A stretch of 59,310 bases of DNA, taken from IMG/VR virus record IMGVR_UViG_3300048834_000244, positions 1 through 59,310 of that record. One strand, given 5' to 3'. The notes beneath the pieces are model-generated. The model had not been told where the DNA came from, searched no databases, and was given only the letters and a program-made list of their open reading frames with translations. The first letter of the stretch is position 1. The number at the start of each line of letters is the position of its first letter. This stretch comes from a virus. Its lineage: Duplodnaviria; Caudoviricetes. Shown here in pieces: positions 1 through 59,310 of this stretch. Both the position numbers and the translations under genes were made by a program.

Positions 1-285
1 GATGGTGAGGGTGGTTTTGTCGGTGGCATCTATCGCATGGCGCGAGAGATCGAAAGCCTACGCGCGTCCTCCGCCGCGAAAGACGCAGAGATAGCAGCCC
101 TCAAGAAGGAAGCGGCTGATGTCGTGAGGCCGTTTGCGAAGGCAGGCGAGCTATTCCCCGAACCGCAGTTCGACTTCGAGCAATGCATCTACAATCCTGC
201 GGCCGGCCCGGAATACGCGCTTGGCAGTAGCCACCTCCGAGCTGCCCGTTCCTTCCTCGACAAGTGGGAGGGGCGAGATGGTTGA
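1..285 (+). CDS. 3' part of mosaic accessory protein (allele of 58124-58963), 5'-truncated by window edge
   Basis: Same reading frame and sequence as the N-terminal part of the 58124 ORF (MAREIESLRASSAAKDAEIAALKKE), then a different module, then AARSFLDKWEG. Confidence 0.75.
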   Translation, partial: DGEGGFVGGIYRMAREIESLRASSAAKDAEIAALKKEAADVVRPFAKAGELFPEPQFDFEQCIYNPAAGPEYALGSSHLRAARSFLDKWEGRDG

Positions 286-790
286 GCCGCGCCTCATCGA
301 AGCAAACTGGAACACGAGTGGCGTCCAGTATCACGAATACACCTGCGTCGAGTGCGGGAAGTTGGGTCGAAACACCTATTTCGAGCCGCACCGCACCGAC
401 ATGCTCAACCGACGCCTTTGCTGGCACTGCAACTATTGGCGCGACTTCGAGGCTCGTCTTGAGCGTGACCATACCAGCATGACGATAATTGACGGTCACG
501 TATACGGACCCGGCAGCCGAACTAGCGGCTCATTTCGAGGCATGGCGGGACGGCGGTTCGACATCGAGTACATCCCGCCGTCAATCTATGCTGGCAAGCG
601 CGTGACCACCTTCGATCTGTGGTCCGGCTCGACACTCCCGGAGTATCTTCAGAAGCGGTTCCCGGACACAGCAAAATTCCTTGGCGGTGCAGAGAAGTGT
701 TCGCTCGACGGGGAGATAACGACTTGCTGGAACTCATCAGACCATCGAACGGAGCCGTATCCGCTCCCTCGCACGATAGGAATCAAGTGA
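278..790 (+). CDS. Hypothetical phage protein with two CxxC motifs
   Basis: GGGAGG RBS before ATG 278; CVEC and CWHC motifs; coupled to neighbouring genes. Confidence 0.75.
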   Translation: MVEPRLIEANWNTSGVQYHEYTCVECGKLGRNTYFEPHRTDMLNRRLCWHCNYWRDFEARLERDHTSMTIIDGHVYGPGSRTSGSFRGMAGRRFDIEYIPPSIYAGKRVTTFDLWSGSTLPEYLQKRFPDTAKFLGGAEKCSLDGEITTCWNSSDHRTEPYPLPRTIGIK

Positions 791-1137
791 TGATCGAGGT
801 CCGTCGCGTCGATAGCCTATTCGACGGCAGGCACCGCGCCGGGCGCTATCGCGTCTCGCCGCCTTCGGACCATCCGGCATCGGGTATGACCGTCACAGTT
901 GCCATGGGCGGAGGCGCGTACTCCACCCTCATCAACCCGCAGTCTTTCGAGAACGGCGGGCCAGAATGGGTCATGCGCTACGGCAACCCGGAATCCATCA
1001 GGTACACGGTCGCAGGTCTGCTTGAGGCTTACGACTACCTGCTTTCGGACAACATCAACATGAAAGAGGCAACGAGACGGCTACGCATTCTGCGTGCTGG
1101 CCGGCGCGATCTGGTGAAAGGAGGAGGGAATGGTTGA
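790..1137 (+). CDS. Hypothetical phage protein
   Basis: Start overlaps upstream stop (GTGATG); ends overlapping the RBS and start of the next gene. Confidence 0.7.
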   Translation: MIEVRRVDSLFDGRHRAGRYRVSPPSDHPASGMTVTVAMGGGAYSTLINPQSFENGGPEWVMRYGNPESIRYTVAGLLEAYDYLLSDNINMKEATRRLRILRAGRRDLVKGGGNG

Positions 1138-1582
1138 GCGGTTTGGGCTATTCGAGAACATCGGAGGCATTGGTCTGCGACTTGAGAAAGACGGAGAATG
1201 GGTCCGCCACTCCGACCACCTAGCCATTATCGGACGGATTGAAGACGATCGCACTGACGAGCATGTCCAATGGATGGCCGAACTCTCCGCCCTCAAGAAG
1301 CAGGTAGAGGAACTGACGGCGGAGCGGGATGATGCGCGCCAATATGCCGTTGAGGCCCGCCTTCGAGAGAACCAGGCAGAAGACAGACGCATCTCGGAAT
1401 CCTTTGCCCGCACCAAGGCTGAAGCCGAAGCAGCAGCGCTGCGGAAGGCGCTGGAGTTCTACGCGGATGTCAGCAAATACCCCGCGCCTCTGACGGGCGG
1501 CATGGGCGACCTATGGGCAGACTGCGGCCGGATCGCCCGATCCGCCCTTGCCTCTACCAGGGAGACGAGCGATGCAGGTTGA
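1130..1582 (+). CDS. Mosaic coiled-coil accessory protein (Ea22-like architecture)
   Basis: AGGAGG RBS; contains linker peptides [24 protein letters not shown] and [12 protein letters not shown], shared with the 58124 ORF. Confidence 0.8.
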
Positions 1583-2054
1583 TGAGAAGGCGCTGAAGTA
1601 CGCCTATGACGCCGGCCGCGATTACGTCATGGACATGGACGACCGCACGAAGCAAATGATCCGCGTCTGCGTTCGCGCCTATCTCTCAGCCCTTGGCGAG
1701 CAGAAGCCGATCGCCTTCGTCTCGAAGCGAGTCATTGATGCTCTCGACGTCAACGGCACCGAGATAGTCGACGCTATGCTTTTCCCAAGAGGCACGCTTC
1801 GGCCAACCGAGGCACGCCCCCTCTACGCCTCTCCTCTCCCCGTCATGCCTATCACGGATGAGGACGTGGAGCGCCGGTTCAAACTCGACGACCGTGTCAC
1901 GAAAACCAAGGGCTCGTCATGGACAGGCCGTGTCGTCGGCTTCTACAGCACGACGCTGACGCCCATCGGCTACGCCGTCGAAAGCGAGAATGAACCCGGC
2001 AGCGTCCAGATTTATCCGGAAGCCGCGCTCGACGCCGCTGGCGGGAGGGGATAA
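1572..2054 (+). CDS. dfrB: Fusion protein with C-terminal DfrB (R67, type II dihydrofolate reductase) SH3-like domain
   Basis: [51 protein letters not shown] matches the R67 DHFR core including the VQIY active-site motif; GGAG RBS before ATG 1572. Confidence 0.88.
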
Positions 2055-2233
2055 TGCGATCACTCTGCAACCCTAACCGCTTCCTCCGATCAATCCAGCA
2101 TTGGTATTGGGGAAACCCGCAACCGACACAGGCTTACAAGCGCAGGATAGCGGCTTCGTTCTTCACGAGTACGAACAAAGCACGCCGGAAGGTGCCCAAG
2201 CGGGTATTCACAATACTCAGGAGCCGCCCATGA
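2054..2233 (+). CDS. Small hypothetical protein (59 aa)
   Basis: TAATG and ATGA coupling at both ends; below the ORF-track cutoff. Confidence 0.5.
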   Translation: MRSLCNPNRFLRSIQHWYWGNPQPTQAYKRRIAASFFTSTNKARRKVPKRVFTILRSRP

Positions 2234-2481
2234 CGCCGGCTGAGATCATAGCGCGGGCAACGTCTGAGGCATTCGAGCGCGTCGCGCAATGGCACGACAA
2301 GAACGCGCGCCTGTGTCTTGAAGTGTCGAGAGACGATCCGCGCCTCAATGCCGATGACAGGCGTAGGGCTTTCGAGGCTCACCGTCATCATGCAGCGAGC
2401 GCGGCGGCCATCCGGAACAAACTCTCGGACGAACGCCGGGCCGCCATCCGAGCCCTCGCCGATGGAGGCGGAAGTGAGTAG
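2230..2481 (+). CDS. Hypothetical phage protein
   Basis: AGGAG RBS, ATG 2230 (MTPAEIIARA). Confidence 0.65.
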   Translation: MTPAEIIARATSEAFERVAQWHDKNARLCLEVSRDDPRLNADDRRRAFEAHRHHAASAAAIRNKLSDERRAAIRALADGGGSE

Positions 2482-2659
2482 GGCGCTGCCGCTCAAGCAG
2501 GGGCAAATCATCGCACTCTGCAAGGGCGCGAAGAAGGCCGGGCACGTCCCGGTCGTGGAAATCGACGGGGTTCGCGTGCTGCTTGTCCCCGCTAATCACG
2601 ATATCCTCAAGTCGGCCGAAATCAAACGAGTTGACGAGAAGGGTAAGGGCTACCTCTGA
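2474..2659 (+). CDS. Putative excisionase / recombination directionality factor
   Basis: Small basic ORF with GTG start and GGAGG RBS, directly upstream of and coupled to the integrase; positional inference. Confidence 0.55.
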   Translation: MSRALPLKQGQIIALCKGAKKAGHVPVVEIDGVRVLLVPANHDILKSAEIKRVDEKGKGYL

Positions 2660-3747
2660 TGGAGGACATGCCGCGCCCACGGAAGCCCTATATCCAGAAG
2701 GAGGTCACTCGCCACGGCAAGATCGTGTGGTACTTCCGGCGAGGCAAGGAGCCGCGTGTCCGCCTGCCCGGAGCGTTTGGGTCGAAGGACTTCAATGAGG
2801 CCTACGCTGCCGCATTTGCTGGTTTAGAGCCAAAGCCACGTGTTTTCGCGCCGCAGCCGTCTCTCCGCTGGCTGGTTGACCGATACTACGAAAGCCCGAG
2901 ATTCAACGCGCTCCGCCCGAATACCCAGCGGAACTACAGGCTGGAGCTGGAGCGCGTCTGCAAAACCGGCGGCTCGCTCAATTTTGCGAAGATCGATACT
3001 GACGATATCCGCGCCGGCATGATGCGGCGCGAGAATCGCCCTCATATGGTCGCCGAATACGTCAAGGCCATGCGCGCCCTGTTCCGTTTCGCCAAAGACA
3101 GCAAATGGATCGGCGCGAATCCGACCGAAGACATCACGTCGGTGCACGTGAAAACGGCGGGCTACCACACATGGACCGTCGAGGAAGTCGAGAGATATCA
3201 GGCGAAGCATCCTGTCGGCACGCAAGCCCGGCTTGCTCTCGACATCATGCTCTATACGGGTCTGAGACGTGGCGATGCGATCACTCTCGGCCGCCAGCAT
3301 GTTCGCGGCGGAACAATCAGCATTCGGGCCGGGAAGAACGGTGCGGAAATCGTGCTCCCCATCCTCCCGCCCCTTGCCGCATCCATTGAGGCCACGAAGA
3401 CAGGCGACATGGTGTTCCTGGTGAACACGCGAGGGCGCCCGTGGAAGAATATCAGCTTCGGTTACTGGTTCGCCGCACGGTGCGAGGAAGCCAAGGTTCC
3501 CGGACGCGCGCATGGGTTGCGGAAGGCCGGCGCAACCATCGCGGCGAACAACGGGGCGACGCCATTTGAGCTGACCGCGATGTACGGATGGTCCTCAACG
3601 AAGGTCGCCGAAATCTACACTCAGAAGGCCGACAAAGTGCGTCTGGCGGAACGCGCCGCGAACAAGCTATACCCGCACCCGGCCAAAGGTGCGGGGAATG
3701 CACCGCCGAAACCATTGAAAATAAAGGCCTCTCGGCAGCGGCATTAA
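2659..3747 (+). CDS. int: Tyrosine recombinase / phage integrase
   Basis: TGLRRGD (R), AHGLRK (HxxR), YGW and EIYT catalytic motifs; N-terminal arm-binding-like region. Confidence 0.95.
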   Translation: MEDMPRPRKPYIQKEVTRHGKIVWYFRRGKEPRVRLPGAFGSKDFNEAYAAAFAGLEPKPRVFAPQPSLRWLVDRYYESPRFNALRPNTQRNYRLELERVCKTGGSLNFAKIDTDDIRAGMMRRENRPHMVAEYVKAMRALFRFAKDSKWIGANPTEDITSVHVKTAGYHTWTVEEVERYQAKHPVGTQARLALDIMLYTGLRRGDAITLGRQHVRGGTISIRAGKNGAEIVLPILPPLAASIEATKTGDMVFLVNTRGRPWKNISFGYWFAARCEEAKVPGRAHGLRKAGATIAANNGATPFELTAMYGWSSTKVAEIYTQKADKVRLAERAANKLYPHPAKGAGNAPPKPLKIKASRQRH

Positions 3748-3889
3748 CCATCCGTTATTGTGAAAACCGATAGCCATATACCGTCACGATATCAATGCCA
3801 TAGCATTCATCTTTACCCGCACCGAAACGGCGAAAACATCCCGTTTTTTTCGTTGAAGTCCTTGAAGAATTTCGCGCGATGCCCGCACT
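3670..3889. promoter_or_regulatory. Putative attP region with arm-type repeats
   Basis: TACCCGCACC at 3670-3679 and 3814-3823, inverted GGTGCGGG 3688-3695, CCCGCACT 3882-3889; AT-rich IHF-like AAACCATTGAAAATAAA; adjacent to int. Confidence 0.55.
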
Positions 3890-3920
3890 TTTCCGGCCTT
3901 ATGTATCAAAGGCACCAAGC

Positions 3921-4055
3921 TCACTTGTGGCAGTCAAGGTGCTTTGCGATGCACGCTCTGCCGCAGGGCTTTCCCTTCTTGCAGAACCAACTTGCATCGC
4001 ACGCTGCCAGCGGGAATGTGATGGCCAGCGCCATTATCACGCTTAATACCCGCAT
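3921..4055 (-). CDS. Small Cys-rich lipoprotein (44 aa)
   Basis: MRVLSVIMALAITFPLAAC lipobox followed by CKKGKPCGRACIAKHLDCHK; not in the ORF track. Confidence 0.65.
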   Translation of the reverse strand: MRVLSVIMALAITFPLAACDASWFCKKGKPCGRACIAKHLDCHK

Positions 4056-4061
4056 CTTGGT

Positions 4062-4454
4062 TTACCCCTGTTCGTCCTCAATGGCTTGGTGAACATTGAA
4101 CACAATGTAGCCGCGCGGCTCGTCGTTCACGATCTGGACGAAGGCATCCACCACAAACGTGCTCGTCATGGGGTTTACATCCTTCGTCATGTGTTCCTTC
4201 AAGTCTCTGTAGCCCTTCCTGAAATAGACCGGCAGCGCCTTATCGGAAACTTCCGGGATGACGCCTCTATCGCCCGTCCGGCCCTTCTCCTTACCGGGGC
4301 CGCGATTGGCTTGGTCCATGAAAAGCATCACTTCGTGAAGCGTTTTCGTCGTGGGGCTTTCCGGGGACGGGAGAAGCGGTGGCTCTGCCAATGCCGCGTC
4401 GATGTTGATCGCCGCACGATTCAATTCGGTCTCGTCAAAGGTATACTCGATCAC
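4062..4454 (-). pseudogene. Probably 5'-truncated hypothetical protein
   Basis: Protein-like C-terminal region; no RBS; abuts head-to-head with the DUF3800 fragment at 4455. Confidence 0.45.
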
Positions 4455-4455
4455 G

Positions 4456-4620
4456 GTGAAGTCCGTCCGCTTCAGTGACTCCAAGAACGATCGCATGGTG
4501 CAGCTGGCGGATATGTGCGCGGGCGCTATCGCGCGTTCACAAAGACCGGACCGCACCGACGCTCGCCGCTGGCATCAGATGATAGGTCGTAAAATCGATG
4601 ATATCTGGAATTTCGGATAG
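4456..4620 (+). pseudogene. C-terminal remnant of a DUF3800-family protein
   Basis: VKSVRFSDSKNDRMVQLADMCAGAIARS matches the DS..QLAD..AGAI C-terminal signature; N-terminal part absent. Confidence 0.65.
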
Positions 4621-4715
4621 GGGTGCGCCCCACCTGCCTAGTCCAGCGATTGCTGAACACGCACGCCATCCGGCGACAATTCGGCGAGGCAGGGCGACTT
4701 TTCGATATCTAATAT
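4621..4715 (+). ncRNA. Candidate DUF3800-associated structured RNA
   Basis: Closing stem CCTGCCT 4633-4639 / AGGCAGG 4687-4693 encloses hairpins CAGC-gatt-GCTG and CGCC-atcc-GGCG; lies directly 3' of the DUF3800 stop. Confidence 0.5.
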
Positions 4716-4959
4716 AGCGTACGGCGCTAAAATCGCAACGCCCTTGTCGGCATCGTGATTTGCGAGGTCGATGGGAAGCCTGGGGCAAATGGGTGAGCGG
4801 GTCCGCAAGCACATGCTTCTCCCATTGCAAGAGGCTGCATTCTGGCGGACCAGACTACGATCCCTTCTCAATGACCGTAGCCGAGATTATCGAAGAATCG
4901 AAATTCTACCGGCATCCGAAGACCGGCGATCCTAAGGGATATGGTCGAATTTGGAGGCC

Positions 4960-4986
4960 GTAATAAGAAGCGGCCCTTACGGGCCG
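4960..4986 (-). terminator. Rho-independent terminator
   Basis: GCGGCCC-gtaa-GGGCCGC followed by TTCTTATT on the minus strand. Confidence 0.6.
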
Positions 4987-5052
4987 CCCAAGCAATTCCG
5001 CTTGTCCCTCCAGCTTGGCGCTGGATTGACAGAAGTATAGGAAAAAAGACTC

Positions 5053-5382
5053 CTATTTGCAAGAGTTGTTCCGCTTCCGTAACGATCCTTTCCACAAAGG
5101 AAGCGTCAACTGAACCGGCTTTCGATGATACTCCTGTTTCGCGTCAAGCAGGTTGGCGATAAGTGAGGCGACGGCCTTTCGCGCCAAGCAACGCCGTAAC
5201 AGCGCGGGCCATGTCTTCGACGCCAAGCGCCGAACGGTTCGAATAATGGCTGGCGCGTCCGGGCCGAACCTGTCCCGCATGCGCTTCAGATTGAGCGTGG
5301 CGTTATGGTTGCATGCCGGGTTGTGACAGTACGCGGTGACCGTCATCCTGTCGTCGATGAGGCTCTGGAAGGTCCAAGCCAT
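5053..5382 (-). CDS. Hypothetical protein with Cys/His motif, possibly chimeric
   Basis: MAWTFQSLIDDRMTVTAYCHNPACNH; GAGAGG RBS. Confidence 0.45.
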   Translation of the reverse strand: MAWTFQSLIDDRMTVTAYCHNPACNHNATLNLKRMRDRFGPDAPAIIRTVRRLASKTWPALLRRCLARKAVASLIANLLDAKQEYHRKPVQLTLPLWKGSLRKRNNSCK

Positions 5383-5430
5383 TGCCCGACCTCTCGCTGG
5401 TTCCGACTGGAAGCTTAGCAGACGATCCTG

Positions 5431-5470
5431 AAAACAAAAAGCCGCCGACCACCCACGGGCAGCCGGCGGC
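5431..5470 (-). terminator. Terminator at end of late/lysis operon
   Basis: GCCGCCGGCTGCCC...GGTGGTCGGCGGC stem followed by TTTTTGTTTT on the minus strand. Confidence 0.75.
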
Positions 5471-5534
5471 AAATGGTGGGGTAAGCCCTGTATCGCGACA
5501 GGTGGCGCATCCGCCCGGAATGGGCTGGATAGGG

Positions 5535-5912
5535 TCAGCCGCTTCGTAGCAAGCGCATGATGACGTCCCACCAATAGGCGAGAAACCCAACGACGGCGCT
5601 CGATATGGCGGCCGACGCTATGCCGACGACGAGCAGCGCGCCCTTCCCTTGCGCCTTCCAGAGCTTCACCTCGTCGGTGACAGCCTTGGTATCGGCGACC
5701 GTCACCTTCAGCGCGGTCATATCGGTTTTGACTTCGCCAACCTCGTCGGCGATTTCCTCGACGCGCTTGTGAATCGCAGAGCGATGTTCGGCGGCCTTGT
5801 CGCTCGTGTCGAGCGCATTCTGGTCGGCCCGGTCTATCTTCTGGCCAAGGTTCTTGACCTCGGCCCTGAGCTCCCCGATTGCCTCGGAGATGTCGTCAAG
5901 TTTCGTGGCCAT
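5535..5912 (-). CDS. Coiled-coil membrane protein of the lysis module (DUF1515/holin-like)
   Basis: Coiled-coil N-terminus and a C-terminal TM helix; last gene of the lysis cluster. Confidence 0.65.
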   Translation of the reverse strand: MATKLDDISEAIGELRAEVKNLGQKIDRADQNALDTSDKAAEHRSAIHKRVEEIADEVGEVKTDMTALKVTVADTKAVTDEVKLWKAQGKGALLVVGIASAAISSAVVGFLAYWWDVIMRLLRSG

Positions 5913-5935
5913 GCCCGCCCTTCCCGAATGCACTG

Positions 5936-6019
5936 TCAGATGAGAGAGAACATCGTCGCCGCGATGATGCCGATGGCGACGACGTAGACGGCGAAGATGA
6001 GCAGCCAGTCGCGGATCAT
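5936..6019 (-). CDS. Small single-TM peptide (27 aa)
   Basis: MIRDWLLIFAVYVVAIGIIAATMFSLI. Confidence 0.35.
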   Translation of the reverse strand: MIRDWLLIFAVYVVAIGIIAATMFSLI

Positions 6020-6064
6020 GGCCGCCATCCGCAGAGGAAGAGGTCGATCATGGCGTTCGCCCCA

Positions 6065-6167
6065 TTGAGCCTGCATGATTTTGTGAGTACAAATAGCGAA
6101 CCCGCCGAGCGTTCCAGCGCTGCGACGGGTTCTAACCAAGCCAACCTGTAAGGAGGTCGAAATGGCT
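6065..6167 (+). promoter_or_regulatory. HNH leader copy 1: sigma70 promoter plus two hairpins
   Basis: TTGAGC-17-TACAAA; GAACCCG/CGGGTTC stem; AGCCAACCT-gtaagg-AGGTcgaaaTGGCT hairpin over SD and ATG. Confidence 0.7.
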
Positions 6168-6866
6168 ACTTCCCGAATATGCTCGATTCCCGGTTGCAGC
6201 AAGGCTGCTAGGTCACGCGGATGGTGTCGTGCCCATTATGAGCGCTGGCGACGAAATGGTTCCCCTACAGCGCGGGGACGTGGCAACTCAAAAAGAAACA
6301 CTGCGGTACGCTTGCTTTGCGAGACGTGCGGCAGTGGCTACCATCCGTGGGCTGGTCGCGAGACCACATCGAGAACTTGCAGCCGCCAATGCAACGGACA
6401 GATATCCAAACAGGGAAACTCCTATCAATCATCTGACTTCGACCGGCTTATCGACCAGTCTGATGGTTGTTGGATTTGGAAGGGGCCATTACGCGAGGAT
6501 GGTTACGGCGAATTCTTTATCGCGGGCCGGCGCTTTCGCGCGCATCGATATTCTTTCGAGCGGCAGTATGGCCCTATACCGTTAGGGCTATTTGTCTGCC
6601 ATCGCTGCGACAATCCCTCCTGCGTGAATCCGGATCACCTGTTTGCCGGAACGCAACGCGAGAATATGCAGGATATGGCCGCGAAGGGGAGGCACGGCGG
6701 GCCAGATTTGCGGGGCGAAGCCCACCCAATGGCTCGGATCACCAGGGAAGTTGCCCAAGCCATCCGCGTTGACTTGAGACCTGCAAAGGATGTCTCCGCT
6801 CAGTACGGCGTCAGCAAATCCCTAGTTTGGGCGATCAGAAGTGGCAGGTTGTGGAACGGCACCTAG
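6162..6866 (+). CDS. HNH homing endonuclease
   Basis: CSIPGC...RGWCRAHY N-terminal Zn motif; VCHRCDNPSCVNPDHL HNH core; C-terminal HTH. Confidence 0.92.
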   Translation: MATSRICSIPGCSKAARSRGWCRAHYERWRRNGSPTARGRGNSKRNTAVRLLCETCGSGYHPWAGRETTSRTCSRQCNGQISKQGNSYQSSDFDRLIDQSDGCWIWKGPLREDGYGEFFIAGRRFRAHRYSFERQYGPIPLGLFVCHRCDNPSCVNPDHLFAGTQRENMQDMAAKGRHGGPDLRGEAHPMARITREVAQAIRVDLRPAKDVSAQYGVSKSLVWAIRSGRLWNGT

Positions 6867-7054
6867 GTCGACGGCCAGTGACATAATTTTTCCCCGGTCT
6901 TGAGATACGCGAGGTGCCGCGCGGCTTCTGCGTCGGTCATCGCGTCGTAGACAGGCTGGCTGTACTTCAACTGCGGCGCGATCTGGCAAAAGCTGCCGGA
7001 CGTTGTGGAGCAGCCGGCGAACATCAAAGCGGCGAGGATGACGGCGGCTTTCAT
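6863..7054 (-). CDS. Outer-membrane lipoprotein, o-spanin (Rz1-like)
   Basis: Lipobox FAGC; downstream of a TM/coiled-coil gene in the lysis cassette. Confidence 0.75.
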   Translation of the reverse strand: MKAAVILAALMFAGCSTTSGSFCQIAPQLKYSQPVYDAMTDAEAARHLAYLKTGEKLCHWPST

Positions 7055-7284
7055 TTCGCGGCCCTCTTGGAAAGCTCGTCACGCACCTTGTCGGGCGGGA
7101 GCATGGAGACGTCGTTGACGACCTGATCGCGGATATCCCGCGCTTCCAGTTCGGCTTCGGCCTGTTTCGCCTTCTCAGCCTTCTTCCCTGAGGCATAGGC
7201 CCGCCAGAGCATCAGCCCGGCGCCGCCCGCCGCCAGCAGATACGGCCACAGGTGTTCGATGAGGGAGAGGACGAGCGTGGTCAT
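7051..7284 (-). CDS. i-spanin (Rz-like)
   Basis: N-terminal TM followed by charged helix; ATGA-coupled to the lipoprotein. Confidence 0.7.
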   Translation of the reverse strand: MTTLVLSLIEHLWPYLLAAGGAGLMLWRAYASGKKAEKAKQAEAELEARDIRDQVVNDVSMLPPDKVRDELSKRAAK

Positions 7285-7493
7285 GTCAGCACCGCCCACA
7301 CGAGCCACGCGATCACGGCAAGCAGCGCCGCAACCAGATATCCGCACAGTTCCATGAGAGCGCCGCCGGCATCTGGGAACATGCTGCCGCGATTTGGCTG
7401 CATCCTCACGCCGAAGAATCTCCAGCCTACGAGCAGTGCTATGGTTATCATGGCTGGAACAAGCCACCAGCCGAGAGAGAGCGTGAACGTCAT
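7281..7493 (-). CDS. Two-TM membrane protein
   Basis: Two hydrophobic helices; GGGAG RBS. Confidence 0.65.
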   Translation of the reverse strand: MTFTLSLGWWLVPAMITIALLVGWRFFGVRMQPNRGSMFPDAGGALMELCGYLVAALLAVIAWLVWAVLT

Positions 7494-7494
7494 G

Positions 7495-7557
7495 TCAGCG
7501 CTCCCATCCAAGCTTGCGCGCCAGCGCGTAGAATAGATGCGAAACAGCAGCCGCCAT
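7495..7557 (-). pseudogene. Mini-ORF / relic homologous to the holin C-terminus
   Basis: MAAAVSHLFYALARKLGWER resembles GAANELWYWAAKRFGWTT at the end of 8282-8485; has its own GGAGG RBS. Confidence 0.55.
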
Positions 7558-7569
7558 AAGCGCCTCCGT

Positions 7570-7674
7570 TTGATTTAATGTGTTGATTCAGCTACAAAAA
7601 GCGAACGCGCCGGATGCTGGACACATCGCGGCGCGCTCTAACCAGCGCAACCTGTAAGGAGGTCGAGATGGCTG
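7570..7674 (+). promoter_or_regulatory. HNH leader copy 2
   Basis: TTGATT-17-TACAAA; GAACGCGCCGGATG...CATCGCGGCGCGCTC hairpin; SD-sequestering hairpin. Confidence 0.75.
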
Positions 7675-8273
7675 CCGGATACAAACCATGCTCAATAACT
7701 GGCTGCAACGGGAACGCGAACTATTCCGCGAGTGGGAAGCGCGGCTGGTGCAACATGCATTACCGCCGCTGGCAGCGCTATGGTGACACCTCATTCCGCG
7801 TCCGTCCCCCAAACGGAGAAGTGAGGCTATACTTCAAAACAGTCGTAATTCCCTACTCGGGCGAAACGTGCCTGATATGGCCCTTCGCAAGGAACGAAGC
7901 AGGGTACGGGGTGATAAATCTGCCCGGGGCCTCATCGTCTCTCGTTTCCCGCATTGTCTGCGAGGCAACCCATGGGGAAGCCCCGTCAGATACCCACGAG
8001 GCCGCGCATTCATGCGGCAAGGGTCATGAAGGCTGCGTCAGTCCGAGGCACCTTTCATGGAAAACACCGTCGCAGAACAGCGCTGACAAGCACACCCACG
8101 GAACAACCTCAAAAGGAACTCTGTCTCCTCTTTCCAAGCTTGACGAAGCATCTGTTATTGCGATCCGGCGAATGGCTGGGTCAATGACGCAAGTCGAAAT
8201 AGCGGCTCATTTTGGGGTGGCGCGCACGACAGTCAGCAGCATACTGCACGGTCGAAATTGGTCTTGGCTATGA
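7668..8273 (+). CDS. HNH (His-Me finger) homing endonuclease
   Basis: CSITGC...RGWCNMHY; AAHSCGKGHEGCVSPRHL; C-terminal HTH. Confidence 0.9.
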   Translation: MAAGYKPCSITGCNGNANYSASGKRGWCNMHYRRWQRYGDTSFRVRPPNGEVRLYFKTVVIPYSGETCLIWPFARNEAGYGVINLPGASSSLVSRIVCEATHGEAPSDTHEAAHSCGKGHEGCVSPRHLSWKTPSQNSADKHTHGTTSKGTLSPLSKLDEASVIAIRRMAGSMTQVEIAAHFGVARTTVSSILHGRNWSWL

Positions 8274-8281
8274 CGGCAGGA

Positions 8282-8485
8282 TCATGTCGTCCACCCGAAC
8301 CGCTTGGCAGCCCAATACCAAAGCTCGTTGGCGGCACCTATGACGAACGCCAGTCCCATTTCGATCAGCGAGGCGATTTCAGGATCGGAGGTGAGCGCGT
8401 TGCCGTCCTCTGCCGAGAACACGGCCTTGCCGACGAGAAAGCCGACAAGCAGGCGCAGAATGATGCGGGAGATCGGTCCAAGCAT
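8282..8485 (-). CDS. Putative holin
   Basis: 67 aa, two hydrophobic segments, GGAGG RBS, located between endolysin and spanins. Confidence 0.65.
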   Translation of the reverse strand: MLGPISRIILRLLVGFLVGKAVFSAEDGNALTSDPEIASLIEMGLAFVIGAANELWYWAAKRFGWTT

Positions 8486-8499
8486 GTCAGCCTCCACAT

Positions 8500-8604
8500 T
8501 TGATTTAATCAGTTGATTCTGCTATAAAAAACGAACGCGCCGGATGCTGGACACATCGCGGCGCGCTCTAACCAAGCCAACCTGTAAGGAGGTCGAAATG
8601 GCTG
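8500..8604 (+). promoter_or_regulatory. HNH leader copy 3
   Basis: TTGATT-17-TATAAA; near-identical to 7570-7674. Confidence 0.75.
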
Positions 8605-9308
8605 AGAATCCGATATGCGCAATTCCAGACTGCGGCAAGCCCGTCAAATGCGCGGGCATGTGCTCCATGCACTATGCGCGGAAATGGCGGCACGGCGACG
8701 CGAGTATCGCCAGAGCGAGGCCGCGCGGCATCTGTTCGATGGATGGGTGCTTAAATCTTCATTCCGCTAGAGGACTTTGCAAAACGCACGCCACGCGCCT
8801 CAAAAAGCATGGCGATCCATCTGTGCGTCTTACAAACAAAAACAAGGGGAAGAGGATAAACTTCGTACTAGAAGTTGCGTCGCCTTTCACGGGGGACAAT
8901 TGCCTGCATTGGCCGTTCACGCCCGGCAAACGCGGGTGGGCTCCAAGCATATCCATTCACGGTAAACGACAGGTTGTGACAAGATACCTCTGCGAAGTCC
9001 GTCATGGGCCTGCTCCAACAACAGCGCACCAAGCGGCGCATGTGTGCGGTCAAGGGCATCGCGGATGCGTCAACCCCTCCCATTTACAGTGGAAAACCCC
9101 GAGCGAGAACCAACTGGACAAAATTGAACACAACACTCACATACGCGGCACGAGATCCCCTACAGCCAAGATTGACGAAGCGATGGTTATTCGTGTCAGA
9201 TCGCTTCTTGGAACGATGAATTGCAGAGAAATTGCCCGGCGATTGGGAATCAGCTGGAACATAGTCTATGCGATTAAGGATCGTAGGACATGGGGCTGGC
9301 TAGAATAG
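8598..9308 (+). CDS. HNH (His-Me finger) homing endonuclease with duplicated N-terminal Zn motif
   Basis: Two C-x4-C...CxxH..HGD repeats; AAHVCGQGHRGCVNPSHL; HTH. Confidence 0.9.
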   Translation: MAENPICAIPDCGKPVKCAGMCSMHYARKWRHGDASIARARPRGICSMDGCLNLHSARGLCKTHATRLKKHGDPSVRLTNKNKGKRINFVLEVASPFTGDNCLHWPFTPGKRGWAPSISIHGKRQVVTRYLCEVRHGPAPTTAHQAAHVCGQGHRGCVNPSHLQWKTPSENQLDKIEHNTHIRGTRSPTAKIDEAMVIRVRSLLGTMNCREIARRLGISWNIVYAIKDRRTWGWLE

Positions 9309-10085
9309 CCAAGCCCACGCATGATTCCAAACATCCGTCAGCCACAGCCATGCCCCAAGCAGCGCGGCGATGATGAGCGCCCAGATGCCCTTGGCGCGGC
9401 CTGCGGGCGGCGTAGGAGTGATCGTCGGCTCCGGCGGCACCGGAATGGGCGCGGCGGGCTTGGGCGGCTCCACGGGCTCGGCAGGGGCCTTGGGCGCGTC
9501 GGCCTTCGCCCATTTCGCGTAGGCGCGCGCCATCTTCGTGTCGTAGGCGTTCTGCTTGTAACCCGGCCCGTTGTAGGCTCGGGCGAACTTCGCCCAATCC
9601 TTCCTGCGCAGATGGCCGGCGAGGTCGTTCTTCTCGATGAAGCGCGCCATGACCTCGATCTGGCCCGCCACAGACGAGCGGCACTCGTTCACCAGTTCCG
9701 TCACGGACCCGTAGCCGAGCGCCTTCCAATGCGCGCCCATGACCTGCCCCAAGCCCCATGACACGCTTTCCAGAGCAGCGGTCGAGTTGATCGCGATGGC
9801 CCGGTTGAGCAGCTTCCAGCGGTCTTCCTGCTTGGAGGGGTTCTTCACCGCACCAGCAGTCGGGCTGGACAGGCCTTCGGCCCTTGCCTTCTTGCGCTGG
9901 GCCGCAGTCAGACGGCGGTCGAAGTAATGGCCCTCGAACCGGATCAACGGCTCGTTCTTGCTGTTCACACGAGCGAATGCCTTGCCCGCGCTCTCGACCT
10001 CCGCAACGGCCAGCAGAGCTGCTGGCTCGACGTTCAGGCGTGCAGCAACCTTTGCCGCTGCGCGCACGGTCGCATCGTCAAACAT
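9300..10085 (-). CDS. Endolysin, N-acetylmuramidase (DUF3380-like) with C-terminal TM anchor
   Basis: AVAEVESAG, IRFEGHYF, SWGLGQVMG and FARAYNGPGY motifs; Pro-rich linker then TM. Confidence 0.92.
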   Translation of the reverse strand: MFDDATVRAAAKVAARLNVEPAALLAVAEVESAGKAFARVNSKNEPLIRFEGHYFDRRLTAAQRKKARAEGLSSPTAGAVKNPSKQEDRWKLLNRAIAINSTAALESVSWGLGQVMGAHWKALGYGSVTELVNECRSSVAGQIEVMARFIEKNDLAGHLRRKDWAKFARAYNGPGYKQNAYDTKMARAYAKWAKADAPKAPAEPVEPPKPAAPIPVPPEPTITPTPPAGRAKGIWALIIAALLGAWLWLTDVWNHAWAWLF

Positions 10086-10245
10086 GACGGTTTCCTTTCA
10101 GGATTGTCGGAGAATTTCGGTCAGTGCAGAGTGAGAGCGCGGACCCACGCATGCCGGCCGCCGTCTTGTTCGCAGGATGGCGGCCAGCGCTTCACGCTTG
10201 CAACAATCCGCCCCGAGGCGCGTTAAGCCGCGAACCGGTGGAGGG

Positions 10246-10539
10246 TTAGATAGGCTCGTCCGGCACGAACATCAGGCCGACCGATGCCAGCACGTCAGAG
10301 CACCATTCCCAAGGCAGCTTGAAATCCTGCGCGGCGGAATAGAGGTTCATCTGCGCGCAGGCCGCAATGGCATCCACCGCCGAGATGATGCCTTCCTCTC
10401 CCCATGCGACACTATCCGGCAGGTTGCCTGCCTTCATGTCCGTCCATAGCAACACATCAGGTTGCGGGCGGTGCTCGTTCCGAGAGCCGTCTACCCTCTC
10501 ACGCCCACACCGCCACCCTGTGCTGCACGTCCTCCGCAC
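10246..10539 (-). CDS. Hypothetical protein (start uncertain)
   Basis: ORF fills the gap in the late operon. Confidence 0.4.
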   Translation of the reverse strand: MRRTCSTGWRCGRERVDGSRNEHRPQPDVLLWTDMKAGNLPDSVAWGEEGIISAVDAIAACAQMNLYSAAQDFKLPWEWCSDVLASVGLMFVPDEPI

Positions 10540-10933
10540 GATAAATCTTGACGCCCGATGTCCCCGCCAGCGCGACAGGCTCGCCGCCCTCCGATGGCGT
10601 CTCCTGCATCAGCCCGAGCAGCGGCAGGATGCCCTCCCATGAGCCGAGAAGCGCGGCCACAGGGCCATAGGCGACGAGGTTGGCGTGATGGCCCGCCACC
10701 ATGACGGCAGGCGTCAGCTCGTTGCCCTCGTCGTCATAGGTCGCCGGCTCCTTGATGACGGGACCGATCTCGTGGTAGCGGATGCCGTCGATCCAGACCA
10801 GCGAGCCGCCGTCGCCGACATGCTCGTCATCCTCCGGCAGGCGACAGATCGGCTGGTCGCCGGGAAGGCGTTGGGCGAGCATCGTCGTGATGAACGTGTC
10901 GCGGTCGGGAGACCAGACCAGATATTCGATCAT
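10499..10933 (-). CDS. Hypothetical protein, probable fibre-associated chaperone
   Basis: ATGA-coupled to the spike/fibre gene; PATYDDEGNELTPAV motif typical of fibre-adjacent genes. Confidence 0.7.
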   Translation of the reverse strand: MIEYLVWSPDRDTFITTMLAQRLPGDQPICRLPEDDEHVGDGGSLVWIDGIRYHEIGPVIKEPATYDDEGNELTPAVMVAGHHANLVAYGPVAALLGSWEGILPLLGLMQETPSEGGEPVALAGTSGVKIYRAEDVQHRVAVWA

Positions 10934-12285
10934 GACGGGGTGCTCCTCGTGACCAGCTCGGCGTTAGGGAGCCGGCGCGGAATGTAGATCAGCGATTTGA
11001 TATGGCCGTTGAGATGGTTGATACCGCTCACCCGACTCCCAATTTCGATACGATCCACCGCCGCTGGCAGAGCCCCGGAAACGTCTGATGGGTGAGAGGG
11101 GACGGCTCCGTCTATACGGGTGGCGAAATCGTTCAGAGCATAGGCAGTACCTATCTTGTAAAATCGATTCGCGACGAACGCTGCTGTGCTGCCGATGTTT
11201 GCCTGCAGAACTCCCCCCATATAATAATCACATCTAGCCGTCCCCGCTGTACCGCCCGGCGATGTCCCCAGTGCCATCTCCGGCACTCTGTCTTGATTGG
11301 CAGTTGCAGTGTTCCTCACAATGAACACAACGGAATGGGTGGCTGACGCATTGAGACGGGACGCCTCGACCAGCCACGTTCCCTCGGCGAGTTTGATCGG
11401 CGCGCTTGCGGACGGCATCCAGATATTGTCCGCAGCGCGGGTGACGGCGGAGCCGGAGGTCTGGATGTATGAGGTGGGGAAGGTGCCGACTTCCAACTGA
11501 GCACGCACCACCGTCCCTATGATAGTAAGGGTCAAGGCCCCGGCAGTTGGCGTGAATGTCAGCGATACACGGTCATCGTCACCCGTCCCTACCAGTGGAC
11601 CTGCGGTGGATGCGCCAGACAAAGCTATCGAACCCTCGCCCCAAAACGACAGGGTATAAGGTGTGGCGGTAGCGGTAATTATTTGCGTCGTTGGAGCATC
11701 TGAGCCGAGCAGCAAATTCGTCCGCTGCTCTTCCACCAACAGCCCGAGCGCGACGATGATCTTCCAGCTTGAGCAGGTAAAATACCCGCTCGCCGCCCGG
11801 AAATCGACCACGAGGGAGCCGCCCGCATAGGATACAACCCGACCGGCCATCCACTTCGCGATGTCGGAGGCGTCGGAGGCGACGATATCCTGTCCCGCAA
11901 CGTAGGTAACGGCACCTGATGTGGTCAGCGTCTTGCGCACCACGCCGCCATTGCCGACGCCGAGGCTGTTGTCCGAGGATGCCGACGTGTCCAGCGTCGA
12001 CGCATCGTGATCGCAGCGCAGCGTCGTGCCGCTCGCAAGCAGGCCATGCCGGTTCGTGATCCACTTCGTCGACGGCGCGGTATAGGTCAGTTTGCCGTTC
12101 GGATCGCCGCTATAGGGAGACGGGCCGCCCCGCGCGAGGCAGTCCATCGCCACGAAGTCGACGGCAAAGCCGGAAGGCTCGGAGCCGAGATGGTCCAACA
12201 AGTAGCCGGCAGGTGAACGAGCGCCGAAGCGTGTCCCACCCCTCCCCTGCATGGAGAGGGAGAGGCCGAAACGAAGGCCGCTCAT
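10930..12285 (-). CDS. Head spike / fibre protein with LamG-like C-terminal domain
   Basis: GLLVEEQRTNLL and AQLEVGTFPTSYIQTSGSAVTRAAD motifs; HLNGHIKSLIYIPRRL terminus. Confidence 0.75.
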   Translation of the reverse strand: MSGLRFGLSLSMQGRGGTRFGARSPAGYLLDHLGSEPSGFAVDFVAMDCLARGGPSPYSGDPNGKLTYTAPSTKWITNRHGLLASGTTLRCDHDASTLDTSASSDNSLGVGNGGVVRKTLTTSGAVTYVAGQDIVASDASDIAKWMAGRVVSYAGGSLVVDFRAASGYFTCSSWKIIVALGLLVEEQRTNLLLGSDAPTTQIITATATPYTLSFWGEGSIALSGASTAGPLVGTGDDDRVSLTFTPTAGALTLTIIGTVVRAQLEVGTFPTSYIQTSGSAVTRAADNIWMPSASAPIKLAEGTWLVEASRLNASATHSVVFIVRNTATANQDRVPEMALGTSPGGTAGTARCDYYMGGVLQANIGSTAAFVANRFYKIGTAYALNDFATRIDGAVPSHPSDVSGALPAAVDRIEIGSRVSGINHLNGHIKSLIYIPRRLPNAELVTRSTPS

Positions 12286-12599
12286 GCGTCAATCACCGCG
12301 AGTTTTTGGCTATTGGAGGAGACGGCGAGGTCCAGCCGGTCGCCGTCATGCAGATACCAGTGGAAGTCGCTGGCCCCAACAGTTGGGTTGTCCCCAAACT
12401 TGATCTTCACGTCCCCGCCGCTCACCCTCAGGCACCAGAATGCCCCGAATGAACCCTGCGCACCCGATATCGTCGCCTGCTGCGATGAGCCGCTTGTGGT
12501 TATCACCTCCGCGCCAAAGCTCTCAGCACTCGGGACAGGGCTCTTGTAACCCTGCTGAGGATTGTAAATTTGCGCGATGACTACACTGAGTGTTGCCAT
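12282..12599 (-). CDS. Small virion protein (spike base-like)
   Basis: Beta-rich 105 aa ORF coupled to the fibre gene. Confidence 0.65.
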   Translation of the reverse strand: MATLSVVIAQIYNPQQGYKSPVPSAESFGAEVITTSGSSQQATISGAQGSFGAFWCLRVSGGDVKIKFGDNPTVGASDFHWYLHDGDRLDLAVSSNSQKLAVIDA

Positions 12600-12689
12600 G
12601 GTTCATGCTCCGATTGTGATGTGAATGAGGCTCAGTTATTCCCGGCGTGATCCCTGTCCGCCCCGGCAGGCCCGCCGCGAGAACCGGAC

Positions 12690-13850
12690 TTAGCGACGGC
12701 GCACGATCTGCAGTTCGTCGGGAACGTCCTGCGTCTCCCAAGGCGGGGTGGCGCGGCGCTGGTCCGGGGTCATGTTCATGCGCTTCTGGACATTGCGAGC
12801 TTCAACTTCACCCGCAAGGTTGCGATACAGCTTGAATTGCGAGAAGTCGTCCTTTGCGCGGGCGATTGCCTCCTTAAGCTTCATCCCCTGCGCCATGTAC
12901 TCGGTAACTCGGTTGTTATACTCGTCCTGCAGATCGATGATTGACGGCATTGTGGCGGGATTGCCTCCAACGGCGAAGCCTTCCGCGCCCTGCACACCGT
13001 GCTGTAGCTCGTGAAGCATGATGCCGCGAACGCTTCGTGGCTCGCCTTCCAGTGAGTTGGATTGGATGCTGATGGCAGGGCGACCACCATTGCCAGCCGG
13101 GTGCGCGAATGCGCCACTTGGTGCGGTAAGCTCAACATTGTGTCGTGCGTCTACATCTACCAGCCGGAGGTCAGGATAGGCTTCATAGAGTGCGCTGTGC
13201 TGCAAGACGCCGGGCGCAGTTCTCTGGGTCGCCCCGTATGTGCCGCCACCGCTTGCCATAAGTTCATCGGTGGCCTTCGGCGTCAGTTTCGACCCGCTGT
13301 CATCGATCTCAAACCGCCACTTGTCGTCCGGTCCCTTGAACCAGCCCGTCTCGCTCCAAATAGCGCCCCGATCCGCGCCCTTGGCCGCCATGTCCTGCGC
13401 TCTTTCGAGAAGGAACTTGTCAGCGGTCTTTGCCCCCACTCCTCCGAATATGGCTTTCAGCACTCCGCCCGCTATATCTCCGCCAACCGGAAGCAATCCG
13501 GCTGCCGTAGCGCCGCCATTCACGGCTGCGTCGAGGTAGTTCCCTGCATTGAAGGCGCGCGAGGTATCATCCACGCCCACCGCCTCGCCAAGGCCCGGAA
13601 TGAAATCGAGCCCGATCATTGCCTCATCACGAATGCGGTTGCGGATACCGCCCAAGCCACCCAGTCCACCCGCTGCGTCATAGATGACGTTGCCGATCTG
13701 CTCGCGTAGCGACGGCTCATAGCCGCGCATCTGAGGCCCGGCATTGGCCGCAGCCAGCATCAACAGTTCCTCCCCGCCAAGAGGTGTCAGGACGGGATCG
13801 TAGCCGCCGAGGCTGCCCAGCCCGCCAACTTTTCGCGCTTGCTTGGCCAT
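12690..13850 (-). CDS. LPD23-like (large polyvalent protein domain) protein with HExxH motif
   Basis: TGWFKGPDDKWRFEIDDS, HELQH and YRNLAGEVEARNVQKR motifs. Confidence 0.75.
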   Translation of the reverse strand: MAKQARKVGGLGSLGGYDPVLTPLGGEELLMLAAANAGPQMRGYEPSLREQIGNVIYDAAGGLGGLGGIRNRIRDEAMIGLDFIPGLGEAVGVDDTSRAFNAGNYLDAAVNGGATAAGLLPVGGDIAGGVLKAIFGGVGAKTADKFLLERAQDMAAKGADRGAIWSETGWFKGPDDKWRFEIDDSGSKLTPKATDELMASGGGTYGATQRTAPGVLQHSALYEAYPDLRLVDVDARHNVELTAPSGAFAHPAGNGGRPAISIQSNSLEGEPRSVRGIMLHELQHGVQGAEGFAVGGNPATMPSIIDLQDEYNNRVTEYMAQGMKLKEAIARAKDDFSQFKLYRNLAGEVEARNVQKRMNMTPDQRRATPPWETQDVPDELQIVRRR

Positions 13851-15605
13851 TTAGCGATTCCCTGCGTGATCTCGGTCGGCTCCGGGCGGGCCGCCGCGAG
13901 AACTTGAAGACCCGCCGCCACGGCTGCCGGACGAACCGCCACCGCCGTTGCTGCTATTACCGCCACCAAACAGGCCGGACAGGAAGCCGCCCAAACCGCC
14001 GAGCCCGCCTGATTTCTGCCCCGACTGCTGCCCGCCCATCTTGTTGCCGACCAGTCCGCCGACAATAGCGCCGGGCATACCTGCAATCGCCCCGCCGACG
14101 ACGCTGCCGATCATGCCGGGCGTCACATGGTCCATGGCTTTGTCGAAGGCGTTGCCTATGCCTTTCCCGAGCCCGCTGAGGTTGCCCATCTGGCGGCCGG
14201 AGGGATCAGTGACGGTCGTTGCGCCAAACTGGTTCGTCACGCTGATATTGCCCGTCACAGGATCGCGCGACACCGTTGCGCCATTGGAAGCAACGCCAGT
14301 GGTTGCGCGGCCGGCGTAGACGTCTGCTGCCGTCGCCATGGGCGGTTGAGACGGGCGCACCGAGGCAGTGGTCTGAGGGCTGACGGGCTGCTTCGCAACC
14401 GGCGTCACCATGGGCTGGACGGTCGGGGTCTTGACCGCCGGCGGCACGACCGATGGAATCGTGGGCATGGTCGGCATCGACAAAGGACGGGCCTTCATCG
14501 TGTTCTTCATGTCCGTCATAGCGTTGAAGTCGGTCGGCATCGCGGTGAACGACGAGAACGGGCCGGCGGGAGCCATGGATGTGCTCGGCAGCAAGCCCAT
14601 GGTGGAAGGAGCAACGGAAACCGTGCTCGTCCTGCTTGTCGGAATGCCAGCTTCCGCGAAGGCTTGAGACAGCGGGCTCGACAGCGCCTGCGTCTGCGCC
14701 GCAGCCATCGGCGTGGAGTTCGAGGCGTTGACCGTGGAGGACAACCGCCCTGTCGTCGGAGTGCTCGTCATCTGTGCCGGGCCGAACCGGTCTGGATCGA
14801 TGGCCGCCTTTGCCGCCATGCCGCCGAGACCTCCCAGGCTGCCGCTTTTGGCTTCAGGTGCATACCCGAACCGTTCCGCCGATGGCTGAGAAAAAGACGC
14901 GACCGACGCCGCAGGTGAGATGTCCACCGGGCCGAAGCGAGCGGGGTCGATATTCGGGCTCGGTCTCGAAATGGACGCCAGCGAAGCCGCCGGGGATATC
15001 TGCGTCGGCCCGAACCGCGAGGGGTCAGGCGCGGCAAATGAGGGCGCAACTGGTCCAGCGTCGAACGCCATCAGCGCGCCGATGTCATCCGAGGGGCGCG
15101 GCGTCGGCGTGACAGACAAGCTGCGATTGGCGAGATCGGTGACGGACTTCGGGTTGACCTTCTGACCGTTCTTGTCGATCACTTCGAAGTGCAGATGCGG
15201 GCCGGTCGATTTGCCTGTCGAACCAACTTTGCCGACTGGCGTTCCAGTCGCGACCTGATCGCCGACTTTGACGTTCAGGCTCTGGAGATGGCCATATCTG
15301 GTTTTGGAGCCATCTGCATGCGTCACCTCCACCATATTGCCATAGCCGCCAGCACGGCCAGCGAAGGTGACAGTGCCGCCTGCCGCTGCCTCAGCCGCAT
15401 ATCCACCGCCAGCTCCTCTGGCCGCGAGATCAATACCTCCATGGTTACGAGAGCCAATGCCCATAGGAGATGAGCGATGACCGAAACCGCTTGTCACCCC
15501 ACTCGGACCAATCGTGCTGACTGGATTCTGGAACGCCATGCCGCCTTTCGCGGCAGGCGCACCAAGACCCGTCAGAACGTCAAAGGGATTGGACAGTGAA
15601 GCCAT
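13851..15605 (-). CDS. M23 peptidase-domain virion/ejection protein with long low-complexity tail
   Basis: HGGID, YGHL and STGPHLHFEV LytM motifs; DPxRFGP repeats; Gly-rich C-terminus. Confidence 0.88.
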   Translation of the reverse strand: MASLSNPFDVLTGLGAPAAKGGMAFQNPVSTIGPSGVTSGFGHRSSPMGIGSRNHGGIDLAARGAGGGYAAEAAAGGTVTFAGRAGGYGNMVEVTHADGSKTRYGHLQSLNVKVGDQVATGTPVGKVGSTGKSTGPHLHFEVIDKNGQKVNPKSVTDLANRSLSVTPTPRPSDDIGALMAFDAGPVAPSFAAPDPSRFGPTQISPAASLASISRPSPNIDPARFGPVDISPAASVASFSQPSAERFGYAPEAKSGSLGGLGGMAAKAAIDPDRFGPAQMTSTPTTGRLSSTVNASNSTPMAAAQTQALSSPLSQAFAEAGIPTSRTSTVSVAPSTMGLLPSTSMAPAGPFSSFTAMPTDFNAMTDMKNTMKARPLSMPTMPTIPSVVPPAVKTPTVQPMVTPVAKQPVSPQTTASVRPSQPPMATAADVYAGRATTGVASNGATVSRDPVTGNISVTNQFGATTVTDPSGRQMGNLSGLGKGIGNAFDKAMDHVTPGMIGSVVGGAIAGMPGAIVGGLVGNKMGGQQSGQKSGGLGGLGGFLSGLFGGGNSSNGGGGSSGSRGGGSSSSRGGPPGADRDHAGNR

Positions 15606-15636
15606 GCGTCACTACCTTGAAGCCGGAGGATGCGAG

Positions 15637-16032
15637 ATGAAAACGTTGGTTCTGGCGGGCCTGCTGGCCCTATCCGTGAGCGCTGCTAATGCTGCGGAGT
15701 GCGCGAAATACGTTCACGAAAGCGATGCCGAACGCTGGCTTGTCACTAACGGAGATCGCTTTCGCTGGAATGGCGCGCCGTATGAGCCTGAGTGGTTTTG
15801 GGTACGAGACGACGAAAATCCGAAAATCGGCGAAGTCGTGAAGGAGATCGGACAGGAGAATGATGCCGATCGTTTCTTCGTTCGGTTCGGCAACCTAGAT
15901 GGCGTAGGCGGCTTGATTTACGATTCCGAGTTCTATCGAAAAACTGAGTGTTCCGCCGAGGATCGCGCGCCTAAAGTGGTACAGCCACTTCCTCAGAAGG
16001 GATTGTTCGATACCCTGCTTTCGGTTGAGTAG
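15637..16032 (+). CDS. Secreted/periplasmic moron protein
   Basis: Signal peptide MKTLVLAGLLALSVSAANA; GGAGGA RBS; antisense to the virion operon. Confidence 0.75.
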   Translation: MKTLVLAGLLALSVSAANAAECAKYVHESDAERWLVTNGDRFRWNGAPYEPEWFWVRDDENPKIGEVVKEIGQENDADRFFVRFGNLDGVGGLIYDSEFYRKTECSAEDRAPKVVQPLPQKGLFDTLLSVE

Positions 16033-16122
16033 AAGGCCGGTCTATGCCTCAATGACAACCTCGAATGGCAACCGTGCGCTTAGGCTGCCGGTGCACTGTT
16101 CATTATTTGAACCGGGGACATA

Positions 16123-16224
16123 GTGCGTCTCATCAATGCAGGGGTTATCGACCGTGCCGATAAAGGCGTAGAGTTCCCCTATGACCGCATTCACTTCGAT
16201 TTTGATGTGCAGGCGGCGGCCTAA
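16123..16224 (+). pseudogene. C-terminal relic of an HVO_A0114-like wHTH regulator/antitoxin
   Basis: RLINAGVIDRADKGVEFPYDRIHFDFDVQAAA resembles the FPYDxIHxDF terminus of this family. Confidence 0.45.
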
Positions 16225-16282
16225 GCCCTGACTCGACTTCTGATCGCGCTTCTGTTCTTCTCCGCGTTGGGCGGAGGGAAAG

Positions 16283-16567
16283 ATGAAAAAGCAGATAGTC
16301 GAGCTTGAGCCTGCGGCGATAAACGAAACGCCTAGGCTATCGCACCTTCAAACGCTCTGGCCGGGCTCACGCGACGACGAAGCAGTAATGCTGCTGCGCG
16401 CAGCGCTGCCAGTTCATGGTTGTCCACCACGTCAATATGTTCGGGCAGAACAAGGGGCCACCATAGTGCAGTTCCCTTTGGGCGAGGAAGAAGTTCGTCA
16501 TCTGGCAGAGCTTCTGAACGAAGCGGTCCAGATACTCGATGCGGATCGGAAAGACCGCGCTCACTGA
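16283..16567 (+). CDS. Hypothetical moron protein
   Basis: GGAGGG RBS, 94 aa. Confidence 0.6.
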   Translation: MKKQIVELEPAAINETPRLSHLQTLWPGSRDDEAVMLLRAALPVHGCPPRQYVRAEQGATIVQFPLGEEEVRHLAELLNEAVQILDADRKDRAH

Positions 16568-16607
16568 CTGCTGACATAAGCTTGCTCCTCGGCTATCCTC
16601 GCCGTGC

Positions 16608-16805
16608 ATGAAAGAAATCGACCCCGAACCACAAAAGCGCCAGCCCTTCTTTGGCTACAACGCCAAGGCGTTCGCGATCCAATTTGCCATTGGGATAGCA
16701 CTATTGATCTTCGTAGCACCGTACATCCGCTCAGGGTTAGAGGCGGCGTTGTGCTCTGGCATCAATTGGTGCGCATCGGAAGCTGCTGAGCCCCACCCCT
16801 CGTGA
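16608..16805 (+). CDS. Small membrane moron protein
   Basis: One TM helix; CTGACA-17-TATCCT promoter just upstream (leaderless). Confidence 0.6.
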   Translation: MKEIDPEPQKRQPFFGYNAKAFAIQFAIGIALLIFVAPYIRSGLEAALCSGINWCASEAAEPHPS

Positions 16806-18384
16806 GCGCACCGACAACACCTTGACGAATGGCAGATAGCTGCGGATTGATCGCCTGCCCGCCGTTGCGAATGATGGCGTCAAGCGCGGCCGTGTTCGAG
16901 TGCGTCAGACCATCCGCAATTGTCTTTGCCCCCATGCCGGCGAGAGACGCCGCGCCGATTGCCGGGTTGACCATCGTGCCGCCAATACCAAGCGCGGCCA
17001 TGAGGCCATTGCCGGATGGCGATAGCTTGCCAAGGAGACGTAGAGCGTTCTGAACAGGCGTTCCCTTGACGATAGCCTGAAGCGCGGCCTTTTCCTCCTT
17101 CGTCCAGCCGCGACCACTTTCCAGAAGACGGCGCGCGTTCTGGCGGATAGCATTGTCCTCATTGCCGCCGGAACCGGTTGAAGCCGCCCGAAGCTTCGCC
17201 TTTTCCACGGCATATTGAAGTCGCTCGGCCTTCGAGAGGCGGGACCACATATCTCGCGCTTTGCTTAGCGCGCTCCACGCCACCTTGGGATCGCCGGTCA
17301 GAACTTCAGAGGCCTGCGGCGATGACACGAGATTGTCGATCGATGAGATGATGTCGCCAATGGCCTTGTTGTTGGATTTGTTGCCCTGAACGTAGCCGTT
17401 GCTCGCGACCTTCCGCAGGCTATCGAGACCGGACAGAGTGACGTTCTTTCCCGCCAGATCGTCTATGCGACGGACAACCGCGGCGGCTCCGGGTTGGAGC
17501 GCCGGATCATAGCCCATATCGACAAGTTTCTTGCCGATATCCATTTTCAGGCGCTCGACGGCTTTTGGCGTGAAGATGACGCCAGCATCATCGGCCTGCT
17601 GGTAGGCGGCCTGCCCTGCCGCACGAAGGTCATCGAGGCCGGGGATGGCGGCTTTTGCGGCCTTCTGCGCACCAATACTACCGAGAGCGCCGGTTATCCC
17701 GCCAACTACGGCGCCGGTTCCCGCACCCGTGACAGCGTTCAAAGCTCGGTCAGACACGCCTCTACCCTCGCCCGCCCCGTATAGCCCGCCATAGATCGCA
17801 CCTTCGCCAGCCGCGCGGCCTGCCATGCTCGTAAGTGTCGGCTTGGCCCCGTTCATCAGGCTCAACCCGCCGGCAGACAGCGGGGCAGTCGCGCCAAGGC
17901 CTCCCGCGACCGCTCCAACCGTAGAGGCGACGGGCGAACGATCCTCACGACGACGCTGAAGTTCCGCCTCAACCTGCATATTGCGATCATAGGCGCGGGG
18001 AACGTCGAAGCCGTCACCCTGCATCCATTCCCTTGCGGCACGGAAGGGCGCGTTGAGGCCGGATACGATCTCGTCACCGAACGGAATAGCCTTGGCGATA
18101 CCGGAGCCGGTGGCGTCTGCAAAGGAACCTGTACCGGTAATCTTCTCCGAAAGATCGGCTTCAGCCTGCGGCGTCCATCCTCCGGGATTTGGACGATCCT
18201 CCTTTGCGGCAGCACCCTCTGTCGGCGGCGCGATAGACGGCTCATCCTGCTCCGACGATGCCTGAGGCATCGCGCCAATCGAGCCGGCGATTTCGTCTAC
18301 CGTGGCCTGCTGCTGATCGGGCGGGAGCGACAGGAAACTGTCGTCCACCTTCACGCGGCGGCCCCCGATGTTGAGCGTTGCCAT
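16762..18384 (-). CDS. Internal virion / DNA ejection protein
   Basis: Ala/Gly-rich helical 540 aa protein in the post-nozzle position of a podovirus. Confidence 0.75.
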   Translation of the reverse strand: MATLNIGGRRVKVDDSFLSLPPDQQQATVDEIAGSIGAMPQASSEQDEPSIAPPTEGAAAKEDRPNPGGWTPQAEADLSEKITGTGSFADATGSGIAKAIPFGDEIVSGLNAPFRAAREWMQGDGFDVPRAYDRNMQVEAELQRRREDRSPVASTVGAVAGGLGATAPLSAGGLSLMNGAKPTLTSMAGRAAGEGAIYGGLYGAGEGRGVSDRALNAVTGAGTGAVVGGITGALGSIGAQKAAKAAIPGLDDLRAAGQAAYQQADDAGVIFTPKAVERLKMDIGKKLVDMGYDPALQPGAAAVVRRIDDLAGKNVTLSGLDSLRKVASNGYVQGNKSNNKAIGDIISSIDNLVSSPQASEVLTGDPKVAWSALSKARDMWSRLSKAERLQYAVEKAKLRAASTGSGGNEDNAIRQNARRLLESGRGWTKEEKAALQAIVKGTPVQNALRLLGKLSPSGNGLMAALGIGGTMVNPAIGAASLAGMGAKTIADGLTHSNTAALDAIIRNGGQAINPQLSAIRQGVVGALTRGGAQQLPMRTN

Positions 18385-19454
18385 CAGGGTTCAATGCTCC
18401 ACTGGACGCCGCCGGAAGTCGTTCCGCCGCCGGGTGCAGTCGTACTGCCCGCTCCTTGCGGACGGTAGTAGTCACCTCCGCGAAGTTGGGCCGCACGCTG
18501 GCGGTTGAACTCAAGCCGGCGCTTGGCAAGTTCCTTGGCTCGCTGGATGATCTGTTTGCGGACGGCTTTCGGCATTGAGGACGATCCCTGAAGGTCAAGC
18601 AGGATTTTCCGCTCGCCCTCTGTCGGGTTGCCGCCGAAAATCGCCTTCAACGAAGTAAGCGCCTGTCCAACAATGGCGTTGTCCATGTCAGTCGTTGCCT
18701 GAGAACTATCCGGGCTCGACACAACGTCAGGCACAAGCACGTCCGGCAGATTGTTGCCGATTGCCGCGCGGGCGCCTGCGAACCACCCCGAATTGGCGTC
18801 GTCCGAGAGCTTTTCGGCCTGATCCAGCGCGACGATAGCATTCTCATTCGCCGCAACCATGTCGTCGGCTTCAAGGATCGCCTTTTTATCCGTTGCAGTG
18901 AGCGGTTGCGCATCCTCGCGCGGCATTTTCCCTGTGAGGATGAAGGACTGGTAACCTGGATCGTCCGGTGTCAGACCGAACTGCGCAGCCGCTTGCGCCC
19001 GTTGCGCATAGTCGCTAGGATCGCCGCCTTGCCGTGATTTGATGTACTCACTCCATGCAGTCTGCACTGGCAGGCCGGCGTCGATCATCGCCGCGTATTC
19101 GGGCGCGTTTTGAGCGAAAAAGTCATAGGTCTGCCCACGCTGCTGCGCCTGCATTTCCATGTCGCGCTGACGTTCCATCATGTCGAGCCGGAGCTTTGCG
19201 GCCTGCGGATTGACGGCCATGACTTTGGCCTGCTCCGGCGAAAGACCGGCCGCGACAAGCGCCTCCTGCATGGCGGCTTGCTCGCCCATGAGCGCGCGCC
19301 GGTCCTGTGCCGCGTTGTAGGCCGGGCCGAAGTTCGCCAGCCAGTTGTTGCGCGGCGAGGAAATCATGCTGGTAAAGATGGCGTCCAGCGTATCCTGCAC
19401 CCCCGGCCGCTGGAAGAAGCCACCAAGTCCGCCAAGTCCTCCTGCCTGAGCCAT
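18384..19454 (-). CDS. Internal virion / DNA ejection protein
   Basis: Gln/Ala-rich helical; FGGNPTEGER motif; position. Confidence 0.75.
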   Translation of the reverse strand: MAQAGGLGGLGGFFQRPGVQDTLDAIFTSMISSPRNNWLANFGPAYNAAQDRRALMGEQAAMQEALVAAGLSPEQAKVMAVNPQAAKLRLDMMERQRDMEMQAQQRGQTYDFFAQNAPEYAAMIDAGLPVQTAWSEYIKSRQGGDPSDYAQRAQAAAQFGLTPDDPGYQSFILTGKMPREDAQPLTATDKKAILEADDMVAANENAIVALDQAEKLSDDANSGWFAGARAAIGNNLPDVLVPDVVSSPDSSQATTDMDNAIVGQALTSLKAIFGGNPTEGERKILLDLQGSSSMPKAVRKQIIQRAKELAKRRLEFNRQRAAQLRGGDYYRPQGAGSTTAPGGGTTSGGVQWSIEP

Positions 19455-19469
19455 ATCCGTCTCTCCTGA

Positions 19470-20399
19470 TTAGAGCGCCGGGGCGCCGAGGCCGCCGGTG
19501 AACAGCTTGCCACCCACGCCGATCAACTGCTGGAACAGGCTTGGACTGTTGTCCGGTGACGTGCCCGTCGTCGTGCTCTCGTACATCTGCGGCACGTACT
19601 GGAACAGCCGCGCCAGCGCATCGAACGGCGCGTTGAGCTGGTCTTGCATGTCGTTCTGCTGGAACGCGCCGGTAGAGAGCAGATCGCTGATGACGGAACG
19701 CCCACGACTGAAATCCGAGTTGAGCAGACTGTCCAGCATGCCAGCGCTGGAAATCATGGTATTCGCGCCCTGCATCGCATTGTTGGCGTTTTGCAGGCTC
19801 GTCTGCTGCTGGCGGTTCGTATTGCCCTCAGCCAGCGCCGTCGCCTTGTCGTAGGCCTGCGCCATCGTGTCGGCCACGAGCCGGGAGCCGGTTTCCTGAA
19901 GGCTGCGATCAAGCTGCGCTTCCTGCAACGCACCTCGCGATCCGCCATAGGCCCCGGCCGCTGCTGCCCGCGCCCCGAGCCCGGCGCGCGCATTCTCCGT
20001 CTGGCGCTGAAGCTCGTTGGTCGCCGGAACGAGCACGTCCTGAACGTAGGGGTTCATGAACTCGCGATAGGCATCCGGCGACAGTTGCGCGGCCGTGGCA
20101 TTGGAGCCCTTGCCGATAAAGTCGCCGACCTGCCCCAGCATGCCGCGTGCGCCGGCTGTCGTATCCGTTCCCGGCCCCCACTGGTTCAGCATGTTGCGAA
20201 CCGAGTCGAAACCCTTCTGCTGGTCCATGTTGAACCCGGCATGGCTGTACTGGCCCGAACGCATGAGGTCCGGCAGGTTCTGCGCCAAAGCCCATCCGAA
20301 CGCCCCCTGCTGGGCATTGGATATCCACGGATCGTAGCTGGTCTTCTGCGTCGTTTCCTGCGTGCCGCCGCCGCCAAAAAGGCTGTCAAACAAGCCCAT
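19470..20399 (-). CDS. Internal virion / DNA pilot protein
   Basis: MGLFDSLFGGGG start; MNPY and AGAYGGSRG motifs. Confidence 0.75.
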   Translation of the reverse strand: MGLFDSLFGGGGTQETTQKTSYDPWISNAQQGAFGWALAQNLPDLMRSGQYSHAGFNMDQQKGFDSVRNMLNQWGPGTDTTAGARGMLGQVGDFIGKGSNATAAQLSPDAYREFMNPYVQDVLVPATNELQRQTENARAGLGARAAAAGAYGGSRGALQEAQLDRSLQETGSRLVADTMAQAYDKATALAEGNTNRQQQTSLQNANNAMQGANTMISSAGMLDSLLNSDFSRGRSVISDLLSTGAFQQNDMQDQLNAPFDALARLFQYVPQMYESTTTGTSPDNSPSLFQQLIGVGGKLFTGGLGAPAL

Positions 20400-20469
20400 C
20401 GCCTTGTTCCTTCCAAATCCGAATATGTCGGCTGTTCAATTCCGCGATGCGTCGCGCAATTTCGCTGGA

Positions 20470-22659
20470 TTACCGCAGCGCCCCGGTCTTCTGGATTTCC
20501 GCCCGAAGCGCCGAGAGCACCCAGAATGACGGCGCTTGCGACGAGTAGATTTTCAGCTTTGCCTGCCGCGCCATGATCCGGAACGGGATGCGCTGCTTGG
20601 TGGGCTGCGACGTATAGGGGCCGAAGGTGAGTTCCGAGCCGTTCGGAAAGGGCTTCGTCATCACCTGAAAGAACACGTTGCCCTGCTGCCCGTGGAAGTC
20701 GGGGACCAGCGCCAAGACCGCCAGCAGGTTATTGCCATCCTCGATGTCGAAATACGAGGTCATCAGATAGGCGGCGAGAGCACCGCCGTTCGCCGAATTG
20801 CCCCGCTCGTGGTAGAAAATCTCCCCTGAGGAAGACACCAGAATAGGGCTGGGGAAGATACCTCCCGAGACGCCGGCCGTCCGGTCGAACATATGCGTGA
20901 CGAAGTGATCTTCCAGCCAGTTGTAGACGACGACGCGTGAGCACTCGTTCCCGTCGCGCTGGTCCGGATAGTGCCACCACGCTTCGTTGAAGTCGGTATT
21001 GATCCAGCAATAGACCTTTTCTGACTGGTTCGCGGCGATGTTGCTCACGCAATCCCGGCGCACCCGGCAGGAGATGATGACCTGCGGGATAGCCCCCTGA
21101 AACGTGTAGAAGTTGCCCGAATTGGACAGCCAGAACACCTGTCCGTTGATTTCAGCCGCCGCATTGGTGCCGGCGAGGCCGCACCCTGTACCGAGCATCC
21201 GGTATGAATAGGACTCTCCGTTGAACTGCTGGGAAAAGACGGCATTGTCCGTCCAGATAAGCGTCTGCTGCCGCGTGGCGAGGCCTTTGACGATCCTGCC
21301 GCCCGCTCCGAGCGCGAACTCGTCAGCAAGGTTGGAGCCGTCCGGAACCCAGACGCGATAGTTCTCCTGAGCCGAGTTCCGAACCAACGTCGGGTTGTAA
21401 TCGCCGTCCGCCTCGTAGGTCCCGCCGATGCAGACGATGCGGGCGGAAGGGTCCACCCAGCACACGTCGATGAGGCGCGGCGCCTGATCGATGAAATATG
21501 CCTTGCTCTCCAGCTTCAGCGACACGTTGTCGATCTGGCCGGCGAACGAACCGTCCTTCTCGAATACGATGTCGCTCGGCTTGTCGGGCATCACAAAGAG
21601 CCGGGAATAGGTCCCGGTCTTGTTGATCGGCTTCGAGGCGCTGTCCCCGGCAGAATTGATGCCCACGTCGATAACGGTCGGCGTCTCGCCGGCATTGATG
21701 CGGAACTTCACCGTACCGGCCGAGCGCGTCACGTCGAAGGTGATGCGGTAGACCTGCCCTGCCCTGACAAGGCCCGTGATGTTCTGGTTCAGGTTCGACT
21801 GGACGCCTGCCGTAGCCGTGGCGTGGCCCGAACCGATGGACCATCCTGTGCCTGTCGCCCACCCTGTCGCCGAGGCGAAGTCGCCGTTGAGCAGGATTTC
21901 CAGATAGGCCGTAGCAGGCTGCCATGCGTAGAGCGGGCCGCCTCTACGACACGCAATCAGCGTCTCGCCGAAGTTGCCGAAGGTCCAGACGGAGGCAAGA
22001 AACTGGTTTGACGACGGTAGGCCATAGGTGCCGGCGCTATACACGCCAGTGCCGTAGCCGAGCCCTCCCGTACCGTCCGTCAGCCCTCCCGCGAACGTCC
22101 CGACGAAATCGACATAGCCGCCGACCGTCGTCTGGTTCGATGACGCATTGGAGCCATGTTCGATGGTGTAGGTATCGCGGGTCGGAGTGGTCTTGACCTC
22201 GTATTCCCCGTCGACGGTAATCCCGCCGCCCGCATCGGCATGGCTGAAGGTGACGAAATCACCCGGACGAAACCCATGCTCCGGATGATGCACCGTCACG
22301 ACATCGGAGCCATTCGTTGTGTCGAACGGATCGAACAACACCCCTTCGGAATGGTTTGGCGTAACGTCGATCAGATCGCCGCCCGTCAGCGCCCAAAGCT
22401 TGTTGGGGGTACCAATTGCAAGTTGATTCAGGCCGTTGAGGTCCGTCCAGTTGTGCGTGCCGCGAGCCGGGCCATCCACCGCACCCGCCCCGTTCTCGCC
22501 TCCGACGCCGACCGCCTTTTCCCATCCGAGGATCGTCTGCCACGAGCCCTGACTGTTGCGCATCTTGTCGCTATCGATGATCGCGCCTTCCGCGTTGAGC
22601 GGGCTGTCATCCTTGATGACGTTCGGCGCGAAGTGGATTTTGGTGAGGATCGCGGCCAC
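20470..22659 (-). CDS. Tail nozzle / DNA stabilization protein
   Basis: 729 aa beta-rich protein; GCGLAG and WWHYP motifs; position after adaptor and fibre. Confidence 0.75.
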   Translation of the reverse strand: MAAILTKIHFAPNVIKDDSPLNAEGAIIDSDKMRNSQGSWQTILGWEKAVGVGGENGAGAVDGPARGTHNWTDLNGLNQLAIGTPNKLWALTGGDLIDVTPNHSEGVLFDPFDTTNGSDVVTVHHPEHGFRPGDFVTFSHADAGGGITVDGEYEVKTTPTRDTYTIEHGSNASSNQTTVGGYVDFVGTFAGGLTDGTGGLGYGTGVYSAGTYGLPSSNQFLASVWTFGNFGETLIACRRGGPLYAWQPATAYLEILLNGDFASATGWATGTGWSIGSGHATATAGVQSNLNQNITGLVRAGQVYRITFDVTRSAGTVKFRINAGETPTVIDVGINSAGDSASKPINKTGTYSRLFVMPDKPSDIVFEKDGSFAGQIDNVSLKLESKAYFIDQAPRLIDVCWVDPSARIVCIGGTYEADGDYNPTLVRNSAQENYRVWVPDGSNLADEFALGAGGRIVKGLATRQQTLIWTDNAVFSQQFNGESYSYRMLGTGCGLAGTNAAAEINGQVFWLSNSGNFYTFQGAIPQVIISCRVRRDCVSNIAANQSEKVYCWINTDFNEAWWHYPDQRDGNECSRVVVYNWLEDHFVTHMFDRTAGVSGGIFPSPILVSSSGEIFYHERGNSANGGALAAYLMTSYFDIEDGNNLLAVLALVPDFHGQQGNVFFQVMTKPFPNGSELTFGPYTSQPTKQRIPFRIMARQAKLKIYSSQAPSFWVLSALRAEIQKTGALR

Positions 22660-23958
22660 TTAAGCAGGGCTCCACGGGTTCTTGGCCCCGAACACGCCGC
22701 CCCACGGGCTTTGCCCGGTCTGCGCGCCACCAAGCCCGCCGAGACCCCCGACACGCCCATAGGAACCCATCGTGCCGCCGCCCGAGGGGCCGCCATAGCC
22801 GGGAGAAAGCAGCGACGACACGTCAAGCTGTTGCGAAGGTGTCGACCATGGATAGGGACCATGCTGCGACGTGGTGAACACGTTCTGCGGAGCCTCGCGG
22901 CCGGTGATCTGTCCGAAGAACTGGTTGGAATAATCGTCGTTCAGCAGTCCGCCGAAGAGACCGTTGCCGAGAAGCGAGGAATATCCCTGCTGGTTGCGAA
23001 GCTGGTTCTCGTTCCGCCCTGCCATGTTCGACGCGAAGTCGGCGTTCATGGCCTTTATGGGCTGAAGGTCCCTTGCGTAGTCCTCATACGCCTTCCACCA
23101 TGATTCACGCTGAAGCTGGCTCTGGTAGTCTGGCGAATCCTTGTAAGCGACTGACGTGCCGTCCGGGTTGTAAGTAACCCCGCCATCAGCGTCCCGAATG
23201 ATATAGCTGCCGCCCCACAGATCGGGGTTGCCCCTCCGGGTGTTGGTGTTCCCGATGAATGTGCCGCTTCCCCAGCCGCCGCTGCTCCACATGGCAGGGT
23301 CCTGGTTGACGTCCATATCCCAATTGAGGCTTGCCCAATCCTTCGCGCCATTGTTCCGCGCGAACTCGTCCAGCGCGCCTTGACCCAAGCCGAGGCCCAT
23401 AGCCTCCTCGTAGAGGCGGTCCTTGCCGAAGCCATATCCGAGAGACCCGACAGTCTTGCCGCTAGCATCGCGCAAAACCAGCCCGTTGGCATTCATTCCG
23501 GTCGGGAAGAGCCCTCCACCACTCCCATTGTCGTACACCTTGTACGACGGGAGGATTGAACCCGCCTGCTCCGGCTCGGACCATTTCCACTGGAACTCCG
23601 GCGCGACGCGGTTCGGATCGTTGAGGCTGCGCTGGATGCTGACAAGGTCCTGCTGGCCCCATCCGCCTTCCGGCGCGTAATTGTTCCAGTCCTGATAGCG
23701 GCGGATGTCGATCGCCTGCTGCGCCGTCGCGCCGGTCTGGTTCATGATCTCGGCGACGGAAGGCGCATTCCGATAGCGCTGCGCATACTCGTCATAGCCG
23801 GACGCCTGCCGCGCAGCCTTCATCTTGGCCTGTGCCGCCGCTCGTGCCTTCTCTTCCGCAGCACGACGCATCGCCTCGTATTCCGCATTCGTGCGGATAA
23901 CCTGGCTGTCCTGCCGAACAGGCGCGAACGAAGGCGCGCCCATGGTGTTGATCGCCAT
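22660..23958 (-). CDS. Hypothetical virion-associated protein
   Basis: 432 aa; AAGGA RBS; coupled to the nozzle gene. Confidence 0.75.
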   Translation of the reverse strand: MAINTMGAPSFAPVRQDSQVIRTNAEYEAMRRAAEEKARAAAQAKMKAARQASGYDEYAQRYRNAPSVAEIMNQTGATAQQAIDIRRYQDWNNYAPEGGWGQQDLVSIQRSLNDPNRVAPEFQWKWSEPEQAGSILPSYKVYDNGSGGGLFPTGMNANGLVLRDASGKTVGSLGYGFGKDRLYEEAMGLGLGQGALDEFARNNGAKDWASLNWDMDVNQDPAMWSSGGWGSGTFIGNTNTRRGNPDLWGGSYIIRDADGGVTYNPDGTSVAYKDSPDYQSQLQRESWWKAYEDYARDLQPIKAMNADFASNMAGRNENQLRNQQGYSSLLGNGLFGGLLNDDYSNQFFGQITGREAPQNVFTTSQHGPYPWSTPSQQLDVSSLLSPGYGGPSGGGTMGSYGRVGGLGGLGGAQTGQSPWGGVFGAKNPWSPA

Positions 23959-23985
23959 GAGAGACAGTCCTTTGGAGAAGGCCGG

Positions 23986-24420
23986 CTAGTTTGAAGAGCG
24001 AAGGTCTTTCGCCAGAAGCCAAGCGTCGATTAGGTCTTGCGTTGGCAACTGGATCGCCGCGCGAAGCTGTTCAACGAGCGGATCGCCATAGTGGTACGAT
24101 ATCGCCTTCTCGTAACGGGCGAGCGCGGCGGCCTTCATCATCGGATCCGGGATGGCCCCTATCACCTGCCGGATTGCCGGATCAATGCCGAGATAGTTTA
24201 CCATCGCCGTGAACTGCCACGGGAGAAGGTCATAGTCGGCGGGGTCTGTCGAAGGTTCCGGCAGAGACGGCGGGCTAAACGAACCGTCGCTATATACCCA
24301 ACCGATTGAGACGCCGATGTCATCCGGTATCGGCACCAGAATGCGTCCTTCAACCTCAAACCCTTGATCGGCCAGAATGATGTTCTCTACCGAAGTCCCA
24401 TTGACAATAGCCTGTCGCAT
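23986..24420 (-). CDS. Tail fibre assembly-like protein
   Basis: Follows the fibre gene; VSIGWVYSDGSFSPP motif. Confidence 0.7.
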   Translation of the reverse strand: MRQAIVNGTSVENIILADQGFEVEGRILVPIPDDIGVSIGWVYSDGSFSPPSLPEPSTDPADYDLLPWQFTAMVNYLGIDPAIRQVIGAIPDPMMKAAALARYEKAISYHYGDPLVEQLRAAIQLPTQDLIDAWLLAKDLRSSN

Positions 24421-24425
24421 AGCGC

Positions 24426-26225
24426 TCACCATGCCCACACGCGGACCCGACCTGCACCGCCAGCGCCGCTGGTTTGGGCGCCTGCACCGCCTTCGCATCC
24501 ACCACCGCCGCCGCCGGGCTGAGAACCCGCCACTCCGCTATTGCCGTTGCCCGTCACGCCAGCGCCACCAGCCCCGGCGTCAACGCTGGCTCCGCCGGTC
24601 GTTGCGCCGCCGCCACCTCCACCACCCTTGATGCTATTCCCGCCGGTATTTCCACGATAATTGCCTGACGCATCTGCGTAGGCAGAAACACCGGCGGTTG
24701 AACCGCCAGCGCTACCTGCACCGCCAGCGCCGGACGAAGTTGTTCCGACGCCGCCATTCCCCCCTTTTGCGGTTGCGTAAGAGCCAAAAGTGCTGTCGCC
24801 ACCATCGCCACCATTGGAAACGTTCGTAGCAGCAGACGCAGCCCCGCCCGCTCCCACCGTCACAGTGACCGACGAGCTTGCATCGGAAGCGCGCATCAAG
24901 CGGGAATTGAAGCCGCCGCCGCCGCCGCCATTGCCAAAAACAGAAGCGCTGCCGCGCGACCCGCCGCCGCCGCCGCCGACCAGCTCAACATATATCCAGC
25001 CAATGCCGGTCGGCTTGTTCCAAGTCCCGGAGGATAAGAATTCCTGATACTGACGCTTTACCGAATAGTCCCCATCGGCCAATTTCTTTGGCGTTACTGC
25101 CCGCGTGTCGTCAGTGCCTGTGTTCGTCTCGGCCTGCGTTGCAATCTCGATAACGCCCGCCGTGCTCTCCGATGCCGCATTGATCCCCGTCACCGTCTGC
25201 CAGACAGTATTCGTCGCATCACGGACCTTGAGCACGTTGCCTGACGTGTCGAACCACACCATGCCAGCAACGGGAGAACCCGGCTCGGAAGCGGATGTGA
25301 CCCAGATGTCATCAAACGCCTCTTTCGACGCTGCGGCGTCCTCCGCATAGCCCCGAGCGCCTTTGAACCCGCCGCTGACAACAGAGGTCGAAGTCGCCCA
25401 TGTGGAAGCCCCGACCTCGGAATTGTAGGCATTCGTGGCCGACGTTGCGGCGTTGCCGGCTGACGTGGACGCGGCAGATGCGGAACCAGAGGCATCGTTC
25501 GCGTAGCCGCGCGCGCCCTTCAGCCCGCCGTCGACCGCGCTGGTGGAAGTCGCCCACTCCTTCGCGGAACCGGCGGCGGGATCGCCGTCGCCTGTTCCAC
25601 CGACTGCCCATGACTTTGCGGAGTTCTCAGAGCCCTCAACGAAGCCGTTGGTTTTCTTAGCCCAATCTTCCGCAAGCTGGACGTCAGCGTCGGTTAGCGC
25701 CTCAACCTGAGCCTTGTTGACGGCATCGGCGGGGTCAGTAGCGTCGGCAACGTTCGTAAGGCGCTGGCTGTTCATGCTCACCGCGCCGTTCGGCGCGGCA
25801 AGTTCATTCAGGCGGGCTCGGAACGCGTAGCAATTGGTCCCGTTGGAAAAGACGATCGCATCAGCCCCGGCCGGAACGGATGCAGTCGAGCCGCCGCTAG
25901 GCGCGAGCGTAATGGCCTGAGATGCCGAGTTTCGGATGAAATACCATTTCTCGACACTCGGAATGGTGATCGCGGTGCCGGAGGCGTGAGCATTGGAAAA
26001 GATGAGGATGCGCTGGCGGCTCGTATCGCTCTCGCCGTTCTTGGTGTAGGTCGCGGACGACAGGTCGAAGGTAGCACCGCCGCCGAGATTGACGCTCTCC
26101 ACGCCGTCCAGCGCCTCGTCAAACAGGTCCGTCGTGCGCTGGTTTAAATTCTGTCCCCAGACATTTAAACCCTCCCCGGTCGCCTGCTTTTCGGCGCGGA
26201 TGCGCGACGTATAGGTGCTCGGCAT
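24426..26225 (-). CDS. Tail fibre protein with glycine-rich C-terminal domain
   Basis: DAVNKAQ motif, WATSTS..GG.KGARGYA repeats, SSGTWNKP..GGGGGG domain. Confidence 0.82.
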   Translation of the reverse strand: MPSTYTSRIRAEKQATGEGLNVWGQNLNQRTTDLFDEALDGVESVNLGGGATFDLSSATYTKNGESDTSRQRILIFSNAHASGTAITIPSVEKWYFIRNSASQAITLAPSGGSTASVPAGADAIVFSNGTNCYAFRARLNELAAPNGAVSMNSQRLTNVADATDPADAVNKAQVEALTDADVQLAEDWAKKTNGFVEGSENSAKSWAVGGTGDGDPAAGSAKEWATSTSAVDGGLKGARGYANDASGSASAASTSAGNAATSATNAYNSEVGASTWATSTSVVSGGFKGARGYAEDAAASKEAFDDIWVTSASEPGSPVAGMVWFDTSGNVLKVRDATNTVWQTVTGINAASESTAGVIEIATQAETNTGTDDTRAVTPKKLADGDYSVKRQYQEFLSSGTWNKPTGIGWIYVELVGGGGGGSRGSASVFGNGGGGGGFNSRLMRASDASSSVTVTVGAGGAASAATNVSNGGDGGDSTFGSYATAKGGNGGVGTTSSGAGGAGSAGGSTAGVSAYADASGNYRGNTGGNSIKGGGGGGGATTGGASVDAGAGGAGVTGNGNSGVAGSQPGGGGGGCEGGAGAQTSGAGGAGRVRVWAW

Positions 26226-26232
26226 CGTTACC

Positions 26233-26514
26233 TCACGCCGTCGTGTTGTCTTCGATAAGGCCTATGCCGGCCAGTTCGGTGAGAAGGTCTTGCAGCGCCG
26301 CGCCGGTAAACCGGCTTCCCGTGACGGACGGGGCATTAGCGCCAATCCGCGCATCAAGACGCGCCTTCAGGCTGACGTTTTCCGCCTCCAGCGCGGCGAT
26401 ACGCCTGCGCAGGACTGCGGTCACGAGGTTCACCTGATTGACGACATCGCGCAGTACATGAGCGACGTCCGGCCCGCCATCGGCGATGACGCGATCAAGA
26501 TCGGAGGAGGCCAT
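26233..26514 (-). CDS. Small coiled-coil virion protein
   Basis: TAATG-coupled; LTELAGIGLIEDNTT terminus. Confidence 0.65.
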   Translation of the reverse strand: MASSDLDRVIADGGPDVAHVLRDVVNQVNLVTAVLRRRIAALEAENVSLKARLDARIGANAPSVTGSRFTGAALQDLLTELAGIGLIEDNTTA

Positions 26515-27122
26515 TACGGGGTCGGGCCTTTGACGCGCACGGATGCCCGCGCCCATTTGGAGCGAAGGTCCTCATCGAGCAGGCCGCGCTTCAGATTGTC
26601 GTAGAGTGCGCCCCATACCGGTATCCGCCCGTCGTCCATCATGAACGCTGCGGCCTCAATGAGCGAGCCATAGAGATAGAGGCCGGGGCATTTCGTCAGA
26701 AGCCAGTTCGTGCTCGCCGTCGCCAAATCCGGGATCGCCTCATAGTAGCGAAGCACAAGGTTTGATGACGAGGCGGGCCACGTCTTGATATCGGAACCCA
26801 TGACAGCAAAATACTTGGCAGTCCCCGCCGACGCGGATGCGAACTGTTCGTCCGCGAAACTTGGGTCGGCCGCCGCCAACACCCGTCCGCCGGCATCCTT
26901 CACCTCAATGAACTCAAGGTAGCCTGCCGGCAGAGGCCCCGAGCCGCTCGTAATCGTGACGGTTGCCTGATCTTCCATGTCGCGGCAACGCAATTCCCGG
27001 TTGAGGCGGGAGTGGGCCAGAGCAATCAGGTCCGGAACCGCAGCCGCAAAGCCCGTATCGCCGTCACGCATCGCGTGAGTGATGATCGCGGCCTGGAGTT
27101 CGGTGTAGTTGGACAGCGCCAT
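26514..27122 (-). CDS. Head-tail adaptor (tail tubular protein A-like)
   Basis: MALSNYTELQAAI and TNWLLTKCPGLYLYGSL motifs. Confidence 0.8.
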   Translation of the reverse strand: MALSNYTELQAAIITHAMRDGDTGFAAAVPDLIALAHSRLNRELRCRDMEDQATVTITSGSGPLPAGYLEFIEVKDAGGRVLAAADPSFADEQFASASAGTAKYFAVMGSDIKTWPASSSNLVLRYYEAIPDLATASTNWLLTKCPGLYLYGSLIEAAAFMMDDGRIPVWGALYDNLKRGLLDEDLRSKWARASVRVKGPTP

Positions 27123-27466
27123 CAGAGATTGCCCCGGAACGTGCGCAACTTCTGATTGTCGGAATCATTCAGAAAGCGATTGATCCAGCCTTCGTCACGA
27201 TCCCCAACAGCCTTGGCGAAGTCGCCGTGATAGTAGATGCCGTTCGGGATCGACGCGACGACGCGACCGTCACCCCATCGCTGCCCATAGGACGCGTTGT
27301 AGCGCTCACGGTTCGCCTCGATGACCGGATCGACGCGATAAACGTGGCACACATGCGTCACGCCATTGTCGTCGGTATAGACCCACGCGCGGACATCGAA
27401 CCGGCACGGGTCGGAGACGAGCTTGCCCTTGCCCTCGAAAGGGTCGGCGAGGAAATCCTCGTCCAT
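27122..27466 (-). CDS. Conserved hypothetical morphogenesis protein
   Basis: VASIP and FLNDSDNQKLRT motifs typical of genes following SU10-like capsids. Confidence 0.75.
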   Translation of the reverse strand: MDEDFLADPFEGKGKLVSDPCRFDVRAWVYTDDNGVTHVCHVYRVDPVIEANRERYNASYGQRWGDGRVVASIPNGIYYHGDFAKAVGDRDEGWINRFLNDSDNQKLRTFRGNL

Positions 27467-27468
27467 GG

Positions 27469-27885
27469 TCAGGCAAGCGCCTTCGCGATCTGACGATGGG
27501 TGTTCGGCGTTGGCAGCGCGCGACCGTCTGCCAGAACGCGTTCCGCGTCGGTGACGTGCAGGATTGCAAGGCCCGCCGAAATGCGCTCATGCCCGCGAGA
27601 GCCGTCAGAAGACTGCTGATCGAAGAACTTCCCGTCTTCGCCTAGCAGATAGCGCGGGACGTAGTTGCGCTGAAGCAGCACTTCGACCGCCCCATCGCCT
27701 ACAGGCCTCGGCGCTGGTTCCGGCTGCGGAGCAGGCTCGACTTCCGCAAGAAGCTTCAATTCTTCGAGGATTTCGCCTTTGGTGTTCGGGATGTTCTCGC
27801 CGATCAATTCCTTGGCGCGCGCCTTCCATTGCATGAAGGGGGCCTTGTCGGCGGCTTCGATCAGTTCGCGGGCAGACAGAGACAT
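27469..27885 (-). CDS. Hypothetical protein
   Basis: AGGAG RBS; in operon. Confidence 0.75.
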   Translation of the reverse strand: MSLSARELIEAADKAPFMQWKARAKELIGENIPNTKGEILEELKLLAEVEPAPQPEPAPRPVGDGAVEVLLQRNYVPRYLLGEDGKFFDQQSSDGSRGHERISAGLAILHVTDAERVLADGRALPTPNTHRQIAKALA

Positions 27886-27943
27886 GATTGCTCCTGTGAG
27901 AATGGAAAGGGCCGCTCACGCAGAACGGCCCGTCCGGGTGGTG

Positions 27944-28516
27944 TTAGTCGTCGGCGCCCATGAAGCCCCAGACGTAGAAGGAGCCGGTCACATCGATGGT
28001 GGAGTTCGCATCGATGGTCGCGGCGGAGCCCGACCAGTTGAGGTACAGGTCAACGGCAGTCGCCGTACCGTCCAGCGGCGTCTGCGCCGCAGTGACGGTC
28101 GTGGCGTTAAGCCCGGTGGACGGCAGGGTGATCGACTTCGTTGCCGCGAAGTTGACTTCCGTACTGGTCAATGCGCCATCGCCAGCGTCCGCCGCGGCGG
28201 AGCCGAACGCGATGACGAAGGCCGCGTCATTCGCCCCGCCCGTGAGCGCGGAGCCTTCCGTGAAGCCGCTCCAGGTGTGGGACGAGCCCAGCACCTGAAC
28301 GACGCCCTCGTTGAAGTCGAATATCTTCAGCGAGCCGGATGAACCGGAGGCGGCGGCGTCGGTGACGGTCACGCGCGCTGCCGTGAAGGTGAACTTCATC
28401 GAGAAGAAGCGGCCGTTGACGCGGGCTTCGGTGATCTTGACGGAGCCGGACGCCGGCTGCGCCGCAATCGTACCAATGGAGGCGAGCTTGTCGCCCCATG
28501 CGGAGTTGTGAGGCAT
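27944..28516 (-). CDS. Putative capsid decoration protein
   Basis: Beta-rich Ala/Thr/Ser protein directly after the major capsid gene. Confidence 0.65.
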   Translation of the reverse strand: MPHNSAWGDKLASIGTIAAQPASGSVKITEARVNGRFFSMKFTFTAARVTVTDAAASGSSGSLKIFDFNEGVVQVLGSSHTWSGFTEGSALTGGANDAAFVIAFGSAAADAGDGALTSTEVNFAATKSITLPSTGLNATTVTAAQTPLDGTATAVDLYLNWSGSAATIDANSTIDVTGSFYVWGFMGADD

Positions 28517-28539
28517 GGTGGTGATCCTTCAGATCAGGA

Positions 28540-28573
28540 AAGGGAGAAGAGAACGGGCGGCCGAAGCCGCCCG
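28540..28573 (-). terminator. Terminator/hairpin after major capsid gene
   Basis: CGGGCGGC-ttcg-GCCGCCCG followed by TTCTCTTCT. Confidence 0.7.
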
Positions 28574-28579
28574 AAAGGC

Positions 28580-29596
28580 TTACGAGCTGGCGGTCATGCC
28601 GTAGAGGTCGGCTGCAACGCCGTGAGCCGCCTCATTATCACAAATGAGGGTTACCTCGGCCTTGAGGACGCCCGGAATGGCATCGCCGTCCTTCTTGACG
28701 TCCTTGTCCTCCTTGATGCGGCGGAGCCAGCCAAGGCGGGCCTTGCCGTCATCGATAAGGAAGGCGTTGCGGGCGAGCGACGCCCCGACGCGCGCCATCT
28801 GGCGGTTCGGGATGACGTCGATCCGGCCGAAATCGGACAGATAGACATCGGCCGCGCCGACGATGGTACCTTCCGACTTGCCGTCCAAGGGCATGCGAAA
28901 CGCAGCCACATTCGTGTCCGACATGAAGGTGGAGAAGACGCGCTTCACATAGGGGCTGACCATCAGCTTCTTCGGGCTGCCGCCCGACTTGTAGGTGGTC
29001 TCGATGACGCCATCGAGGATGGTCTTCGTGAAGGCGCGCTGATCGCCGTTGGTCGCCGCATCAACCACGCCCGTAGACGAGTTGAAGCCGCCGGACGAGC
29101 CGTTCGTGCCCATGGAATCGTTCGACGCGAGCCATGCGCGGAGACCCGCCATGCGCGGCGGGACCGAGCCGGAGCCCGCAACCGAGGCCTGGTTCATGAG
29201 AATGGCCGCCTCGATGTCGATGCGGATTTCCATGCCCTTCTTGGTCTTCTGGTAGGCGACCTCGGACTTTTTGCCGGCCTTGTCCACCGCCTCCTGAGTT
29301 TCGGCAATCAGCCAGGTCTTGTCGAAGATCTGGGTATAATTGCCGACCTTGGAGGGAGCATCGGTCGGGTCGAACGTATAGGTGAAGCCCTGCACATTGG
29401 CGTTCGACGTATCCGGCGTCGCCAGAGAGTCGAGAGGCCATTCGTGCTTGGTGGCTTTGACGGTGCGCGCGCCGCTGTTCAGCATCGAATATGCCGGGGT
29501 TTCGTCCGGCGTGATGAGGCTGATGAGGTCGTGCAGGTCTTCGCGGTTCGTCGCCGCGCCGTCGTAGGTATCGTAGGCGTTTACGAGCTGGGACAT
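28580..29596 (-). CDS. Major capsid protein (SU10 / DUF5309-like)
   Basis: NREDLHDLISLITPDETP, GNYTQIF and YLSDFG motifs; AAGGA RBS. Confidence 0.9.
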   Translation of the reverse strand: MSQLVNAYDTYDGAATNREDLHDLISLITPDETPAYSMLNSGARTVKATKHEWPLDSLATPDTSNANVQGFTYTFDPTDAPSKVGNYTQIFDKTWLIAETQEAVDKAGKKSEVAYQKTKKGMEIRIDIEAAILMNQASVAGSGSVPPRMAGLRAWLASNDSMGTNGSSGGFNSSTGVVDAATNGDQRAFTKTILDGVIETTYKSGGSPKKLMVSPYVKRVFSTFMSDTNVAAFRMPLDGKSEGTIVGAADVYLSDFGRIDVIPNRQMARVGASLARNAFLIDDGKARLGWLRRIKEDKDVKKDGDAIPGVLKAEVTLICDNEAAHGVAADLYGMTASS

Positions 29597-29609
29597 GATC
29601 CCGGTTCCT

Positions 29610-30680
29610 TCAATCGAGTTCTGCGACAAGGCGGGCGATGTCGGTCACCGACCCACCGGTTCTGCGCGCTCGGCTGATGAGTTCCTGCCGTTTGGCCGCT
29701 GCTGCCGCCTCCGCCGTCTGCCGTTTGCCGGGCTCCGCCACCGGAGGCGTTTGCGCCTGCGTGGCTGCCGGCTTCGGCTTTGGCGGATCGGCTTTAAGCT
29801 TGCGGTACTTGAGCCCATCCATGGCGAGATCGGCCATGCGCATGACGCGATGGTCGACCGCCTGACCGTATTCCTGCGGGGAGAAGCCCAAATCCTGAGC
29901 CAACTGCACATAGTCAGCATGGAACTTCTCCCGCTCACTCTTGTCACGCAGACGAGGAATGGCGGTGAAAAGGGCCTGCTGCTGTTCTGCGATGTAGGCC
30001 TTGGTCTGGACTGCCTGCTGCTGCTGGTTTGCCTGCGCCTGCTGCGCCTGCGCCCATTGCAGCTGCCGCAACTCGTCTATCTTGCGGTTCCGGTAGACAA
30101 CGGCCTTCTGATACTCGGCCTGCTGTTCGAGGAAACCAACAGGATTGGACGGGTCATAGACGGGTGGTTCAGGCTCCTGCGGGATCGCCGCCTGTGCGTT
30201 GGCGATGGCCAGCGGGAGAGCCTGGGCAAGGAACTGCTCTTTCTGAGCGTGCTGGGCCTGAGCATCGCGAAACTGCTGCACGCGGGCAGTCAGTTCCCGT
30301 TCGATCTCAGGCAGCTTCCGAATCTTGTCGATGTTCTCGTTGACGAACTTCTTGTCGAACTCGAAGCCGTCACGCAGACGCATCTTCTTGTCCGGAGAAA
30401 TCCGGTCCCAATCGATGAACTCGACCTCTTCGGGTTGAGTTTGCGCATCTTCCGCCTCTGGCCCTGTCGACACGGCCGCCTCAGCGGTCTCGGTCGCGGC
30501 CTGTGCGGCTTCCGCATTGACGGGGGCGCTCGCTTCAGCCGGGTTGGCCGCTTCGGCGTCCTCATTGTCCATCCATCGCTGAGCTGCGTCATCGATAGAC
30601 AGGATTGCCGGCATATCGCCCGCAGGCGTCGCCGTATTCTCCCCGCCCGCAGGCGCGGAAGTCGCATTTTCCGTTGTCAT
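29610..30680 (-). CDS. Capsid scaffolding protein
   Basis: Acidic N-terminus, Gln/Ala-rich helices, position between portal and capsid genes. Confidence 0.8.
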   Translation of the reverse strand: MTTENATSAPAGGENTATPAGDMPAILSIDDAAQRWMDNEDAEAANPAEASAPVNAEAAQAATETAEAAVSTGPEAEDAQTQPEEVEFIDWDRISPDKKMRLRDGFEFDKKFVNENIDKIRKLPEIERELTARVQQFRDAQAQHAQKEQFLAQALPLAIANAQAAIPQEPEPPVYDPSNPVGFLEQQAEYQKAVVYRNRKIDELRQLQWAQAQQAQANQQQQAVQTKAYIAEQQQALFTAIPRLRDKSEREKFHADYVQLAQDLGFSPQEYGQAVDHRVMRMADLAMDGLKYRKLKADPPKPKPAATQAQTPPVAEPGKRQTAEAAAAAKRQELISRARRTGGSVTDIARLVAELD

Positions 30681-30795
30681 GAAAGATTCCCAAGTTCCAC
30701 GGCCGGAAATCAGACCCGGCAGTGAGCGGACGCACCGCGTTCATGGACTTGTTGCGCCGTGTCGTGGCGCCGACGATGCGAGGCCGGGCCTCGAA

Positions 30796-31056
30796 TTACG
30801 CAATCTTCGGCTGCTGCCGGGCTATTACCTCACCTTCGCTCACGAAGGCCTGCAATTGGGCCTTTACGGCCCGAATGGCGTTGATCTGGTTGACCTTGTC
30901 CCTGCGCTCAAGGTCCATTTCAGGGCCAAGCGCCAGCAGAATTTCAAGATTGGCGCGCTCAAGTCCTTCCAGCGCGTCCTTCATCACGTCGGAATCCAGA
31001 AATTCCTTCGCGCGGCGCGCCCGATCGGCAATAGCGAGGCGTTCGGATTCGGTCAT
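30796..31056 (-). CDS. Hypothetical protein
   Basis: Coupled to the portal stop. Confidence 0.75.
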   Translation of the reverse strand: MTESERLAIADRARRAKEFLDSDVMKDALEGLERANLEILLALGPEMDLERRDKVNQINAIRAVKAQLQAFVSEGEVIARQQPKIA

Positions 31057-33353
31057 CAGACCCCCGGAGCCGTAATGTTGGTATCAGCCACGGGCGGGCG
31101 CTGGATCATCTGCATGGCGTTCGCCTCTCGCGTCAGTTGCGCCTCGAGAAGCATTTCTTCACGCTTCAGCGAGGCTTTCTGCACGGCAATTTCGCGGTCC
31201 AGTTCGATCTGGGCGGCCGCCTTCTCGCGCATGAGCTGGATTTCCTGCTGGCCGCGCTCGCGGTCGGCCTGCATCTGCATGGCAGAGCGCTCACGAGCCG
31301 CGTTGAGGTCGATGAGCGCCTTTTCCTGCGCAAGTCTGGCGTCGGAAGCGGCTTCCATGTTCTTGCGCTCGATGTCGGCCTTGAGTTCGGCTTGCTGGAG
31401 TTGCAACTTCGCCTGCATCTCCATCATTCTCGGATCGGGCGGCGGCGGCTTCTGCGCTGACTGCGCGCGCATCTCGGCTATTTTCTCCTGCGAGATGTTC
31501 GGGAAATAGCTGTCCGGGTTCGACAAGCCCGCAGCTTCCGCCATCTTGCGGTCGGTATCCGAGATATGGCCGATGTTGCAGAACTCGTTGAACGGGCCAA
31601 AGATGCCGACGTATTCCTTCTGCGCGTTCCGCACGCCCATGAGCATTGCGATGTCGCGGTCACGGGTTCCGGTTCCGAGACCGACGTTCACCGTCACGTC
31701 CATGTCCGCGTCCCAGCCGCGCGGGTCCATCGCAACCCACTCGCCGCGCAGACGTATCGTGCGCGGCCGGTCCTGATACTTGGTGATAAGCTTCAGGCAG
31801 CAGGAGAAGAAACGCTTCAGTCCGCCGAAATTCGCGATATTCCGGGCGTACTCCTCGGTCTTGGAATGCGCCTGATCGGCCGCCATCGCGCTGGCCGTCG
31901 CGGTCTGGTTCTGGAGCTTGTCCAGATCGAGCGCCATTGCGTCTTCGGAAATCCCGGTACGGCGGCGAAGCACCTTGTCGCTGTATTCCAGAATCGGGGC
32001 TATCTGCGGCGCGATATACTCCCGCTCGACGGGCTGCACGACAGGCGCGCCCGGCGCGACCGTGCTCTTTGCGAGAATGATCCCGCCAAAAGTCGGGTTG
32101 ACCACCTCGCCCATCGATGTCGGCTCAATCGAGCCCTGATACACGATCTGCTGAGGATTGATGATCTGGTACATGTTGTCGATGATGCCGCGAAGGCCCA
32201 TCGTCTTGATCTGCGACATGTCATAGGCATCGTCGTAGATGCAGCCGCCGCGCCAGGTGTGCGCACGCGGGTCAGGCACGACGTCCGAGAACGGGAGGTC
32301 GTCACCCCATTCCTCGTTCGACAGGATATGCTTTTTGCTGGTGCCGCCGGCAGCGATGATCCGGCGCCGTTCGGCAATTCCGTCCCCGTCATAGTCGATC
32401 AGCACATAGCATTCGTACCGCTGGACATATTCGGTCGAATGATCCGGCGGGTTGTCGTCCGCATCCATCAACTCGTCACGGTCGCGACGCGCCTGCGTCA
32501 TCTCGTCCGAGTCGAAGGCCGGGATTTCGTCCACCTTGGCCTTCGTAAAACCCTCCTTGACGAGGTCGGACCTTGTGACACGGGAAACATGAGCGCAGAA
32601 GCGCACCGTCTCATCGAGCGCCTTGGCTGTACTGTCGATCAGAAATTCCTCGTCCGGGACCGCCGCAGCCCGCAGACGGCCGGATGACTTGATGCGCTTG
32701 ATCTTCACATCGTGGAGCATCTCAGGCTGCGGGATCGGCAGGCCCATGGCGATGAGCTGTCCCGCCCCGCCAGCCTGATCGATCAGCGCCTGCGCTTCAG
32801 CGGGCATCTGGAATGCCGGGTCCGGATACTCGGTATGCTCCAGTTCTTCATGAAAGTCGTCGGCCGACAGAAGCATGTTGTATGCCGCCGCATCAAGGCC
32901 GGCAAACTCGTCCGTAGCGTACTCCGGCGTCTTGTCCCACCAGTGCTTCAGGATGCCATTGCCGATCAGGATTCCGTCCGAGAACGCGTCACGAAAGAGC
33001 CTGTAGCCGGCGCATTCCTTCATCACGACATAGTTGACGTAATCCGTCGCCTGATCGGCATACTGCTCATGCTCTTCCCGGGTCGGCTCGTATACCGCGA
33101 CACGATCAGACGAGAAAAACACACGCAACAGGCTGGGCAGAATGAGGCCGTGCAAGTCCGCAACGTCGCGGCTGACAATCTTCGACCGGCCTTCTACCGG
33201 CGGCAGCTCCGGTATCTTGCCGTTGAAATAGTCCAGCGCAGCTTCGCGATGCTTCGCGCGGTCGGTCTGGGTGTAGTTCAGGGCGTCCGCGATCTGCCCG
33301 TCTATGACGCGCGCAAGATCATCGTCCGACATCCTGCCGGTACGTCGAGCCAT
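31056..33353 (-). CDS. Portal protein with long C-terminal coiled coil
   Basis: GRSKIVSRDV, ADQATDYVNY and VNVGLGTG motifs; after terL. Confidence 0.9.
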   Translation of the reverse strand: MARRTGRMSDDDLARVIDGQIADALNYTQTDRAKHREAALDYFNGKIPELPPVEGRSKIVSRDVADLHGLILPSLLRVFFSSDRVAVYEPTREEHEQYADQATDYVNYVVMKECAGYRLFRDAFSDGILIGNGILKHWWDKTPEYATDEFAGLDAAAYNMLLSADDFHEELEHTEYPDPAFQMPAEAQALIDQAGGAGQLIAMGLPIPQPEMLHDVKIKRIKSSGRLRAAAVPDEEFLIDSTAKALDETVRFCAHVSRVTRSDLVKEGFTKAKVDEIPAFDSDEMTQARRDRDELMDADDNPPDHSTEYVQRYECYVLIDYDGDGIAERRRIIAAGGTSKKHILSNEEWGDDLPFSDVVPDPRAHTWRGGCIYDDAYDMSQIKTMGLRGIIDNMYQIINPQQIVYQGSIEPTSMGEVVNPTFGGIILAKSTVAPGAPVVQPVEREYIAPQIAPILEYSDKVLRRRTGISEDAMALDLDKLQNQTATASAMAADQAHSKTEEYARNIANFGGLKRFFSCCLKLITKYQDRPRTIRLRGEWVAMDPRGWDADMDVTVNVGLGTGTRDRDIAMLMGVRNAQKEYVGIFGPFNEFCNIGHISDTDRKMAEAAGLSNPDSYFPNISQEKIAEMRAQSAQKPPPPDPRMMEMQAKLQLQQAELKADIERKNMEAASDARLAQEKALIDLNAARERSAMQMQADRERGQQEIQLMREKAAAQIELDREIAVQKASLKREEMLLEAQLTREANAMQMIQRPPVADTNITAPGV

Positions 33354-33369
33354 TCAGACTTCCTTGCAA

Positions 33370-34902
33370 TCAGACGATCGAGAGAGGCTTGCGGGAGGGG
33401 AGAACGATCTTCGAGCCGGCGGCACGTTCACGAAAGAACCACGCCATGATCAGCGCGTCGGCATCATCGGTGGATGACCCGAGGCGCTTCTTGATATCTT
33501 CCTTCGCCTCAACCTGAATCTTGACGCCGCGCAGTTTCCATTTCGGCGCGGTCAATTGCGCCTGCAAGCGCACATCCGGCGGTATCTCGATTACCGGATC
33601 ATTGGAGGGATCGAGGTCTTCACGCAGCCGCCACCAGCTTTCAGCGCGCAAATTCAGAAATTCGAGTTTCTGATCTCTTGTCTTGGCTGCGGTGCCTTCT
33701 GACGCCACAAACGGCTCAGCATCTATGCGATGATGCGTCTTCAGATGATCGCGCGCCGATCCTCCCCACCCACCAGTCAGATCGATCGCGATCAGACAAT
33801 CGTCACGCCGCGTGTTGAGCACCATCAGAGCGACGGAGGGACCGTCCGGCGTATTCTTTCCCTTTTCGCGCACAAGAGCCTCAAACCGGACGCCATGCAG
33901 GGGCGCGAGCACCGTAGCGTCGCCCCCGCCCTGCGCCACATCGACGCCAAGGCAAAGCATCTTCGGCCGTTCTCTGTCTTGGTTCCTGCGCCATCTGTCG
34001 TGAGCCAACAGCAGCCAGTCGGTCGGTATGACCTGATACGGGTCGTCCTCCCTCCCGGCCATGAAGTCGCCATGCAGGAGTTGAGACCGAAGCGGCTCAG
34101 GCATCGCATTGATCTGCGCGCGATAACCAGTGTCCCGAAGGTAGAGATTGTCATCAAGCTTGGACGGGATAAACGTGCGCGATAGTGCCTCGTACTCGAC
34201 GCCATCGATCACATGCTTACCAGGGCCGTCCACCCATACGGTGCGAATTTCGCTTCTGTCACCTACCGTGATCGCCCACCGCAGTTCACCGGGCTCCGCA
34301 GGGTTCGGGAATGCCGGATCAAGCCAAGGCGCGAACCATTCAACCAGCCATTGACCATCGCCGCCGATCGGCGGATTGGAGCCAATAACAGCCCTGCATC
34401 GCACCCCATCAGCCGACCGGAGCCAACCCAGGACGAAGTTTACCTTGTACGCGGTAAGCTGCGCCCCCTCGTCAAAGCCGATGAAATCGTGGGGCCTTCC
34501 TTGCCATGACAGTTCGGAGCCGGGGTTCTCCAGATGCCCGCACTCAATCAGCCGGTTGTCGTCTGTAACGAGGCGCTTCTTGTTGCTGTCCGACTTGGCG
34601 TTGCTCGGGCTGATTTCGAGCAGGCGGTCCCAGAAGCCCTCCAGATCGGTCGATTGCCGGCGGAAAATAACCGAACGACGATGCTGCGTCAGCGCAAGGC
34701 CGCACAGAAGGTCGGATTTGCCGCCGCCCGCCGCGCCGCCGTAGAGCAGGAGATCGGCATCGGAAAAGAAAGCCTCAGTCTGCGGCCCCGGTTGCGGCAG
34801 CCACTTTTGCGCCAGCTCCTTTTCAAGCGTCTTGTCGAGGTTCGCCTTATCCTCTGGCGACATCTCAGCCAGAAGCGCTTTCAGGTCAGCAAACCCGTCC
34901 AC
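33370..34902 (-). CDS. terL: Terminase large subunit
   Basis: Walker A YGGAAGGGKS, Walker B IGFDE, SNP coupling motif, LGVDVA nuclease motif. Confidence 0.95.
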   Translation of the reverse strand: MDGFADLKALLAEMSPEDKANLDKTLEKELAQKWLPQPGPQTEAFFSDADLLLYGGAAGGGKSDLLCGLALTQHRRSVIFRRQSTDLEGFWDRLLEISPSNAKSDSNKKRLVTDDNRLIECGHLENPGSELSWQGRPHDFIGFDEGAQLTAYKVNFVLGWLRSADGVRCRAVIGSNPPIGGDGQWLVEWFAPWLDPAFPNPAEPGELRWAITVGDRSEIRTVWVDGPGKHVIDGVEYEALSRTFIPSKLDDNLYLRDTGYRAQINAMPEPLRSQLLHGDFMAGREDDPYQVIPTDWLLLAHDRWRRNQDRERPKMLCLGVDVAQGGGDATVLAPLHGVRFEALVREKGKNTPDGPSVALMVLNTRRDDCLIAIDLTGGWGGSARDHLKTHHRIDAEPFVASEGTAAKTRDQKLEFLNLRAESWWRLREDLDPSNDPVIEIPPDVRLQAQLTAPKWKLRGVKIQVEAKEDIKKRLGSSTDDADALIMAWFFRERAAGSKIVLPSRKPLSIV

Positions 34903-34907
34903 AGGGC

Positions 34908-35549
34908 TCAGGCCTTACCGGATACTTCTCGCTTGGCCTTCGACGCGAGAAACGCCATGGCCTTGGCGCGGTCCAGATCGGAGACTTCGCGCATTTCGAT
35001 CGGCCCGCCGTCCTTGCCGGTGTGCTCAACCCTGTCCTTGAACATGCCGAGATGCCGGCCGATATCGACCAGCGCCGCCCGCTTGTCGTGCAGCTTGATC
35101 TTGACGCCGCCGGTCGCGTTCTGGCTGACCTCGGCGATGGCGGCGGCCGTCTCGTCGTCCAGTTCATCGCTGGCGACCATCTGGACCGTGTTCGTCACGA
35201 CGGTCTTGATCACCGCGATGTCGCCGCCGTCCGGGTTATCCTCTTCGGTGATCATAGCACTCTGCCATTTGACCGCCTTGCGGATGTCCGCAAACCCGAT
35301 CTTGGCAAGCTCCTTGAGAACGCGATCGGCCGTGATGTCTGTGCGTTCGGACCGCGACTTCATCGCGGCCTCAATGGCGGAGGCTATGTCAGGTTTTGTA
35401 AGGTTCTCTGCTCCGATTGCGCGCGCTGTGTCCTCGCTGTACCCGGCCCTGATTGCAGCCTGAGTAGCATTCAGGTCGATGAGGTATTCACGAACGAATG
35501 CGCGCTGCTTCGGCGTCAGTTCGTTTTCCCATTCTTCGGCATCACTCAT
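34908..35549 (-). CDS. terS: Terminase small subunit
   Basis: LTPKQRAFVREYLIDLNATQAAIRAGYS (Terminase_2-type motif). Confidence 0.95.
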   Translation of the reverse strand: MSDAEEWENELTPKQRAFVREYLIDLNATQAAIRAGYSEDTARAIGAENLTKPDIASAIEAAMKSRSERTDITADRVLKELAKIGFADIRKAVKWQSAMITEEDNPDGGDIAVIKTVVTNTVQMVASDELDDETAAAIAEVSQNATGGVKIKLHDKRAALVDIGRHLGMFKDRVEHTGKDGGPIEMREVSDLDRAKAMAFLASKAKREVSGKA

Positions 35550-35729
35550 ACATATTCACAGCGGACGCGCCGCTGCTCCAGTGTATTCGCCGTATTCCCC
35601 TGATTGACCGTGGTACACATGATCCGCCCGAAGGCGCCGGAAGCCGGCCCACGGTGATGTCTTCCATCTCGATCAGAGGCTAGTCCACTGACGGCTGGCA
35701 GCAGTGAGGAGAACGCCGGTCTCCGGTTT

Positions 35730-36362
35730 TCAATACCCGCGCACGCGCTCGAAGAAGGTTTCGCCTTCCGGGTTGGGCGCGAAGCGGTTTCCCTGAGGAC
35801 GGCCGCCGCCAGTGGCTGCCTTCTTGTCCTTGTCGTCCTTCGTTCCGAGCAGTTGCTTGAGCAGATCGGATTCGGGATCGGTGAAGGCGTCCATGAGCAT
35901 CTGGCTGATTGAGCCGTCCTTGAAGCCCATGATGTTCGCGGCTTCGGCGGGATTGCTCAACAGCGGATTGCTGTAGTCCCAGAAGCTGCCCGGCATCATG
36001 GCCTGATGCATCGTCCCCTGACGCGCCGCCTGCTGCCATGCCGGTACGTTCGTCTGGCCCGGATTGTTCAGCATGCGGTTGAGGTATTCGTCGGTGCCGG
36101 CGATGTTCTGCCGGACAGCCTGCATGCCCTGGTTCTGGAGGATCGGATCGAGGTGCTGCGCAACGCCGGCCTGCATGTCGCGGCCAAGAAGCTGCTGGAA
36201 CTGCGAATTGATCGCCGGGAGTGCGGTGGAGACGTTCTCCTGCGATACGCCCTGCTGCTGGCGGCCGTTCCAGTAGGACTCGTCATCCCCGTTCATAGGA
36301 ATGCCGAGCGCGGCGTAGATATCAGCGATGCTGAACGAAGTCGGGGCGAGTGCGTCTGCCAT
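35730..36362 (-). CDS. Hypothetical Gln-rich protein
   Basis: GAGG RBS; 210 aa. Confidence 0.7.
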   Translation of the reverse strand: MADALAPTSFSIADIYAALGIPMNGDDESYWNGRQQQGVSQENVSTALPAINSQFQQLLGRDMQAGVAQHLDPILQNQGMQAVRQNIAGTDEYLNRMLNNPGQTNVPAWQQAARQGTMHQAMMPGSFWDYSNPLLSNPAEAANIMGFKDGSISQMLMDAFTDPESDLLKQLLGTKDDKDKKAATGGGRPQGNRFAPNPEGETFFERVRGY

Positions 36363-36375
36363 GTCGTGCCTCTAC

Positions 36376-36564
36376 CTACTCGCGATGGCGGATGAAGCCG
36401 ATCGGGTCCATCTTGCGGCGCGCCATGATCTTGTTGCCGTCCGCATCGCGAACGCCGATTTCGACCAGTTCCTCAGTCTCGAATACGGTGCGGGAGAGAT
36501 AGTTCTCGCCGTCCGGTTCCGTCGTGACGTCTGCCGAACGCGGGCGGATCACGTATTCACGCAT
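36376..36564 (-). CDS. Small hypothetical protein
   Basis: Ends in PIGF motif; in late operon. Confidence 0.55.
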   Translation of the reverse strand: MREYVIRPRSADVTTEPDGENYLSRTVFETEELVEIGVRDADGNKIMARRKMDPIGFIRHRE

Positions 36565-36710
36565 ATCGCTCACTGCTTCCTGTTCGATGCGGCGCAATGC
36601 ACCGTGATTGGCGTCATGCAGTCATCGCGGGTGCAGAGAACGGCCTCAGTCGCCTTGATCCCGCAGATCGCGCAAATGAAGATCACTGGCTTCGGTTTGC
36701 GGGGCATGGC

Positions 36711-37115
36711 TCAGCCTTCAAGCCAGCCTTCAATAACGCCGAGAAGGCTGCGTTCCTCCTGACGCTGGTAGAAGTCGTACTGTCGATCGCTGATCATCCG
36801 AGCGCGCATCCATGGCGCGACGGAGCGAAGAGTGCTGACCTCTTCGTAGATGCCCTGCGAATGTCGAGTTCGCTCGTGCTCTTTCTGAGCAGTCGACTTC
36901 CCGCGAAGCTTGTCGAGACGTTGCTTCGCGAATGCTACGGCATCAGCCGGGGCCTGGGCGCACCCAAGGCCATGCGCAAGCGCACCATGGTACCCCATCG
37001 GGGACGCCATCGGAGGCGCTGCCCGGTGGACAGCCATCGCAGCTTGGGCTGCAATCTTCGGCCCGGCAACGGCGGCTCCTGCGCTCGCTCCGAAGAATGC
37101 ACGTCGATTCAGCAT
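36711..37115 (-). CDS. Hypothetical protein with Tat-like N-terminus
   Basis: MLNRRAFFG twin-arginine-like start; GAGGA RBS. Confidence 0.6.
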   Translation of the reverse strand: MLNRRAFFGASAGAAVAGPKIAAQAAMAVHRAAPPMASPMGYHGALAHGLGCAQAPADAVAFAKQRLDKLRGKSTAQKEHERTRHSQGIYEEVSTLRSVAPWMRARMISDRQYDFYQRQEERSLLGVIEGWLEG

Positions 37116-37131
37116 GTGCTATCCTCGCCGG

Positions 37132-37611
37132 GTGAAACTCTTCCTCACCGCCCAGCTCCTGCTCACCGCGCCAGCCATGGCGGAAGACATCGTGGGCAGG
37201 GCCGATGTGGTGGACGGGGACACGATCTCCATCCACGGCGCGCGCATCCGTCTCGACGGCGTAGATGCTCCGGAGAGCTGGCAGACGTGCCATGATGCAG
37301 GCGGCAAGCTCTATCGTTGCGGCGCTCGCGCTGCCGAGGCGCTTGATGCCCTGCTGGCCGCGTCACGCCCTACGAGATGCCGGAAGGTCGATACGGACAG
37401 GTATGGCCGCGTCGTCGCGGTGTGTTTTCGCGGCGATGGGGTCGAAGTGAACGCCTGGCTCGTCCGCAACGGCTTTGCCATCGATTACCGCAAATACAGC
37501 CGGGGCAGGTATCTGTCCGAGCAAGCCGAAGCCAAGCGCCATAAGCGCGGCATCTGGTCCGGCGCCTTCACCCTGCCTTGGGAGGCCCGCCGCATGAAGC
37601 GGGGGAGTTAG
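37132..37611 (+). CDS. Thermonuclease (SNase-like) family secreted protein
   Basis: VVDGDTI, IRLDGVDAPE, DRYGR and GIWSG motifs; signal peptide; start could be 37114. Confidence 0.9.
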   Translation: MKLFLTAQLLLTAPAMAEDIVGRADVVDGDTISIHGARIRLDGVDAPESWQTCHDAGGKLYRCGARAAEALDALLAASRPTRCRKVDTDRYGRVVAVCFRGDGVEVNAWLVRNGFAIDYRKYSRGRYLSEQAEAKRHKRGIWSGAFTLPWEARRMKRGS

Positions 37612-37613
37612 GT

Positions 37614-37999
37614 GGGCACCCGGTTATCACAGCCGCGCGTTTACGATCCGCAACGGTTCTATGCCGGAAGAAGCGCTGTTGAGGAGCGTTTGGCGATCAA
37701 CCCGGCGACCCCTCGGCTCTTGCCCGAACGCAATCTACCACAATGCCGCAGATTGGCAAAGTCAGGACGGCTGGACCGCTCGCTTCCCACCCCGGGTTGG
37801 TCAGCGGTTACAGGTGGTTCGCCTCAGCAGCATTCGCTGCCCACTGGCTCCCACTTCGCCGCACGACCTCACGGGCCTTAGCCTCGTCCGTCCGCCGTCC
37901 TGATTGCTGCGAGGCGGCGGCATCACGTCCGTCACTCCGCCTGTCGGGCATGGCGATCAGGCTTTCGCCCGTATCCCGATCAGCTGTAAGCGCCTCGCA
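37614..37999 (-). ncRNA. Three tandem candidate structured RNAs
   Basis: Closing inverted repeats 37762-37771/37894-37903 (10 bp) and 37908-37916/37991-37999 (9 bp), a weaker one at 37614-37725, and internal hairpins; no credible ORF. Confidence 0.45.
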
Positions 38000-38031
38000 T
38001 CTGTTGCCCGCCGTGGCGGGGAATCTGCTCG

Positions 38032-38250
38032 CTACCTCAGCGCAGCGTTCACATCCCTGAATGTGCAGCGGAGCAGCGCGGCTATCGTCGCGACGCCGAC
38101 GCCACGAGCGAATAGACGCCTGATCTCCGCGTAGAGCGGTTCGGGTCGCACGGGATGTCCTGATTTTTGGCAAAGCTTCGCAACAGGCCACTTGCGAAAG
38201 GTGGCATCAGGCCGGGCCTCTGGCCCCGTCGCCCGTATCGCAGCGGTCAA
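38032..38250 (-). CDS. Small HTH protein
   Basis: EIRRLFARGVGVATIAALLRC; AAGGGG RBS before TTG. Confidence 0.5.
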   Translation of the reverse strand: MTAAIRATGPEARPDATFRKWPVAKLCQKSGHPVRPEPLYAEIRRLFARGVGVATIAALLRCTFRDVNAALR

Positions 38251-38274
38251 ATTAACCCCTTCAAAGTTAATTGT

Positions 38275-38859
38275 CTAGGCCTGCGAACGCCTTTTCCCAG
38301 ATTGGATCAGAGATATGGTGCTTTCGTGCACACCGTACCTCGCCGCCGTCACCGCAATTCTTTCGTTCCCGCGCATCGATCTGATGGTCTGGATGTCATG
38401 GTTCGGGATTTTTGAAGTACGATACAAAGGCGCGACGCCACTCCCCCGCAACTTAGCGCCTTCCGCATGATTTTCGGCGCGAGATGCCCAATGCAGATGC
38501 CTTGGGTTGACACACCCCTGTCGCCCCTTCCCGCATATGTGCGCGGCCTCGTTTTTCCCTTTCGGCGGCTCACCGTGGGAAGCTATGCAGACGTACCTAT
38601 GGGCACCCATCACCTTGCCGTTGAATGAAACCTGCCCGTAACCATCCCGGGTTCTCGGCTTGAACTGCCAAAACACGCAATCATCGGTGCCAACTCGCTC
38701 AACCAACTCATCCAGCCAAGCGATGGCGGCGCCGGGCGAGCTATGCCCAGCAAGGGCGTCACCGTTGCGTTTCCATCGGAAATAATGGGATGTGCACCAC
38801 CCGCGGGCAAATACCGCCTTGCAGCACCCTAGAATCGAGCATGTCGGCTTGTCGGCCAT
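38275..38859 (-). CDS. HNH (His-Me finger) homing endonuclease
   Basis: CSILGC..ARGWCTSHY; AAHICGKGRQGCVNPRHL; flanked by TTAATTGTCT direct repeats. Confidence 0.9.
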   Translation of the reverse strand: MADKPTCSILGCCKAVFARGWCTSHYFRWKRNGDALAGHSSPGAAIAWLDELVERVGTDDCVFWQFKPRTRDGYGQVSFNGKVMGAHRYVCIASHGEPPKGKNEAAHICGKGRQGCVNPRHLHWASRAENHAEGAKLRGSGVAPLYRTSKIPNHDIQTIRSMRGNERIAVTAARYGVHESTISLIQSGKRRSQA

Positions 38860-38896
38860 TCTCCACTCCAGCCGTCTTCGTCACTTAATTGTCTGA

Positions 38897-38925
38897 TTCT
38901 GATGATTTTTCGCCTATTCCGCAAG
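38897..38925 (-). promoter_or_regulatory. Candidate late promoter (pR'-like)
   Basis: TTGCGG-17-CAGAAT immediately downstream of the antiterminator gene. Confidence 0.35.
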
Positions 38926-38936
38926 CTTCAATATCG

Positions 38937-39614
38937 TCAAGATGCGGCCTTCAAGAACTCATACGGGACCGTGATCGTCTCCGTAGCAGCGTCCAGCCCT
39001 TGAAGGATGACCTTGACATGATCCTGGTCTTCCCAAGCTGCCACGGTCGCGTCCCGTCCGACCTTATCACCCCAGATCAGCTTCACCTCTCGTCCCGCGA
39101 ATAGCTTCTTGCGCGCGTTCCTCGAAGCCAGTTTCACCTTTTCACGGGCGATGCGCTCCTCCGACTTGGACAGGCTGGCAGCCTTGGCCTGAGCCTCATC
39201 GCGACAGTTCGCCTCGAAAAGCCTGAGACGGAATAGGTCAACGGCGTTTACGGGGAATGGCCGGCCACCGAACGCCACTACGCCGCTCACACCACGAACA
39301 TCCATGAGACGCGGCCAATCTGCGTCCTCCAGATCGCCGACGAACATGTAGCCCTTGAGAAGCGGAAACCTGCGAAGCTCATACACTCCGCGCTTGTGCC
39401 TGTTGCGGACGACCGCGAATTCGGCCGGCATGTAGTAGGTAAACGCCGCGTCCTTCAGCGCCAGTTCCACGGCGGAATAGTCCGGGTTGATGCCTGAGGC
39501 TATCCGATAGCCCTTCCGACCGCCGACTGAATTCCCGTTCTCGTCTTCGCTCTCCGGCCAAAACTCCCGCTTCGGCTGCTGAGCGCCGGGCGTTGTGCGT
39601 ATCGCGTACCACAT
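38937..39614 (-). CDS. nusG: NusG-family transcription antiterminator (late regulator)
   Basis: WYAIRT start, PLLKGYMFV and VRGVSGVV NGN motifs, KOW-like C-terminus; occupies the lambda Q position. Confidence 0.85.
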   Translation of the reverse strand: MWYAIRTTPGAQQPKREFWPESEDENGNSVGGRKGYRIASGINPDYSAVELALKDAAFTYYMPAEFAVVRNRHKRGVYELRRFPLLKGYMFVGDLEDADWPRLMDVRGVSGVVAFGGRPFPVNAVDLFRLRLFEANCRDEAQAKAASLSKSEERIAREKVKLASRNARKKLFAGREVKLIWGDKVGRDATVAAWEDQDHVKVILQGLDAATETITVPYEFLKAAS

Positions 39615-39629
39615 CCACAGTCCCTTTTT

Positions 39630-39724
39630 TTGAGTTTCGCCGCCTGTTGTGCTATGTGCGGCATTGGATAGTTCGGGACTGATTTGGGCCGCTGCTGGCT
39701 TTAGCCGGTGGCGGTTTTTTCTTT
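39630..39724 (+). ncRNA. Candidate small antisense RNA (promoter plus terminator)
   Basis: TTGAGT-17-TATGTG with extended -10 TG; CCGCTGCTGGCT/AGCCGGTGGCGG stem followed by a T run at 39715-39724. Confidence 0.45.
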
Positions 39725-39726
39725 GC

Positions 39727-40002
39727 TCACATCAGCTTTGTGTACCCGGATGACTGGCGGCGGCCGGAGCCTATGGTGTGCGGGTCTGTCGCCTGCGTCG
39801 GCTTGACCATGCGTTTCGGTTTTGGCCCTGGCGGACGCGGCTTGGGGGCGACGATCTGGCGCGGCGCTACCCCGTTCCTCGCTGCAAGCTTGCGGACATA
39901 GCCAGGGTTGACCCCGTACTTGCGGCCTATGTCGGCCGAGTTTCCCCCGGCCCGGTAGGCTGCGATGATCTCGTTTCTTTCAGACTTGGTGAGGCGGGCC
40001 AT
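39727..40002 (-). CDS. HTH-domain protein
   Basis: SADIGRKYGVNPGYVRKL. Confidence 0.75.
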   Translation of the reverse strand: MARLTKSERNEIIAAYRAGGNSADIGRKYGVNPGYVRKLAARNGVAPRQIVAPKPRPPGPKPKRMVKPTQATDPHTIGSGRRQSSGYTKLM

Positions 40003-40445
40003 CAGCGAAGCCCCCTCACCTTGAGCGCATGCAACAAAGTCGTATGGTCTCTCTTGAACAGCCGGCCCAGCATGGGGAGCGACATTCCCGGATAACTCGT
40101 CGCCACAGCTGCAACCGCATCAAACCTAGCCTGAATAAGAGGCCGAGCGCGTGAAGGGCCAAGCACATCATCGACCGTAAATCCATGCCATGCCGCGACC
40201 CGGCCAATGAGATTGCGCGCATCGAACGGCGTGACGGGACGCGGCTTTGGGATAGCTCGTTCCAGCCGCAGGGCTTCCATCTCACGACGCTGTTCTGCCC
40301 GCCTTCTCGCTTCCGCCGCTTCGGCCTGCCTTCTCTCCCACTCCCGCGACGCAGCTATCAGCGCATCGCGACGTGGAGTGGCGCGACGTTCGCTTGCGAT
40401 GCGCTTGGCTCCAGCTTCGGTAAATCGTGATGATACAGCGAACAT
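40002..40445 (-). CDS. DnaA C-terminal-like HTH protein
   Basis: SLPMLGRLFKRDHTTLLHA (DnaA domain IV signature). Confidence 0.85.
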   Translation of the reverse strand: MFAVSSRFTEAGAKRIASERRATPRRDALIAASREWERRQAEAAEARRRAEQRREMEALRLERAIPKPRPVTPFDARNLIGRVAAWHGFTVDDVLGPSRARPLIQARFDAVAAVATSYPGMSLPMLGRLFKRDHTTLLHALKVRGLR

Positions 40446-40457
40446 CGGGGCCGCCTG

Positions 40458-40679
40458 CTACTTGCTCGAAACACGGCGATACGCGGCGTCCGCGTCGATC
40501 ACGGCCTGAATGATCAGGATGGTCAGGCTCCTTCCGGCGTCTGCCTTCGCTTCCTCCCGCACCAATTCTTGAAGCGCGAAAATCTCATCATCACTCAATG
40601 CTTGGGTAATCTTGTCGGAGGCGACCAATGCCTCATGAGCCCAGTTGCAGATGTCCACGTAGTTATTCTGTAGTGACAT
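40458..40679 (-). CDS. Hypothetical protein
   Basis: TAATG-coupled to the helicase; GGAGG RBS. Confidence 0.65.
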   Translation of the reverse strand: MSLQNNYVDICNWAHEALVASDKITQALSDDEIFALQELVREEAKADAGRSLTILIIQAVIDADAAYRRVSSK

Positions 40680-42214
40680 TATGCTGCCTCCGCGTTGCTA
40701 GTGATTTTCCATAGCGGGGTTATGCCGCCCATGCCGCGATAGCCTTCGACTTCAGGAAGATATTCGAGCGTGACGTCGCCCTTCCGGCCCGACCACGAAA
40801 ATCTCGCCTTCTTGACCCAAACGACCGTCTCGTTCTGGACCGGATTTGGGACATCGATCACCACGCCATGATCCGGCTTGTTGAACCACGCGGCAGAGCC
40901 CTCGCAATCGTACAGCGTCGGGACCCGGCTATTGCCGTCCTTGCCGACTTCCTTCGTGGGGTGCACGACGACGATGGCGAGGACGTCGTACCGGAGGGCA
41001 AACCGCCTGATGCTGCGGAGTGCGCGATTGACGTATTGCGTTTCGCTCTCACCCTTCGGCCTGGCATGCTCGACCTCATTCCACGGATCGATCACCAGGA
41101 CCTTGATCCCGTCACGCAGCACGGCATCTGCGGCGCGATCCAGCAGCCACTCCAGCGTCAAGTCTTCGTCGCCACCGCCAGTCGGGTCATCATCAATGAA
41201 AACGAAATGCTCCTGAATGAACCCGTCTGCCTCTTCGATCATCTGGCGGTGCCAGCGCTCCTTGCCGGCTCCTGTAACCGCCAGCCTCAGCTTGAAGCGC
41301 AGCGCCGGGACCGTGGGGATCTCGAATGAGGCCACCGCGCAAACCCAGCCATGCGCGCGAGCCAGATTGACACAGAGGTTCATCACCCAGGTTGACTTGC
41401 CGTGACCGGGTATGCCCGTCACCACCATCAGTTCACCCAGCCACGGTTTCAGACAATCATCGAGTTCTGGCCAGCCCGTGGAGTACGTCCGAGGCTCGCC
41501 CGTGTCCGGATAGTCGCTGAGGCGATAGAGACCTTTCACCGGGTAAGGACGGGCCTCATTCAGACACTTCGTCACAGCATCGCGCCCGTGCTTCATCAGC
41601 ACGTCGTTGAGGTCCTTGCAGCCCTCCGGATAGACCACGAACATGCATCGAGAAGCAGACAGGCGCCGCTTCAGTTCTGCGGCAAGCCGCCGGCCCGGAC
41701 CATCACTATCGACCGCCAGAATGAAGCGCTTGATGCGCTTGATGCGGTCGCGGTTGTTCCAGACGAACTCGAATTTCCCATCCCGTTCACGCTCAGGGTC
41801 TGCCTCGGCCAGCTCCTCCGGGTCTTCCCCATCGCGTACTGCCGGCGCACCATCCGGCACCGAGACGGTAAGCGGGAAACCGCAATCAATCGCCGTGATG
41901 GCATCGATCTCGCCCTCGGTGATAATCAGCGGGTAATGATCCAATGCCGGGTCATCGAGAACGTCTGCGTTCCAGAAGGTGCGGCGACCATCCTTTCGCT
42001 GCCAGAATTTCTTGCCTGCGGCTCGGTACTTCTCGGCTACAATCGAACCGCGTTCGATGAAGGGGAACACGACGATGTTGCCGTTCTCGTCCGGCACGAC
42101 GTGCGATTCCCCATCCTCTCCAGTCACCGATCTACCGGTATAGATGCTCAAGCGGACGACGGTTTCGGGGTCGATGCCTCGCGACTGGAGCGCCTTCAGT
42201 GCGAAATTCCCCAC
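40679..42214 (-). CDS. TOPRIM primase / DnaB-like helicase (Twinkle/T7 gp4-like), lacking its Zn-binding domain
   Basis: ITEGEIDA, DSDGPG and KDLND motifs; Walker A GIPGHGKS; VIDPWN; start uncertain (GTG 42214). Confidence 0.9.
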   Translation of the reverse strand: MGNFALKALQSRGIDPETVVRLSIYTGRSVTGEDGESHVVPDENGNIVVFPFIERGSIVAEKYRAAGKKFWQRKDGRRTFWNADVLDDPALDHYPLIITEGEIDAITAIDCGFPLTVSVPDGAPAVRDGEDPEELAEADPERERDGKFEFVWNNRDRIKRIKRFILAVDSDGPGRRLAAELKRRLSASRCMFVVYPEGCKDLNDVLMKHGRDAVTKCLNEARPYPVKGLYRLSDYPDTGEPRTYSTGWPELDDCLKPWLGELMVVTGIPGHGKSTWVMNLCVNLARAHGWVCAVASFEIPTVPALRFKLRLAVTGAGKERWHRQMIEEADGFIQEHFVFIDDDPTGGGDEDLTLEWLLDRAADAVLRDGIKVLVIDPWNEVEHARPKGESETQYVNRALRSIRRFALRYDVLAIVVVHPTKEVGKDGNSRVPTLYDCEGSAAWFNKPDHGVVIDVPNPVQNETVVWVKKARFSWSGRKGDVTLEYLPEVEGYRGMGGITPLWKITSNAEAA

Positions 42215-42416
42215 CCTCGTAGTATTCTCCACCGTGCCAGCCGCAATGGTGGCAGTTGAATCGAACCCCGAGCCGGCCGATCTCGACGGAAAGGCAAGGC
42301 TCTCGTTTATTGCGCCGGGTGTGCGAACATCTGGGGCAGGTTGATTTCTGGTTTCCGTCGACATGGCGCTTGAGTATGATTCCGTTGGCGTTCAGGATTT
42401 CGGCGGCGGTTTTCAT
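42132..42416 (-). CDS. Stand-alone primase zinc-binding domain
   Basis: CPRCS...PCLSV...NCHHCGW. Confidence 0.85.
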   Translation of the reverse strand: MKTAAEILNANGIILKRHVDGNQKSTCPRCSHTRRNKREPCLSVEIGRLGVRFNCHHCGWHGGEYYEGGEFRTEGAPVARHRPRNRRPLEHLYR

Positions 42417-43129
42417 ATCCGTGGGTCCGGCGCCAACCGCCGATCCATCGCCTTCGGGATCGACGCCAAATGGATGCGGCTCACGATTTCGCGCTCTTTT
42501 TTCGCCAAGCTGTTCGAGACCGCCCGGAACCAGTTACCGCCCCCGGCCTTCACTTCGCCGGCCCACAGGTCGAGCGATAGCAATTCCGCCTCCAGCGACA
42601 GATGGGCGTAGGATGATCGCCACTGGTTCAAATCCTTGCCAGTCAGCTTGATCGTTTGCCCGCTGAATGCGTACCGATCATCCCCGACGAAGCCGGCGTC
42701 AGCCGGTTCTTGGTTGATGATATTCTCTGTCTTCTCAGAACTATCTTCTAATTCTGGTTCTGGTTCTGTATGGTCGAACCGTGGAGATTCTATCTCCTTG
42801 ATTTTGTTAGGCCTGCTTCTGTTTTCACGTTGTTTATCTTGAAGTTTCGTGAGAGTTTCGATCTCCGAAAGTGCGCGATAATTCGTCAGAAACTCTCCGA
42901 TCACCACAAGCTTACCGGCCTGGATCAGCGTTTCGCGAACAGCTTTCCACTTTCGGACCGAGCATCCAAGAAGCCCGGAAAGGTAGCGTGGATCGTCTGG
43001 AAGATTGCCCGCCTGCATGTAGATCAGGTCGAGAATTACGCGATACGCGCACTTCACCTCGAATGGCATCCCGATTGTGCCTTCGATGAAATCGCGAGGG
43101 TACGCTTTGTAGTAAGGGAGTCCGTTCAT
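42413..43129 (-). CDS. Replication initiator-like protein (DUF1376/YdaU)
   Basis: LPYYKAYPRDFIEGT..AYRVILDLIY N-terminal motif. Confidence 0.8.
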   Translation of the reverse strand: MNGLPYYKAYPRDFIEGTIGMPFEVKCAYRVILDLIYMQAGNLPDDPRYLSGLLGCSVRKWKAVRETLIQAGKLVVIGEFLTNYRALSEIETLTKLQDKQRENRSRPNKIKEIESPRFDHTEPEPELEDSSEKTENIINQEPADAGFVGDDRYAFSGQTIKLTGKDLNQWRSSYAHLSLEAELLSLDLWAGEVKAGGGNWFRAVSNSLAKKEREIVSRIHLASIPKAMDRRLAPDPRI

Positions 43130-43317
43130 CTTACCTCGCTCCAGTAGCTTTCAGGCAGAGAGGCGACCGCCTTGCCTACCTCGTCCCAGTCAACTTCGTT
43201 GCACTCACAATCGAGCGGAGACACGCCATTCGTTCGCAAGATGAACAAATGGTCTCTCAGCGCCTGCCGCCCTTCTGGCGTCGTCGGCAATCTCATGATC
43301 GTAGGTCGCTGCGTCAT
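43126..43317 (-). CDS. Hypothetical protein
   Basis: ATGA-coupled; AAGGAG RBS. Confidence 0.6.
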   Translation of the reverse strand: MTQRPTIMRLPTTPEGRQALRDHLFILRTNGVSPLDCECNEVDWDEVGKAVASLPESYWSEVR

Positions 43318-43613
43318 GGCTTCGCTTGCTCCTTGCCAACTATCGCCAGCGGCCGATCAAGAGGGTCGCCAGATGAGAAATTGAGGAAGGTTCGCCATGC
43401 GCGACGAGCCTTGAGCCCGTCGTGAAAGTCGCCAGTGTGGTGTGCCCGCTCCTTCGCAACAAGGAACGCTTCCCACGCCTCGCGAGCCCGCTCGTTGATG
43501 TCGATGATGTCGGCGCTCAATGCCGTTCTCCACAGATTGCGGAAACGCGGCCTCTCACATACGACGCCATAGAATTCCTGGGGTGCAATTCGTGTCTTCC
43601 AGCCAGTTTCCAC
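43314..43613 (-). CDS. Hypothetical protein (start uncertain)
   Basis: In-operon ORF. Confidence 0.5.
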   Translation of the reverse strand: METGWKTRIAPQEFYGVVCERPRFRNLWRTALSADIIDINERAREAWEAFLVAKERAHHTGDFHDGLKARRAWRTFLNFSSGDPLDRPLAIVGKEQAKP

Positions 43614-43638
43614 AGGCTGTGAACAACGCGGAGGATCA

Positions 43639-44013
43639 TCACCGAACTACCTCCACATCAATGCCCTTGAGCACGCGCATCATCTTGCGCTTGAGCTTGA
43701 AGGCCTCGGTTTCGGGCGCACCCTTTACGTCTATGACGCGCAAGCGGCCCTGCTCATGGTCGAAGAATGCAGCGTCCGCGACGTAGACGCAGATCACCTC
43801 CCCGGTGGGCCCCAGGAGCGGAAACCGCTTCTGCAATTCGAGGCCGCCTATCCTGCCGGCCTTCTCAAGCTGGATCAGTTCCTCGCAGTAGGCAGCCTCG
43901 CGCTTGGACGCGTACCGCCGTCCGTCCACCACAATGGGTTCGTTTCGGAATTTCTTCGGCTTCTCAGTCTTTGACTTGCCAGCCCGGTATTCGGCGGCGG
44001 ACATGCGGGTCAT
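43639..44013 (-). CDS. DUF1064-family PD-(D/E)xK nuclease
   Basis: SKREA, YVADA and IDVKG motifs. Confidence 0.85.
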   Translation of the reverse strand: MTRMSAAEYRAGKSKTEKPKKFRNEPIVVDGRRYASKREAAYCEELIQLEKAGRIGGLELQKRFPLLGPTGEVICVYVADAAFFDHEQGRLRVIDVKGAPETEAFKLKRKMMRVLKGIDVEVVR

Positions 44014-44225
44014 GCGAGTTGCGCCTCCCGCTTCGTCGTCTTCGTCGCGAGGGCCGACTTCGCCCCGCGACTGGTGTTCTTTCCGAGATTTGGAATCCAC
44101 CCCGGCGGGGCCATGGTGACGGCCCAATCGCCGGGCTTCAGAGGATAGCCGGGGACCATCGTCCAGCCGTCCGCAATGCGGGCGGAAAAGAGCTTGAGCG
44201 GAACGAGTTCTATCGAGAGCGTCAT
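44010..44225 (-). CDS. Hypothetical protein
   Basis: Coupled on both sides. Confidence 0.55.
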   Translation of the reverse strand: MTLSIELVPLKLFSARIADGWTMVPGYPLKPGDWAVTMAPPGWIPNLGKNTSRGAKSALATKTTKREAQLA

Positions 44226-44533
44226 CAGTAGCCCCGATCTGGAACGTAGAGGCAAATGGAACGGATGGCGTCGATCACTCCGCCGGGTGTGCATTGATGA
44301 AAGAACTCGTCCTTGGAGAGCTTTATGCGCACGTCGCTGTACGGGATGATCTCGCCCGTCAGCTTGATGCGATACCCAACCGGGCCTTCCTCCACTTCGC
44401 TGCCGGCGAGTTGCCTACAGTCCTGATTGGAGCAGCACTCCCATCCATAGCGCCAGCCTGTCGGCGCTTCGTGGGCCATCACAGGCAGCACAACCGCCGC
44501 CGAAAGGGCTAAGGAGGTGAGCGCGCGGATCAT
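44225..44533 (-). CDS. Secreted Cys-rich hypothetical protein
   Basis: Signal peptide; HEAPTGWRY..CC..DC motif. Confidence 0.75.
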   Translation of the reverse strand: MIRALTSLALSAAVVLPVMAHEAPTGWRYGWECCSNQDCRQLAGSEVEEGPVGYRIKLTGEIIPYSDVRIKLSKDEFFHQCTPGGVIDAIRSICLYVPDRGY

Positions 44534-45312
44534 GCGGCACTCCCAAAGATGTCTGCTTGTTTGGCTTCGGGATTGCGCGACGCCTCAACGAACATGTCGG
44601 GCTGGGCATAGGCCTTTTCGATGCGCTTGCAGGCGATGTCGAAATAGCCCTCGTCGATCTCGATGCCGATGAATGAACAACCGGCGCGTACGGCAGCAAC
44701 GCCGGTCGTGCCGGAGCCCATGTAAGGATCAAGAACGACGCCGCTGCAGACGCCAGCCTGCGCGAGCGTCCAATTCATGACCATCTCGGGCTTTTGTGTC
44801 GGATGAAGTCTTTGTTGGCCCGCCGTCACCTCGTGACGCGCACCGACTCCGACGCAGAGACCATCCCACAGAAGACGTAAAATACGCAGTGGCCGTGGGT
44901 CAGCGTCATTGATCCATGCTGCTTCGCCGTCGCCCTGATCCCGGACTTTTCCGGTCGGCACCTTGTCCCAAACCAGCCATGACCCTGCCGGTAACCGGTC
45001 AGCAAATTTGTGAGCTCCCCACATTACGATGCGCGGAGCCACCTGCAGCCATGGCTTAGGGTCAAAGGGCTTATCGTCGCCATGCACGGGCCGATGCACT
45101 TTAGGGCGCACGACCAGCGTCTTTCCGTTTCGCTGGACAACGGCATTGTTGCGTTTTCCGCCCGAGTGGAACGTATTGACCTTGTAGTTCTGCCCATACG
45201 GCGGGTCCGTCACCACCGCATCGACCTCGCCGAGCAGCGGCAGCACCTGAAGGCAATCGCCGAGATACAATTCGCAGGAGCCGATCACTTCCTTTCTACT
45301 CCACGCCGTCAT
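44530..45312 (-). CDS. DNA amino-methyltransferase (beta class, N4-C/N6-A)
   Basis: VTDPPY before HPTQKP and DPYMGSGTT. Confidence 0.92.
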   Translation of the reverse strand: MTAWSRKEVIGSCELYLGDCLQVLPLLGEVDAVVTDPPYGQNYKVNTFHSGGKRNNAVVQRNGKTLVVRPKVHRPVHGDDKPFDPKPWLQVAPRIVMWGAHKFADRLPAGSWLVWDKVPTGKVRDQGDGEAAWINDADPRPLRILRLLWDGLCVGVGARHEVTAGQQRLHPTQKPEMVMNWTLAQAGVCSGVVLDPYMGSGTTGVAAVRAGCSFIGIEIDEGYFDIACKRIEKAYAQPDMFVEASRNPEAKQADIFGSAA

Positions 45313-46034
45313 GATGCGACCCCTGACAGCGGACGCTTGTGCAAACGTTCGCAAGTACGGCAGACACGAGAGCCCGTCTTGTTCACCCGCAAATTGTCCC
45401 CGGAAAGGGGGTGCCCTCTAAGGCAATGCGTCAATTCTTTCCGGCGCTTAGCCGCTGCGACTATGCCTCGCTCTCTGACGTGCTCGGGAACGGGTCTTGA
45501 CTTTCCGCGGATCGATGCCTGGTAACAGGCGCGAGAGCAGAACCTGTTGTGTCCCTTGATGATATCGCGGCGCTTTCGCCAGAATTGATCTCCGCACTGT
45601 TGGCAAGAGAAGGTGTCCCCCGAGCGGATCGCCTCTGCCACTCTCCGACGACGCTCCTCCGTCCACTCTGTGCCGGAGCCCCCCAGACCTCCATCGGTGA
45701 CGTTCAGCAGATCATCGTATTGAGAGACCCAGTAACGTTCGCGCTCAGCCCTAGTCGCAGGAATATCTGCGCACTTCTCCAGCACGATTACGCTGAAACC
45801 ACTGCCCCTTTCGGAGATCCAGCGATGCACCGGAAGCGGGCTTCCCGCACGCGCGTCTAGGATATGGCCGCGCATTCGAAGCCGAAGGGACTGACTAGTG
45901 CTCCCAATATAAACCGGAGAGCCGCCATCAAAGGGCGCAATGGCGTATATGACGGCAGTACGCTCATCCCCGACGAACCTGATGCGGACGCCGGAGCAGT
46001 CGCCGATGGTGACGTCTTTGCGGATCGGGCTCAT
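45309..46034 (-). CDS. GIY-YIG homing endonuclease
   Basis: VIY...VYIGST..RMRGH..E..LLN core; C-terminal HCLRGH..CRTC motif. Confidence 0.85.
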   Translation of the reverse strand: MSPIRKDVTIGDCSGVRIRFVGDERTAVIYAIAPFDGGSPVYIGSTSQSLRLRMRGHILDARAGSPLPVHRWISERGSGFSVIVLEKCADIPATRAERERYWVSQYDDLLNVTDGGLGGSGTEWTEERRRRVAEAIRSGDTFSCQQCGDQFWRKRRDIIKGHNRFCSRACYQASIRGKSRPVPEHVRERGIVAAAKRRKELTHCLRGHPLSGDNLRVNKTGSRVCRTCERLHKRPLSGVAS

Positions 46035-46039
46035 CGAAG

Positions 46040-46396
46040 CTACTCAGCCGCCTCCTTGAGTTTCTCGGGTTCGGCTTCGACCGCATCCTGATCGCCAGAG
46101 GCTGCTAGGTTGCGCTCAAGTTCCGCACCGATATCGACCGCCGACTTTTCAATGAGTTCGATTGACGGCCGCTCCAGCGCGTCGATCTGGGCCTTTCTGC
46201 CTTCAATCGAGAGCAGAAGCCGACGCTTCTGGTCCTCCAGCCGGAGGATGCTGCCCTCGGTCATGGTGAGTTCTTCATTCAGGCTGCTGAGCGCCGTGAT
46301 GGCCTGATCGCGCTCGCGCTGATCGACGGGCTTCGGCGGTACGGTCCTGATAGCCGCCGGCTGCGGCGCTGGCTTCTTTCGGAAGAATGAGAGCAT
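46040..46396 (-). CDS. Coiled-coil hypothetical protein
   Basis: GAGGG RBS; ends EAAE. Confidence 0.65.
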   Translation of the reverse strand: MLSFFRKKPAPQPAAIRTVPPKPVDQRERDQAITALSSLNEELTMTEGSILRLEDQKRRLLLSIEGRKAQIDALERPSIELIEKSAVDIGAELERNLAASGDQDAVEAEPEKLKEAAE

Positions 46397-46407
46397 GGGT
46401 GTCGCCC

Positions 46408-46806
46408 TCAATTCGTCAGTTCAGTTGCATCACCTCGGAAATCGATGTCCGGGATGATGGTCTGAGGTTTGAAGATCACGCGGTAATGGTATGTGCTGGC
46501 CCTGTTCGGCTCCAACTGCTCTACGAAGTACGTCACGTTGTCGGAGAGCCCCAGGAAGTGCTTCTTGAAGGCGTTCGGCCCGACTTTGCAGGTGATCGTG
46601 AGTTGGCCGGCGCTGTCGCTGTTGCCAAGCGAGCAAAGCCCCTCGACGGTAAGTATGTAGGCGCCGGTAATGCCGTTGTAGAAAACGACGCGGCGGTTCA
46701 CCTCGAACATGCCAGCGGCCTTGGATAGATTACGCGACGCCACATCCGCATCAGTACAGCCGGCAAGGATGGATAAGCCCATCAAGGCGAAAACTGCTTT
46801 CTTCAT
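46408..46806 (-). CDS. Conserved phage lipoprotein
   Basis: LAGC lipobox; ADVASRNLSKAA..FE..RRVVFYNGIT motif. Confidence 0.85.
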   Translation of the reverse strand: MKKAVFALMGLSILAGCTDADVASRNLSKAAGMFEVNRRVVFYNGITGAYILTVEGLCSLGNSDSAGQLTITCKVGPNAFKKHFLGLSDNVTYFVEQLEPNRASTYHYRVIFKPQTIIPDIDFRGDATELTN

Positions 46807-47183
46807 CTCATCTCTCTCGCTTCCTTTTTCGCCGCAATGCGCGCAGCCAAAGCCGGGCGGCCATGGTTTTCGTGGTAGCCATGGTCCATCTGGAATTTTC
46901 TGCGCGCTCGTGCCGCTTCCTCGAACGAGCCGAAAAATCCAAGGTGACGGTTCTTCCCACCATGGCAGCATTGCGCGTACCAGCGGCCTGTTCTGCTATG
47001 TCTGTAGACGCCAGGAGCCCCTGAGCTATTGTCTGCGCGGAGCGCCCGGTTTATCTGCTCAAGCGCCGGGCCATTTCCGCCCAGCACTCTGACGGCCGAA
47101 GCCATTTCGGAAACAATCAACTCGCTACGCATTTCCGTCTCGCGCCGTGAGATTTCCCGGTCGCGCCCCTGATTTGGTCTCAT
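46803..47183 (-). CDS. Chimeric protein containing an AP2-like DNA-binding domain
   Basis: NSSGAPGV...WYAQ...HLGFFGSFEEAARAR is an HNH-AP2 C-terminus joined to an unrelated N-terminus. Confidence 0.55.
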   Translation of the reverse strand: MRPNQGRDREISRRETEMRSELIVSEMASAVRVLGGNGPALEQINRALRADNSSGAPGVYRHSRTGRWYAQCCHGGKNRHLGFFGSFEEAARARRKFQMDHGYHENHGRPALAARIAAKKEAREMR

Positions 47184-47611
47184 CTGGAATCCGTTCTCTC
47201 GTAGGTTCATCGGCATGACGAACCGCAGAGCGAAAGGACCGGAACAGCTTGGAAAGATCGCGCGTCGCGTCGTGGCAGACTTGAGACACGCGGGAAGACC
47301 AGCGGTTGAGAGAACCGCTCAAATTGCAGATGCGCCCAAATCCGCAGGGGCGCGCGGGCCGGTCGATGATGTCCCTACCGTAGGCCGGCCCGCAATTGTT
47401 GCGAAGGATGCAGAACGAGAATGAGCCCGCACGGACGCGGATGGCTGATTGCCGCGAATGACAATGCTCCATCGTCACACCCCCGCGTTTCTGGCGATCT
47501 GCTCAAGCCAGTTCGGCTGAGCCGGGATGAGGTCGAGCGCGTCGACGTGCTCATGCGACTGATCGATGAGAGGACGGCGAAACAGGGATAGGAGGCGCGC
47601 GAGGAATGGCA

Positions 47612-47980
47612 TCAGGCGGCGCCCCTCTTGGCAAAGGCTACGACATTCCCGGATCGCTTCGGCTGAGGCTTAGACTTGCGCGGTTTTGGCGGCGTGCTGC
47701 CAAAATCTCTGGCGTAGCCAAGCTTCGGAAGGGGTCCGCCAACGAGCCAGATTTTGACTTGTGCAATTCGATCCGTGGCGAACGGAGAGTTAGTTTCTTG
47801 CCCAATGGCCTCAGCCTTGCGTTTCCCAGCCGTCTCCGTGAGAATCCAGTACTGGTCCCAATATGTTTCTTCGCCGGTCTCGTTGTTCACTCTATTCGAA
47901 TAGGCATGAACAAAGCCGATGTACTTCTGACGCGGCTTTGGCAGACGCGGCGGAAACATTCGACGGAGGAACCACCTCAT
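47612..47980 (-). CDS. Hypothetical protein
   Basis: ATGA-coupled. Confidence 0.65.
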   Translation of the reverse strand: MRWFLRRMFPPRLPKPRQKYIGFVHAYSNRVNNETGEETYWDQYWILTETAGKRKAEAIGQETNSPFATDRIAQVKIWLVGGPLPKLGYARDFGSTPPKPRKSKPQPKRSGNVVAFAKRGAA

Positions 47981-48750
47981 GCCATTGCCCTCGCGCGCTT
48001 GTCGGCACACTCCGCACACAGCGCCTCGGTCGCAAAGCCGATCTTGCAATGACCGTCACGAAGCTTGAGGCAGCCGGGCTTGTCCTTCATGAACGCCGGC
48101 ACGACTTCTTCATCGGAAAGGATCGCCGGGGAGGACGGAGGGACGCCCTCCCCGGCTTTGATCGGCTCAGCCTGCTTGGGAGGAGATGGCTGAGCCGGGT
48201 CCGCGATTTCATCGATCTCGCTCGCGGACGGCGAGGACCCGCCGGCGGGGAGTACGCCGGTCGATTGGTGATTGGTTGCTGTATAGGGCTCCTGCGGAAG
48301 CGCCGCGCGTTTCTGACCGGTCCCTACTTCTGCCAAGTCCCTCTCACCCAGTGTTGGACTTGGATCACCCTGATGGCCCTCGCGGGTTGTAACTGGGGGG
48401 TGAAATTCCGTTGCCGTCTCCGGCTGGTCTTCGATGACCTCTCCGGTTTCGGCGTCAAATTCGTCAGCAGAAAAATTTTTCTCGTTCATATTCGCCAAGC
48501 CAAGCATGTCGGCGTAGGCGGATGCGTGCTCGGCCTTGTCGATGATCTTCCGGACCCGCTTTCTGCCGCCGGTCTCGTCGCGCTCGTCCTGTATCTGGGC
48601 TTTGAGCAGCGCCTTGATTTGGGACCAATCGAGCCCGATGGCCGTCGCCTTTTCCCGCAGGCCGGCGATCAGATCAGCAAGATCAAGCTGCTGCTCGATC
48701 AGGGGATACGCCTCGGTATAGATCGCCTTGAGATCGGAGGAGGAAGCCAT
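47977..48750 (-). CDS. Hypothetical protein (GapR/DUF2312-like N-terminus possible)
   Basis: GGAGG RBS; helical N-terminus and Pro-rich C-terminus. Confidence 0.7.
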   Translation of the reverse strand: MASSSDLKAIYTEAYPLIEQQLDLADLIAGLREKATAIGLDWSQIKALLKAQIQDERDETGGRKRVRKIIDKAEHASAYADMLGLANMNEKNFSADEFDAETGEVIEDQPETATEFHPPVTTREGHQGDPSPTLGERDLAEVGTGQKRAALPQEPYTATNHQSTGVLPAGGSSPSASEIDEIADPAQPSPPKQAEPIKAGEGVPPSSPAILSDEEVVPAFMKDKPGCLKLRDGHCKIGFATEALCAECADKRARAMA

Positions 48751-48896
48751 CTACGCCGCCTCCCGCACAGCCTTCCGGCGGCGCAATTCAGCGTCGACCT
48801 CGGCTTTCGTCCGCCTGACGATCAGGCCATGCTCGGGGTCGAGAAGATGATAGGTGCCCTCTTCGGTCCAGACCGCTCCGCAGCGCAGGTGCTTGC

Positions 48897-49112
48897 TCAT
48901 TGCGCCACCCCTTCTGGTTGAGGGGTGAACATTGTCGCCAGATCAGGGCGCAGATCACGAGGTGGAATGCCAGTGAAGTCTGCCACGGCCGCAACGCGGT
49001 CAGTAGGAACTTGGTCCCACATCGAAATTGCGGAGGGGGAGATGTTAAGGCGAGCCGCCAACGCGGATTTTCGCCCCCTCTCTCGGTTCAGGTATTCGAG
49101 CAACTTCTCCAT
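48897..49112 (-). CDS. cro: Cro-like repressor (YdaS family)
   Basis: LAARLNISPSAISMW..VP..LRPDL; divergent from cI. Confidence 0.9.
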   Translation of the reverse strand: MEKLLEYLNRERGRKSALAARLNISPSAISMWDQVPTDRVAAVADFTGIPPRDLRPDLATMFTPQPEGVAQ

Positions 49113-49119
49113 ACAGCGT

Positions 49120-49165
49120 AATTTAAGTCACGCTGAATTTTCAGTCAAGCTTGATTTTTCAGTGG
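49120..49165 (-). promoter_or_regulatory. PR promoter / OR operators
   Basis: TTGACT-17-TAAATT on the minus strand (49148-49120); TTCAG/CTGAA half-sites; near-identical to PL. Confidence 0.8.
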
Positions 49166-49207
49166 AGCTTTATCGTATCGGCAGTCTGTTTGCCCGATGA
49201 TCCGTGC

Positions 49208-49624
49208 ATGGAAGACGAGACGTTAAAACTGGCGACCCCGACCTCTGTGCGCGAACGCCGTAAGGCGCGCGGCTGGACTCAGCCGGAACTAGCCGAGAAG
49301 GCCGGCATCAGCACGACGGCTGTGCATAATTTGGAAGCAGGCAAGAACGGCTTCACCGACAAGACGCTCGCCTCGTTGGCAACGGCTCTCGGCTGCCGTC
49401 CCGCCGATCTGCTTCTTCCGATGAATGAAAAACCGCAAGAAATTACCAGCGAACCGGAAATCCTGTCCTTCCTCGCCAGGATCAAGGGGTTCACAAAAAC
49501 GGACATAGATGCCGCATTCGGCGTGATAATGTTGGCGCTGCGGGCTAAGCAGGGCGGATCACAATCAGCCGAAAGTCGTGATCAATCTGGGCAGACCACT
49601 CCCCGCCGTGTATCAGTGCCATAG
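49208..49624 (+). CDS. cI: CI-like XRE repressor without S24 peptidase domain
   Basis: WTQPELAEKAGISTTAVHNLEAGK HTH; divergent from cro. Confidence 0.85.
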   Translation: MEDETLKLATPTSVRERRKARGWTQPELAEKAGISTTAVHNLEAGKNGFTDKTLASLATALGCRPADLLLPMNEKPQEITSEPEILSFLARIKGFTKTDIDAAFGVIMLALRAKQGGSQSAESRDQSGQTTPRRVSVP

Positions 49625-49766
49625 CGGTTGAGAGTTCTGCGGCTTTACGCTTTACGAGCATCATCGGATCGACCGGCGGCCCGGCTCCCGCCGCCTCGCG
49701 CAGCCCGGCGACGATTTCCTCGTTTCGCGTTGCGTATCGTCGCGTGATCTGATGACGGATTGCCAA
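49545..49766 (-). CDS. Small protein convergent on cI
   Basis: GGAGAGG RBS before TTG 49766; TTGACT upstream. Confidence 0.5.
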   Translation of the reverse strand: MAIRHQITRRYATRNEEIVAGLREAAGAGPPVDPMMLVKRKAAELSTAMALIHGGEWSAQIDHDFRLIVIRPA

Positions 49767-49901
49767 TTCCCTCTCCCGAGCCAAAGGAGATAGGAACAAT
49801 TTCCTTTTGAGAGAGTCAACCCCCTGCTCTGCCCCTCTCCCGGCCCGCCATGTGCGGGCTTCTTCATGTGCCGATTCGCGCAGGCCGGAGAGCCGGGCAA
49901 G

Positions 49902-49958
49902 AAAAATTCAGTGGCACTGGTTTTTCAGCTTGACTGATATTTCAGCCTGACTTAAATT
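49902..49958 (+). promoter_or_regulatory. PL promoter / OL operators
   Basis: TTGACT(49930)-17-TAAATT; three TTCAG-N-CT(G/T) sites. Confidence 0.8.
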
Positions 49959-50004
49959 CTCCCCATCACCACCGGCAACCGCCGCACCGAAGGGGAGAAC
50001 CAAC

Positions 50005-50334
50005 GTGGCAGACCTTTCCAGCACACGAGATGGCATCATCGAGGCGCTGACGTTTGCGCCGACCGCTCCGACCTTCCTGCGCGATGTCCTGAAGATGAAG
50101 CGCGAGCGCGGTGACAACGACTGCGACGCATTCCGCCGCGTCGCCAAGGAATTCGGCGTCGGTCTCAACGCCACTGTCAGCGGCGCTTCCAATGCGATGC
50201 GCCAGTGGATCGCGAAGCAGGAAGCCGGGAAGAAGCTTTTCTTCAGCTACTCCACCAAGGACGAGCGCAAGGCCTTCCTCGCTGATCTCGATGCCGTTCG
50301 CAACGGCACGTTCGGCGAGCGCCGCGCTGCCTGA
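50005..50334 (+). CDS. First early-left gene, hypothetical
   Basis: GGGGAG RBS, GTG start. Confidence 0.75.
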   Translation: MADLSSTRDGIIEALTFAPTAPTFLRDVLKMKRERGDNDCDAFRRVAKEFGVGLNATVSGASNAMRQWIAKQEAGKKLFFSYSTKDERKAFLADLDAVRNGTFGERRAA

Positions 50335-50362
50335 TCACTTCACCGATTTCTGGGAACCCACA

Positions 50363-50527
50363 ATGGCGAAGCTTCTCACCAAACTCACTCCGGAACAGGA
50401 AACGCGCTCTGCCGATCTTTTTCTCAACGCCGCCTGCGAATGGGCTGCCTCCAATCCATGGCGCATTGCTCAGGTGATTGTCCTGTGCGTCACGGCTCCG
50501 TGCTGGGTGGAGAGGTTGTTGCCATGA
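50363..50527 (+). CDS. Small hypothetical protein
   Basis: MAKLLTKLTPEQE; coupled to the next gene. Confidence 0.5.
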   Translation: MAKLLTKLTPEQETRSADLFLNAACEWAASNPWRIAQVIVLCVTAPCWVERLLP

Positions 50528-50757
50528 GCGCGCTTAGCATCACACGCGACGAGGACGCTCTGCTTCAACTCCCATGGGAACAGCGCGTGCAGGCCTCGAT
50601 CGATTTCGATCGCGCCATTTCCGAGTGGAGCATCGCCCGTCATGGCCGCAAGCGCGGCACTTGGGACTGGCGCTTTGATATGCACCGCGCCCGTCGCGCT
50701 TGGCGTCACTACAAAATGGCCGTCCGCAAGGCGAGGGCCGGGAGGATCGCGGCATGA
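50524..50757 (+). CDS. Hypothetical protein
   Basis: ATGA-coupled; GGAGAGG RBS. Confidence 0.6.
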   Translation: MSALSITRDEDALLQLPWEQRVQASIDFDRAISEWSIARHGRKRGTWDWRFDMHRARRAWRHYKMAVRKARAGRIAA

Positions 50758-51425
50758 CGCAGTACCTGTATCTCGATATCGAGACGATTCCGACGACGAA
50801 TGAGCAGCACATCGCTGAAATCGCCGCGTCGATCACTTGCCCCGGCAATATCACCAAGCCTGAAAGCATCGCAGCTTGGGAGGTTGAGAAGAAGCCAAAG
50901 CTGGTCGAGGAAGCTGTTGCGAAAACCTCCTTCTCCGGCGCCTACGGCAAGGTGTGCTGCGTCGGCTGGGCTTGGGACAACTTCGAAGCGCGATCTACGA
51001 TAGGGAATGACGAGCGTGATGTGATCCAGTCGTCGTTCGACAGGATGAGCCAGAATACCGCGCGCGTCCCCATCGTGACGATTGTCGGCCATTACGTCGC
51101 AAACTTCGACCTTCGCTTCCTGATGCAACGCGCGATCGTTCTCGGCGTCACTCTCCCTGCGTGGTTTCCCCGCGATCCGAAGCCATGGAGCCGTGAGGTC
51201 TTCGACACAATGACGGCATGGGCTGGCGCGAAGGACAGCATCAGTCTCGACAATCTCTGCAAGGTTCTGGGCATCCCCGGCAAAGATGGCGTGGACGGCT
51301 CGATGATCGCTGGCATGTGGCAGCGCGGCGAGATGGACGAGATCGCCGCCTACTGTCGGAGCGACGTGGATCGCGTTCGGAACGTGCATCGCAAGATGCA
51401 GGTGGCTTTTGGAGAAGCGGCATGA
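50754..51425 (+). CDS. 3'-5' exonuclease (DEDD, PolB-exo-like)
   Basis: LDIET, GHY..FD and YCRSDV ExoI-III motifs. Confidence 0.9.
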   Translation: MTQYLYLDIETIPTTNEQHIAEIAASITCPGNITKPESIAAWEVEKKPKLVEEAVAKTSFSGAYGKVCCVGWAWDNFEARSTIGNDERDVIQSSFDRMSQNTARVPIVTIVGHYVANFDLRFLMQRAIVLGVTLPAWFPRDPKPWSREVFDTMTAWAGAKDSISLDNLCKVLGIPGKDGVDGSMIAGMWQRGEMDEIAAYCRSDVDRVRNVHRKMQVAFGEAA

Positions 51426-51976
51426 ACGGCAACCTTGATCTATGGAGCTCGGTTGAGCAAACGCCCCCGGCCCAAACGAAGGCGATCACGGCGGAGCGGC
51501 TCAAAGAACTTCTCGAATATAACCCGATCTCCGGATTGTTTGCATGGCGGAAAAGAAGTGGGCGCGGATCGCATGCAGTCATTGGGAGTGTTGCAGGCAA
51601 CACGAACTCAAAAGGATACGTTCAAATCAAGATAGACGGCACCCTTTATAAGGCTCACAGGCTCGCATGGCTCTATATGACGGGAGAGTGGCCAGTATCA
51701 AACATCGATCACATAAATATGGTGAAAGATGACAATGCATGGTTGAACCTTAGAGAGGCTAACAATTCTCAGAACGGCGCGAACAGACGTGCATACAATT
51801 GCAATACTACAGGAATGAAGGGGGTAACGCGGCGGGGCAATGGTCTCTACCGCGCTCAGATCAAAAAGAACGGCGTCGTAAAGTATCTTGGCGATTACGC
51901 GACCCCAGAGGATGCGGGCGCGGCTTATCAAAAGGCGGCGCTTCTGGTTCACGGTGAATTCGCGAGGGCGTCATGA
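51422..51976 (+). CDS. HNH-AP2 homing endonuclease
   Basis: AHRLAWLY, IDHIN..DN...NLR and AP2 C-terminus. Confidence 0.92.
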   Translation: MNGNLDLWSSVEQTPPAQTKAITAERLKELLEYNPISGLFAWRKRSGRGSHAVIGSVAGNTNSKGYVQIKIDGTLYKAHRLAWLYMTGEWPVSNIDHINMVKDDNAWLNLREANNSQNGANRRAYNCNTTGMKGVTRRGNGLYRAQIKKNGVVKYLGDYATPEDAGAAYQKAALLVHGEFARAS

Positions 51977-52656
51977 GCAATCTTGACCCGCGAATTGAAG
52001 CCGTCCGCGAGATGTATGGCCTTGCGCAATCTGATTTCTGGCAAATCCCGCAGAACAGGCAATGGGTATGCAAGCACGCCGCGCTGGAGATTGTTGCGAC
52101 GAAAGCGAACGTCGAATGGTCGCTTCCGCAGATCATCCAGGCTGACACAGCTGCCGGCATTGCCGTTCTCGCCGTAAGCGGGAAGCTTGGCGATCGGATG
52201 GAATGGGCAACAGGCGAAGCCAGCCCGAAGAACAACAAGAATAGCTATCCGTGGGCGATGGCAGAGAAACGCGCCAAGGATCGCGTGGTTCTCAAGCTGG
52301 TTGGTATCCATGGTCTCGTCTACTCGGAAGACGAGATGTCGAGCGACGAGCCGCGCACCACGGATCAACGGAGCGAACAAGGTCGCCGCGAGGTCACCAA
52401 TTCCAAGAAAGACGCGAGGCCGATCTACACCAAGCTTGTCGAGGACATGCGCCAGCAGACGTCGAAGGACGATCTCCGCCGTTGGATAGCCGACCCGGAC
52501 GTTAAGGCGCTGCGGGCTCAGTTGCCGGCAGACTGGGATGCAAAGCTGAAGCAGGAAGCGGCCGAACACGGCAACTCGCTCGATGCGTCCAGCGATTTCC
52601 CCGGCGATCCGAACTACGCCGACAACCCGCTCACCAAGCTCAGAATGGCGGGGTGA
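51973..52656 (+). CDS. Putative single-strand annealing / recombination protein
   Basis: GEASPKN..YPWAMAEKRAKDRVVLK..YSEDE conserved phage motif; located beside the exonuclease; function inferred. Confidence 0.55.
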   Translation: MSNLDPRIEAVREMYGLAQSDFWQIPQNRQWVCKHAALEIVATKANVEWSLPQIIQADTAAGIAVLAVSGKLGDRMEWATGEASPKNNKNSYPWAMAEKRAKDRVVLKLVGIHGLVYSEDEMSSDEPRTTDQRSEQGRREVTNSKKDARPIYTKLVEDMRQQTSKDDLRRWIADPDVKALRAQLPADWDAKLKQEAAEHGNSLDASSDFPGDPNYADNPLTKLRMAG

Positions 52657-52659
52657 ACC

Positions 52660-53079
52660 ATGGCCCGCAAACCAGAAAAGCCAGTCTATTCGTTTGTCCG
52701 TCGAGGCGACGCCCTCGTACCGGAGATGGAATACGATGTCCGCGCATTGGATGGCGTGAAGCACGGCCAGCGCGTCCGCGTAGACATCAAGGAATGGCGC
52801 AATCTCGACAGGCTCAAAGCCTATTGGGCAATGCTCCATGAGGTCGTGGCCGCGACCGGTGCAAATGGCCTGTCTGCCGAGCGCCTGCACGAAGTGGCGA
52901 AACTTCAGAACGGCTGCGTGGATGTGATCCTGCTCCCGACTGGAATGCCTGTCGCCATCCCTGCGTCGATAGCGCTCGACAAGATGTCCGAGCCGGAATT
53001 CATCGCGTTCTTCCAGAAGGTCGAGGCGTGGCTTGCGCAAACCTACGGCTATGTGCCGGAAGCGCGGAGGGCGGCATGA
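52660..53079 (+). CDS. NinB/DUF1367-like recombination accessory protein
   Basis: RN..YWAML..PASIALDKMSEPEF. Confidence 0.65.
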   Translation: MARKPEKPVYSFVRRGDALVPEMEYDVRALDGVKHGQRVRVDIKEWRNLDRLKAYWAMLHEVVAATGANGLSAERLHEVAKLQNGCVDVILLPTGMPVAIPASIALDKMSEPEFIAFFQKVEAWLAQTYGYVPEARRAA

Positions 53080-53354
53080 GCACCGAAACCATGCTGATGC
53101 TCAAGAGCAAAGTCGCACGTCTGGAAGCGAAGATCACACGTTTACAGGCAGAGGCTGAACTTTACGAGATGATGGCGCACGACCTCGAGTCCGAGCCCCT
53201 GATCGCGGCCATTTGCAAGAAGTTTCCTGAAATCGCGGCTCAATGGGCCGCTTACCCCAATTCGCTCGTGGTGAGCGAACCCGGCGGCAGTCATTCCCCC
53301 TCCCCCGAAACCCCGGCTGCCGCCGGTCCCCATTCTCTCAAAGGTGCAGCATGA
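53076..53354 (+). CDS. Hypothetical protein
   Basis: ATGA-coupled; GGAGG RBS. Confidence 0.6.
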   Translation: MSTETMLMLKSKVARLEAKITRLQAEAELYEMMAHDLESEPLIAAICKKFPEIAAQWAAYPNSLVVSEPGGSHSPSPETPAAAGPHSLKGAA

Positions 53355-53512
53355 CCCGAGCCTGCAAGGTGAAGGCCCATGTCCGCAAGTTGCCGGATCG
53401 CCTCGATACCGAGAAGCACCGCAAACTGGCTGCCGAGATAGGCTTTGTCCCGCGCAAGTGGGTGAAGCCGATCGTTCGCATCCCGGCTCGTTCTCGCACG
53501 GTGGAGGGGTAG
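53351..53512 (+). CDS. Small basic protein
   Basis: ATGA-coupled. Confidence 0.5.
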   Translation: MTRACKVKAHVRKLPDRLDTEKHRKLAAEIGFVPRKWVKPIVRIPARSRTVEG

Positions 53513-53875
53513 ATGGCCATCTCATCGATCCATGTCGACTTCTTCGAACCTGTCGAAATAACCAGAGACGAGGAAATCAAGCTTCAGGAGATCGTGACCG
53601 CAATCTGCGACCGGTACAAAGCCAAGAACCCTGGCAGGACCATGTGGCTGTTCGGCTACGGCTCGCGGCCTCTCACCAACCCATTTCTGGTCGATGACGA
53701 TCACCCCATGGAGTTCGACGATAGCGAACTCTATCTCGAATGCTTCGCGAGAGAGGACTTCTCGTGGCCCTGCGCAAAGTGTGGCCATGAGCAGGGAGAT
53801 CACAAGGGCCTGATCCTCGAACCACCAGCCGGCGATTGTGATTTTGAGCCGGTTCGTGAGCGGGGGGAGTCCTGA
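53513..53875 (+). CDS. Hypothetical protein
   Basis: GGAGG RBS; C-terminal CxxC.H motif. Confidence 0.7.
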   Translation: MAISSIHVDFFEPVEITRDEEIKLQEIVTAICDRYKAKNPGRTMWLFGYGSRPLTNPFLVDDDHPMEFDDSELYLECFAREDFSWPCAKCGHEQGDHKGLILEPPAGDCDFEPVRERGES

Positions 53876-54303
53876 TGGCCCGCCGCGAGTTCACCCGACC
53901 CCAACGCGAGGCAATCCGCCTTCGCGCCACGAATGCGGCCGGCGAGATATGCTGCGAAGGTTGCGGCGCGGTCCTCACTGGCAAGCGCCGCGAGATCGAT
54001 CACATCATCCCTGAAGCGCTTCGCCCTGAGGCTGACAAGAAGAAGCCACTCACGATAGCTGAGGGCCAACTTCTCGGTGAATGCTGCCATCGTGGCCCGG
54101 ATGGTAAGACCCGGCACGATGTAGCCCAGATCGCCAAAGGCAAGCGCCAGAACGCCAAGCAGTTCGATCGCCGCATCGTCCCGGACGGCCCGAAGATGCA
54201 GGGCCATCCGTTCCCCGTCACCAAATCACGCGCCGAGAAGAAGCAGCGGGCTCCGAAGCTCGACTTCACACAGCGCAAGCAACTGTTCGAGGCCCGTCAA
54301 TGA
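53875..54303 (+). CDS. HNH-domain nuclease
   Basis: CEGCG..EIDHIIP..CCH..KT. Confidence 0.8.
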   Translation: MARREFTRPQREAIRLRATNAAGEICCEGCGAVLTGKRREIDHIIPEALRPEADKKKPLTIAEGQLLGECCHRGPDGKTRHDVAQIAKGKRQNAKQFDRRIVPDGPKMQGHPFPVTKSRAEKKQRAPKLDFTQRKQLFEARQ

Positions 54304-55028
54304 CCCCCTCCCTTCCCTGCGCCACGCAAACCGGCTCCCGGCAGGCGGCGGAGACGCTACGCGTCCTGGTCGGCGGAGAATACAGCGGCACGATCCGCGA
54401 CGCGTTCATTGCGCGCGGGCATTATGCGATGTCCTGCGATTTCTCGCCCACGACAGTTCCCGGCCCGCATTACCAGGGCGACTGGGCAGACATTGAAGGC
54501 GATGGATGGGATCTGGCCATCTTTCATCGAACCTGCACGTTCATGGCCAATTCCGGTGCCAAGCACATCTACGCCGGCATGAACAAGGACAACGGCCTCA
54601 ATGAGGACCGCTGGCTGGAGATGGGCCGGCACGCCTGGGCCTTCTGGAAGCACCGCAAGACCTGTCCTGTCCGGTACGCCGCATGGGAAAACCCGGTCAT
54701 GCTCGGCTACGCCCAGCTGATGATCGGCAAACCGGATCAGATCGTGCAGCCCTGGTGGTTCGCGACTGATCCTGACGGCCCGGACAACGTCAAGAAGGCG
54801 ACGTGCTGGTGGGTAAACGGCGGCCTGCCGAAGCTTCGTCGCACGGGGACGCTCGACGGTTCCACGGCCCGCGAGGAGGTGTTTCTCATGGCCCCGACGG
54901 CCGATCCAGAAGAGCGCCGCATGGCGCGGTCGAAATTCACGCCGGGGCACGCCGCAGCCATTGCCGAGCAGTGGGGAGACTACGTCGTCGCGCAGAAGCA
55001 GGCCGATGAGCGGAGGTTTGCCGCATGA
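54300..55028 (+). CDS. Short C5-cytosine methyltransferase-like protein
   Basis: EYSG.IRDAF, SCD, WDL..H..CT, ENPV, QPW.F and KKATC motifs. Confidence 0.65.
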   Translation: MTPSLPCATQTGSRQAAETLRVLVGGEYSGTIRDAFIARGHYAMSCDFSPTTVPGPHYQGDWADIEGDGWDLAIFHRTCTFMANSGAKHIYAGMNKDNGLNEDRWLEMGRHAWAFWKHRKTCPVRYAAWENPVMLGYAQLMIGKPDQIVQPWWFATDPDGPDNVKKATCWWVNGGLPKLRRTGTLDGSTAREEVFLMAPTADPEERRMARSKFTPGHAAAIAEQWGDYVVAQKQADERRFAA

Positions 55029-55423
55029 GCACCGAACACGCCCGCATCTACATCCAGTTCGCCGACAACGGCAACATCCGCAAATGGCAGCGTGAGCCTT
55101 TTGACGGCGGCACGGAGTATGTTGCTGCTGACTGCCAGTCCAAGCCGCAGGCCTTGCCGGATGGGTACGGCGACTACTGGCATTCAATCGATACAGCGCC
55201 CGAAGACCAACATGTCATCCTCGCCACGAGCGGCGATCACGTCGGCGAAGCTCTCATGCTGATCGATGAAGATACCGGTCAGCAAAAATGGACATGGGCT
55301 GGCGGTCCCGTTTCCAAGTTCCATGCGCCGCTTGGTTGGCGGCCAATGCCGTCTCCCATTCGCGCACCTGTTCTAAGCGACAACCGACCGGGTGGCTTCG
55401 ATGGCCCAACAGGAGCTGAATAG
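55025..55423 (+). CDS. Mosaic protein with W..IDTAP domain (DUF551-like)
   Basis: WHSIDTAPED...PLGWRPMP. Confidence 0.7.
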   Translation: MSTEHARIYIQFADNGNIRKWQREPFDGGTEYVAADCQSKPQALPDGYGDYWHSIDTAPEDQHVILATSGDHVGEALMLIDEDTGQQKWTWAGGPVSKFHAPLGWRPMPSPIRAPVLSDNRPGGFDGPTGAE

Positions 55424-55424
55424 T

Positions 55425-55901
55425 ATGAGCATCGTCCAAATCAGTCGAGCCGCCAGCGTTGATGAAATCGTTGCCGAGATGGATCGACGCGGCAAGGTCA
55501 TCGAGCGGCTTGAGGCACGGCTTGCGCATATTGATGGCATCTATCCCGGAGCGATCGACAATCTGCTCCACCACCAGCGCCAGTTGGATATGGACGGCAT
55601 CGAGGTCGCAGTCTCCCGGCAGGCGCTTTGTGAGGTCTTAGCGGGCATAGACGCAGTCCTCGCCGCCGCTCCATCCCCATCCAGCGAGGCGGTGGGGTGG
55701 CGGCCGATTGAATTGCACATCGTCTTCAAGGATGAAGGCGGGCTGGGCAATCTTCGTTTCGTTGAGGTTGAGACAATCGACCGGAGGTCTGTGCGCGCAG
55801 GCACATGGATGAAGCGAGACGACGGCTACGACGTGCTCGCGCTGTCAGTCCATCCTTCCGACCTCCCCTCCGCTCCCGTCTCTCATGGAGAGGCGGAATG
55901 A
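55425..55901 (+). CDS. Mosaic hypothetical protein
   Basis: AGGAG RBS; QRQLDMDGIEVAVSRQA module followed by a second module. Confidence 0.7.
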   Translation: MSIVQISRAASVDEIVAEMDRRGKVIERLEARLAHIDGIYPGAIDNLLHHQRQLDMDGIEVAVSRQALCEVLAGIDAVLAAAPSPSSEAVGWRPIELHIVFKDEGGLGNLRFVEVETIDRRSVRAGTWMKRDDGYDVLALSVHPSDLPSAPVSHGEAE

Positions 55902-56197
55902 ATACGGCCGCATCGATTGCACTAGAGACAATGCGGGCGGCGCTGCCGGCGGGAAGCCCGCTGCCCGGGGCAATAACCGAGGCACGTTTTGTAAGTCGCA
56001 ACATCGTGCTTGCCGACATAGTTTTGTTTGACGGGCAGATTGGCGTTGCTCGCTTTTCGCGATGGGCGCACGGCTGGTCATACGGATGGGACAGTCTGCC
56101 GGGCGGTGACATCTCGCTCGAAAACGGCCTTTGGACACGCGTTCACCCCGAAGGAGCTTGCTTCTCTGTCTCTCATGGAGGCGGCCGTGGCGAATAA
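55898..56197 (+). CDS. Hypothetical protein
   Basis: GGAGAGG RBS; ATGA-coupled. Confidence 0.65.
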   Translation: MNTAASIALETMRAALPAGSPLPGAITEARFVSRNIVLADIVLFDGQIGVARFSRWAHGWSYGWDSLPGGDISLENGLWTRVHPEGACFSVSHGGGRGE

Positions 56198-56414
56198 GCT
56201 GACAGAGGCGGAGATCACGGGTCGGGCAGCGCAAATCATCACGATTGCGATGGGTACCCGAACCACGGGGCGCGGACGCGGAACCGTCCGTATCGGAAAC
56301 GCCGACGATGACCCACTCGCCTACTGGCTCGGCGTTGAGGCCATCCTCGAACTTGTCGAAGATACCTACGAAGCCGGCCGCGCCGCGCTCAACCAGACAG
56401 ACGGAGGGGCGTGA
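56187..56414 (+). CDS. Hypothetical protein
   Basis: GGAGG RBS, GTG start. Confidence 0.6.
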   Translation: MANKLTEAEITGRAAQIITIAMGTRTTGRGRGTVRIGNADDDPLAYWLGVEAILELVEDTYEAGRAALNQTDGGA

Positions 56415-56415
56415 G

Positions 56416-57381
56416 ATGTTGTTCCGCGACGTGAAAATCATCCCGAGCGCTGAAGGAAATGTCAGCAAATACGTCTTTACGGCCGAAACGGGCGTCGCCG
56501 AAGCCGTCCTATACCGGTATCCCGATTATCAGACGCGCACTGTCATATGTTGCTCTACCATGAGCGGATGCCCTGTCGGATGCCGCTTCTGCGGCGCGGG
56601 CGACTACTTTGTCCGCTCTATGTCGGCCGAAGAAATCGTTGCGCAGGCAGACCGCTGCATCGCCGACACAGGCATTGACGCCGCCGAGATGAAGCGGCTC
56701 CAGATCATGTTCATGAGCATGGGTGAACCACTGTTGAACCCGAAGGGGATGCAGGGCGCGCTGCGGGAACTCTATGCGAAGTATCCGAACGCCGCGTTAC
56801 TCATCTCCACCATCGGCCCGGACATCGACTACGATTGGGTGCGCGACATAAGCGTCGAGATACCGACAGTCGGTCTTCAGTTTTCGGTCCACAAGTCGAG
56901 CGACGCTGAACGTGATGTTCTGATCCCGTTCAAGAAGAAGTTGCCGCTGAATTTCATCGCCTATGAGGGCGAACGGTGGTTTCGCGAGACGGGGAGAAAG
57001 CCGTTCTTCAACTACTGCGCGGGCGACGACAACTCGTTGCCGCACGACGCGGATCGGCTGCGGGAACGCTTCGATCCGACCGTCTGGAATGCGACCGTAA
57101 GCGTCATCTGCGAGCGTAACGAGGGTATGCCGGCGAAGAACGATCACCAGATCGAACTAGCGGCCAACTTCGCCTCACTACTTGTCGAACGCGGCTACGA
57201 CGTTCGCGTGTTCGATCCCGCTGGCCAGGACGATATAGGCGGCGGTTGCGGCCAGCTTTGGTTCGTCCAGCAGTGGATGCGTGATCACCCCGAACTAGCG
57301 CGACCGAGCATCGGCCACGGACTGCCCTCCGTTCATACGCCCGCCGGCCGCTCCACCCTCGCAGGAGGTAGCGATGCGTAG
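56416..57381 (+). CDS. rlmN: RlmN/Cfr-family radical SAM RNA methyltransferase-like protein
   Basis: CCSTMSGCPVGCRFC (CxxxCxxC), MSMGEP, LQFSVH and DIGGGCGQL motifs. Confidence 0.88.
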   Translation: MLFRDVKIIPSAEGNVSKYVFTAETGVAEAVLYRYPDYQTRTVICCSTMSGCPVGCRFCGAGDYFVRSMSAEEIVAQADRCIADTGIDAAEMKRLQIMFMSMGEPLLNPKGMQGALRELYAKYPNAALLISTIGPDIDYDWVRDISVEIPTVGLQFSVHKSSDAERDVLIPFKKKLPLNFIAYEGERWFRETGRKPFFNYCAGDDNSLPHDADRLRERFDPTVWNATVSVICERNEGMPAKNDHQIELAANFASLLVERGYDVRVFDPAGQDDIGGGCGQLWFVQQWMRDHPELARPSIGHGLPSVHTPAGRSTLAGGSDA

Positions 57382-57604
57382 GCTGACGGAGGCTGAACTC
57401 AACGAACTCGCGATGCAAGCTCTCCGAGAGCGCTGCCGTGAGGTCTACCAGGCGCTCGGCCGCAACGCGATGTTGCGTCAAGGCGACCCGGTTGAAACAA
57501 TCTTCGCGTTTGCCAAAGAACTCATTTCTGAGCGCGAATATGTAATCGGCTTCAATGACGGGTGGGACGAAGGCCGCGCCAAGCTGGCGGAGGAGCGGGG
57601 ATGA
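57374..57604 (+). CDS. Hypothetical protein
   Basis: AGGAGGT RBS. Confidence 0.7.
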   Translation: MRRLTEAELNELAMQALRERCREVYQALGRNAMLRQGDPVETIFAFAKELISEREYVIGFNDGWDEGRAKLAEERG

Positions 57605-57798
57605 TCCGGCTTGTTGTCAGAATAGACGACGCGGCAATGGCTGCTCATGTCGGCGGATCGCCGCAAACGACATACCGCACATTCGACATCGAACATGCCG
57701 AGATCGAAGCCCTGCTTCGCGGCGGCGGCAGCAACGACAGAAACGACTTCAGCTACCGCACTCTGGTCGGCGCTGAGATTATTTCGGAGGCATCATGA
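57601..57798 (+). CDS. Hypothetical protein
   Basis: GGAGGAG RBS; ATGA-coupled. Confidence 0.7.
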   Translation: MIRLVVRIDDAAMAAHVGGSPQTTYRTFDIEHAEIEALLRGGGSNDRNDFSYRTLVGAEIISEAS

Positions 57799-58127
57799 CC
57801 ATCTCCCCCGAAGCATTGGAGAAGGCGCGGGCGATAGCGCAGTCCATTTGCAACAACACCCGAACGCTCATCGGCGAAAATGATATCATCCTCATCGCCG
57901 CCGCCCTACAGGCAGAACGTGACGCGAACATCGCTCTTCACGCCGCCCTCGAATCGCTGGTGGCGCGCATTGCCGAGCTTGAGGCGGGGTTGAAAGATAC
58001 AGCGGAAGCGCTCCGTAGTCGCCTTACAGCGGACGAACTGAACGCCCCGCACCATAAACCCTACGAGCACCCGCTGTCCGCTTATGACCGCGCCGCCCGT
58101 CTCTTGAGCAAGGATCGCCAGCCATGA
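57795..58127 (+). CDS. Mosaic coiled-coil hypothetical protein
   Basis: GGAGG RBS; ARIAELEA linker-like segment. Confidence 0.7.
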   Translation: MTISPEALEKARAIAQSICNNTRTLIGENDIILIAAALQAERDANIALHAALESLVARIAELEAGLKDTAEALRSRLTADELNAPHHKPYEHPLSAYDRAARLLSKDRQP

Positions 58128-58963
58128 CCACCGCACAGACAGAAGCGCGGGCGATTGGCGACCCGTATATGCGAATTGTTGATTTTTTCGACCGGGATGA
58201 AACGGCAGGAAGTTTCCTGCGTGAAGATGGTGAGGGTGGTTTTGTCGGTGGCATCTATCGCATGGCGCGAGAGATCGAAAGCCTACGCGCGTCCTCCGCC
58301 GCCAAAGACGCAGAGATAGCAGCCCTCAAGAAGGAAGCGGCTGATGTCGTGAGGCCGTTTGCAAAAATCGCTGACGGTGAACCAGACAACGCCGTTTTCC
58401 ATACAGGCCACAAAGTATTTAAGGCCGCCCGTTCCTTCCTCGACAAGTGGGAGGGCGAGATGTCTGACCTTATCGAAAAACTGCGACTCGCCTGCGATGA
58501 TCCTATGTGGGCCGATCATGTCGAAATGCCGAAGAAGCTTTTGCGGCATGCTGTTGATTATCTCGATGCCCTCAAGAAGCAGGTAGAGGAACTGACGGCG
58601 GAGATGGATGCGGCAACAATTTCCGGATGGAAGGCTGCCATCGACTGCGTGTCATATGCAGCAGCCAATACCTACGGGCCGAGAGTTGATCCTGCCGCCG
58701 TAGCTAAGGCGCGCGATGATCTTGTGCAGGAATTGCTTACGGCTTCTCCTGCCGATTATCTCGATTGCTGTTGGAAAGACGCGCAGGATGCAATCCGGGC
58801 CGAAGCCGAAGCAGCAGCGCTGCGGAAGGCGCTGATAGAGGCGCGCGACGTCGTTGACGCCGTTACCGGACATAATCAACCCGACCGCCCGTGGTCTCGG
58901 CAAGTGCGAGACCGCATAGACGCCGCCCTTGCCTCTACCAAGGAGACGAGCGATGCAGGTTGA
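58124..58963 (+). CDS. Mosaic Ea22-like accessory protein (allele B)
   Basis: Combines in one frame the linker peptides found in ORFs 1-285 and 1130-1582. Confidence 0.8.
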   Translation: MTTAQTEARAIGDPYMRIVDFFDRDETAGSFLREDGEGGFVGGIYRMAREIESLRASSAAKDAEIAALKKEAADVVRPFAKIADGEPDNAVFHTGHKVFKAARSFLDKWEGEMSDLIEKLRLACDDPMWADHVEMPKKLLRHAVDYLDALKKQVEELTAEMDAATISGWKAAIDCVSYAAANTYGPRVDPAAVAKARDDLVQELLTASPADYLDCCWKDAQDAIRAEAEAAALRKALIEARDVVDAVTGHNQPDRPWSRQVRDRIDAALASTKETSDAG

Positions 58964-59310
58964 TGAGAAGGCGCTGGCGGCTGCGGTAGATGCAGCAGAA
59001 GCGCACCACGAAAAGCCTCTGCGTGAGTGGGAAGTGACAGCGATCCGCGCCGCCATCGCCGCCTATCTCGCCGCCCTTGGCGAGCGGGAGCCGGTGGTGT
59101 GGCAACGCCTGCATCCCGTTGCAGGCTGGCAGAATGTAGACGAAGCCGACATAGAGCATTATCGCAGCTACGGGCAAGAAATCCGCCCCCTCTACGCCTC
59201 TCCTCTCCCCGTCATGCCTATCACGGATGAGGACGTGGAGCGCCGGTTCAAACTCGACGACCGTGTCACGAAAACCAAGGGCTCGTCATGGACAGGCCGT
59301 GTCGTCGGCT
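58226..59310. repeat. Allele B of the mosaic locus
   Basis: See 1-1941; the last 127 nt are identical to 1815-1941. Confidence 0.95.
58953..59310 (+). CDS. dfrB: DfrB-domain fusion protein, allele B, truncated by window end
   Basis: [21 protein letters not shown]...[42 protein letters not shown]; not in the ORF track (no stop). Confidence 0.85.
   Translation, partial: MQVDEKALAAAVDAAEAHHEKPLREWEVTAIRAAIAAYLAALGEREPVVWQRLHPVAGWQNVDEADIEHYRSYGQEIRPLYASPLPVMPITDEDVERRFKLDDRVTKTKGSSWTGRVVG

What the first reader, a model, noticed from the sequence alone, without database searches (positions are those of the whole stretch)
1..1941. Linker-guided module shuffling: two alleles share seven short conserved linkers around wholly different modules
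Seen: 1-1941 and 58226-59310 are collinear but match only in blocks of 33-137 nt (1-137, 244-280, 1289-1324, 1421-1453, 1542-1595, 1676-1709, 1815-1941). All six intervening segments look unrelated and differ in length; one holds about 1 kb including two extra genes in A versus about 105 nt in B. Most linkers lie inside ORFs, keep the frame, and encode coiled-coil or spacer peptides ([24 protein letters not shown], AYLxALGE, PLYASP); two contain an RBS plus ATG. Known: lambdoid boundary sequences and Ea22-like mosaics, and short-homology recombination by phage annealing proteins. Inference: a combinatorial, sub-genic cassette system in which fixed linkers act as swap points to build new multi-domain early proteins, perhaps driven by the exonuclease and annealing protein of the same operon.
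Basis: partly seen in the sequence, partly recalled or inferred. Interest (0 to 1): 0.85.

Follow-up and report, generated by a model that had tools for sequence, protein, structure and literature searches.

The report
Swappable modules in phage early genes
The two ends of this phage contig are two co-existing versions of one stretch of early genes, built from interchangeable gene and sub-gene pieces joined by short conserved sequences; this is an unusually clear case of the "linker" model of phage mosaic evolution.

Summary
All seven collinear blocks exist, separated by segments with no nucleotide similarity.

The "two alleles" are not two loci of one genome. The window is a whole viral contig. 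Its ends are two haplotypes of one locus, joined when the assembler went once round a circular phage genome. A second, independent contig ends the same way, with the same 127-nt overlap.

The linkers recur in 7 other contigs, in about 90 typed proteins and in metagenomes from 11 studies, each time with different modules between them. Modules assort freely: 32 distinct combinations in 33 proteins and 23 in 28. About half the linkers are gene junctions (stop, ribosome site, start). The rest are in-frame peptide linkers.

A 65.7-kb prophage-like contig and a complete 69-kb viral contig share only this early region with the window.

Linkers are no better conserved at synonymous sites than shared modules. 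No annealing protein was identified. The best reading is homologous recombination at short shared sequences (29-36 nt exact runs). That is the known boundary-sequence or Ea22-type mosaic, in an unusually dense, sub-genic form.

The parts
1..285 (+). Haplotype A, 3' part of gene 1. Its 5' end is cut by the contig start. Holds linker 1 (core about 84-118).
237..287 (+). Linker 2. A gene junction: stop of gene 1 at 283-285, a ribosome site, and the ATG of the next gene at 278.
   Evidence: joints 283->796 and 287->1277
278..790 (+). A-only gene, 170 aa, Cys-rich, no family hit. An optional cassette.
790..1137 (+). A-only gene, 115 aa, no family hit. An optional cassette. A weak relative lies in Paracoccus phage Shpa.
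1130..1582 (+). Haplotype A, gene with linkers 3, 4 and 5 (150 aa).
1277..1331 (+). Linker 3, in frame. A 32-nt core is invariant in 8 of 8 DNA sequences.
1417..1453 (+). Linker 4, in frame.
   Evidence: joints 1329/1331->1421
1534..1595 (+). Linker 5. A gene junction where the stop of one gene overlaps the start of the next.
   Evidence: (joints 1539->2022 and 1575->1676)
1572..2054 (+). Haplotype A, gene with linkers 5-8 (160 aa). Its C-terminal module (about 1875-2021) is an R67/DfrB-type DHFR domain.
   Evidence: (PF06442, 77.5 bits)
1658..1709 (+). Linker 6, in frame (core 1673-1706).
   Evidence: joints 1575->1676 and 1709->1815
1815..1873 (+). Linker 7 proper, in frame and Pro-rich. 1874-1941 is the start of the shared DHFR-type module.
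2022..2057 (+). Linker 8: the C-terminal end and stop of the gene.
   Evidence: joints 1539->2022, 2050->2228, 2057->2224
2219..2261 (+). Linker 9: junction and start of the 2230-2481 gene. Further swap points lie near 2255-2258 and 2443-2445.
2659..3747 (+). Tyrosine integrase. It marks the end of the early-left operon.
   Evidence: phrog_1, 2.9e-43
58124..58963 (+). Haplotype B, a 279-aa ORF spanning linkers 0-5. It is two genes fused, because one G is missing from the G-run of linker 2. The 7 other sequences have the extra G and split genes.
58953..59310 (+). Haplotype B, gene with linkers 5-7. Its 3' end is cut by the contig end, 127 nt into sequence identical to 1815-1941.
57341..58157 (+). 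Upstream continuation of the mosaic. Conserved islands at 57341-57392, 57568-57830, 57785-57835, 57893-57925 and 58086-58157, most of them spanning gene junctions.
50700..51425 (+). PolB-exo-like 3'-5' exonuclease.
   Evidence: PF10108, 73.5 bits
51973..52656 (+). 227-aa ORF of unknown family. Only a weak lead to Sak-type annealing proteins.
52660..53079 (+). NinB/Orf-like recombination mediator.
   Evidence: phrog_319, 3.5e-16

Best explanation
The window is one assembly path through a circular temperate phage genome that was present in the sample in at least two versions. The path starts in version A of the early accessory region, goes once round, and re-enters the same region through version B. 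It stops 127 nt after B rejoins sequence already used. On this reading the genome is 58,225 nt with A (1-58225) and 57,369 nt with B (1942-59310).

The region lies between the recombination and modification genes and the integrase. It is a chain of alternative cassettes: whole small genes, and parts of three genes. Short conserved sequences separate the cassettes. About half of these are gene junctions (stop, ribosome site, start). The rest are in-frame peptide linkers.

All versions share only these short sequences, so homologous recombination between co-infecting phages or prophages can cross over only there. Each crossover swaps the module beside it and keeps the reading frame. This recombination is inferred, not shown. 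Repeated swaps leave each linker as an isolated island of near-identity between unrelated modules.

The proteins look like helical or coiled scaffolds carrying small variable domains, as in lambda Ea22. This is a weak inference. Their function is unknown; by position they are probably early host-interaction or lysogeny-decision proteins.
For: Wrap and haplotypes:
- The record is a single viral contig.
- Both terminal genes are cut by the contig ends, and a direct circular join would stop the last gene at once.
- In L001 an A-type allele is preceded by sequence 98.5% identical to what precedes B (58103-58362).
- Proteins with B-type modules continue into the module that follows in A (P0046 and P0053).
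- An independent 69,276-nt viral contig, G403, ends in the same way. Its last 127 nt are 100% identical to an internal stretch, and 132-, 47- and 32-nt collinear blocks are separated by unrelated sequence.

Linkers recur with other modules:
- 7 further contigs carry them (L001, L006, L007, L039, L040, L041, L043).
- Contigs of 4 metagenomes from 4 studies break from the A sequence at the linker edges. Joints: 137->244, 283->796, 287->1277, 1329/1331->1421, 1539->2022, 1575->1676, 1709->1815 and more.
- 20 runs from 11 studies hold 29-74% of the sampled words of 1-2700.

Free assortment:
- 33 proteins with linkers 3 and 4 show 12 head types, 8 types in slot 3-4 and 8 in slot 4-5. That gives 32 distinct combinations, with four-gamete quartets of 6, 9 and 5.
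- 28 proteins of the next gene show 6, 7 and 6 types and 23 combinations, with quartets of 2, 12 and 4.
- Gene 1 shows four gametes in P0056, P0113, P0058 and P0094.
- Four gametes also hold when sequences known only from Logan are left out. The four are A5, P0026 (ncbi), P0052 (jgi) and P0053 (jgi, lgn, ena).

Homologous rather than site-specific exchange:
- The linkers are unlike one another, apart from 12-nt and 10-nt coincidences.
- They have no other copies in the genome.
- Exact A/B runs of 29-36 nt sit at the minimal pairing length quoted in PMC3945230: 23-27 bp for Red-beta and 31-34 bp for RecA (passages read).
- The operon encodes a NinB/Orf-like mediator and an exonuclease.

Recent exchange among otherwise unlike phages:
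- The 65.7-kb contig G001:C9 shares 13 blocks with the window, all within 56168-59310 and 68-2486.
- G403 (CheckV 100% complete) matches nothing in 2500-42499 and matches 19 blocks in 42500-59310.
Against: - Every sequence comes from a metagenome or a MAG. No cultured phage or long read phases the modules.
- No linker match turned up in 50,697 phage records. One search found none, and one search found only DHFR-module and A3-gene matches.
- Only 1 of 401 genomes of the Mesorhizobium-MAG family carries the linkers.
- Logan contigs are built from 31-mers (recalled). They could be chimeric across linkers of 31 nt or more.
- Recombination at the linkers has not been observed directly.
- No annealing protein was identified.
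- The contig start fits the wrap less neatly than the end. It lies 77 nt, not 127 nt, before the first A/B mismatch.
- Some variants (P0159, P0163) join different linkers at very short identities, so not every junction needs a full linker.
- The structure models are poor (pLDDT 50.1 and 57.7), so the 'helical scaffold' picture is weak.
Confidence: 0.72

Rival explanations
1. A selected cassette system. The linkers are maintained at the DNA level as dedicated swap points (evolved evolvability), possibly served by the phage's own recombination genes. Diverse phages can then build new early proteins from a common module pool.
For: - The array is very dense and regular: at least 10 linkers in about 2.5 kb, with 6-12 alternatives per slot.
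- Linkers are 90-100% identical in genomes with no other nucleotide similarity.
- Two independent phage backbones are each polymorphic at this region within one sample.
- Recombination-related genes sit in the same operon.
Against: - Third-position identity of linkers (93.2%) is no higher than that of shared modules (92.2%), so there is no sign of extra DNA-level constraint.
- Linkers encode conserved peptides or ribosome-site/start signals, and that alone explains why they are kept.
- Linkers share no common motif.
- No dedicated enzyme was found.
Confidence: 0.13
2. Illegitimate, homology-independent recombination followed by selection for working proteins (Hendrix model). Junctions pile up at domain borders, and the linkers are conserved only because the protein needs them.
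For: [quoted passage not shown]
- Deletion variants P0159 and P0163 join different linkers with almost no homology.
Against: - Breakpoints in independent contigs and in 4 metagenomes fall at the same few nucleotides, at the edges of 30-50-nt blocks of near-identity.
- Random joints filtered by protein function would not preserve synonymous sites at 93% in genomes that are otherwise unalignable.
Confidence: 0.08
3. The apparent assortment is produced by chimeric metagenome assembly across the short shared linkers. Real phages carry only a few fixed haplotypes.
For: - Several variants co-occur in single samples (tables 3 and 8).
- Many proteins come only from Logan contigs.
- The window itself shows that assemblers walk from one haplotype into another.
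Against: - The alternative modules next to each linker are real in any case.
- Four-gamete sets persist in sequences from NCBI, JGI and ENA assemblies.
- Those assemblies mostly use k-mers longer than most linkers (a recalled property of the assemblers).
- Contigs of 20-69 kb carry distinct combinations.
Confidence: 0.05
4. Ordinary divergence of homologous genes, in which conserved motifs stay alignable and the rest has drifted beyond recognition.
For: - Four head types of the third gene are detectably homologous (7 of 36 pairs).
- Two A/B segments have equal or near-equal length (88/88 and 62/65 nt).
Against: - Identity is bimodal. It is about 95% in blocks, including third positions, against none between them.
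- Segment lengths differ up to tenfold, and some segments contain whole extra genes.
- Module types recur unchanged in different combinations.
- 0 of 64 type pairs in the second family are detectably homologous.
Confidence: 0.02

Closest known systems
Short conserved boundary ('linker') sequences between modules of lambdoid phages. This is the modular theory of Susskind and Botstein, with the HK620 analysis of Clark et al. Both are recalled; they are cited as refs 21 and 22 in PMC3029335 (passages read).
   Same: Short conserved sequences lie at the borders of non-homologous segments in collinear genomes. They are proposed as sites of homologous recombination that swap modules. Many lie at gene junctions.
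   Different: Here nearly every border in about 4.5 kb has such a sequence. Half of them lie inside genes and keep the frame. Each slot has 6-12 alternatives. PMC3029335 says such sequences cannot be found at most mosaic boundaries.
Ea22 and the exo-xis region of lambda and Stx phages (PMC10834534; abstract and passages read).
   Same: These are early genes between the recombination genes and int. Ea22 has a variable N-terminus, a central coiled coil and unrelated C-terminal domains, and is described as mosaic. Relatives of the window's proteins reach PF13935 at the threshold (P0014 27.2 bits, P0025 27.8 bits, cut-off 27).
   Different: The window's own proteins do not hit PF13935. Three Ea22 variants were compared in that paper, against dozens of combinations over about 8 slots here. 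The host group is different: alphaproteobacterial, judging by the MAG titles and phage hits.
gp38 adhesins of T-even phages: hypervariable segments between conserved glycine-rich motifs (PMC3157838; abstract and passages read).
   Same: Conserved short motifs in fixed order separate segments, each with a limited palette of alternatives. Exchanges occur within or near the conserved motifs and give chimeric proteins.
   Different: gp38 is a virion host-range protein of virulent phages, and its motifs form one structural core. Here the proteins are early non-structural proteins of temperate phages. The linkers differ in kind from one another (junctions, helical stretches, a Pro-rich stretch). Whole genes are also swapped.
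Relaxed homologous recombination by phage Rad52-like recombinases (PMC3945230; passages read).
   Same: It explains mosaics of more than 90% identity flanked by short or diverged homology, and reports that small gene fragments are exchanged more often than whole modules. Orf/NinB assists. The minimal pairing lengths are close to the exact runs seen here.
   Different: No Rad52-like, RecT or Erf protein was identified in this phage. Nothing was measured here.
Silent-cassette gene conversion (pilin-type antigenic variation), shufflons and DGRs. All three are recalled.
   Same: They produce combinatorial variation of parts of a protein.
   Different: There are no donor copies of the linkers elsewhere in the genome, and no repeated recombination site. 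No reverse transcriptase or invertase turned up among the ORFs scanned.

Membership tests
Mosaic exchange at short conserved boundary sequences | Short conserved blocks in collinear order flank non-homologous segments. | tested here: met
Mosaic exchange at short conserved boundary sequences | The same borders are reused in independent genomes with different inserts. | tested here: met
Mosaic exchange at short conserved boundary sequences | Modules on either side of a border assort independently. | tested here: met
   (four-gamete sets). Phase rests on short-read assemblies.
Mosaic exchange at short conserved boundary sequences | Crossovers are shown to occur in the borders. | not testable with these tools
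   Needs phage crosses or long-read population data.
Ead/Ea22-like proteins (PF13935) | Pfam match above the gathering score. | tested here: not met
   The window's proteins give no hit. Of the relatives, P0014 and P0025 just pass, while P0009 and P0024 fall below.
Ead/Ea22-like proteins (PF13935) | Early gene placed between the recombination genes and the integrase. | tested here: met
Ead/Ea22-like proteins (PF13935) | Central coiled coil with variable terminal domains. | tested here: inconclusive
   The model is all-helical but has pLDDT 57.7. The variable ends are shown.
Type II (R67/DfrB) dihydrofolate reductase, PF06442 | SH3-like core matching the family, including the active-site stretch. 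| tested here: met
   (77.5 bits, cut-off 25). (PDB 6ny0, 3sfm and 1vie at about 1e-16, with the alignment shown).
Type II (R67/DfrB) dihydrofolate reductase, PF06442 | Tetramer with reductase activity. | not testable with these tools
   Needs an enzyme assay.
Site-specific cassette systems (shufflon, integron-like) | One recombination site repeated at every junction. | tested here: not met
   the linkers share only 12-nt and 10-nt coincidences.
Silent-cassette gene conversion | Donor copies flanked by the same conserved sequences elsewhere in the genome. | tested here: not met
   no further copy of any linker in the 59,310 nt.
Single-strand annealing protein (RecT, Erf, Rad52/Sak) for ORF 51973-52656 | Family match by profile or structure. 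| tested here: not met
   No hit in PHROGs, Pfam, NCBIfam or PDB. The Atlas gives only a lead: score 0.90, in a cluster where 19% carry PF06378.

The most novel reading that the evidence does not exclude
The early accessory region is a population-level diversity generator. An array of conserved junctions and in-frame linkers is shared by otherwise unrelated phages. It lets them draw sub-genic modules from a common pool fast enough that a single phage backbone is polymorphic there within one sample, as seen in two independent contigs. The array would be kept by selection for that ability, to vary early host-takeover or anti-defence proteins.
Probability: 0.15. Interest if true: 0.8.

Novelty: new variant of a known kind. 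Interest (0 to 1): 0.6.

Why it matters
How phage mosaic junctions arise is a long-standing question. One view is homologous exchange at conserved linkers. The other is random illegitimate joining followed by selection. It has been hard to settle because conserved boundary sequences are rarely seen (PMC3029335).

This region has a recognisable linker at almost every junction, inside genes as well as between them. It has many natural alternatives per slot, and two versions sit on one backbone in one sample. That makes the question directly testable by crosses, by recoding single linkers, and by long-read population sequencing.

It also shows how small phage proteins can be assembled from interchangeable domains. 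One of those domains is a DfrB-type dihydrofolate reductase fold, whose origin is itself under study (PMC9835603).

Tried and rejected
Searches that gave little:
- The phage collection had no linker match. One search matched only the DHFR module and the A3 gene.
- Single-protein scans of viral contigs gave 1 relative of 5 stretches. A second gave 4 of 12, and those shared only the DHFR module.
- Exact DNA patterns of linkers 5 and 7 found nothing in viral contigs. Linker 3 found 3 contigs, one of them new.
- Of 401 genomes in the family of the MAG G001, 23 had some match. Only G001 carried the linker set. G163 and G355 had 71-74% matches to module sequence. The other 20 had single weak hits.

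Other negative results:
- Pfam, PHROGs, NCBIfam and PADLOC gave no family for the A-only genes, for the linker-bearing genes (apart from PF06442), or for the 227-aa ORF.
- The two AlphaFold models were too poor for fold searches, so no fold search was run.
- In one search, the last slot of alignment A6 still contained linker-5 residues. Its 11 of 15 'significant' pairs are not interpretable and were dropped.

Readings rejected:
- Tandem duplication within one genome was rejected because both terminal genes are cut by the contig ends and relatives place A and B at one locus.
- A tandem double lysogen of two related phages would give the same picture and is not excluded. It would not change the reading that A and B are alleles.
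- Silent cassettes and a common recombination site were rejected.

What contigs cannot show: parts of 1-2700 without cover in some runs (table 2) are not evidence of absence.

No supplements were opened. The Ea22 variant alignment (Fig. S9 of PMC10834534) and Fig. S5 of PMC3945230 may bear on how unusual this density of junctions is.
Full report
WHAT IS THERE. The window is a complete record: one viral contig of 59,310 nt with 60.4% G+C. It is a temperate phage.
- Structural genes lie on the minus strand from about 4.1 to 47.5 kb.
- A regulatory region lies near 48-49 kb.
- A long plus-strand early operon runs from about 48.9 kb to the contig end and continues from position 1 to the integrase at 2659-3747.
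- The operon encodes an HTH regulator, a PolB-exo-like 3'-5' exonuclease (50700-51425), an HNH endonuclease, an unassigned 227-aa ORF, a NinB/Orf-like recombination mediator (52660-53079), a DNA methyltransferase and a radical-SAM protein.
- The nearest named relatives of individual pieces are phages of Sinorhizobium, Rhizobium, Ochrobactrum and Paracoccus. Two related contigs are titled as an uncultured Mesorhizobium MAG and an uncultured Pseudomonadota MAG.

THE OBSERVATION. Exact runs are 77, 59, 29, 36, 33, 18, 35 and 127 nt. The six segments between them have no nucleotide similarity. Their lengths in A and B are 103/61, 1008/105, 85/187, 88/88, 62/65 and 105/90 nt. Linkers 1, 3, 4, 6 and 7 are read in the same frame in both versions. 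Linkers 2 and 5 are gene junctions. In B, the G-run of linker 2 is one base shorter than in all 7 other sequences, which fuses two genes into a 279-aa ORF.

WHY BOTH VERSIONS ARE ON ONE CONTIG.
- The contig starts in the middle of a gene, exactly where homology to B begins.
- It ends in the middle of a gene, exactly 127 nt after B becomes identical to A.
- Joining the ends directly would terminate that gene at once.
- In L001 an A-type allele follows sequence 98.5% identical to B's upstream flank.
- Proteins with B-type modules carry on into the module that follows in A.

So A and B occupy one locus. The simplest account is an assembly path that went once round a circular genome and re-entered the polymorphic region through the other haplotype. 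An independent, CheckV-complete 69,276-nt contig (G403) ends in just the same way. Its last 127 nt are 100% identical to an internal stretch, and it has three further collinear islands separated by unrelated sequence, one gap being 2,078 nt against 64 nt. The values 127 and 77 are both members of SPAdes' k-mer series (recalled). Why the start shows 77 rather than 127 is unexplained. A tandem double lysogen would look the same and is not excluded.

The linkers are found, in the same order, in 7 other contigs. Examples:
- L007 carries the B module between linkers 3 and 4, followed by the A module after linker 4. It lacks the whole next gene through a joint from about 1539 to 2022.
- L006 carries B modules in slots 2-3 and 4-5 and new modules in slots 3-4, 5-6 and 6-7.
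- L039 mixes A modules with new ones and has about 190 nt inserted inside linker 5.

Contigs of four metagenomes from four studies leave the A sequence precisely at the linker edges. 20 runs from 11 studies of freshwater, wastewater, activated sludge, bioreactor and soil hold part of 1-2700.

PROTEIN-LEVEL ASSORTMENT. The pattern is combinatorial.
- Gene with linkers 3-5: 33 proteins carry linkers 3 and 4, out of those returned. They have 12 head types, 8 slot-3-4 types and 8 slot-4-5 types, in 32 distinct combinations.
- Next gene: 28 of 31 proteins could be typed at all three slots. They show 6, 7 and 6 types in 23 combinations.
- Gene 1: a 20-sequence alignment shows about 7 heads and about 10 slot-1-2 types, counted by eye, with all four gametes for two heads and two modules.

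Four-gamete sets exist between every pair of slots tested, including among sequences from NCBI, JGI and ENA assemblies. An eighth linker (2022-2057, the gene's C-terminal end) and a ninth (2219-2261) were not in the finding. The mosaic also extends upstream, where the islands mostly span gene junctions.

ARE THE MODULES UNRELATED? Mostly, as far as short sequences allow. In the second gene family no pair of types scored above shuffles (0 of 15, 0 of 28, 0 of 21). Among the heads of the third gene 7 of 36 pairs did, so four head types are diverged homologues. One module, the A-type of slot 4-5, is a widespread small C-terminal domain. A profile search found it at the end of proteins of 63-506 aa. 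One C-terminal module of the last gene is a DfrB/R67-type DHFR domain. At least four other modules can take its place.

ARE THE LINKERS SPECIALLY CONSERVED? No. Over six related loci, the linkers are 95.6% identical to the window, and 93.2% at third codon positions. Non-linker shared blocks are 94.9% and 92.2%. Everything that is shared is recently shared. What sets the linkers apart is that all versions share them.

This matters because the genomes are otherwise unlike.
- The 65.7-kb contig G001:C9 shares 13 blocks with the window, all inside this region.
- G403 and G404 match nothing in 2500-42499.

So pieces of this region move among different phage backbones.

MECHANISM. The linkers are not copies of one site, and they have no donor copies elsewhere. 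That rules out shufflon-, integron- or pilin-type schemes. The breakpoints coincide with blocks of near-identity whose exact runs (29-36 nt) match the minimal pairing lengths quoted in PMC3945230. The operon carries an Orf-like mediator and an exonuclease. I therefore infer homologous, possibly 'relaxed', recombination within the linkers. The in-frame, junction-preserving position of the linkers guarantees viable products. Isolated linker islands are what remains after both neighbours have been replaced in turn. The steps shown here are the shared linkers, the reused breakpoints and the assortment. The steps inferred are the recombination pathway, its enzymes and the role of the proteins.

COMPARISON WITH WHAT IS KNOWN.
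- This is the linker or boundary-sequence idea of modular phage evolution. PMC3029335 notes that such sequences are not seen at most boundaries.
- It resembles the mosaic Ea22 proteins of the lambda exo-xis region in position and architecture. Two relatives just reach PF13935, but the window's own proteins do not.
- In logic it resembles the conserved-motif and hypervariable-segment design of T-even gp38.
- It differs in density, in mixing whole-gene and sub-genic swaps, in the number of alternatives per slot, and in being shared by unrelated backbones.

I rate it a new variant of a known kind.

LIMITS. All the data are short-read metagenome assemblies. Phase across linkers is not proven by long reads. 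The source reads could not be mapped. No annealing protein was found.

Noticed in passing
window 1875-2021 (C-terminal part of gene 1572-2054): A DfrB/R67-type dihydrofolate reductase domain (PF06442, 77.5 bits; PDB type II DHFRs at about 1e-16) sits as one of at least five interchangeable C-terminal modules. It lies about 0.6 kb from the integrase and about 5 kb from a DNA methyltransferase. PMC9835603 reports similar contexts for distant DfrB homologues.
   Followed up: partly
window 58450-58459 versus 267-277 and 7 other loci: The G-run in linker 2 is one base shorter in B only. This fuses gene 1 and the next gene into a 279-aa ORF. It could be a real frameshift variant or a homopolymer error.
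   Followed up: partly
G403 (L049/L050): 69150-69276 versus 2258-2384: An independent complete viral contig also ends with a 127-nt exact copy of an internal stretch. Before that come collinear islands of 132, 47 and 32 nt separated by unrelated sequence. This is a second two-haplotype wrap, in a different part of the same operon.
   Followed up: yes
window 1454-1541 (slot 4-5 module, A type): This roughly 30-residue module, with its flanking linkers, is a widespread small C-terminal domain. The profile search matched it at the C-terminus of many proteins of 63-506 aa (180 representatives at E <= 1e-3).
   Followed up: partly
window 56413-57381: A radical-SAM protein (PF04055, 37.7 bits) of unknown role lies in the early operon, just upstream of the mosaic region.
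   Followed up: no
window 51422-51976: An HNH endonuclease (phrog_99, 2.2e-64) is wedged between the exonuclease and the 227-aa ORF. It is possibly a homing element, and its breaks could stimulate local recombination.
   Followed up: no
window 97-108 and 1289-1300; proteins P0159 and P0163: Linkers 1 and 3 share 12 identical nucleotides, and linkers 4 and 5 share 10. Some natural variants join different linkers directly and delete everything between them.
   Followed up: partly
L039 914-1103: About 190 nt are inserted between the two halves of linker 5, that is, between the stop of one gene and the start of the next. Linker 5 therefore acts as two adjacent swap points.
   Followed up: no
window 1-77: The contig begins exactly 77 nt before the first A/B mismatch, which is at position 78. 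It ends exactly 127 nt into re-converged sequence. Both numbers are common assembler k-mer sizes (recalled). The 77 is not explained by a single-k graph.
   Followed up: no

Follow-up and report, generated by a model that had tools for sequence, protein, structure and literature searches.

Within a 59,310-nucleotide stretch of viral DNA, referred to here as the window, three HNH nuclease genes lie antisense between lysis genes, each behind a copy of one conserved upstream element, hereafter the head. The question raised by this locus is why such divergent genes should share the same beginning. We consider it probable that the heads are the 5' ends of three separate mobile HNH homing-endonuclease cassettes, providing expression and insulation as well as a shared homology for cargo exchange. 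The head can be described as a composite of ~110 bp, comprising a putative host sigma-70-type promoter, a GC-rich hairpin (hairpin 1), the motif CT(A/G)ACC with a presumably single-stranded C/A-rich stretch, and a second predicted hairpin that contains the SD (the SD hairpin).

The three repeats were recovered where a preliminary description had placed them, at 6065–6167, 7570–7674 and 8500–8604, all on the + strand. The core CTAACCANNNCAACCTGTAAGGAGGTCGA has three matches in the window, all on the + strand and with 0 mismatches, and no match in any of 100 shuffles. In head 1 (6065–6167; covariance model score 95.2 bits), the -35 TTGAGC (6065–6070) and the -10 TACAAA (6088–6093) are separated by a 17-nt spacer and followed by hairpin 1 (6098–6132), CTAACC with the C/A-rich spacer (6132–6143), the SD hairpin ACCT/AGGT (6144–6157) and the ATG at 6162, which is overlapped by an outer helix, AGCCA/TGGCT (6139–6143 with 6163–6167). 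Head 2 (7570–7674; 74.4 bits) has the -35 TTGATT (7570–7575), the 17-nt spacer, the -10 TACAAA (7593–7598), hairpin 1 at 7603–7638, CTAACC from 7638 and the ATG at 7668; here AGCGC replaces AAGCC, resulting in a weaker outer helix. Head 3 (8500–8604; 93.9 bits) has the -35 TTGATT (8500–8505), the 17-nt spacer, the -10 TATAAA (8523–8528), hairpin 1 at 8533–8568, CTAACC from 8568, then the SD hairpin, and the ATG at 8598. Folding reproduced both hairpins in the window copies, with whole-leader energies of -31.5, -28.5 and -30.1 kcal/mol for copies 1, 2 and 3 (z-scores -3.4, -0.9 and -3.5), and energies of -10.1, -6.0 and -10.2 kcal/mol for the SD hairpin alone. A mechanical ORF list begins the second and third HNH ORFs earlier, at 7614 and 8544; we set their starts at 7668 and 8598 because of the conserved SD and ATGGCT.

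HNH1 (6162–6866, + strand, 234 aa) carries a CxxxxC..CxxH zinc finger at its N terminus and an HTH at its C terminus, and its HNH_3 core is of the CDNPSC..NPDHL type. It matches Pfam HNH_3 (PF13392) above the cut-off (46.9 versus 24.8 bits) and PHROG HNH families with E values down to 2e-33. HNH2 (7668–8273, + strand, 201 aa) has the same architecture but its HNH core is the AAHSCGKGHEGC variant, and HNH3 (8598–9308, + strand, 236 aa) has two N-terminal zinc-finger repeats, a AAHVCGQGHRGC core and a C-terminal HTH. Both score under the Pfam cut-off of 24.8 (17.3 and 16.3 bits, respectively), match PHROG HNH families (E 3e-19 and 9e-14), and retain the invariant C/H/N/D columns of the protein alignment. 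The two HNH subtypes distinguished previously are real, with CDNPSC..NPDHL in HNH1 and AAHxCGxGHxGC in HNH2 and HNH3, within one overall architecture common to all three. The earlier claim that the leader is more conserved than its cargo also holds in the window, where identities are 0.81–0.94 for the leader versus 0.57–0.61 for the ORF nucleotides and 0.29–0.37 for the proteins; heads 2 and 3 are 94% identical, and their ORFs 59%.

Each cassette appears to be inserted, antisense, exactly at a gene boundary of the lysis module. The endolysin gene, encoding an N-acetylmuramidase (9300–10085, − strand; Pfam PF11860, E 3.6e-55), converges on HNH3. Between the HNH3 and HNH2 cassettes lies the gene for a lysis-module small membrane protein (8282–8497, − strand; phrog_34283), the start codon of which is 3 nt from the -35 of head 3; in the locus L138, a homologue of this protein is encoded directly after the endolysin. 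Another small membrane protein (7281–7511, − strand) also has a homologue in L138 and no family match in Pfam or PHROG, and we call it holin-like from its position and hydrophobic sequence. The remaining neighbours are an Rz-like i-spanin (7051–7284, − strand; phrog_1026, E 6e-9), an Rz1-like o-spanin lipoprotein (6863–7054, − strand; phrog_1275, E 3.5e-6) whose stop codon overlaps that of HNH1, and a DUF1515 protein (5535–5933, − strand; Pfam PF07439). In the relative L143, the DUF1515 gene directly follows the o-spanin gene, leaving the HNH1 site empty, and L143 and L138 together offer empty sites for all three window cassettes. The head was absent from all 63 loci encoding endolysin relatives. 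Reciprocal empty sites in the loci L106 and L107 define the cassette bounds as -111 to the stop codon.

The head is found far beyond the window. A DNA pattern scan of viral contigs yielded at least 119 stretches; 57 of the 125 pattern occurrences among the matches listed passed a hairpin and SD filter, and the covariance model added 2. The covariance model R1 gave 69 full-length matches of at least 31 bits from 57 sources, some of them outside the pattern selection and with variant spacers, supporting the proposed portability of the head. Among the best 80 of 374 HNH relatives, which were picked solely on the basis of the protein, 50 had the head immediately upstream. The other 30 were scored as headless, two of them having a divergent head by eye, and many headless relatives are translationally coupled to an upstream ORF; therefore, the head is optional. 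Together with the 69 model matches, the 50 loci substantiate the family of self-contained endonuclease cassettes that had been suggested from the window. In the tally of downstream genes, 60 of 65 distinct cargo ORFs were of the HNH_3/NUMOD4 type (46 zinc-finger HNH, 13 HNH_3 with or without AP2, and 1 NUMOD4 fragment); an integrase and a helicase-like ORF are also found behind the head. The head is carried by numerous phages and prophages of Alphaproteobacteria and by some of Pseudomonas. The cargo is far more divergent family-wide as well, with median identities over 1711 pairs of 0.74 for the leader, 0.58 for the ORF nucleotides and 0.32 for the proteins, although most model-building copies were chosen by a pattern fixing TCTAACCAAGCC and ATGGC, which inflates the apparent conservation in this comparison and in the alignment A3. 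A crude home-made gene caller places roughly half of the cassettes in the same orientation as the genes beside them, and antisense placement is not a family trait. A cmscan of positions 5000–11000 against Rfam 15 found no family match up to E 10, with only four chance-level matches, and the sole match on the leader, RF00043 (E 9.9), reached 18.9 bits where the gathering score is 55.

The compensatory pairing reported for the window copies extends to the family for hairpin 1 and the SD hairpin, which covary strongly, but not for the outer AGCC/GGCU helix, which is conserved and barely covaries. In a plain MAFFT alignment, 87.8% of the cells pair versus 74.7% in shuffles, none of the 500 shuffles reaching 87.8%, and slid controls on the same alignment give 30–44% pairing. 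In the protein-selected set, 87.6% of the cells pair versus 69.0%, with a covariation score of 0.464 versus 0.149 (0/500), and double changes occur at 13 of 14 pairs in hairpin 1 and at all four pairs in the SD hairpin. The sequence of hairpin 1 varies between copies while its pairing is kept; 3' of it, CT(A/G)ACC is almost invariant, followed by the C/A-rich stretch. In the SD hairpin, 91.9% of the cells pair, with compensatory change at 4/4 pairs. Chimeric SD hairpins, in which the 5' and 3' halves were exchanged between copies, weakened from -7.81 to -6.65 kcal/mol, and the native mean energy was reached by none of 2000 permutations. At one pair of the outer helix, change on the 5' side breaks the pair in 13 of 38 cells.

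Upstream of hairpin 1, the copies share a TTG-17-TGnTAnAAA signature, and hairpin 1 begins ~4 nt past the -10. Among 64 distinct copies, T (47), T (36) and G (33) occupy positions -23 to -21 from the start of the -10, corresponding to a 17-nt spacer, and G is present at -2 in 45. Cassettes inserted antisense have a stronger -35 (22, 20 and 14 of 24) than those co-oriented with their neighbours (13, 8 and 11 of 22). A sigma-70 consensus scan of the window called no promoter on the heads, because the last base of their -10 is mostly A and not T (A 42, T 15 of 64). Nor did it call a promoter-like site in the interval from hairpin 1 to the SD. Metatranscriptome contigs, which carry neither strand nor transcript ends, span the region.

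From this arrangement we infer promoter activity and a transcription start within the head, by which the nuclease gene would have its own transcription and be expressed independently of its landing place. The SD hairpin is predicted to pair the 3' half of a near-perfect SD (UAAGGAGGU) and, in most copies, also the UG of the AUG plus GCU. Such masking would throttle translation, and the C/A-rich stretch may serve as a standby or enhancer site. The SD hairpin itself is short and the masking partial, the SD core having a median unpaired probability of 0.37. Hairpin 1 would delimit the unit; it might stabilise the 5' end of the sense mRNA or, judging from the strand comparison below, act as a terminator for the other strand. 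Since the head is the only DNA common to otherwise divergent cassettes, it may also provide 5' homology for the exchange of cargo ORFs, a role that the L009/L036 swap described below also supports.

The strand on which hairpin 1 acts bears directly on this reading. The preliminary description had assigned it to the sense-strand RNA leader, an assignment that is now doubtful, as the hairpin folds better on the opposite strand, where there is also a T-rich tract. The opposite-strand RNA is more stable in 46 of 49 and 35 of 38 distinct hairpins, with mean energies of -23.9 versus -18.8 and -23.2 versus -19.4 kcal/mol, and the bias is the same in antisense-inserted and co-oriented cassettes. The non-Watson-Crick cells are mostly A.C/C.A rather than G.U (87 versus 13 in 56 rows; 41 versus 8 in 42 rows), and A.C/C.A corresponds to G.U on the other strand. 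At least five A in the 8 nt before the stem, equivalent to T on the other strand, were found in 41 of 56 and 31 of 41 copies, and a -10 ending in A instead of T lengthens this tract. A reading of the head purely as a sense leader leaves the opposite-strand bias of hairpin 1 unexplained.

Based on the fold and the T-rich tract, hairpin 1 may be a Rho-independent terminator for the opposite strand, lying outside the sense leader, with the head as a back-to-back promoter/terminator module. We place this alternative somewhat short of even, and it is compatible with our main explanation for the remaining parts of the head. Such a terminator would stop antisense transcription through the HNH gene, or an art200-like cis-antisense RNA over the SD and AUG; PMC4513863 describes the corresponding pair in IS200, an end terminator hairpin and an antisense RNA over the 5'UTR. 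A terminator scan called the − strand hairpins of window copies 2 and 3, but not that of copy 1. The T tract is interrupted, and GC or GT lies between it and the stem; inspection by eye revealed no conserved − strand promoter that could drive a short antisense RNA; and three such terminators would cut the window lysis operon unless the phage antiterminates. Moreover, the A.C excess lies mostly at two positions common to subfamilies (25 and 27 rows), and therefore may reflect few events.

A more tentative extension, to which we give about half of that weight or slightly more, is that the head is a two-faced insulator, with a promoter and a throttled ribosome site for the sense strand, and a transcript end for the other strand at hairpin 1 and its T tract. 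The transcript ended there might be that of the interrupted host operon or a short art200-like cis-antisense RNA over the SD and AUG, and a selfish nuclease gene could thereby occupy any gene boundary of a phage operon in reverse orientation. In L106, the cassette edge abuts the start codon of the next phage gene and supplies the SD of that gene. If true, this would represent a new class of structured element acting on both strands, in phages of two proteobacterial classes.

Less probable is the view that the head is conserved mainly as DNA, as a recombination or homing site for cargo exchange or targeting, with the RNA folds secondary. The idea of a recombination handle, raised in the preliminary description, fits one pair of loci, L009 and L036, where at the same site the heads are 99% identical and the cargos 17%. 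Homology between them stops exactly at ATGGCTAA and returns at the stop codon, so exactly one ORF is swapped; the flanks are 89% and 84% identical, and the last 300 nt before the ATG 96–100%. The 94% versus 59% identity of window heads 2 and 3 and of their ORFs points in the same direction, and T4-type phage PeSLs have been proposed to act in this way (PMC2839356, PMC4122927). However, hairpin sequences differ freely while pairing persists, which sequence homology alone does not predict; in L106 and L107 the whole cassette, including the head, differs at neighbouring sites; and no shared 3' DNA motif was found after the stop codons. Other syntenic pairs carry different cargo, with L009/L036 as the one clean swap and no recombination products seen directly. 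As for the suggestion that the encoded HNH protein binds the head as an operator or RNA site, the conserved C-terminal HTH of class A cargo and the repression by I-TevI of its own promoter (PMC2988022) would favour such autoregulation, but it is very unlikely as a general rule because the same head and CT(A/G)ACC core serve HNH_3/AP2 proteins without that HTH, as well as an integrase and a helicase-like ORF.

The cassettes that we favour resemble several known systems in part. The left end of IS200, as described in PMC4513863, has an edge terminator hairpin, a C/A-rich stretch, an SD-sequestering stem-loop and the antisense art200. Both elements place a mobile-element nuclease or transposase gene behind two hairpins, one at the edge, of terminator type in IS200 and possibly so here, and the other sequestering a near-perfect SD, with a single-stranded C/A-rich stretch between them that in IS200 is a proposed 30S standby or enhancer site. 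In contrast, the IS200 terminator hairpin (nt 12–34) lies upstream of the tnpA start (~nt 40) whereas hairpin 1 follows the -10, and the IS200 cargo is a Y1 transposase rather than an HNH endonuclease, with no sequence likeness.

The promoter-early stem-loop (PeSL) elements of T4-type phages, mobile regulatory cassettes (PMC2839356, PMC4122927), are, like the head with its putative promoter, conserved composites of ~100 bp, with a sigma-70-like promoter, stem-loop, SD and start codon, and are repeated within a genome ahead of unrelated ORFs; they are proposed to mediate ORF insertion, loss or replacement. In a PeSL, the stem-loop lies over the promoter boxes or between them and stops co-directional transcription coming from upstream, whereas hairpin 1 is downstream of the -10 and has CTAACC without a T tract on its sense side. 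The head further differs in its extra SD hairpin and invariant CT(A/G)ACC, in its cargo of homing endonucleases instead of ORFans, and in its hosts, namely Alphaproteobacteria and Pseudomonas phages.

The analogy drawn earlier with the RBS hairpins of T4 stands in that the SD is paired in a conserved hairpin, but fails in that no late promoter lies inside, the putative promoter being upstream of both arms. In the T4 and Aeh1 homing endonuclease genes I-TevI/II/III, segB and mobE, an SD-burying hairpin limits translation, and in T4 the inhibitory hairpin forms on read-through transcripts only, an internal late promoter freeing the SD (PMC2988022). In the head, the position of the putative promoter implies that every cassette transcript would contain the SD hairpin. 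The T4 hairpins are gene-specific, while the head is one portable conserved module. Finally, the lambdoid morons, as outlined in the discussion of PMC2839356, are genes inserted singly among those of a phage, frequently in the opposite orientation, each bringing its own promoter and in many cases a terminator. Morons lack a common conserved head, and their regulatory sequences are not believed to be the means by which they move; the head cassettes are likewise single genes with their own putative promoter between phage genes, and antisense in the window.

The lysis module of the window lies on the minus strand at positions 5400−10100 and encodes an N-acetylmuramidase endolysin (9300−10085), a small membrane protein (8282−8497), a holin-like protein (7281−7511), an Rz-like i-spanin (7051−7284), an o-spanin (6863−7054) and a DUF1515 protein (5535−5933); the viral record itself (59,310 bp) has a completeness rating of 76%. 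Three HNH endonuclease genes on the plus strand, HNH1 (6162−6866), HNH2 (7668−8273) and HNH3 (8598−9308), lie between these lysis genes. Their products share N-terminal CxxxxC..CxxH finger(s), an HNH core and a C-terminal HTH, and represent the two subtypes distinguished in the preliminary description, with the core CDNPSC..NPDHL in HNH1 and AAHxCGxGHxGC in HNH2 and HNH3. A sequence search of HNH1 against solved structures gave no match at E ≤ 1. Between the HNH1 cassette and the DUF1515 gene, a 27-codon minus-strand ORF (5936−6019) resembles by eye a hydrophobic membrane peptide and had no family match; the same stretch occurs in the related strain L138 (nucleotide match).

Directly 5′ of each HNH gene is a control module of ~110 bases, hereafter the head (6065−6167, 7570−7674 and 8500−8604). 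The three-copy repeat reported earlier is real: the upstream regions of HNH1−3 align across ~105 nt, and a 29-nt core occurs exactly three times in the window and never in shuffles. Each copy consists, in order, of TTGAGC or TTGATT, a 17-nt spacer, TACAAA or TATAAA, 4 nt, a 35−36-nt hairpin (hairpin 1), CTAACCA(AGC/GCG)C, the Shine-Dalgarno (SD) hairpin AACCT-GTAAGG-AGGT and CGA(A/G)ATGGCT, and folding of the window copies recovered both hairpins. The leader is also, as had been claimed, better conserved than its cargo, with identities among the window copies of 0.81−0.94, compared with 0.57−0.61 for the ORF DNA and 0.29−0.37 for the protein.

The head proved to be portable, as the preliminary description had envisaged, and widespread. 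A covariance model seeded with 57 copies gave 69 full-length matches from 57 sources, including copies missed by the DNA pattern, with four heads on one contig and two or three on several. The pattern scan of viral contigs yielded at least 119 stretches; of the 125 occurrences among the matches listed, 57 combined an SD with a strong hairpin upstream, and the remainder look like chance. Most seed copies were pattern-selected, and our statements on conservation lean on a protein-selected set, the best 80 of 374 viral-contig relatives of the HNH protein, whose loci were gathered by a profile search from 8 closer HNH proteins. In these best 80, the head was directly upstream in 50 (E ≤ 0.01), and two further loci have, by eye, a divergent form; many of those lacking a scored head are translationally coupled to an upstream ORF. 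In this set CT(A/G)ACC directly 3′ of hairpin 1 is nearly invariant and ATGGCT almost universal.

When named phages were searched with the head extended by the initial 45 nt of HNH1, the one match was Rhizobium phage RHph_N3_2, in which the head again lies 5′ of an HNH gene, antisense beside lysis genes. A 4.7-kb window query found the head in RHph_N3_2 only, and BLAST of head 3 alone against named phages returned nothing at E ≤ 0.01. Of five named rhizobial phages that encode this HNH family, RHph_N3_2 carries two heads, RHph_X2_25 one and the other three none. With a strict pattern and one genome per species, 18 contigs matched, belonging to Rhizobium, Mesorhizobium, Aminobacter, Pseudaminobacter, Aquamicrobium, Shinella, Henriciella, Rhizorhabdus and two species of Pseudomonas. 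One portable structured module serves dozens of divergent HNH genes, carried by temperate phages and prophages of Rhizobiales, other Alphaproteobacteria and Pseudomonas. The head had no match in an Rfam search, its 14-mer core TAACCAAGCCAACC was not found in the main texts of the literature searched, the papers listed as matching its 11-mers (10 of 82) bore titles on unrelated topics, and keyword searches of the literature returned nothing on it; this compact non-Rfam motif can be used to find such cassettes.

Compensatory changes bear out two of the three pairings proposed earlier, hairpin 1 and the SD hairpin. In a plain MAFFT alignment, 87.8% of the cells were paired, compared with 74.7% after shuffling (reached in 0/500) and 30−44% in slid controls. 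The protein-selected alignment gave 87.6% versus 69.0%, with a covariation of 0.464 versus 0.149 (0/500); because it had been fitted to the model, this alignment is biased towards the structure, whereas the MAFFT result is free of that bias. In the protein-selected set, 13 of the 14 hairpin 1 pairs and all four SD-hairpin pairs showed double changes; the arms of the SD hairpin co-vary as ACCT/AGGT, ACAC/GTGT, GAAC/GTTC, GATC/GATC and GACC/GGTC. Chimeras of 5′ and 3′ SD-hairpin halves folded worse than the natives, whose mean was reached in 0 of 2000 permutations. The third pairing, the outer helix AGCC(A)/(U)GGCU over the AUG, is conserved, but hardly covaries and is broken when its 5′ side changes.

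The non-Watson-Crick cells of hairpin 1 are mostly A·C/C·A rather than G·U (87 vs 13 and 41 vs 8 in two alignments). The hairpin therefore folds more stably when read as RNA of the opposite strand; the mean gain is 4−5 kcal/mol, and this was so for 46 of 49 and 35 of 38 distinct hairpins and in both orientation classes. On that strand the A-rich −10 region becomes a T-rich tract 3′ of the stem, with at least five T in the following 8 nt in 41/56 and 31/41 copies, and a terminator scan scored two of the three window hairpins as terminator-like on the minus strand. These features point to, but do not prove, hairpin 1 being an opposite-strand terminator, or the terminator of a cis-antisense RNA. 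However, much of the A·C excess lies at two positions common to subfamilies, a GC dinucleotide intervenes between the stem and the T tract, and, unless the phage antiterminates, three terminators of this kind would exert polarity on the lysis genes. Inspection by eye found no conserved minus-strand promoter for an antisense RNA. The head makes testable the idea that a hairpin may act on the strand opposite its accompanying gene.

Two features are enriched 5′ of hairpin 1, a −35 TTG with a spacing of exactly 17 nt and a TG ahead of the TAnAAA box; this signature is stronger in antisense-inserted than in co-oriented cassettes. A simple consensus promoter scan called no promoter there because the −10 mostly ends in A. 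In antisense cassettes (locus L106, oriented 9212−9230, and several other heads), the outer edge often reads ..TCCTTG.., the complement of which, CAAGGA, lies 5−9 nt before the ATG of the divergent neighbour; the cassette edge may therefore be the source of that gene's SD. An exact CCTTG at −35 was present in only 3 of 24 antisense cassettes.

Free-standing homing endonuclease genes are common in phages, and to our knowledge T4-type phages are the only ones for which the means of their safe expression, whatever the context, has been worked out in detail. We infer from the sequence that the promoter is active, where transcription starts, that translation is repressed and on which strand hairpin 1 acts. 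The head would then equip a selfish nuclease gene with a self-contained unit for expression and insulation, supplying its own promoter, a boundary hairpin and a C/A-rich single-stranded stretch, with a near-perfect SD partly held in a hairpin, and would be a natural example of an insulated expression part. Its closest functional parallel is the IS200 left end, which combines an antisense RNA with an edge terminator hairpin, an SD-sequestering stem-loop and a C/A-rich stretch that may be a standby site (PMC4513863). SD sequestration is also common to the T4 homing-endonuclease hairpins, but in T4 a late promoter inside the hairpin frees the SD, and such a promoter was not seen in the head (PMC2988022). 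PeSLs are likewise composite, repeated and probably cargo-shuffling, but their stem-loop differs in placement and has the opposite direction (PMC2839356, PMC4122927). The head belongs to none of the IS200 left end, the T4 hairpins and the PeSLs.

The 65 distinct cargo ORFs comprise 46 zinc-finger HNH, 13 HNH_3 with or without AP2, one NUMOD4 fragment, three of no family, one tyrosine integrase and one helicase-like ORF. The integrase gene (L092:246−1228) stands behind a head of 65 bits and the DEAD/ResIII-like ORF (L012:1−543) behind a weak head of 38 bits, so the head is not strictly tied to HNH genes. Autoregulation through the HNH HTH was rejected as a general rule, because the same head serves different cargo classes, independently of them. 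By eye, the CTAACC region fits neither the CtrA box nor the alphaproteobacterial LexA box, and a paper on CtrA in phages contained nothing about these HNH genes.

Within the cargo, the codon preceding the first zinc-finger Cys (6177−6182, 7680−7685 and 8613−8618 in the window) is ATA (29), TTA (13), CTA (11), GTA (9) or CCA (3) in 65/65 class A ORFs (zinc-finger HNH with C-terminal HTH) whose starts were compared in related loci. The ..TA TG(C/T) is kept in all 62 nTA ORFs though the encoded amino acid varies, and in the rest of these ORFs ATA among Ile codons and CTA+TTA among Leu codons each have a share of only 0.20. The bias is a nucleotide-level constraint, on a conserved out-of-frame ATG or a TATGCT box.

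Antisense placement, correctly described for the lysis module of the window, does not extend to the family: both neighbours are opposite in 24 and co-oriented in 22 of 67 cassettes (rough calls from a crude gene caller), and antisense placement is therefore common, but not the rule. The head was absent from all 63 loci with endolysin relatives. Ordinary terminators lie past the stop codon in co-oriented cassettes only, and no shared 3′ motif was seen after cassette stop codons.

In natural strains, cassettes have been gained and lost, and cargo exchanged, precisely at gene boundaries. In L143, DUF1515 directly follows the o-spanin, giving an empty HNH1 site, and in strain L138 the endolysin, membrane protein, holin and i-spanin genes are contiguous, giving empty HNH3 and HNH2 sites; at a fourth site, i-spanin/o-spanin, L138 carries a different AP2-type cassette with a head like copy 3. 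The loci L106 and L107 have cassettes at neighbouring sites, each with the empty site of the other, and the inserted block, which begins 111 nt 5′ of the ATG and 1−2 nt past the neighbour's start codon, reaches to the stop codon. Between L009 and L036, with flanks 84−90% identical, homology ends at ATGGCTAA and returns at the stop codon; the cargoes are of different classes (17% identity), and the 300 nt before the ATG are 96−100% identical. In the window, homology to L138 extends 22 nt past the holin start (7512−7533), the L138 counterpart being the 3′ end of the small membrane-protein gene; this segment resembles what flank co-conversion would leave next to the HNH2 cassette, a remnant of an older allele.

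The window phage is widespread. Of the sampled words of 5900−9400, 0.77−0.92 were present in 14 DNA runs from freshwater, wastewater, activated sludge and soil, and among the public runs listed, 20 from 10 studies had at least part of this region, 6 being RNA libraries. Contigs of this phage or close strains (L127, L130, L133, L138) are binned in MAGs labelled 'Rhizorhabdus' and 'uncultured Gammaproteobacteria'; since some MAG contigs are the same phage, these labels do not fix its host. Two loci, L242 and L243 (~1350−1500), have an HNH relative without a scored head, preceded by a different hairpin and an SD hairpin and located just past the apparent 3′ end of a tRNA gene. Metatranscriptome contigs (four sets, unstranded and without defined ends) cover parts of the cassettes and their neighbours. 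Two such contigs from one run match the window up to 8858 and from 8857, respectively, and are then unlike it, which suggests that there are mosaic alleles of HNH3, with the zinc-finger part and the catalytic part on either side of a breakpoint.
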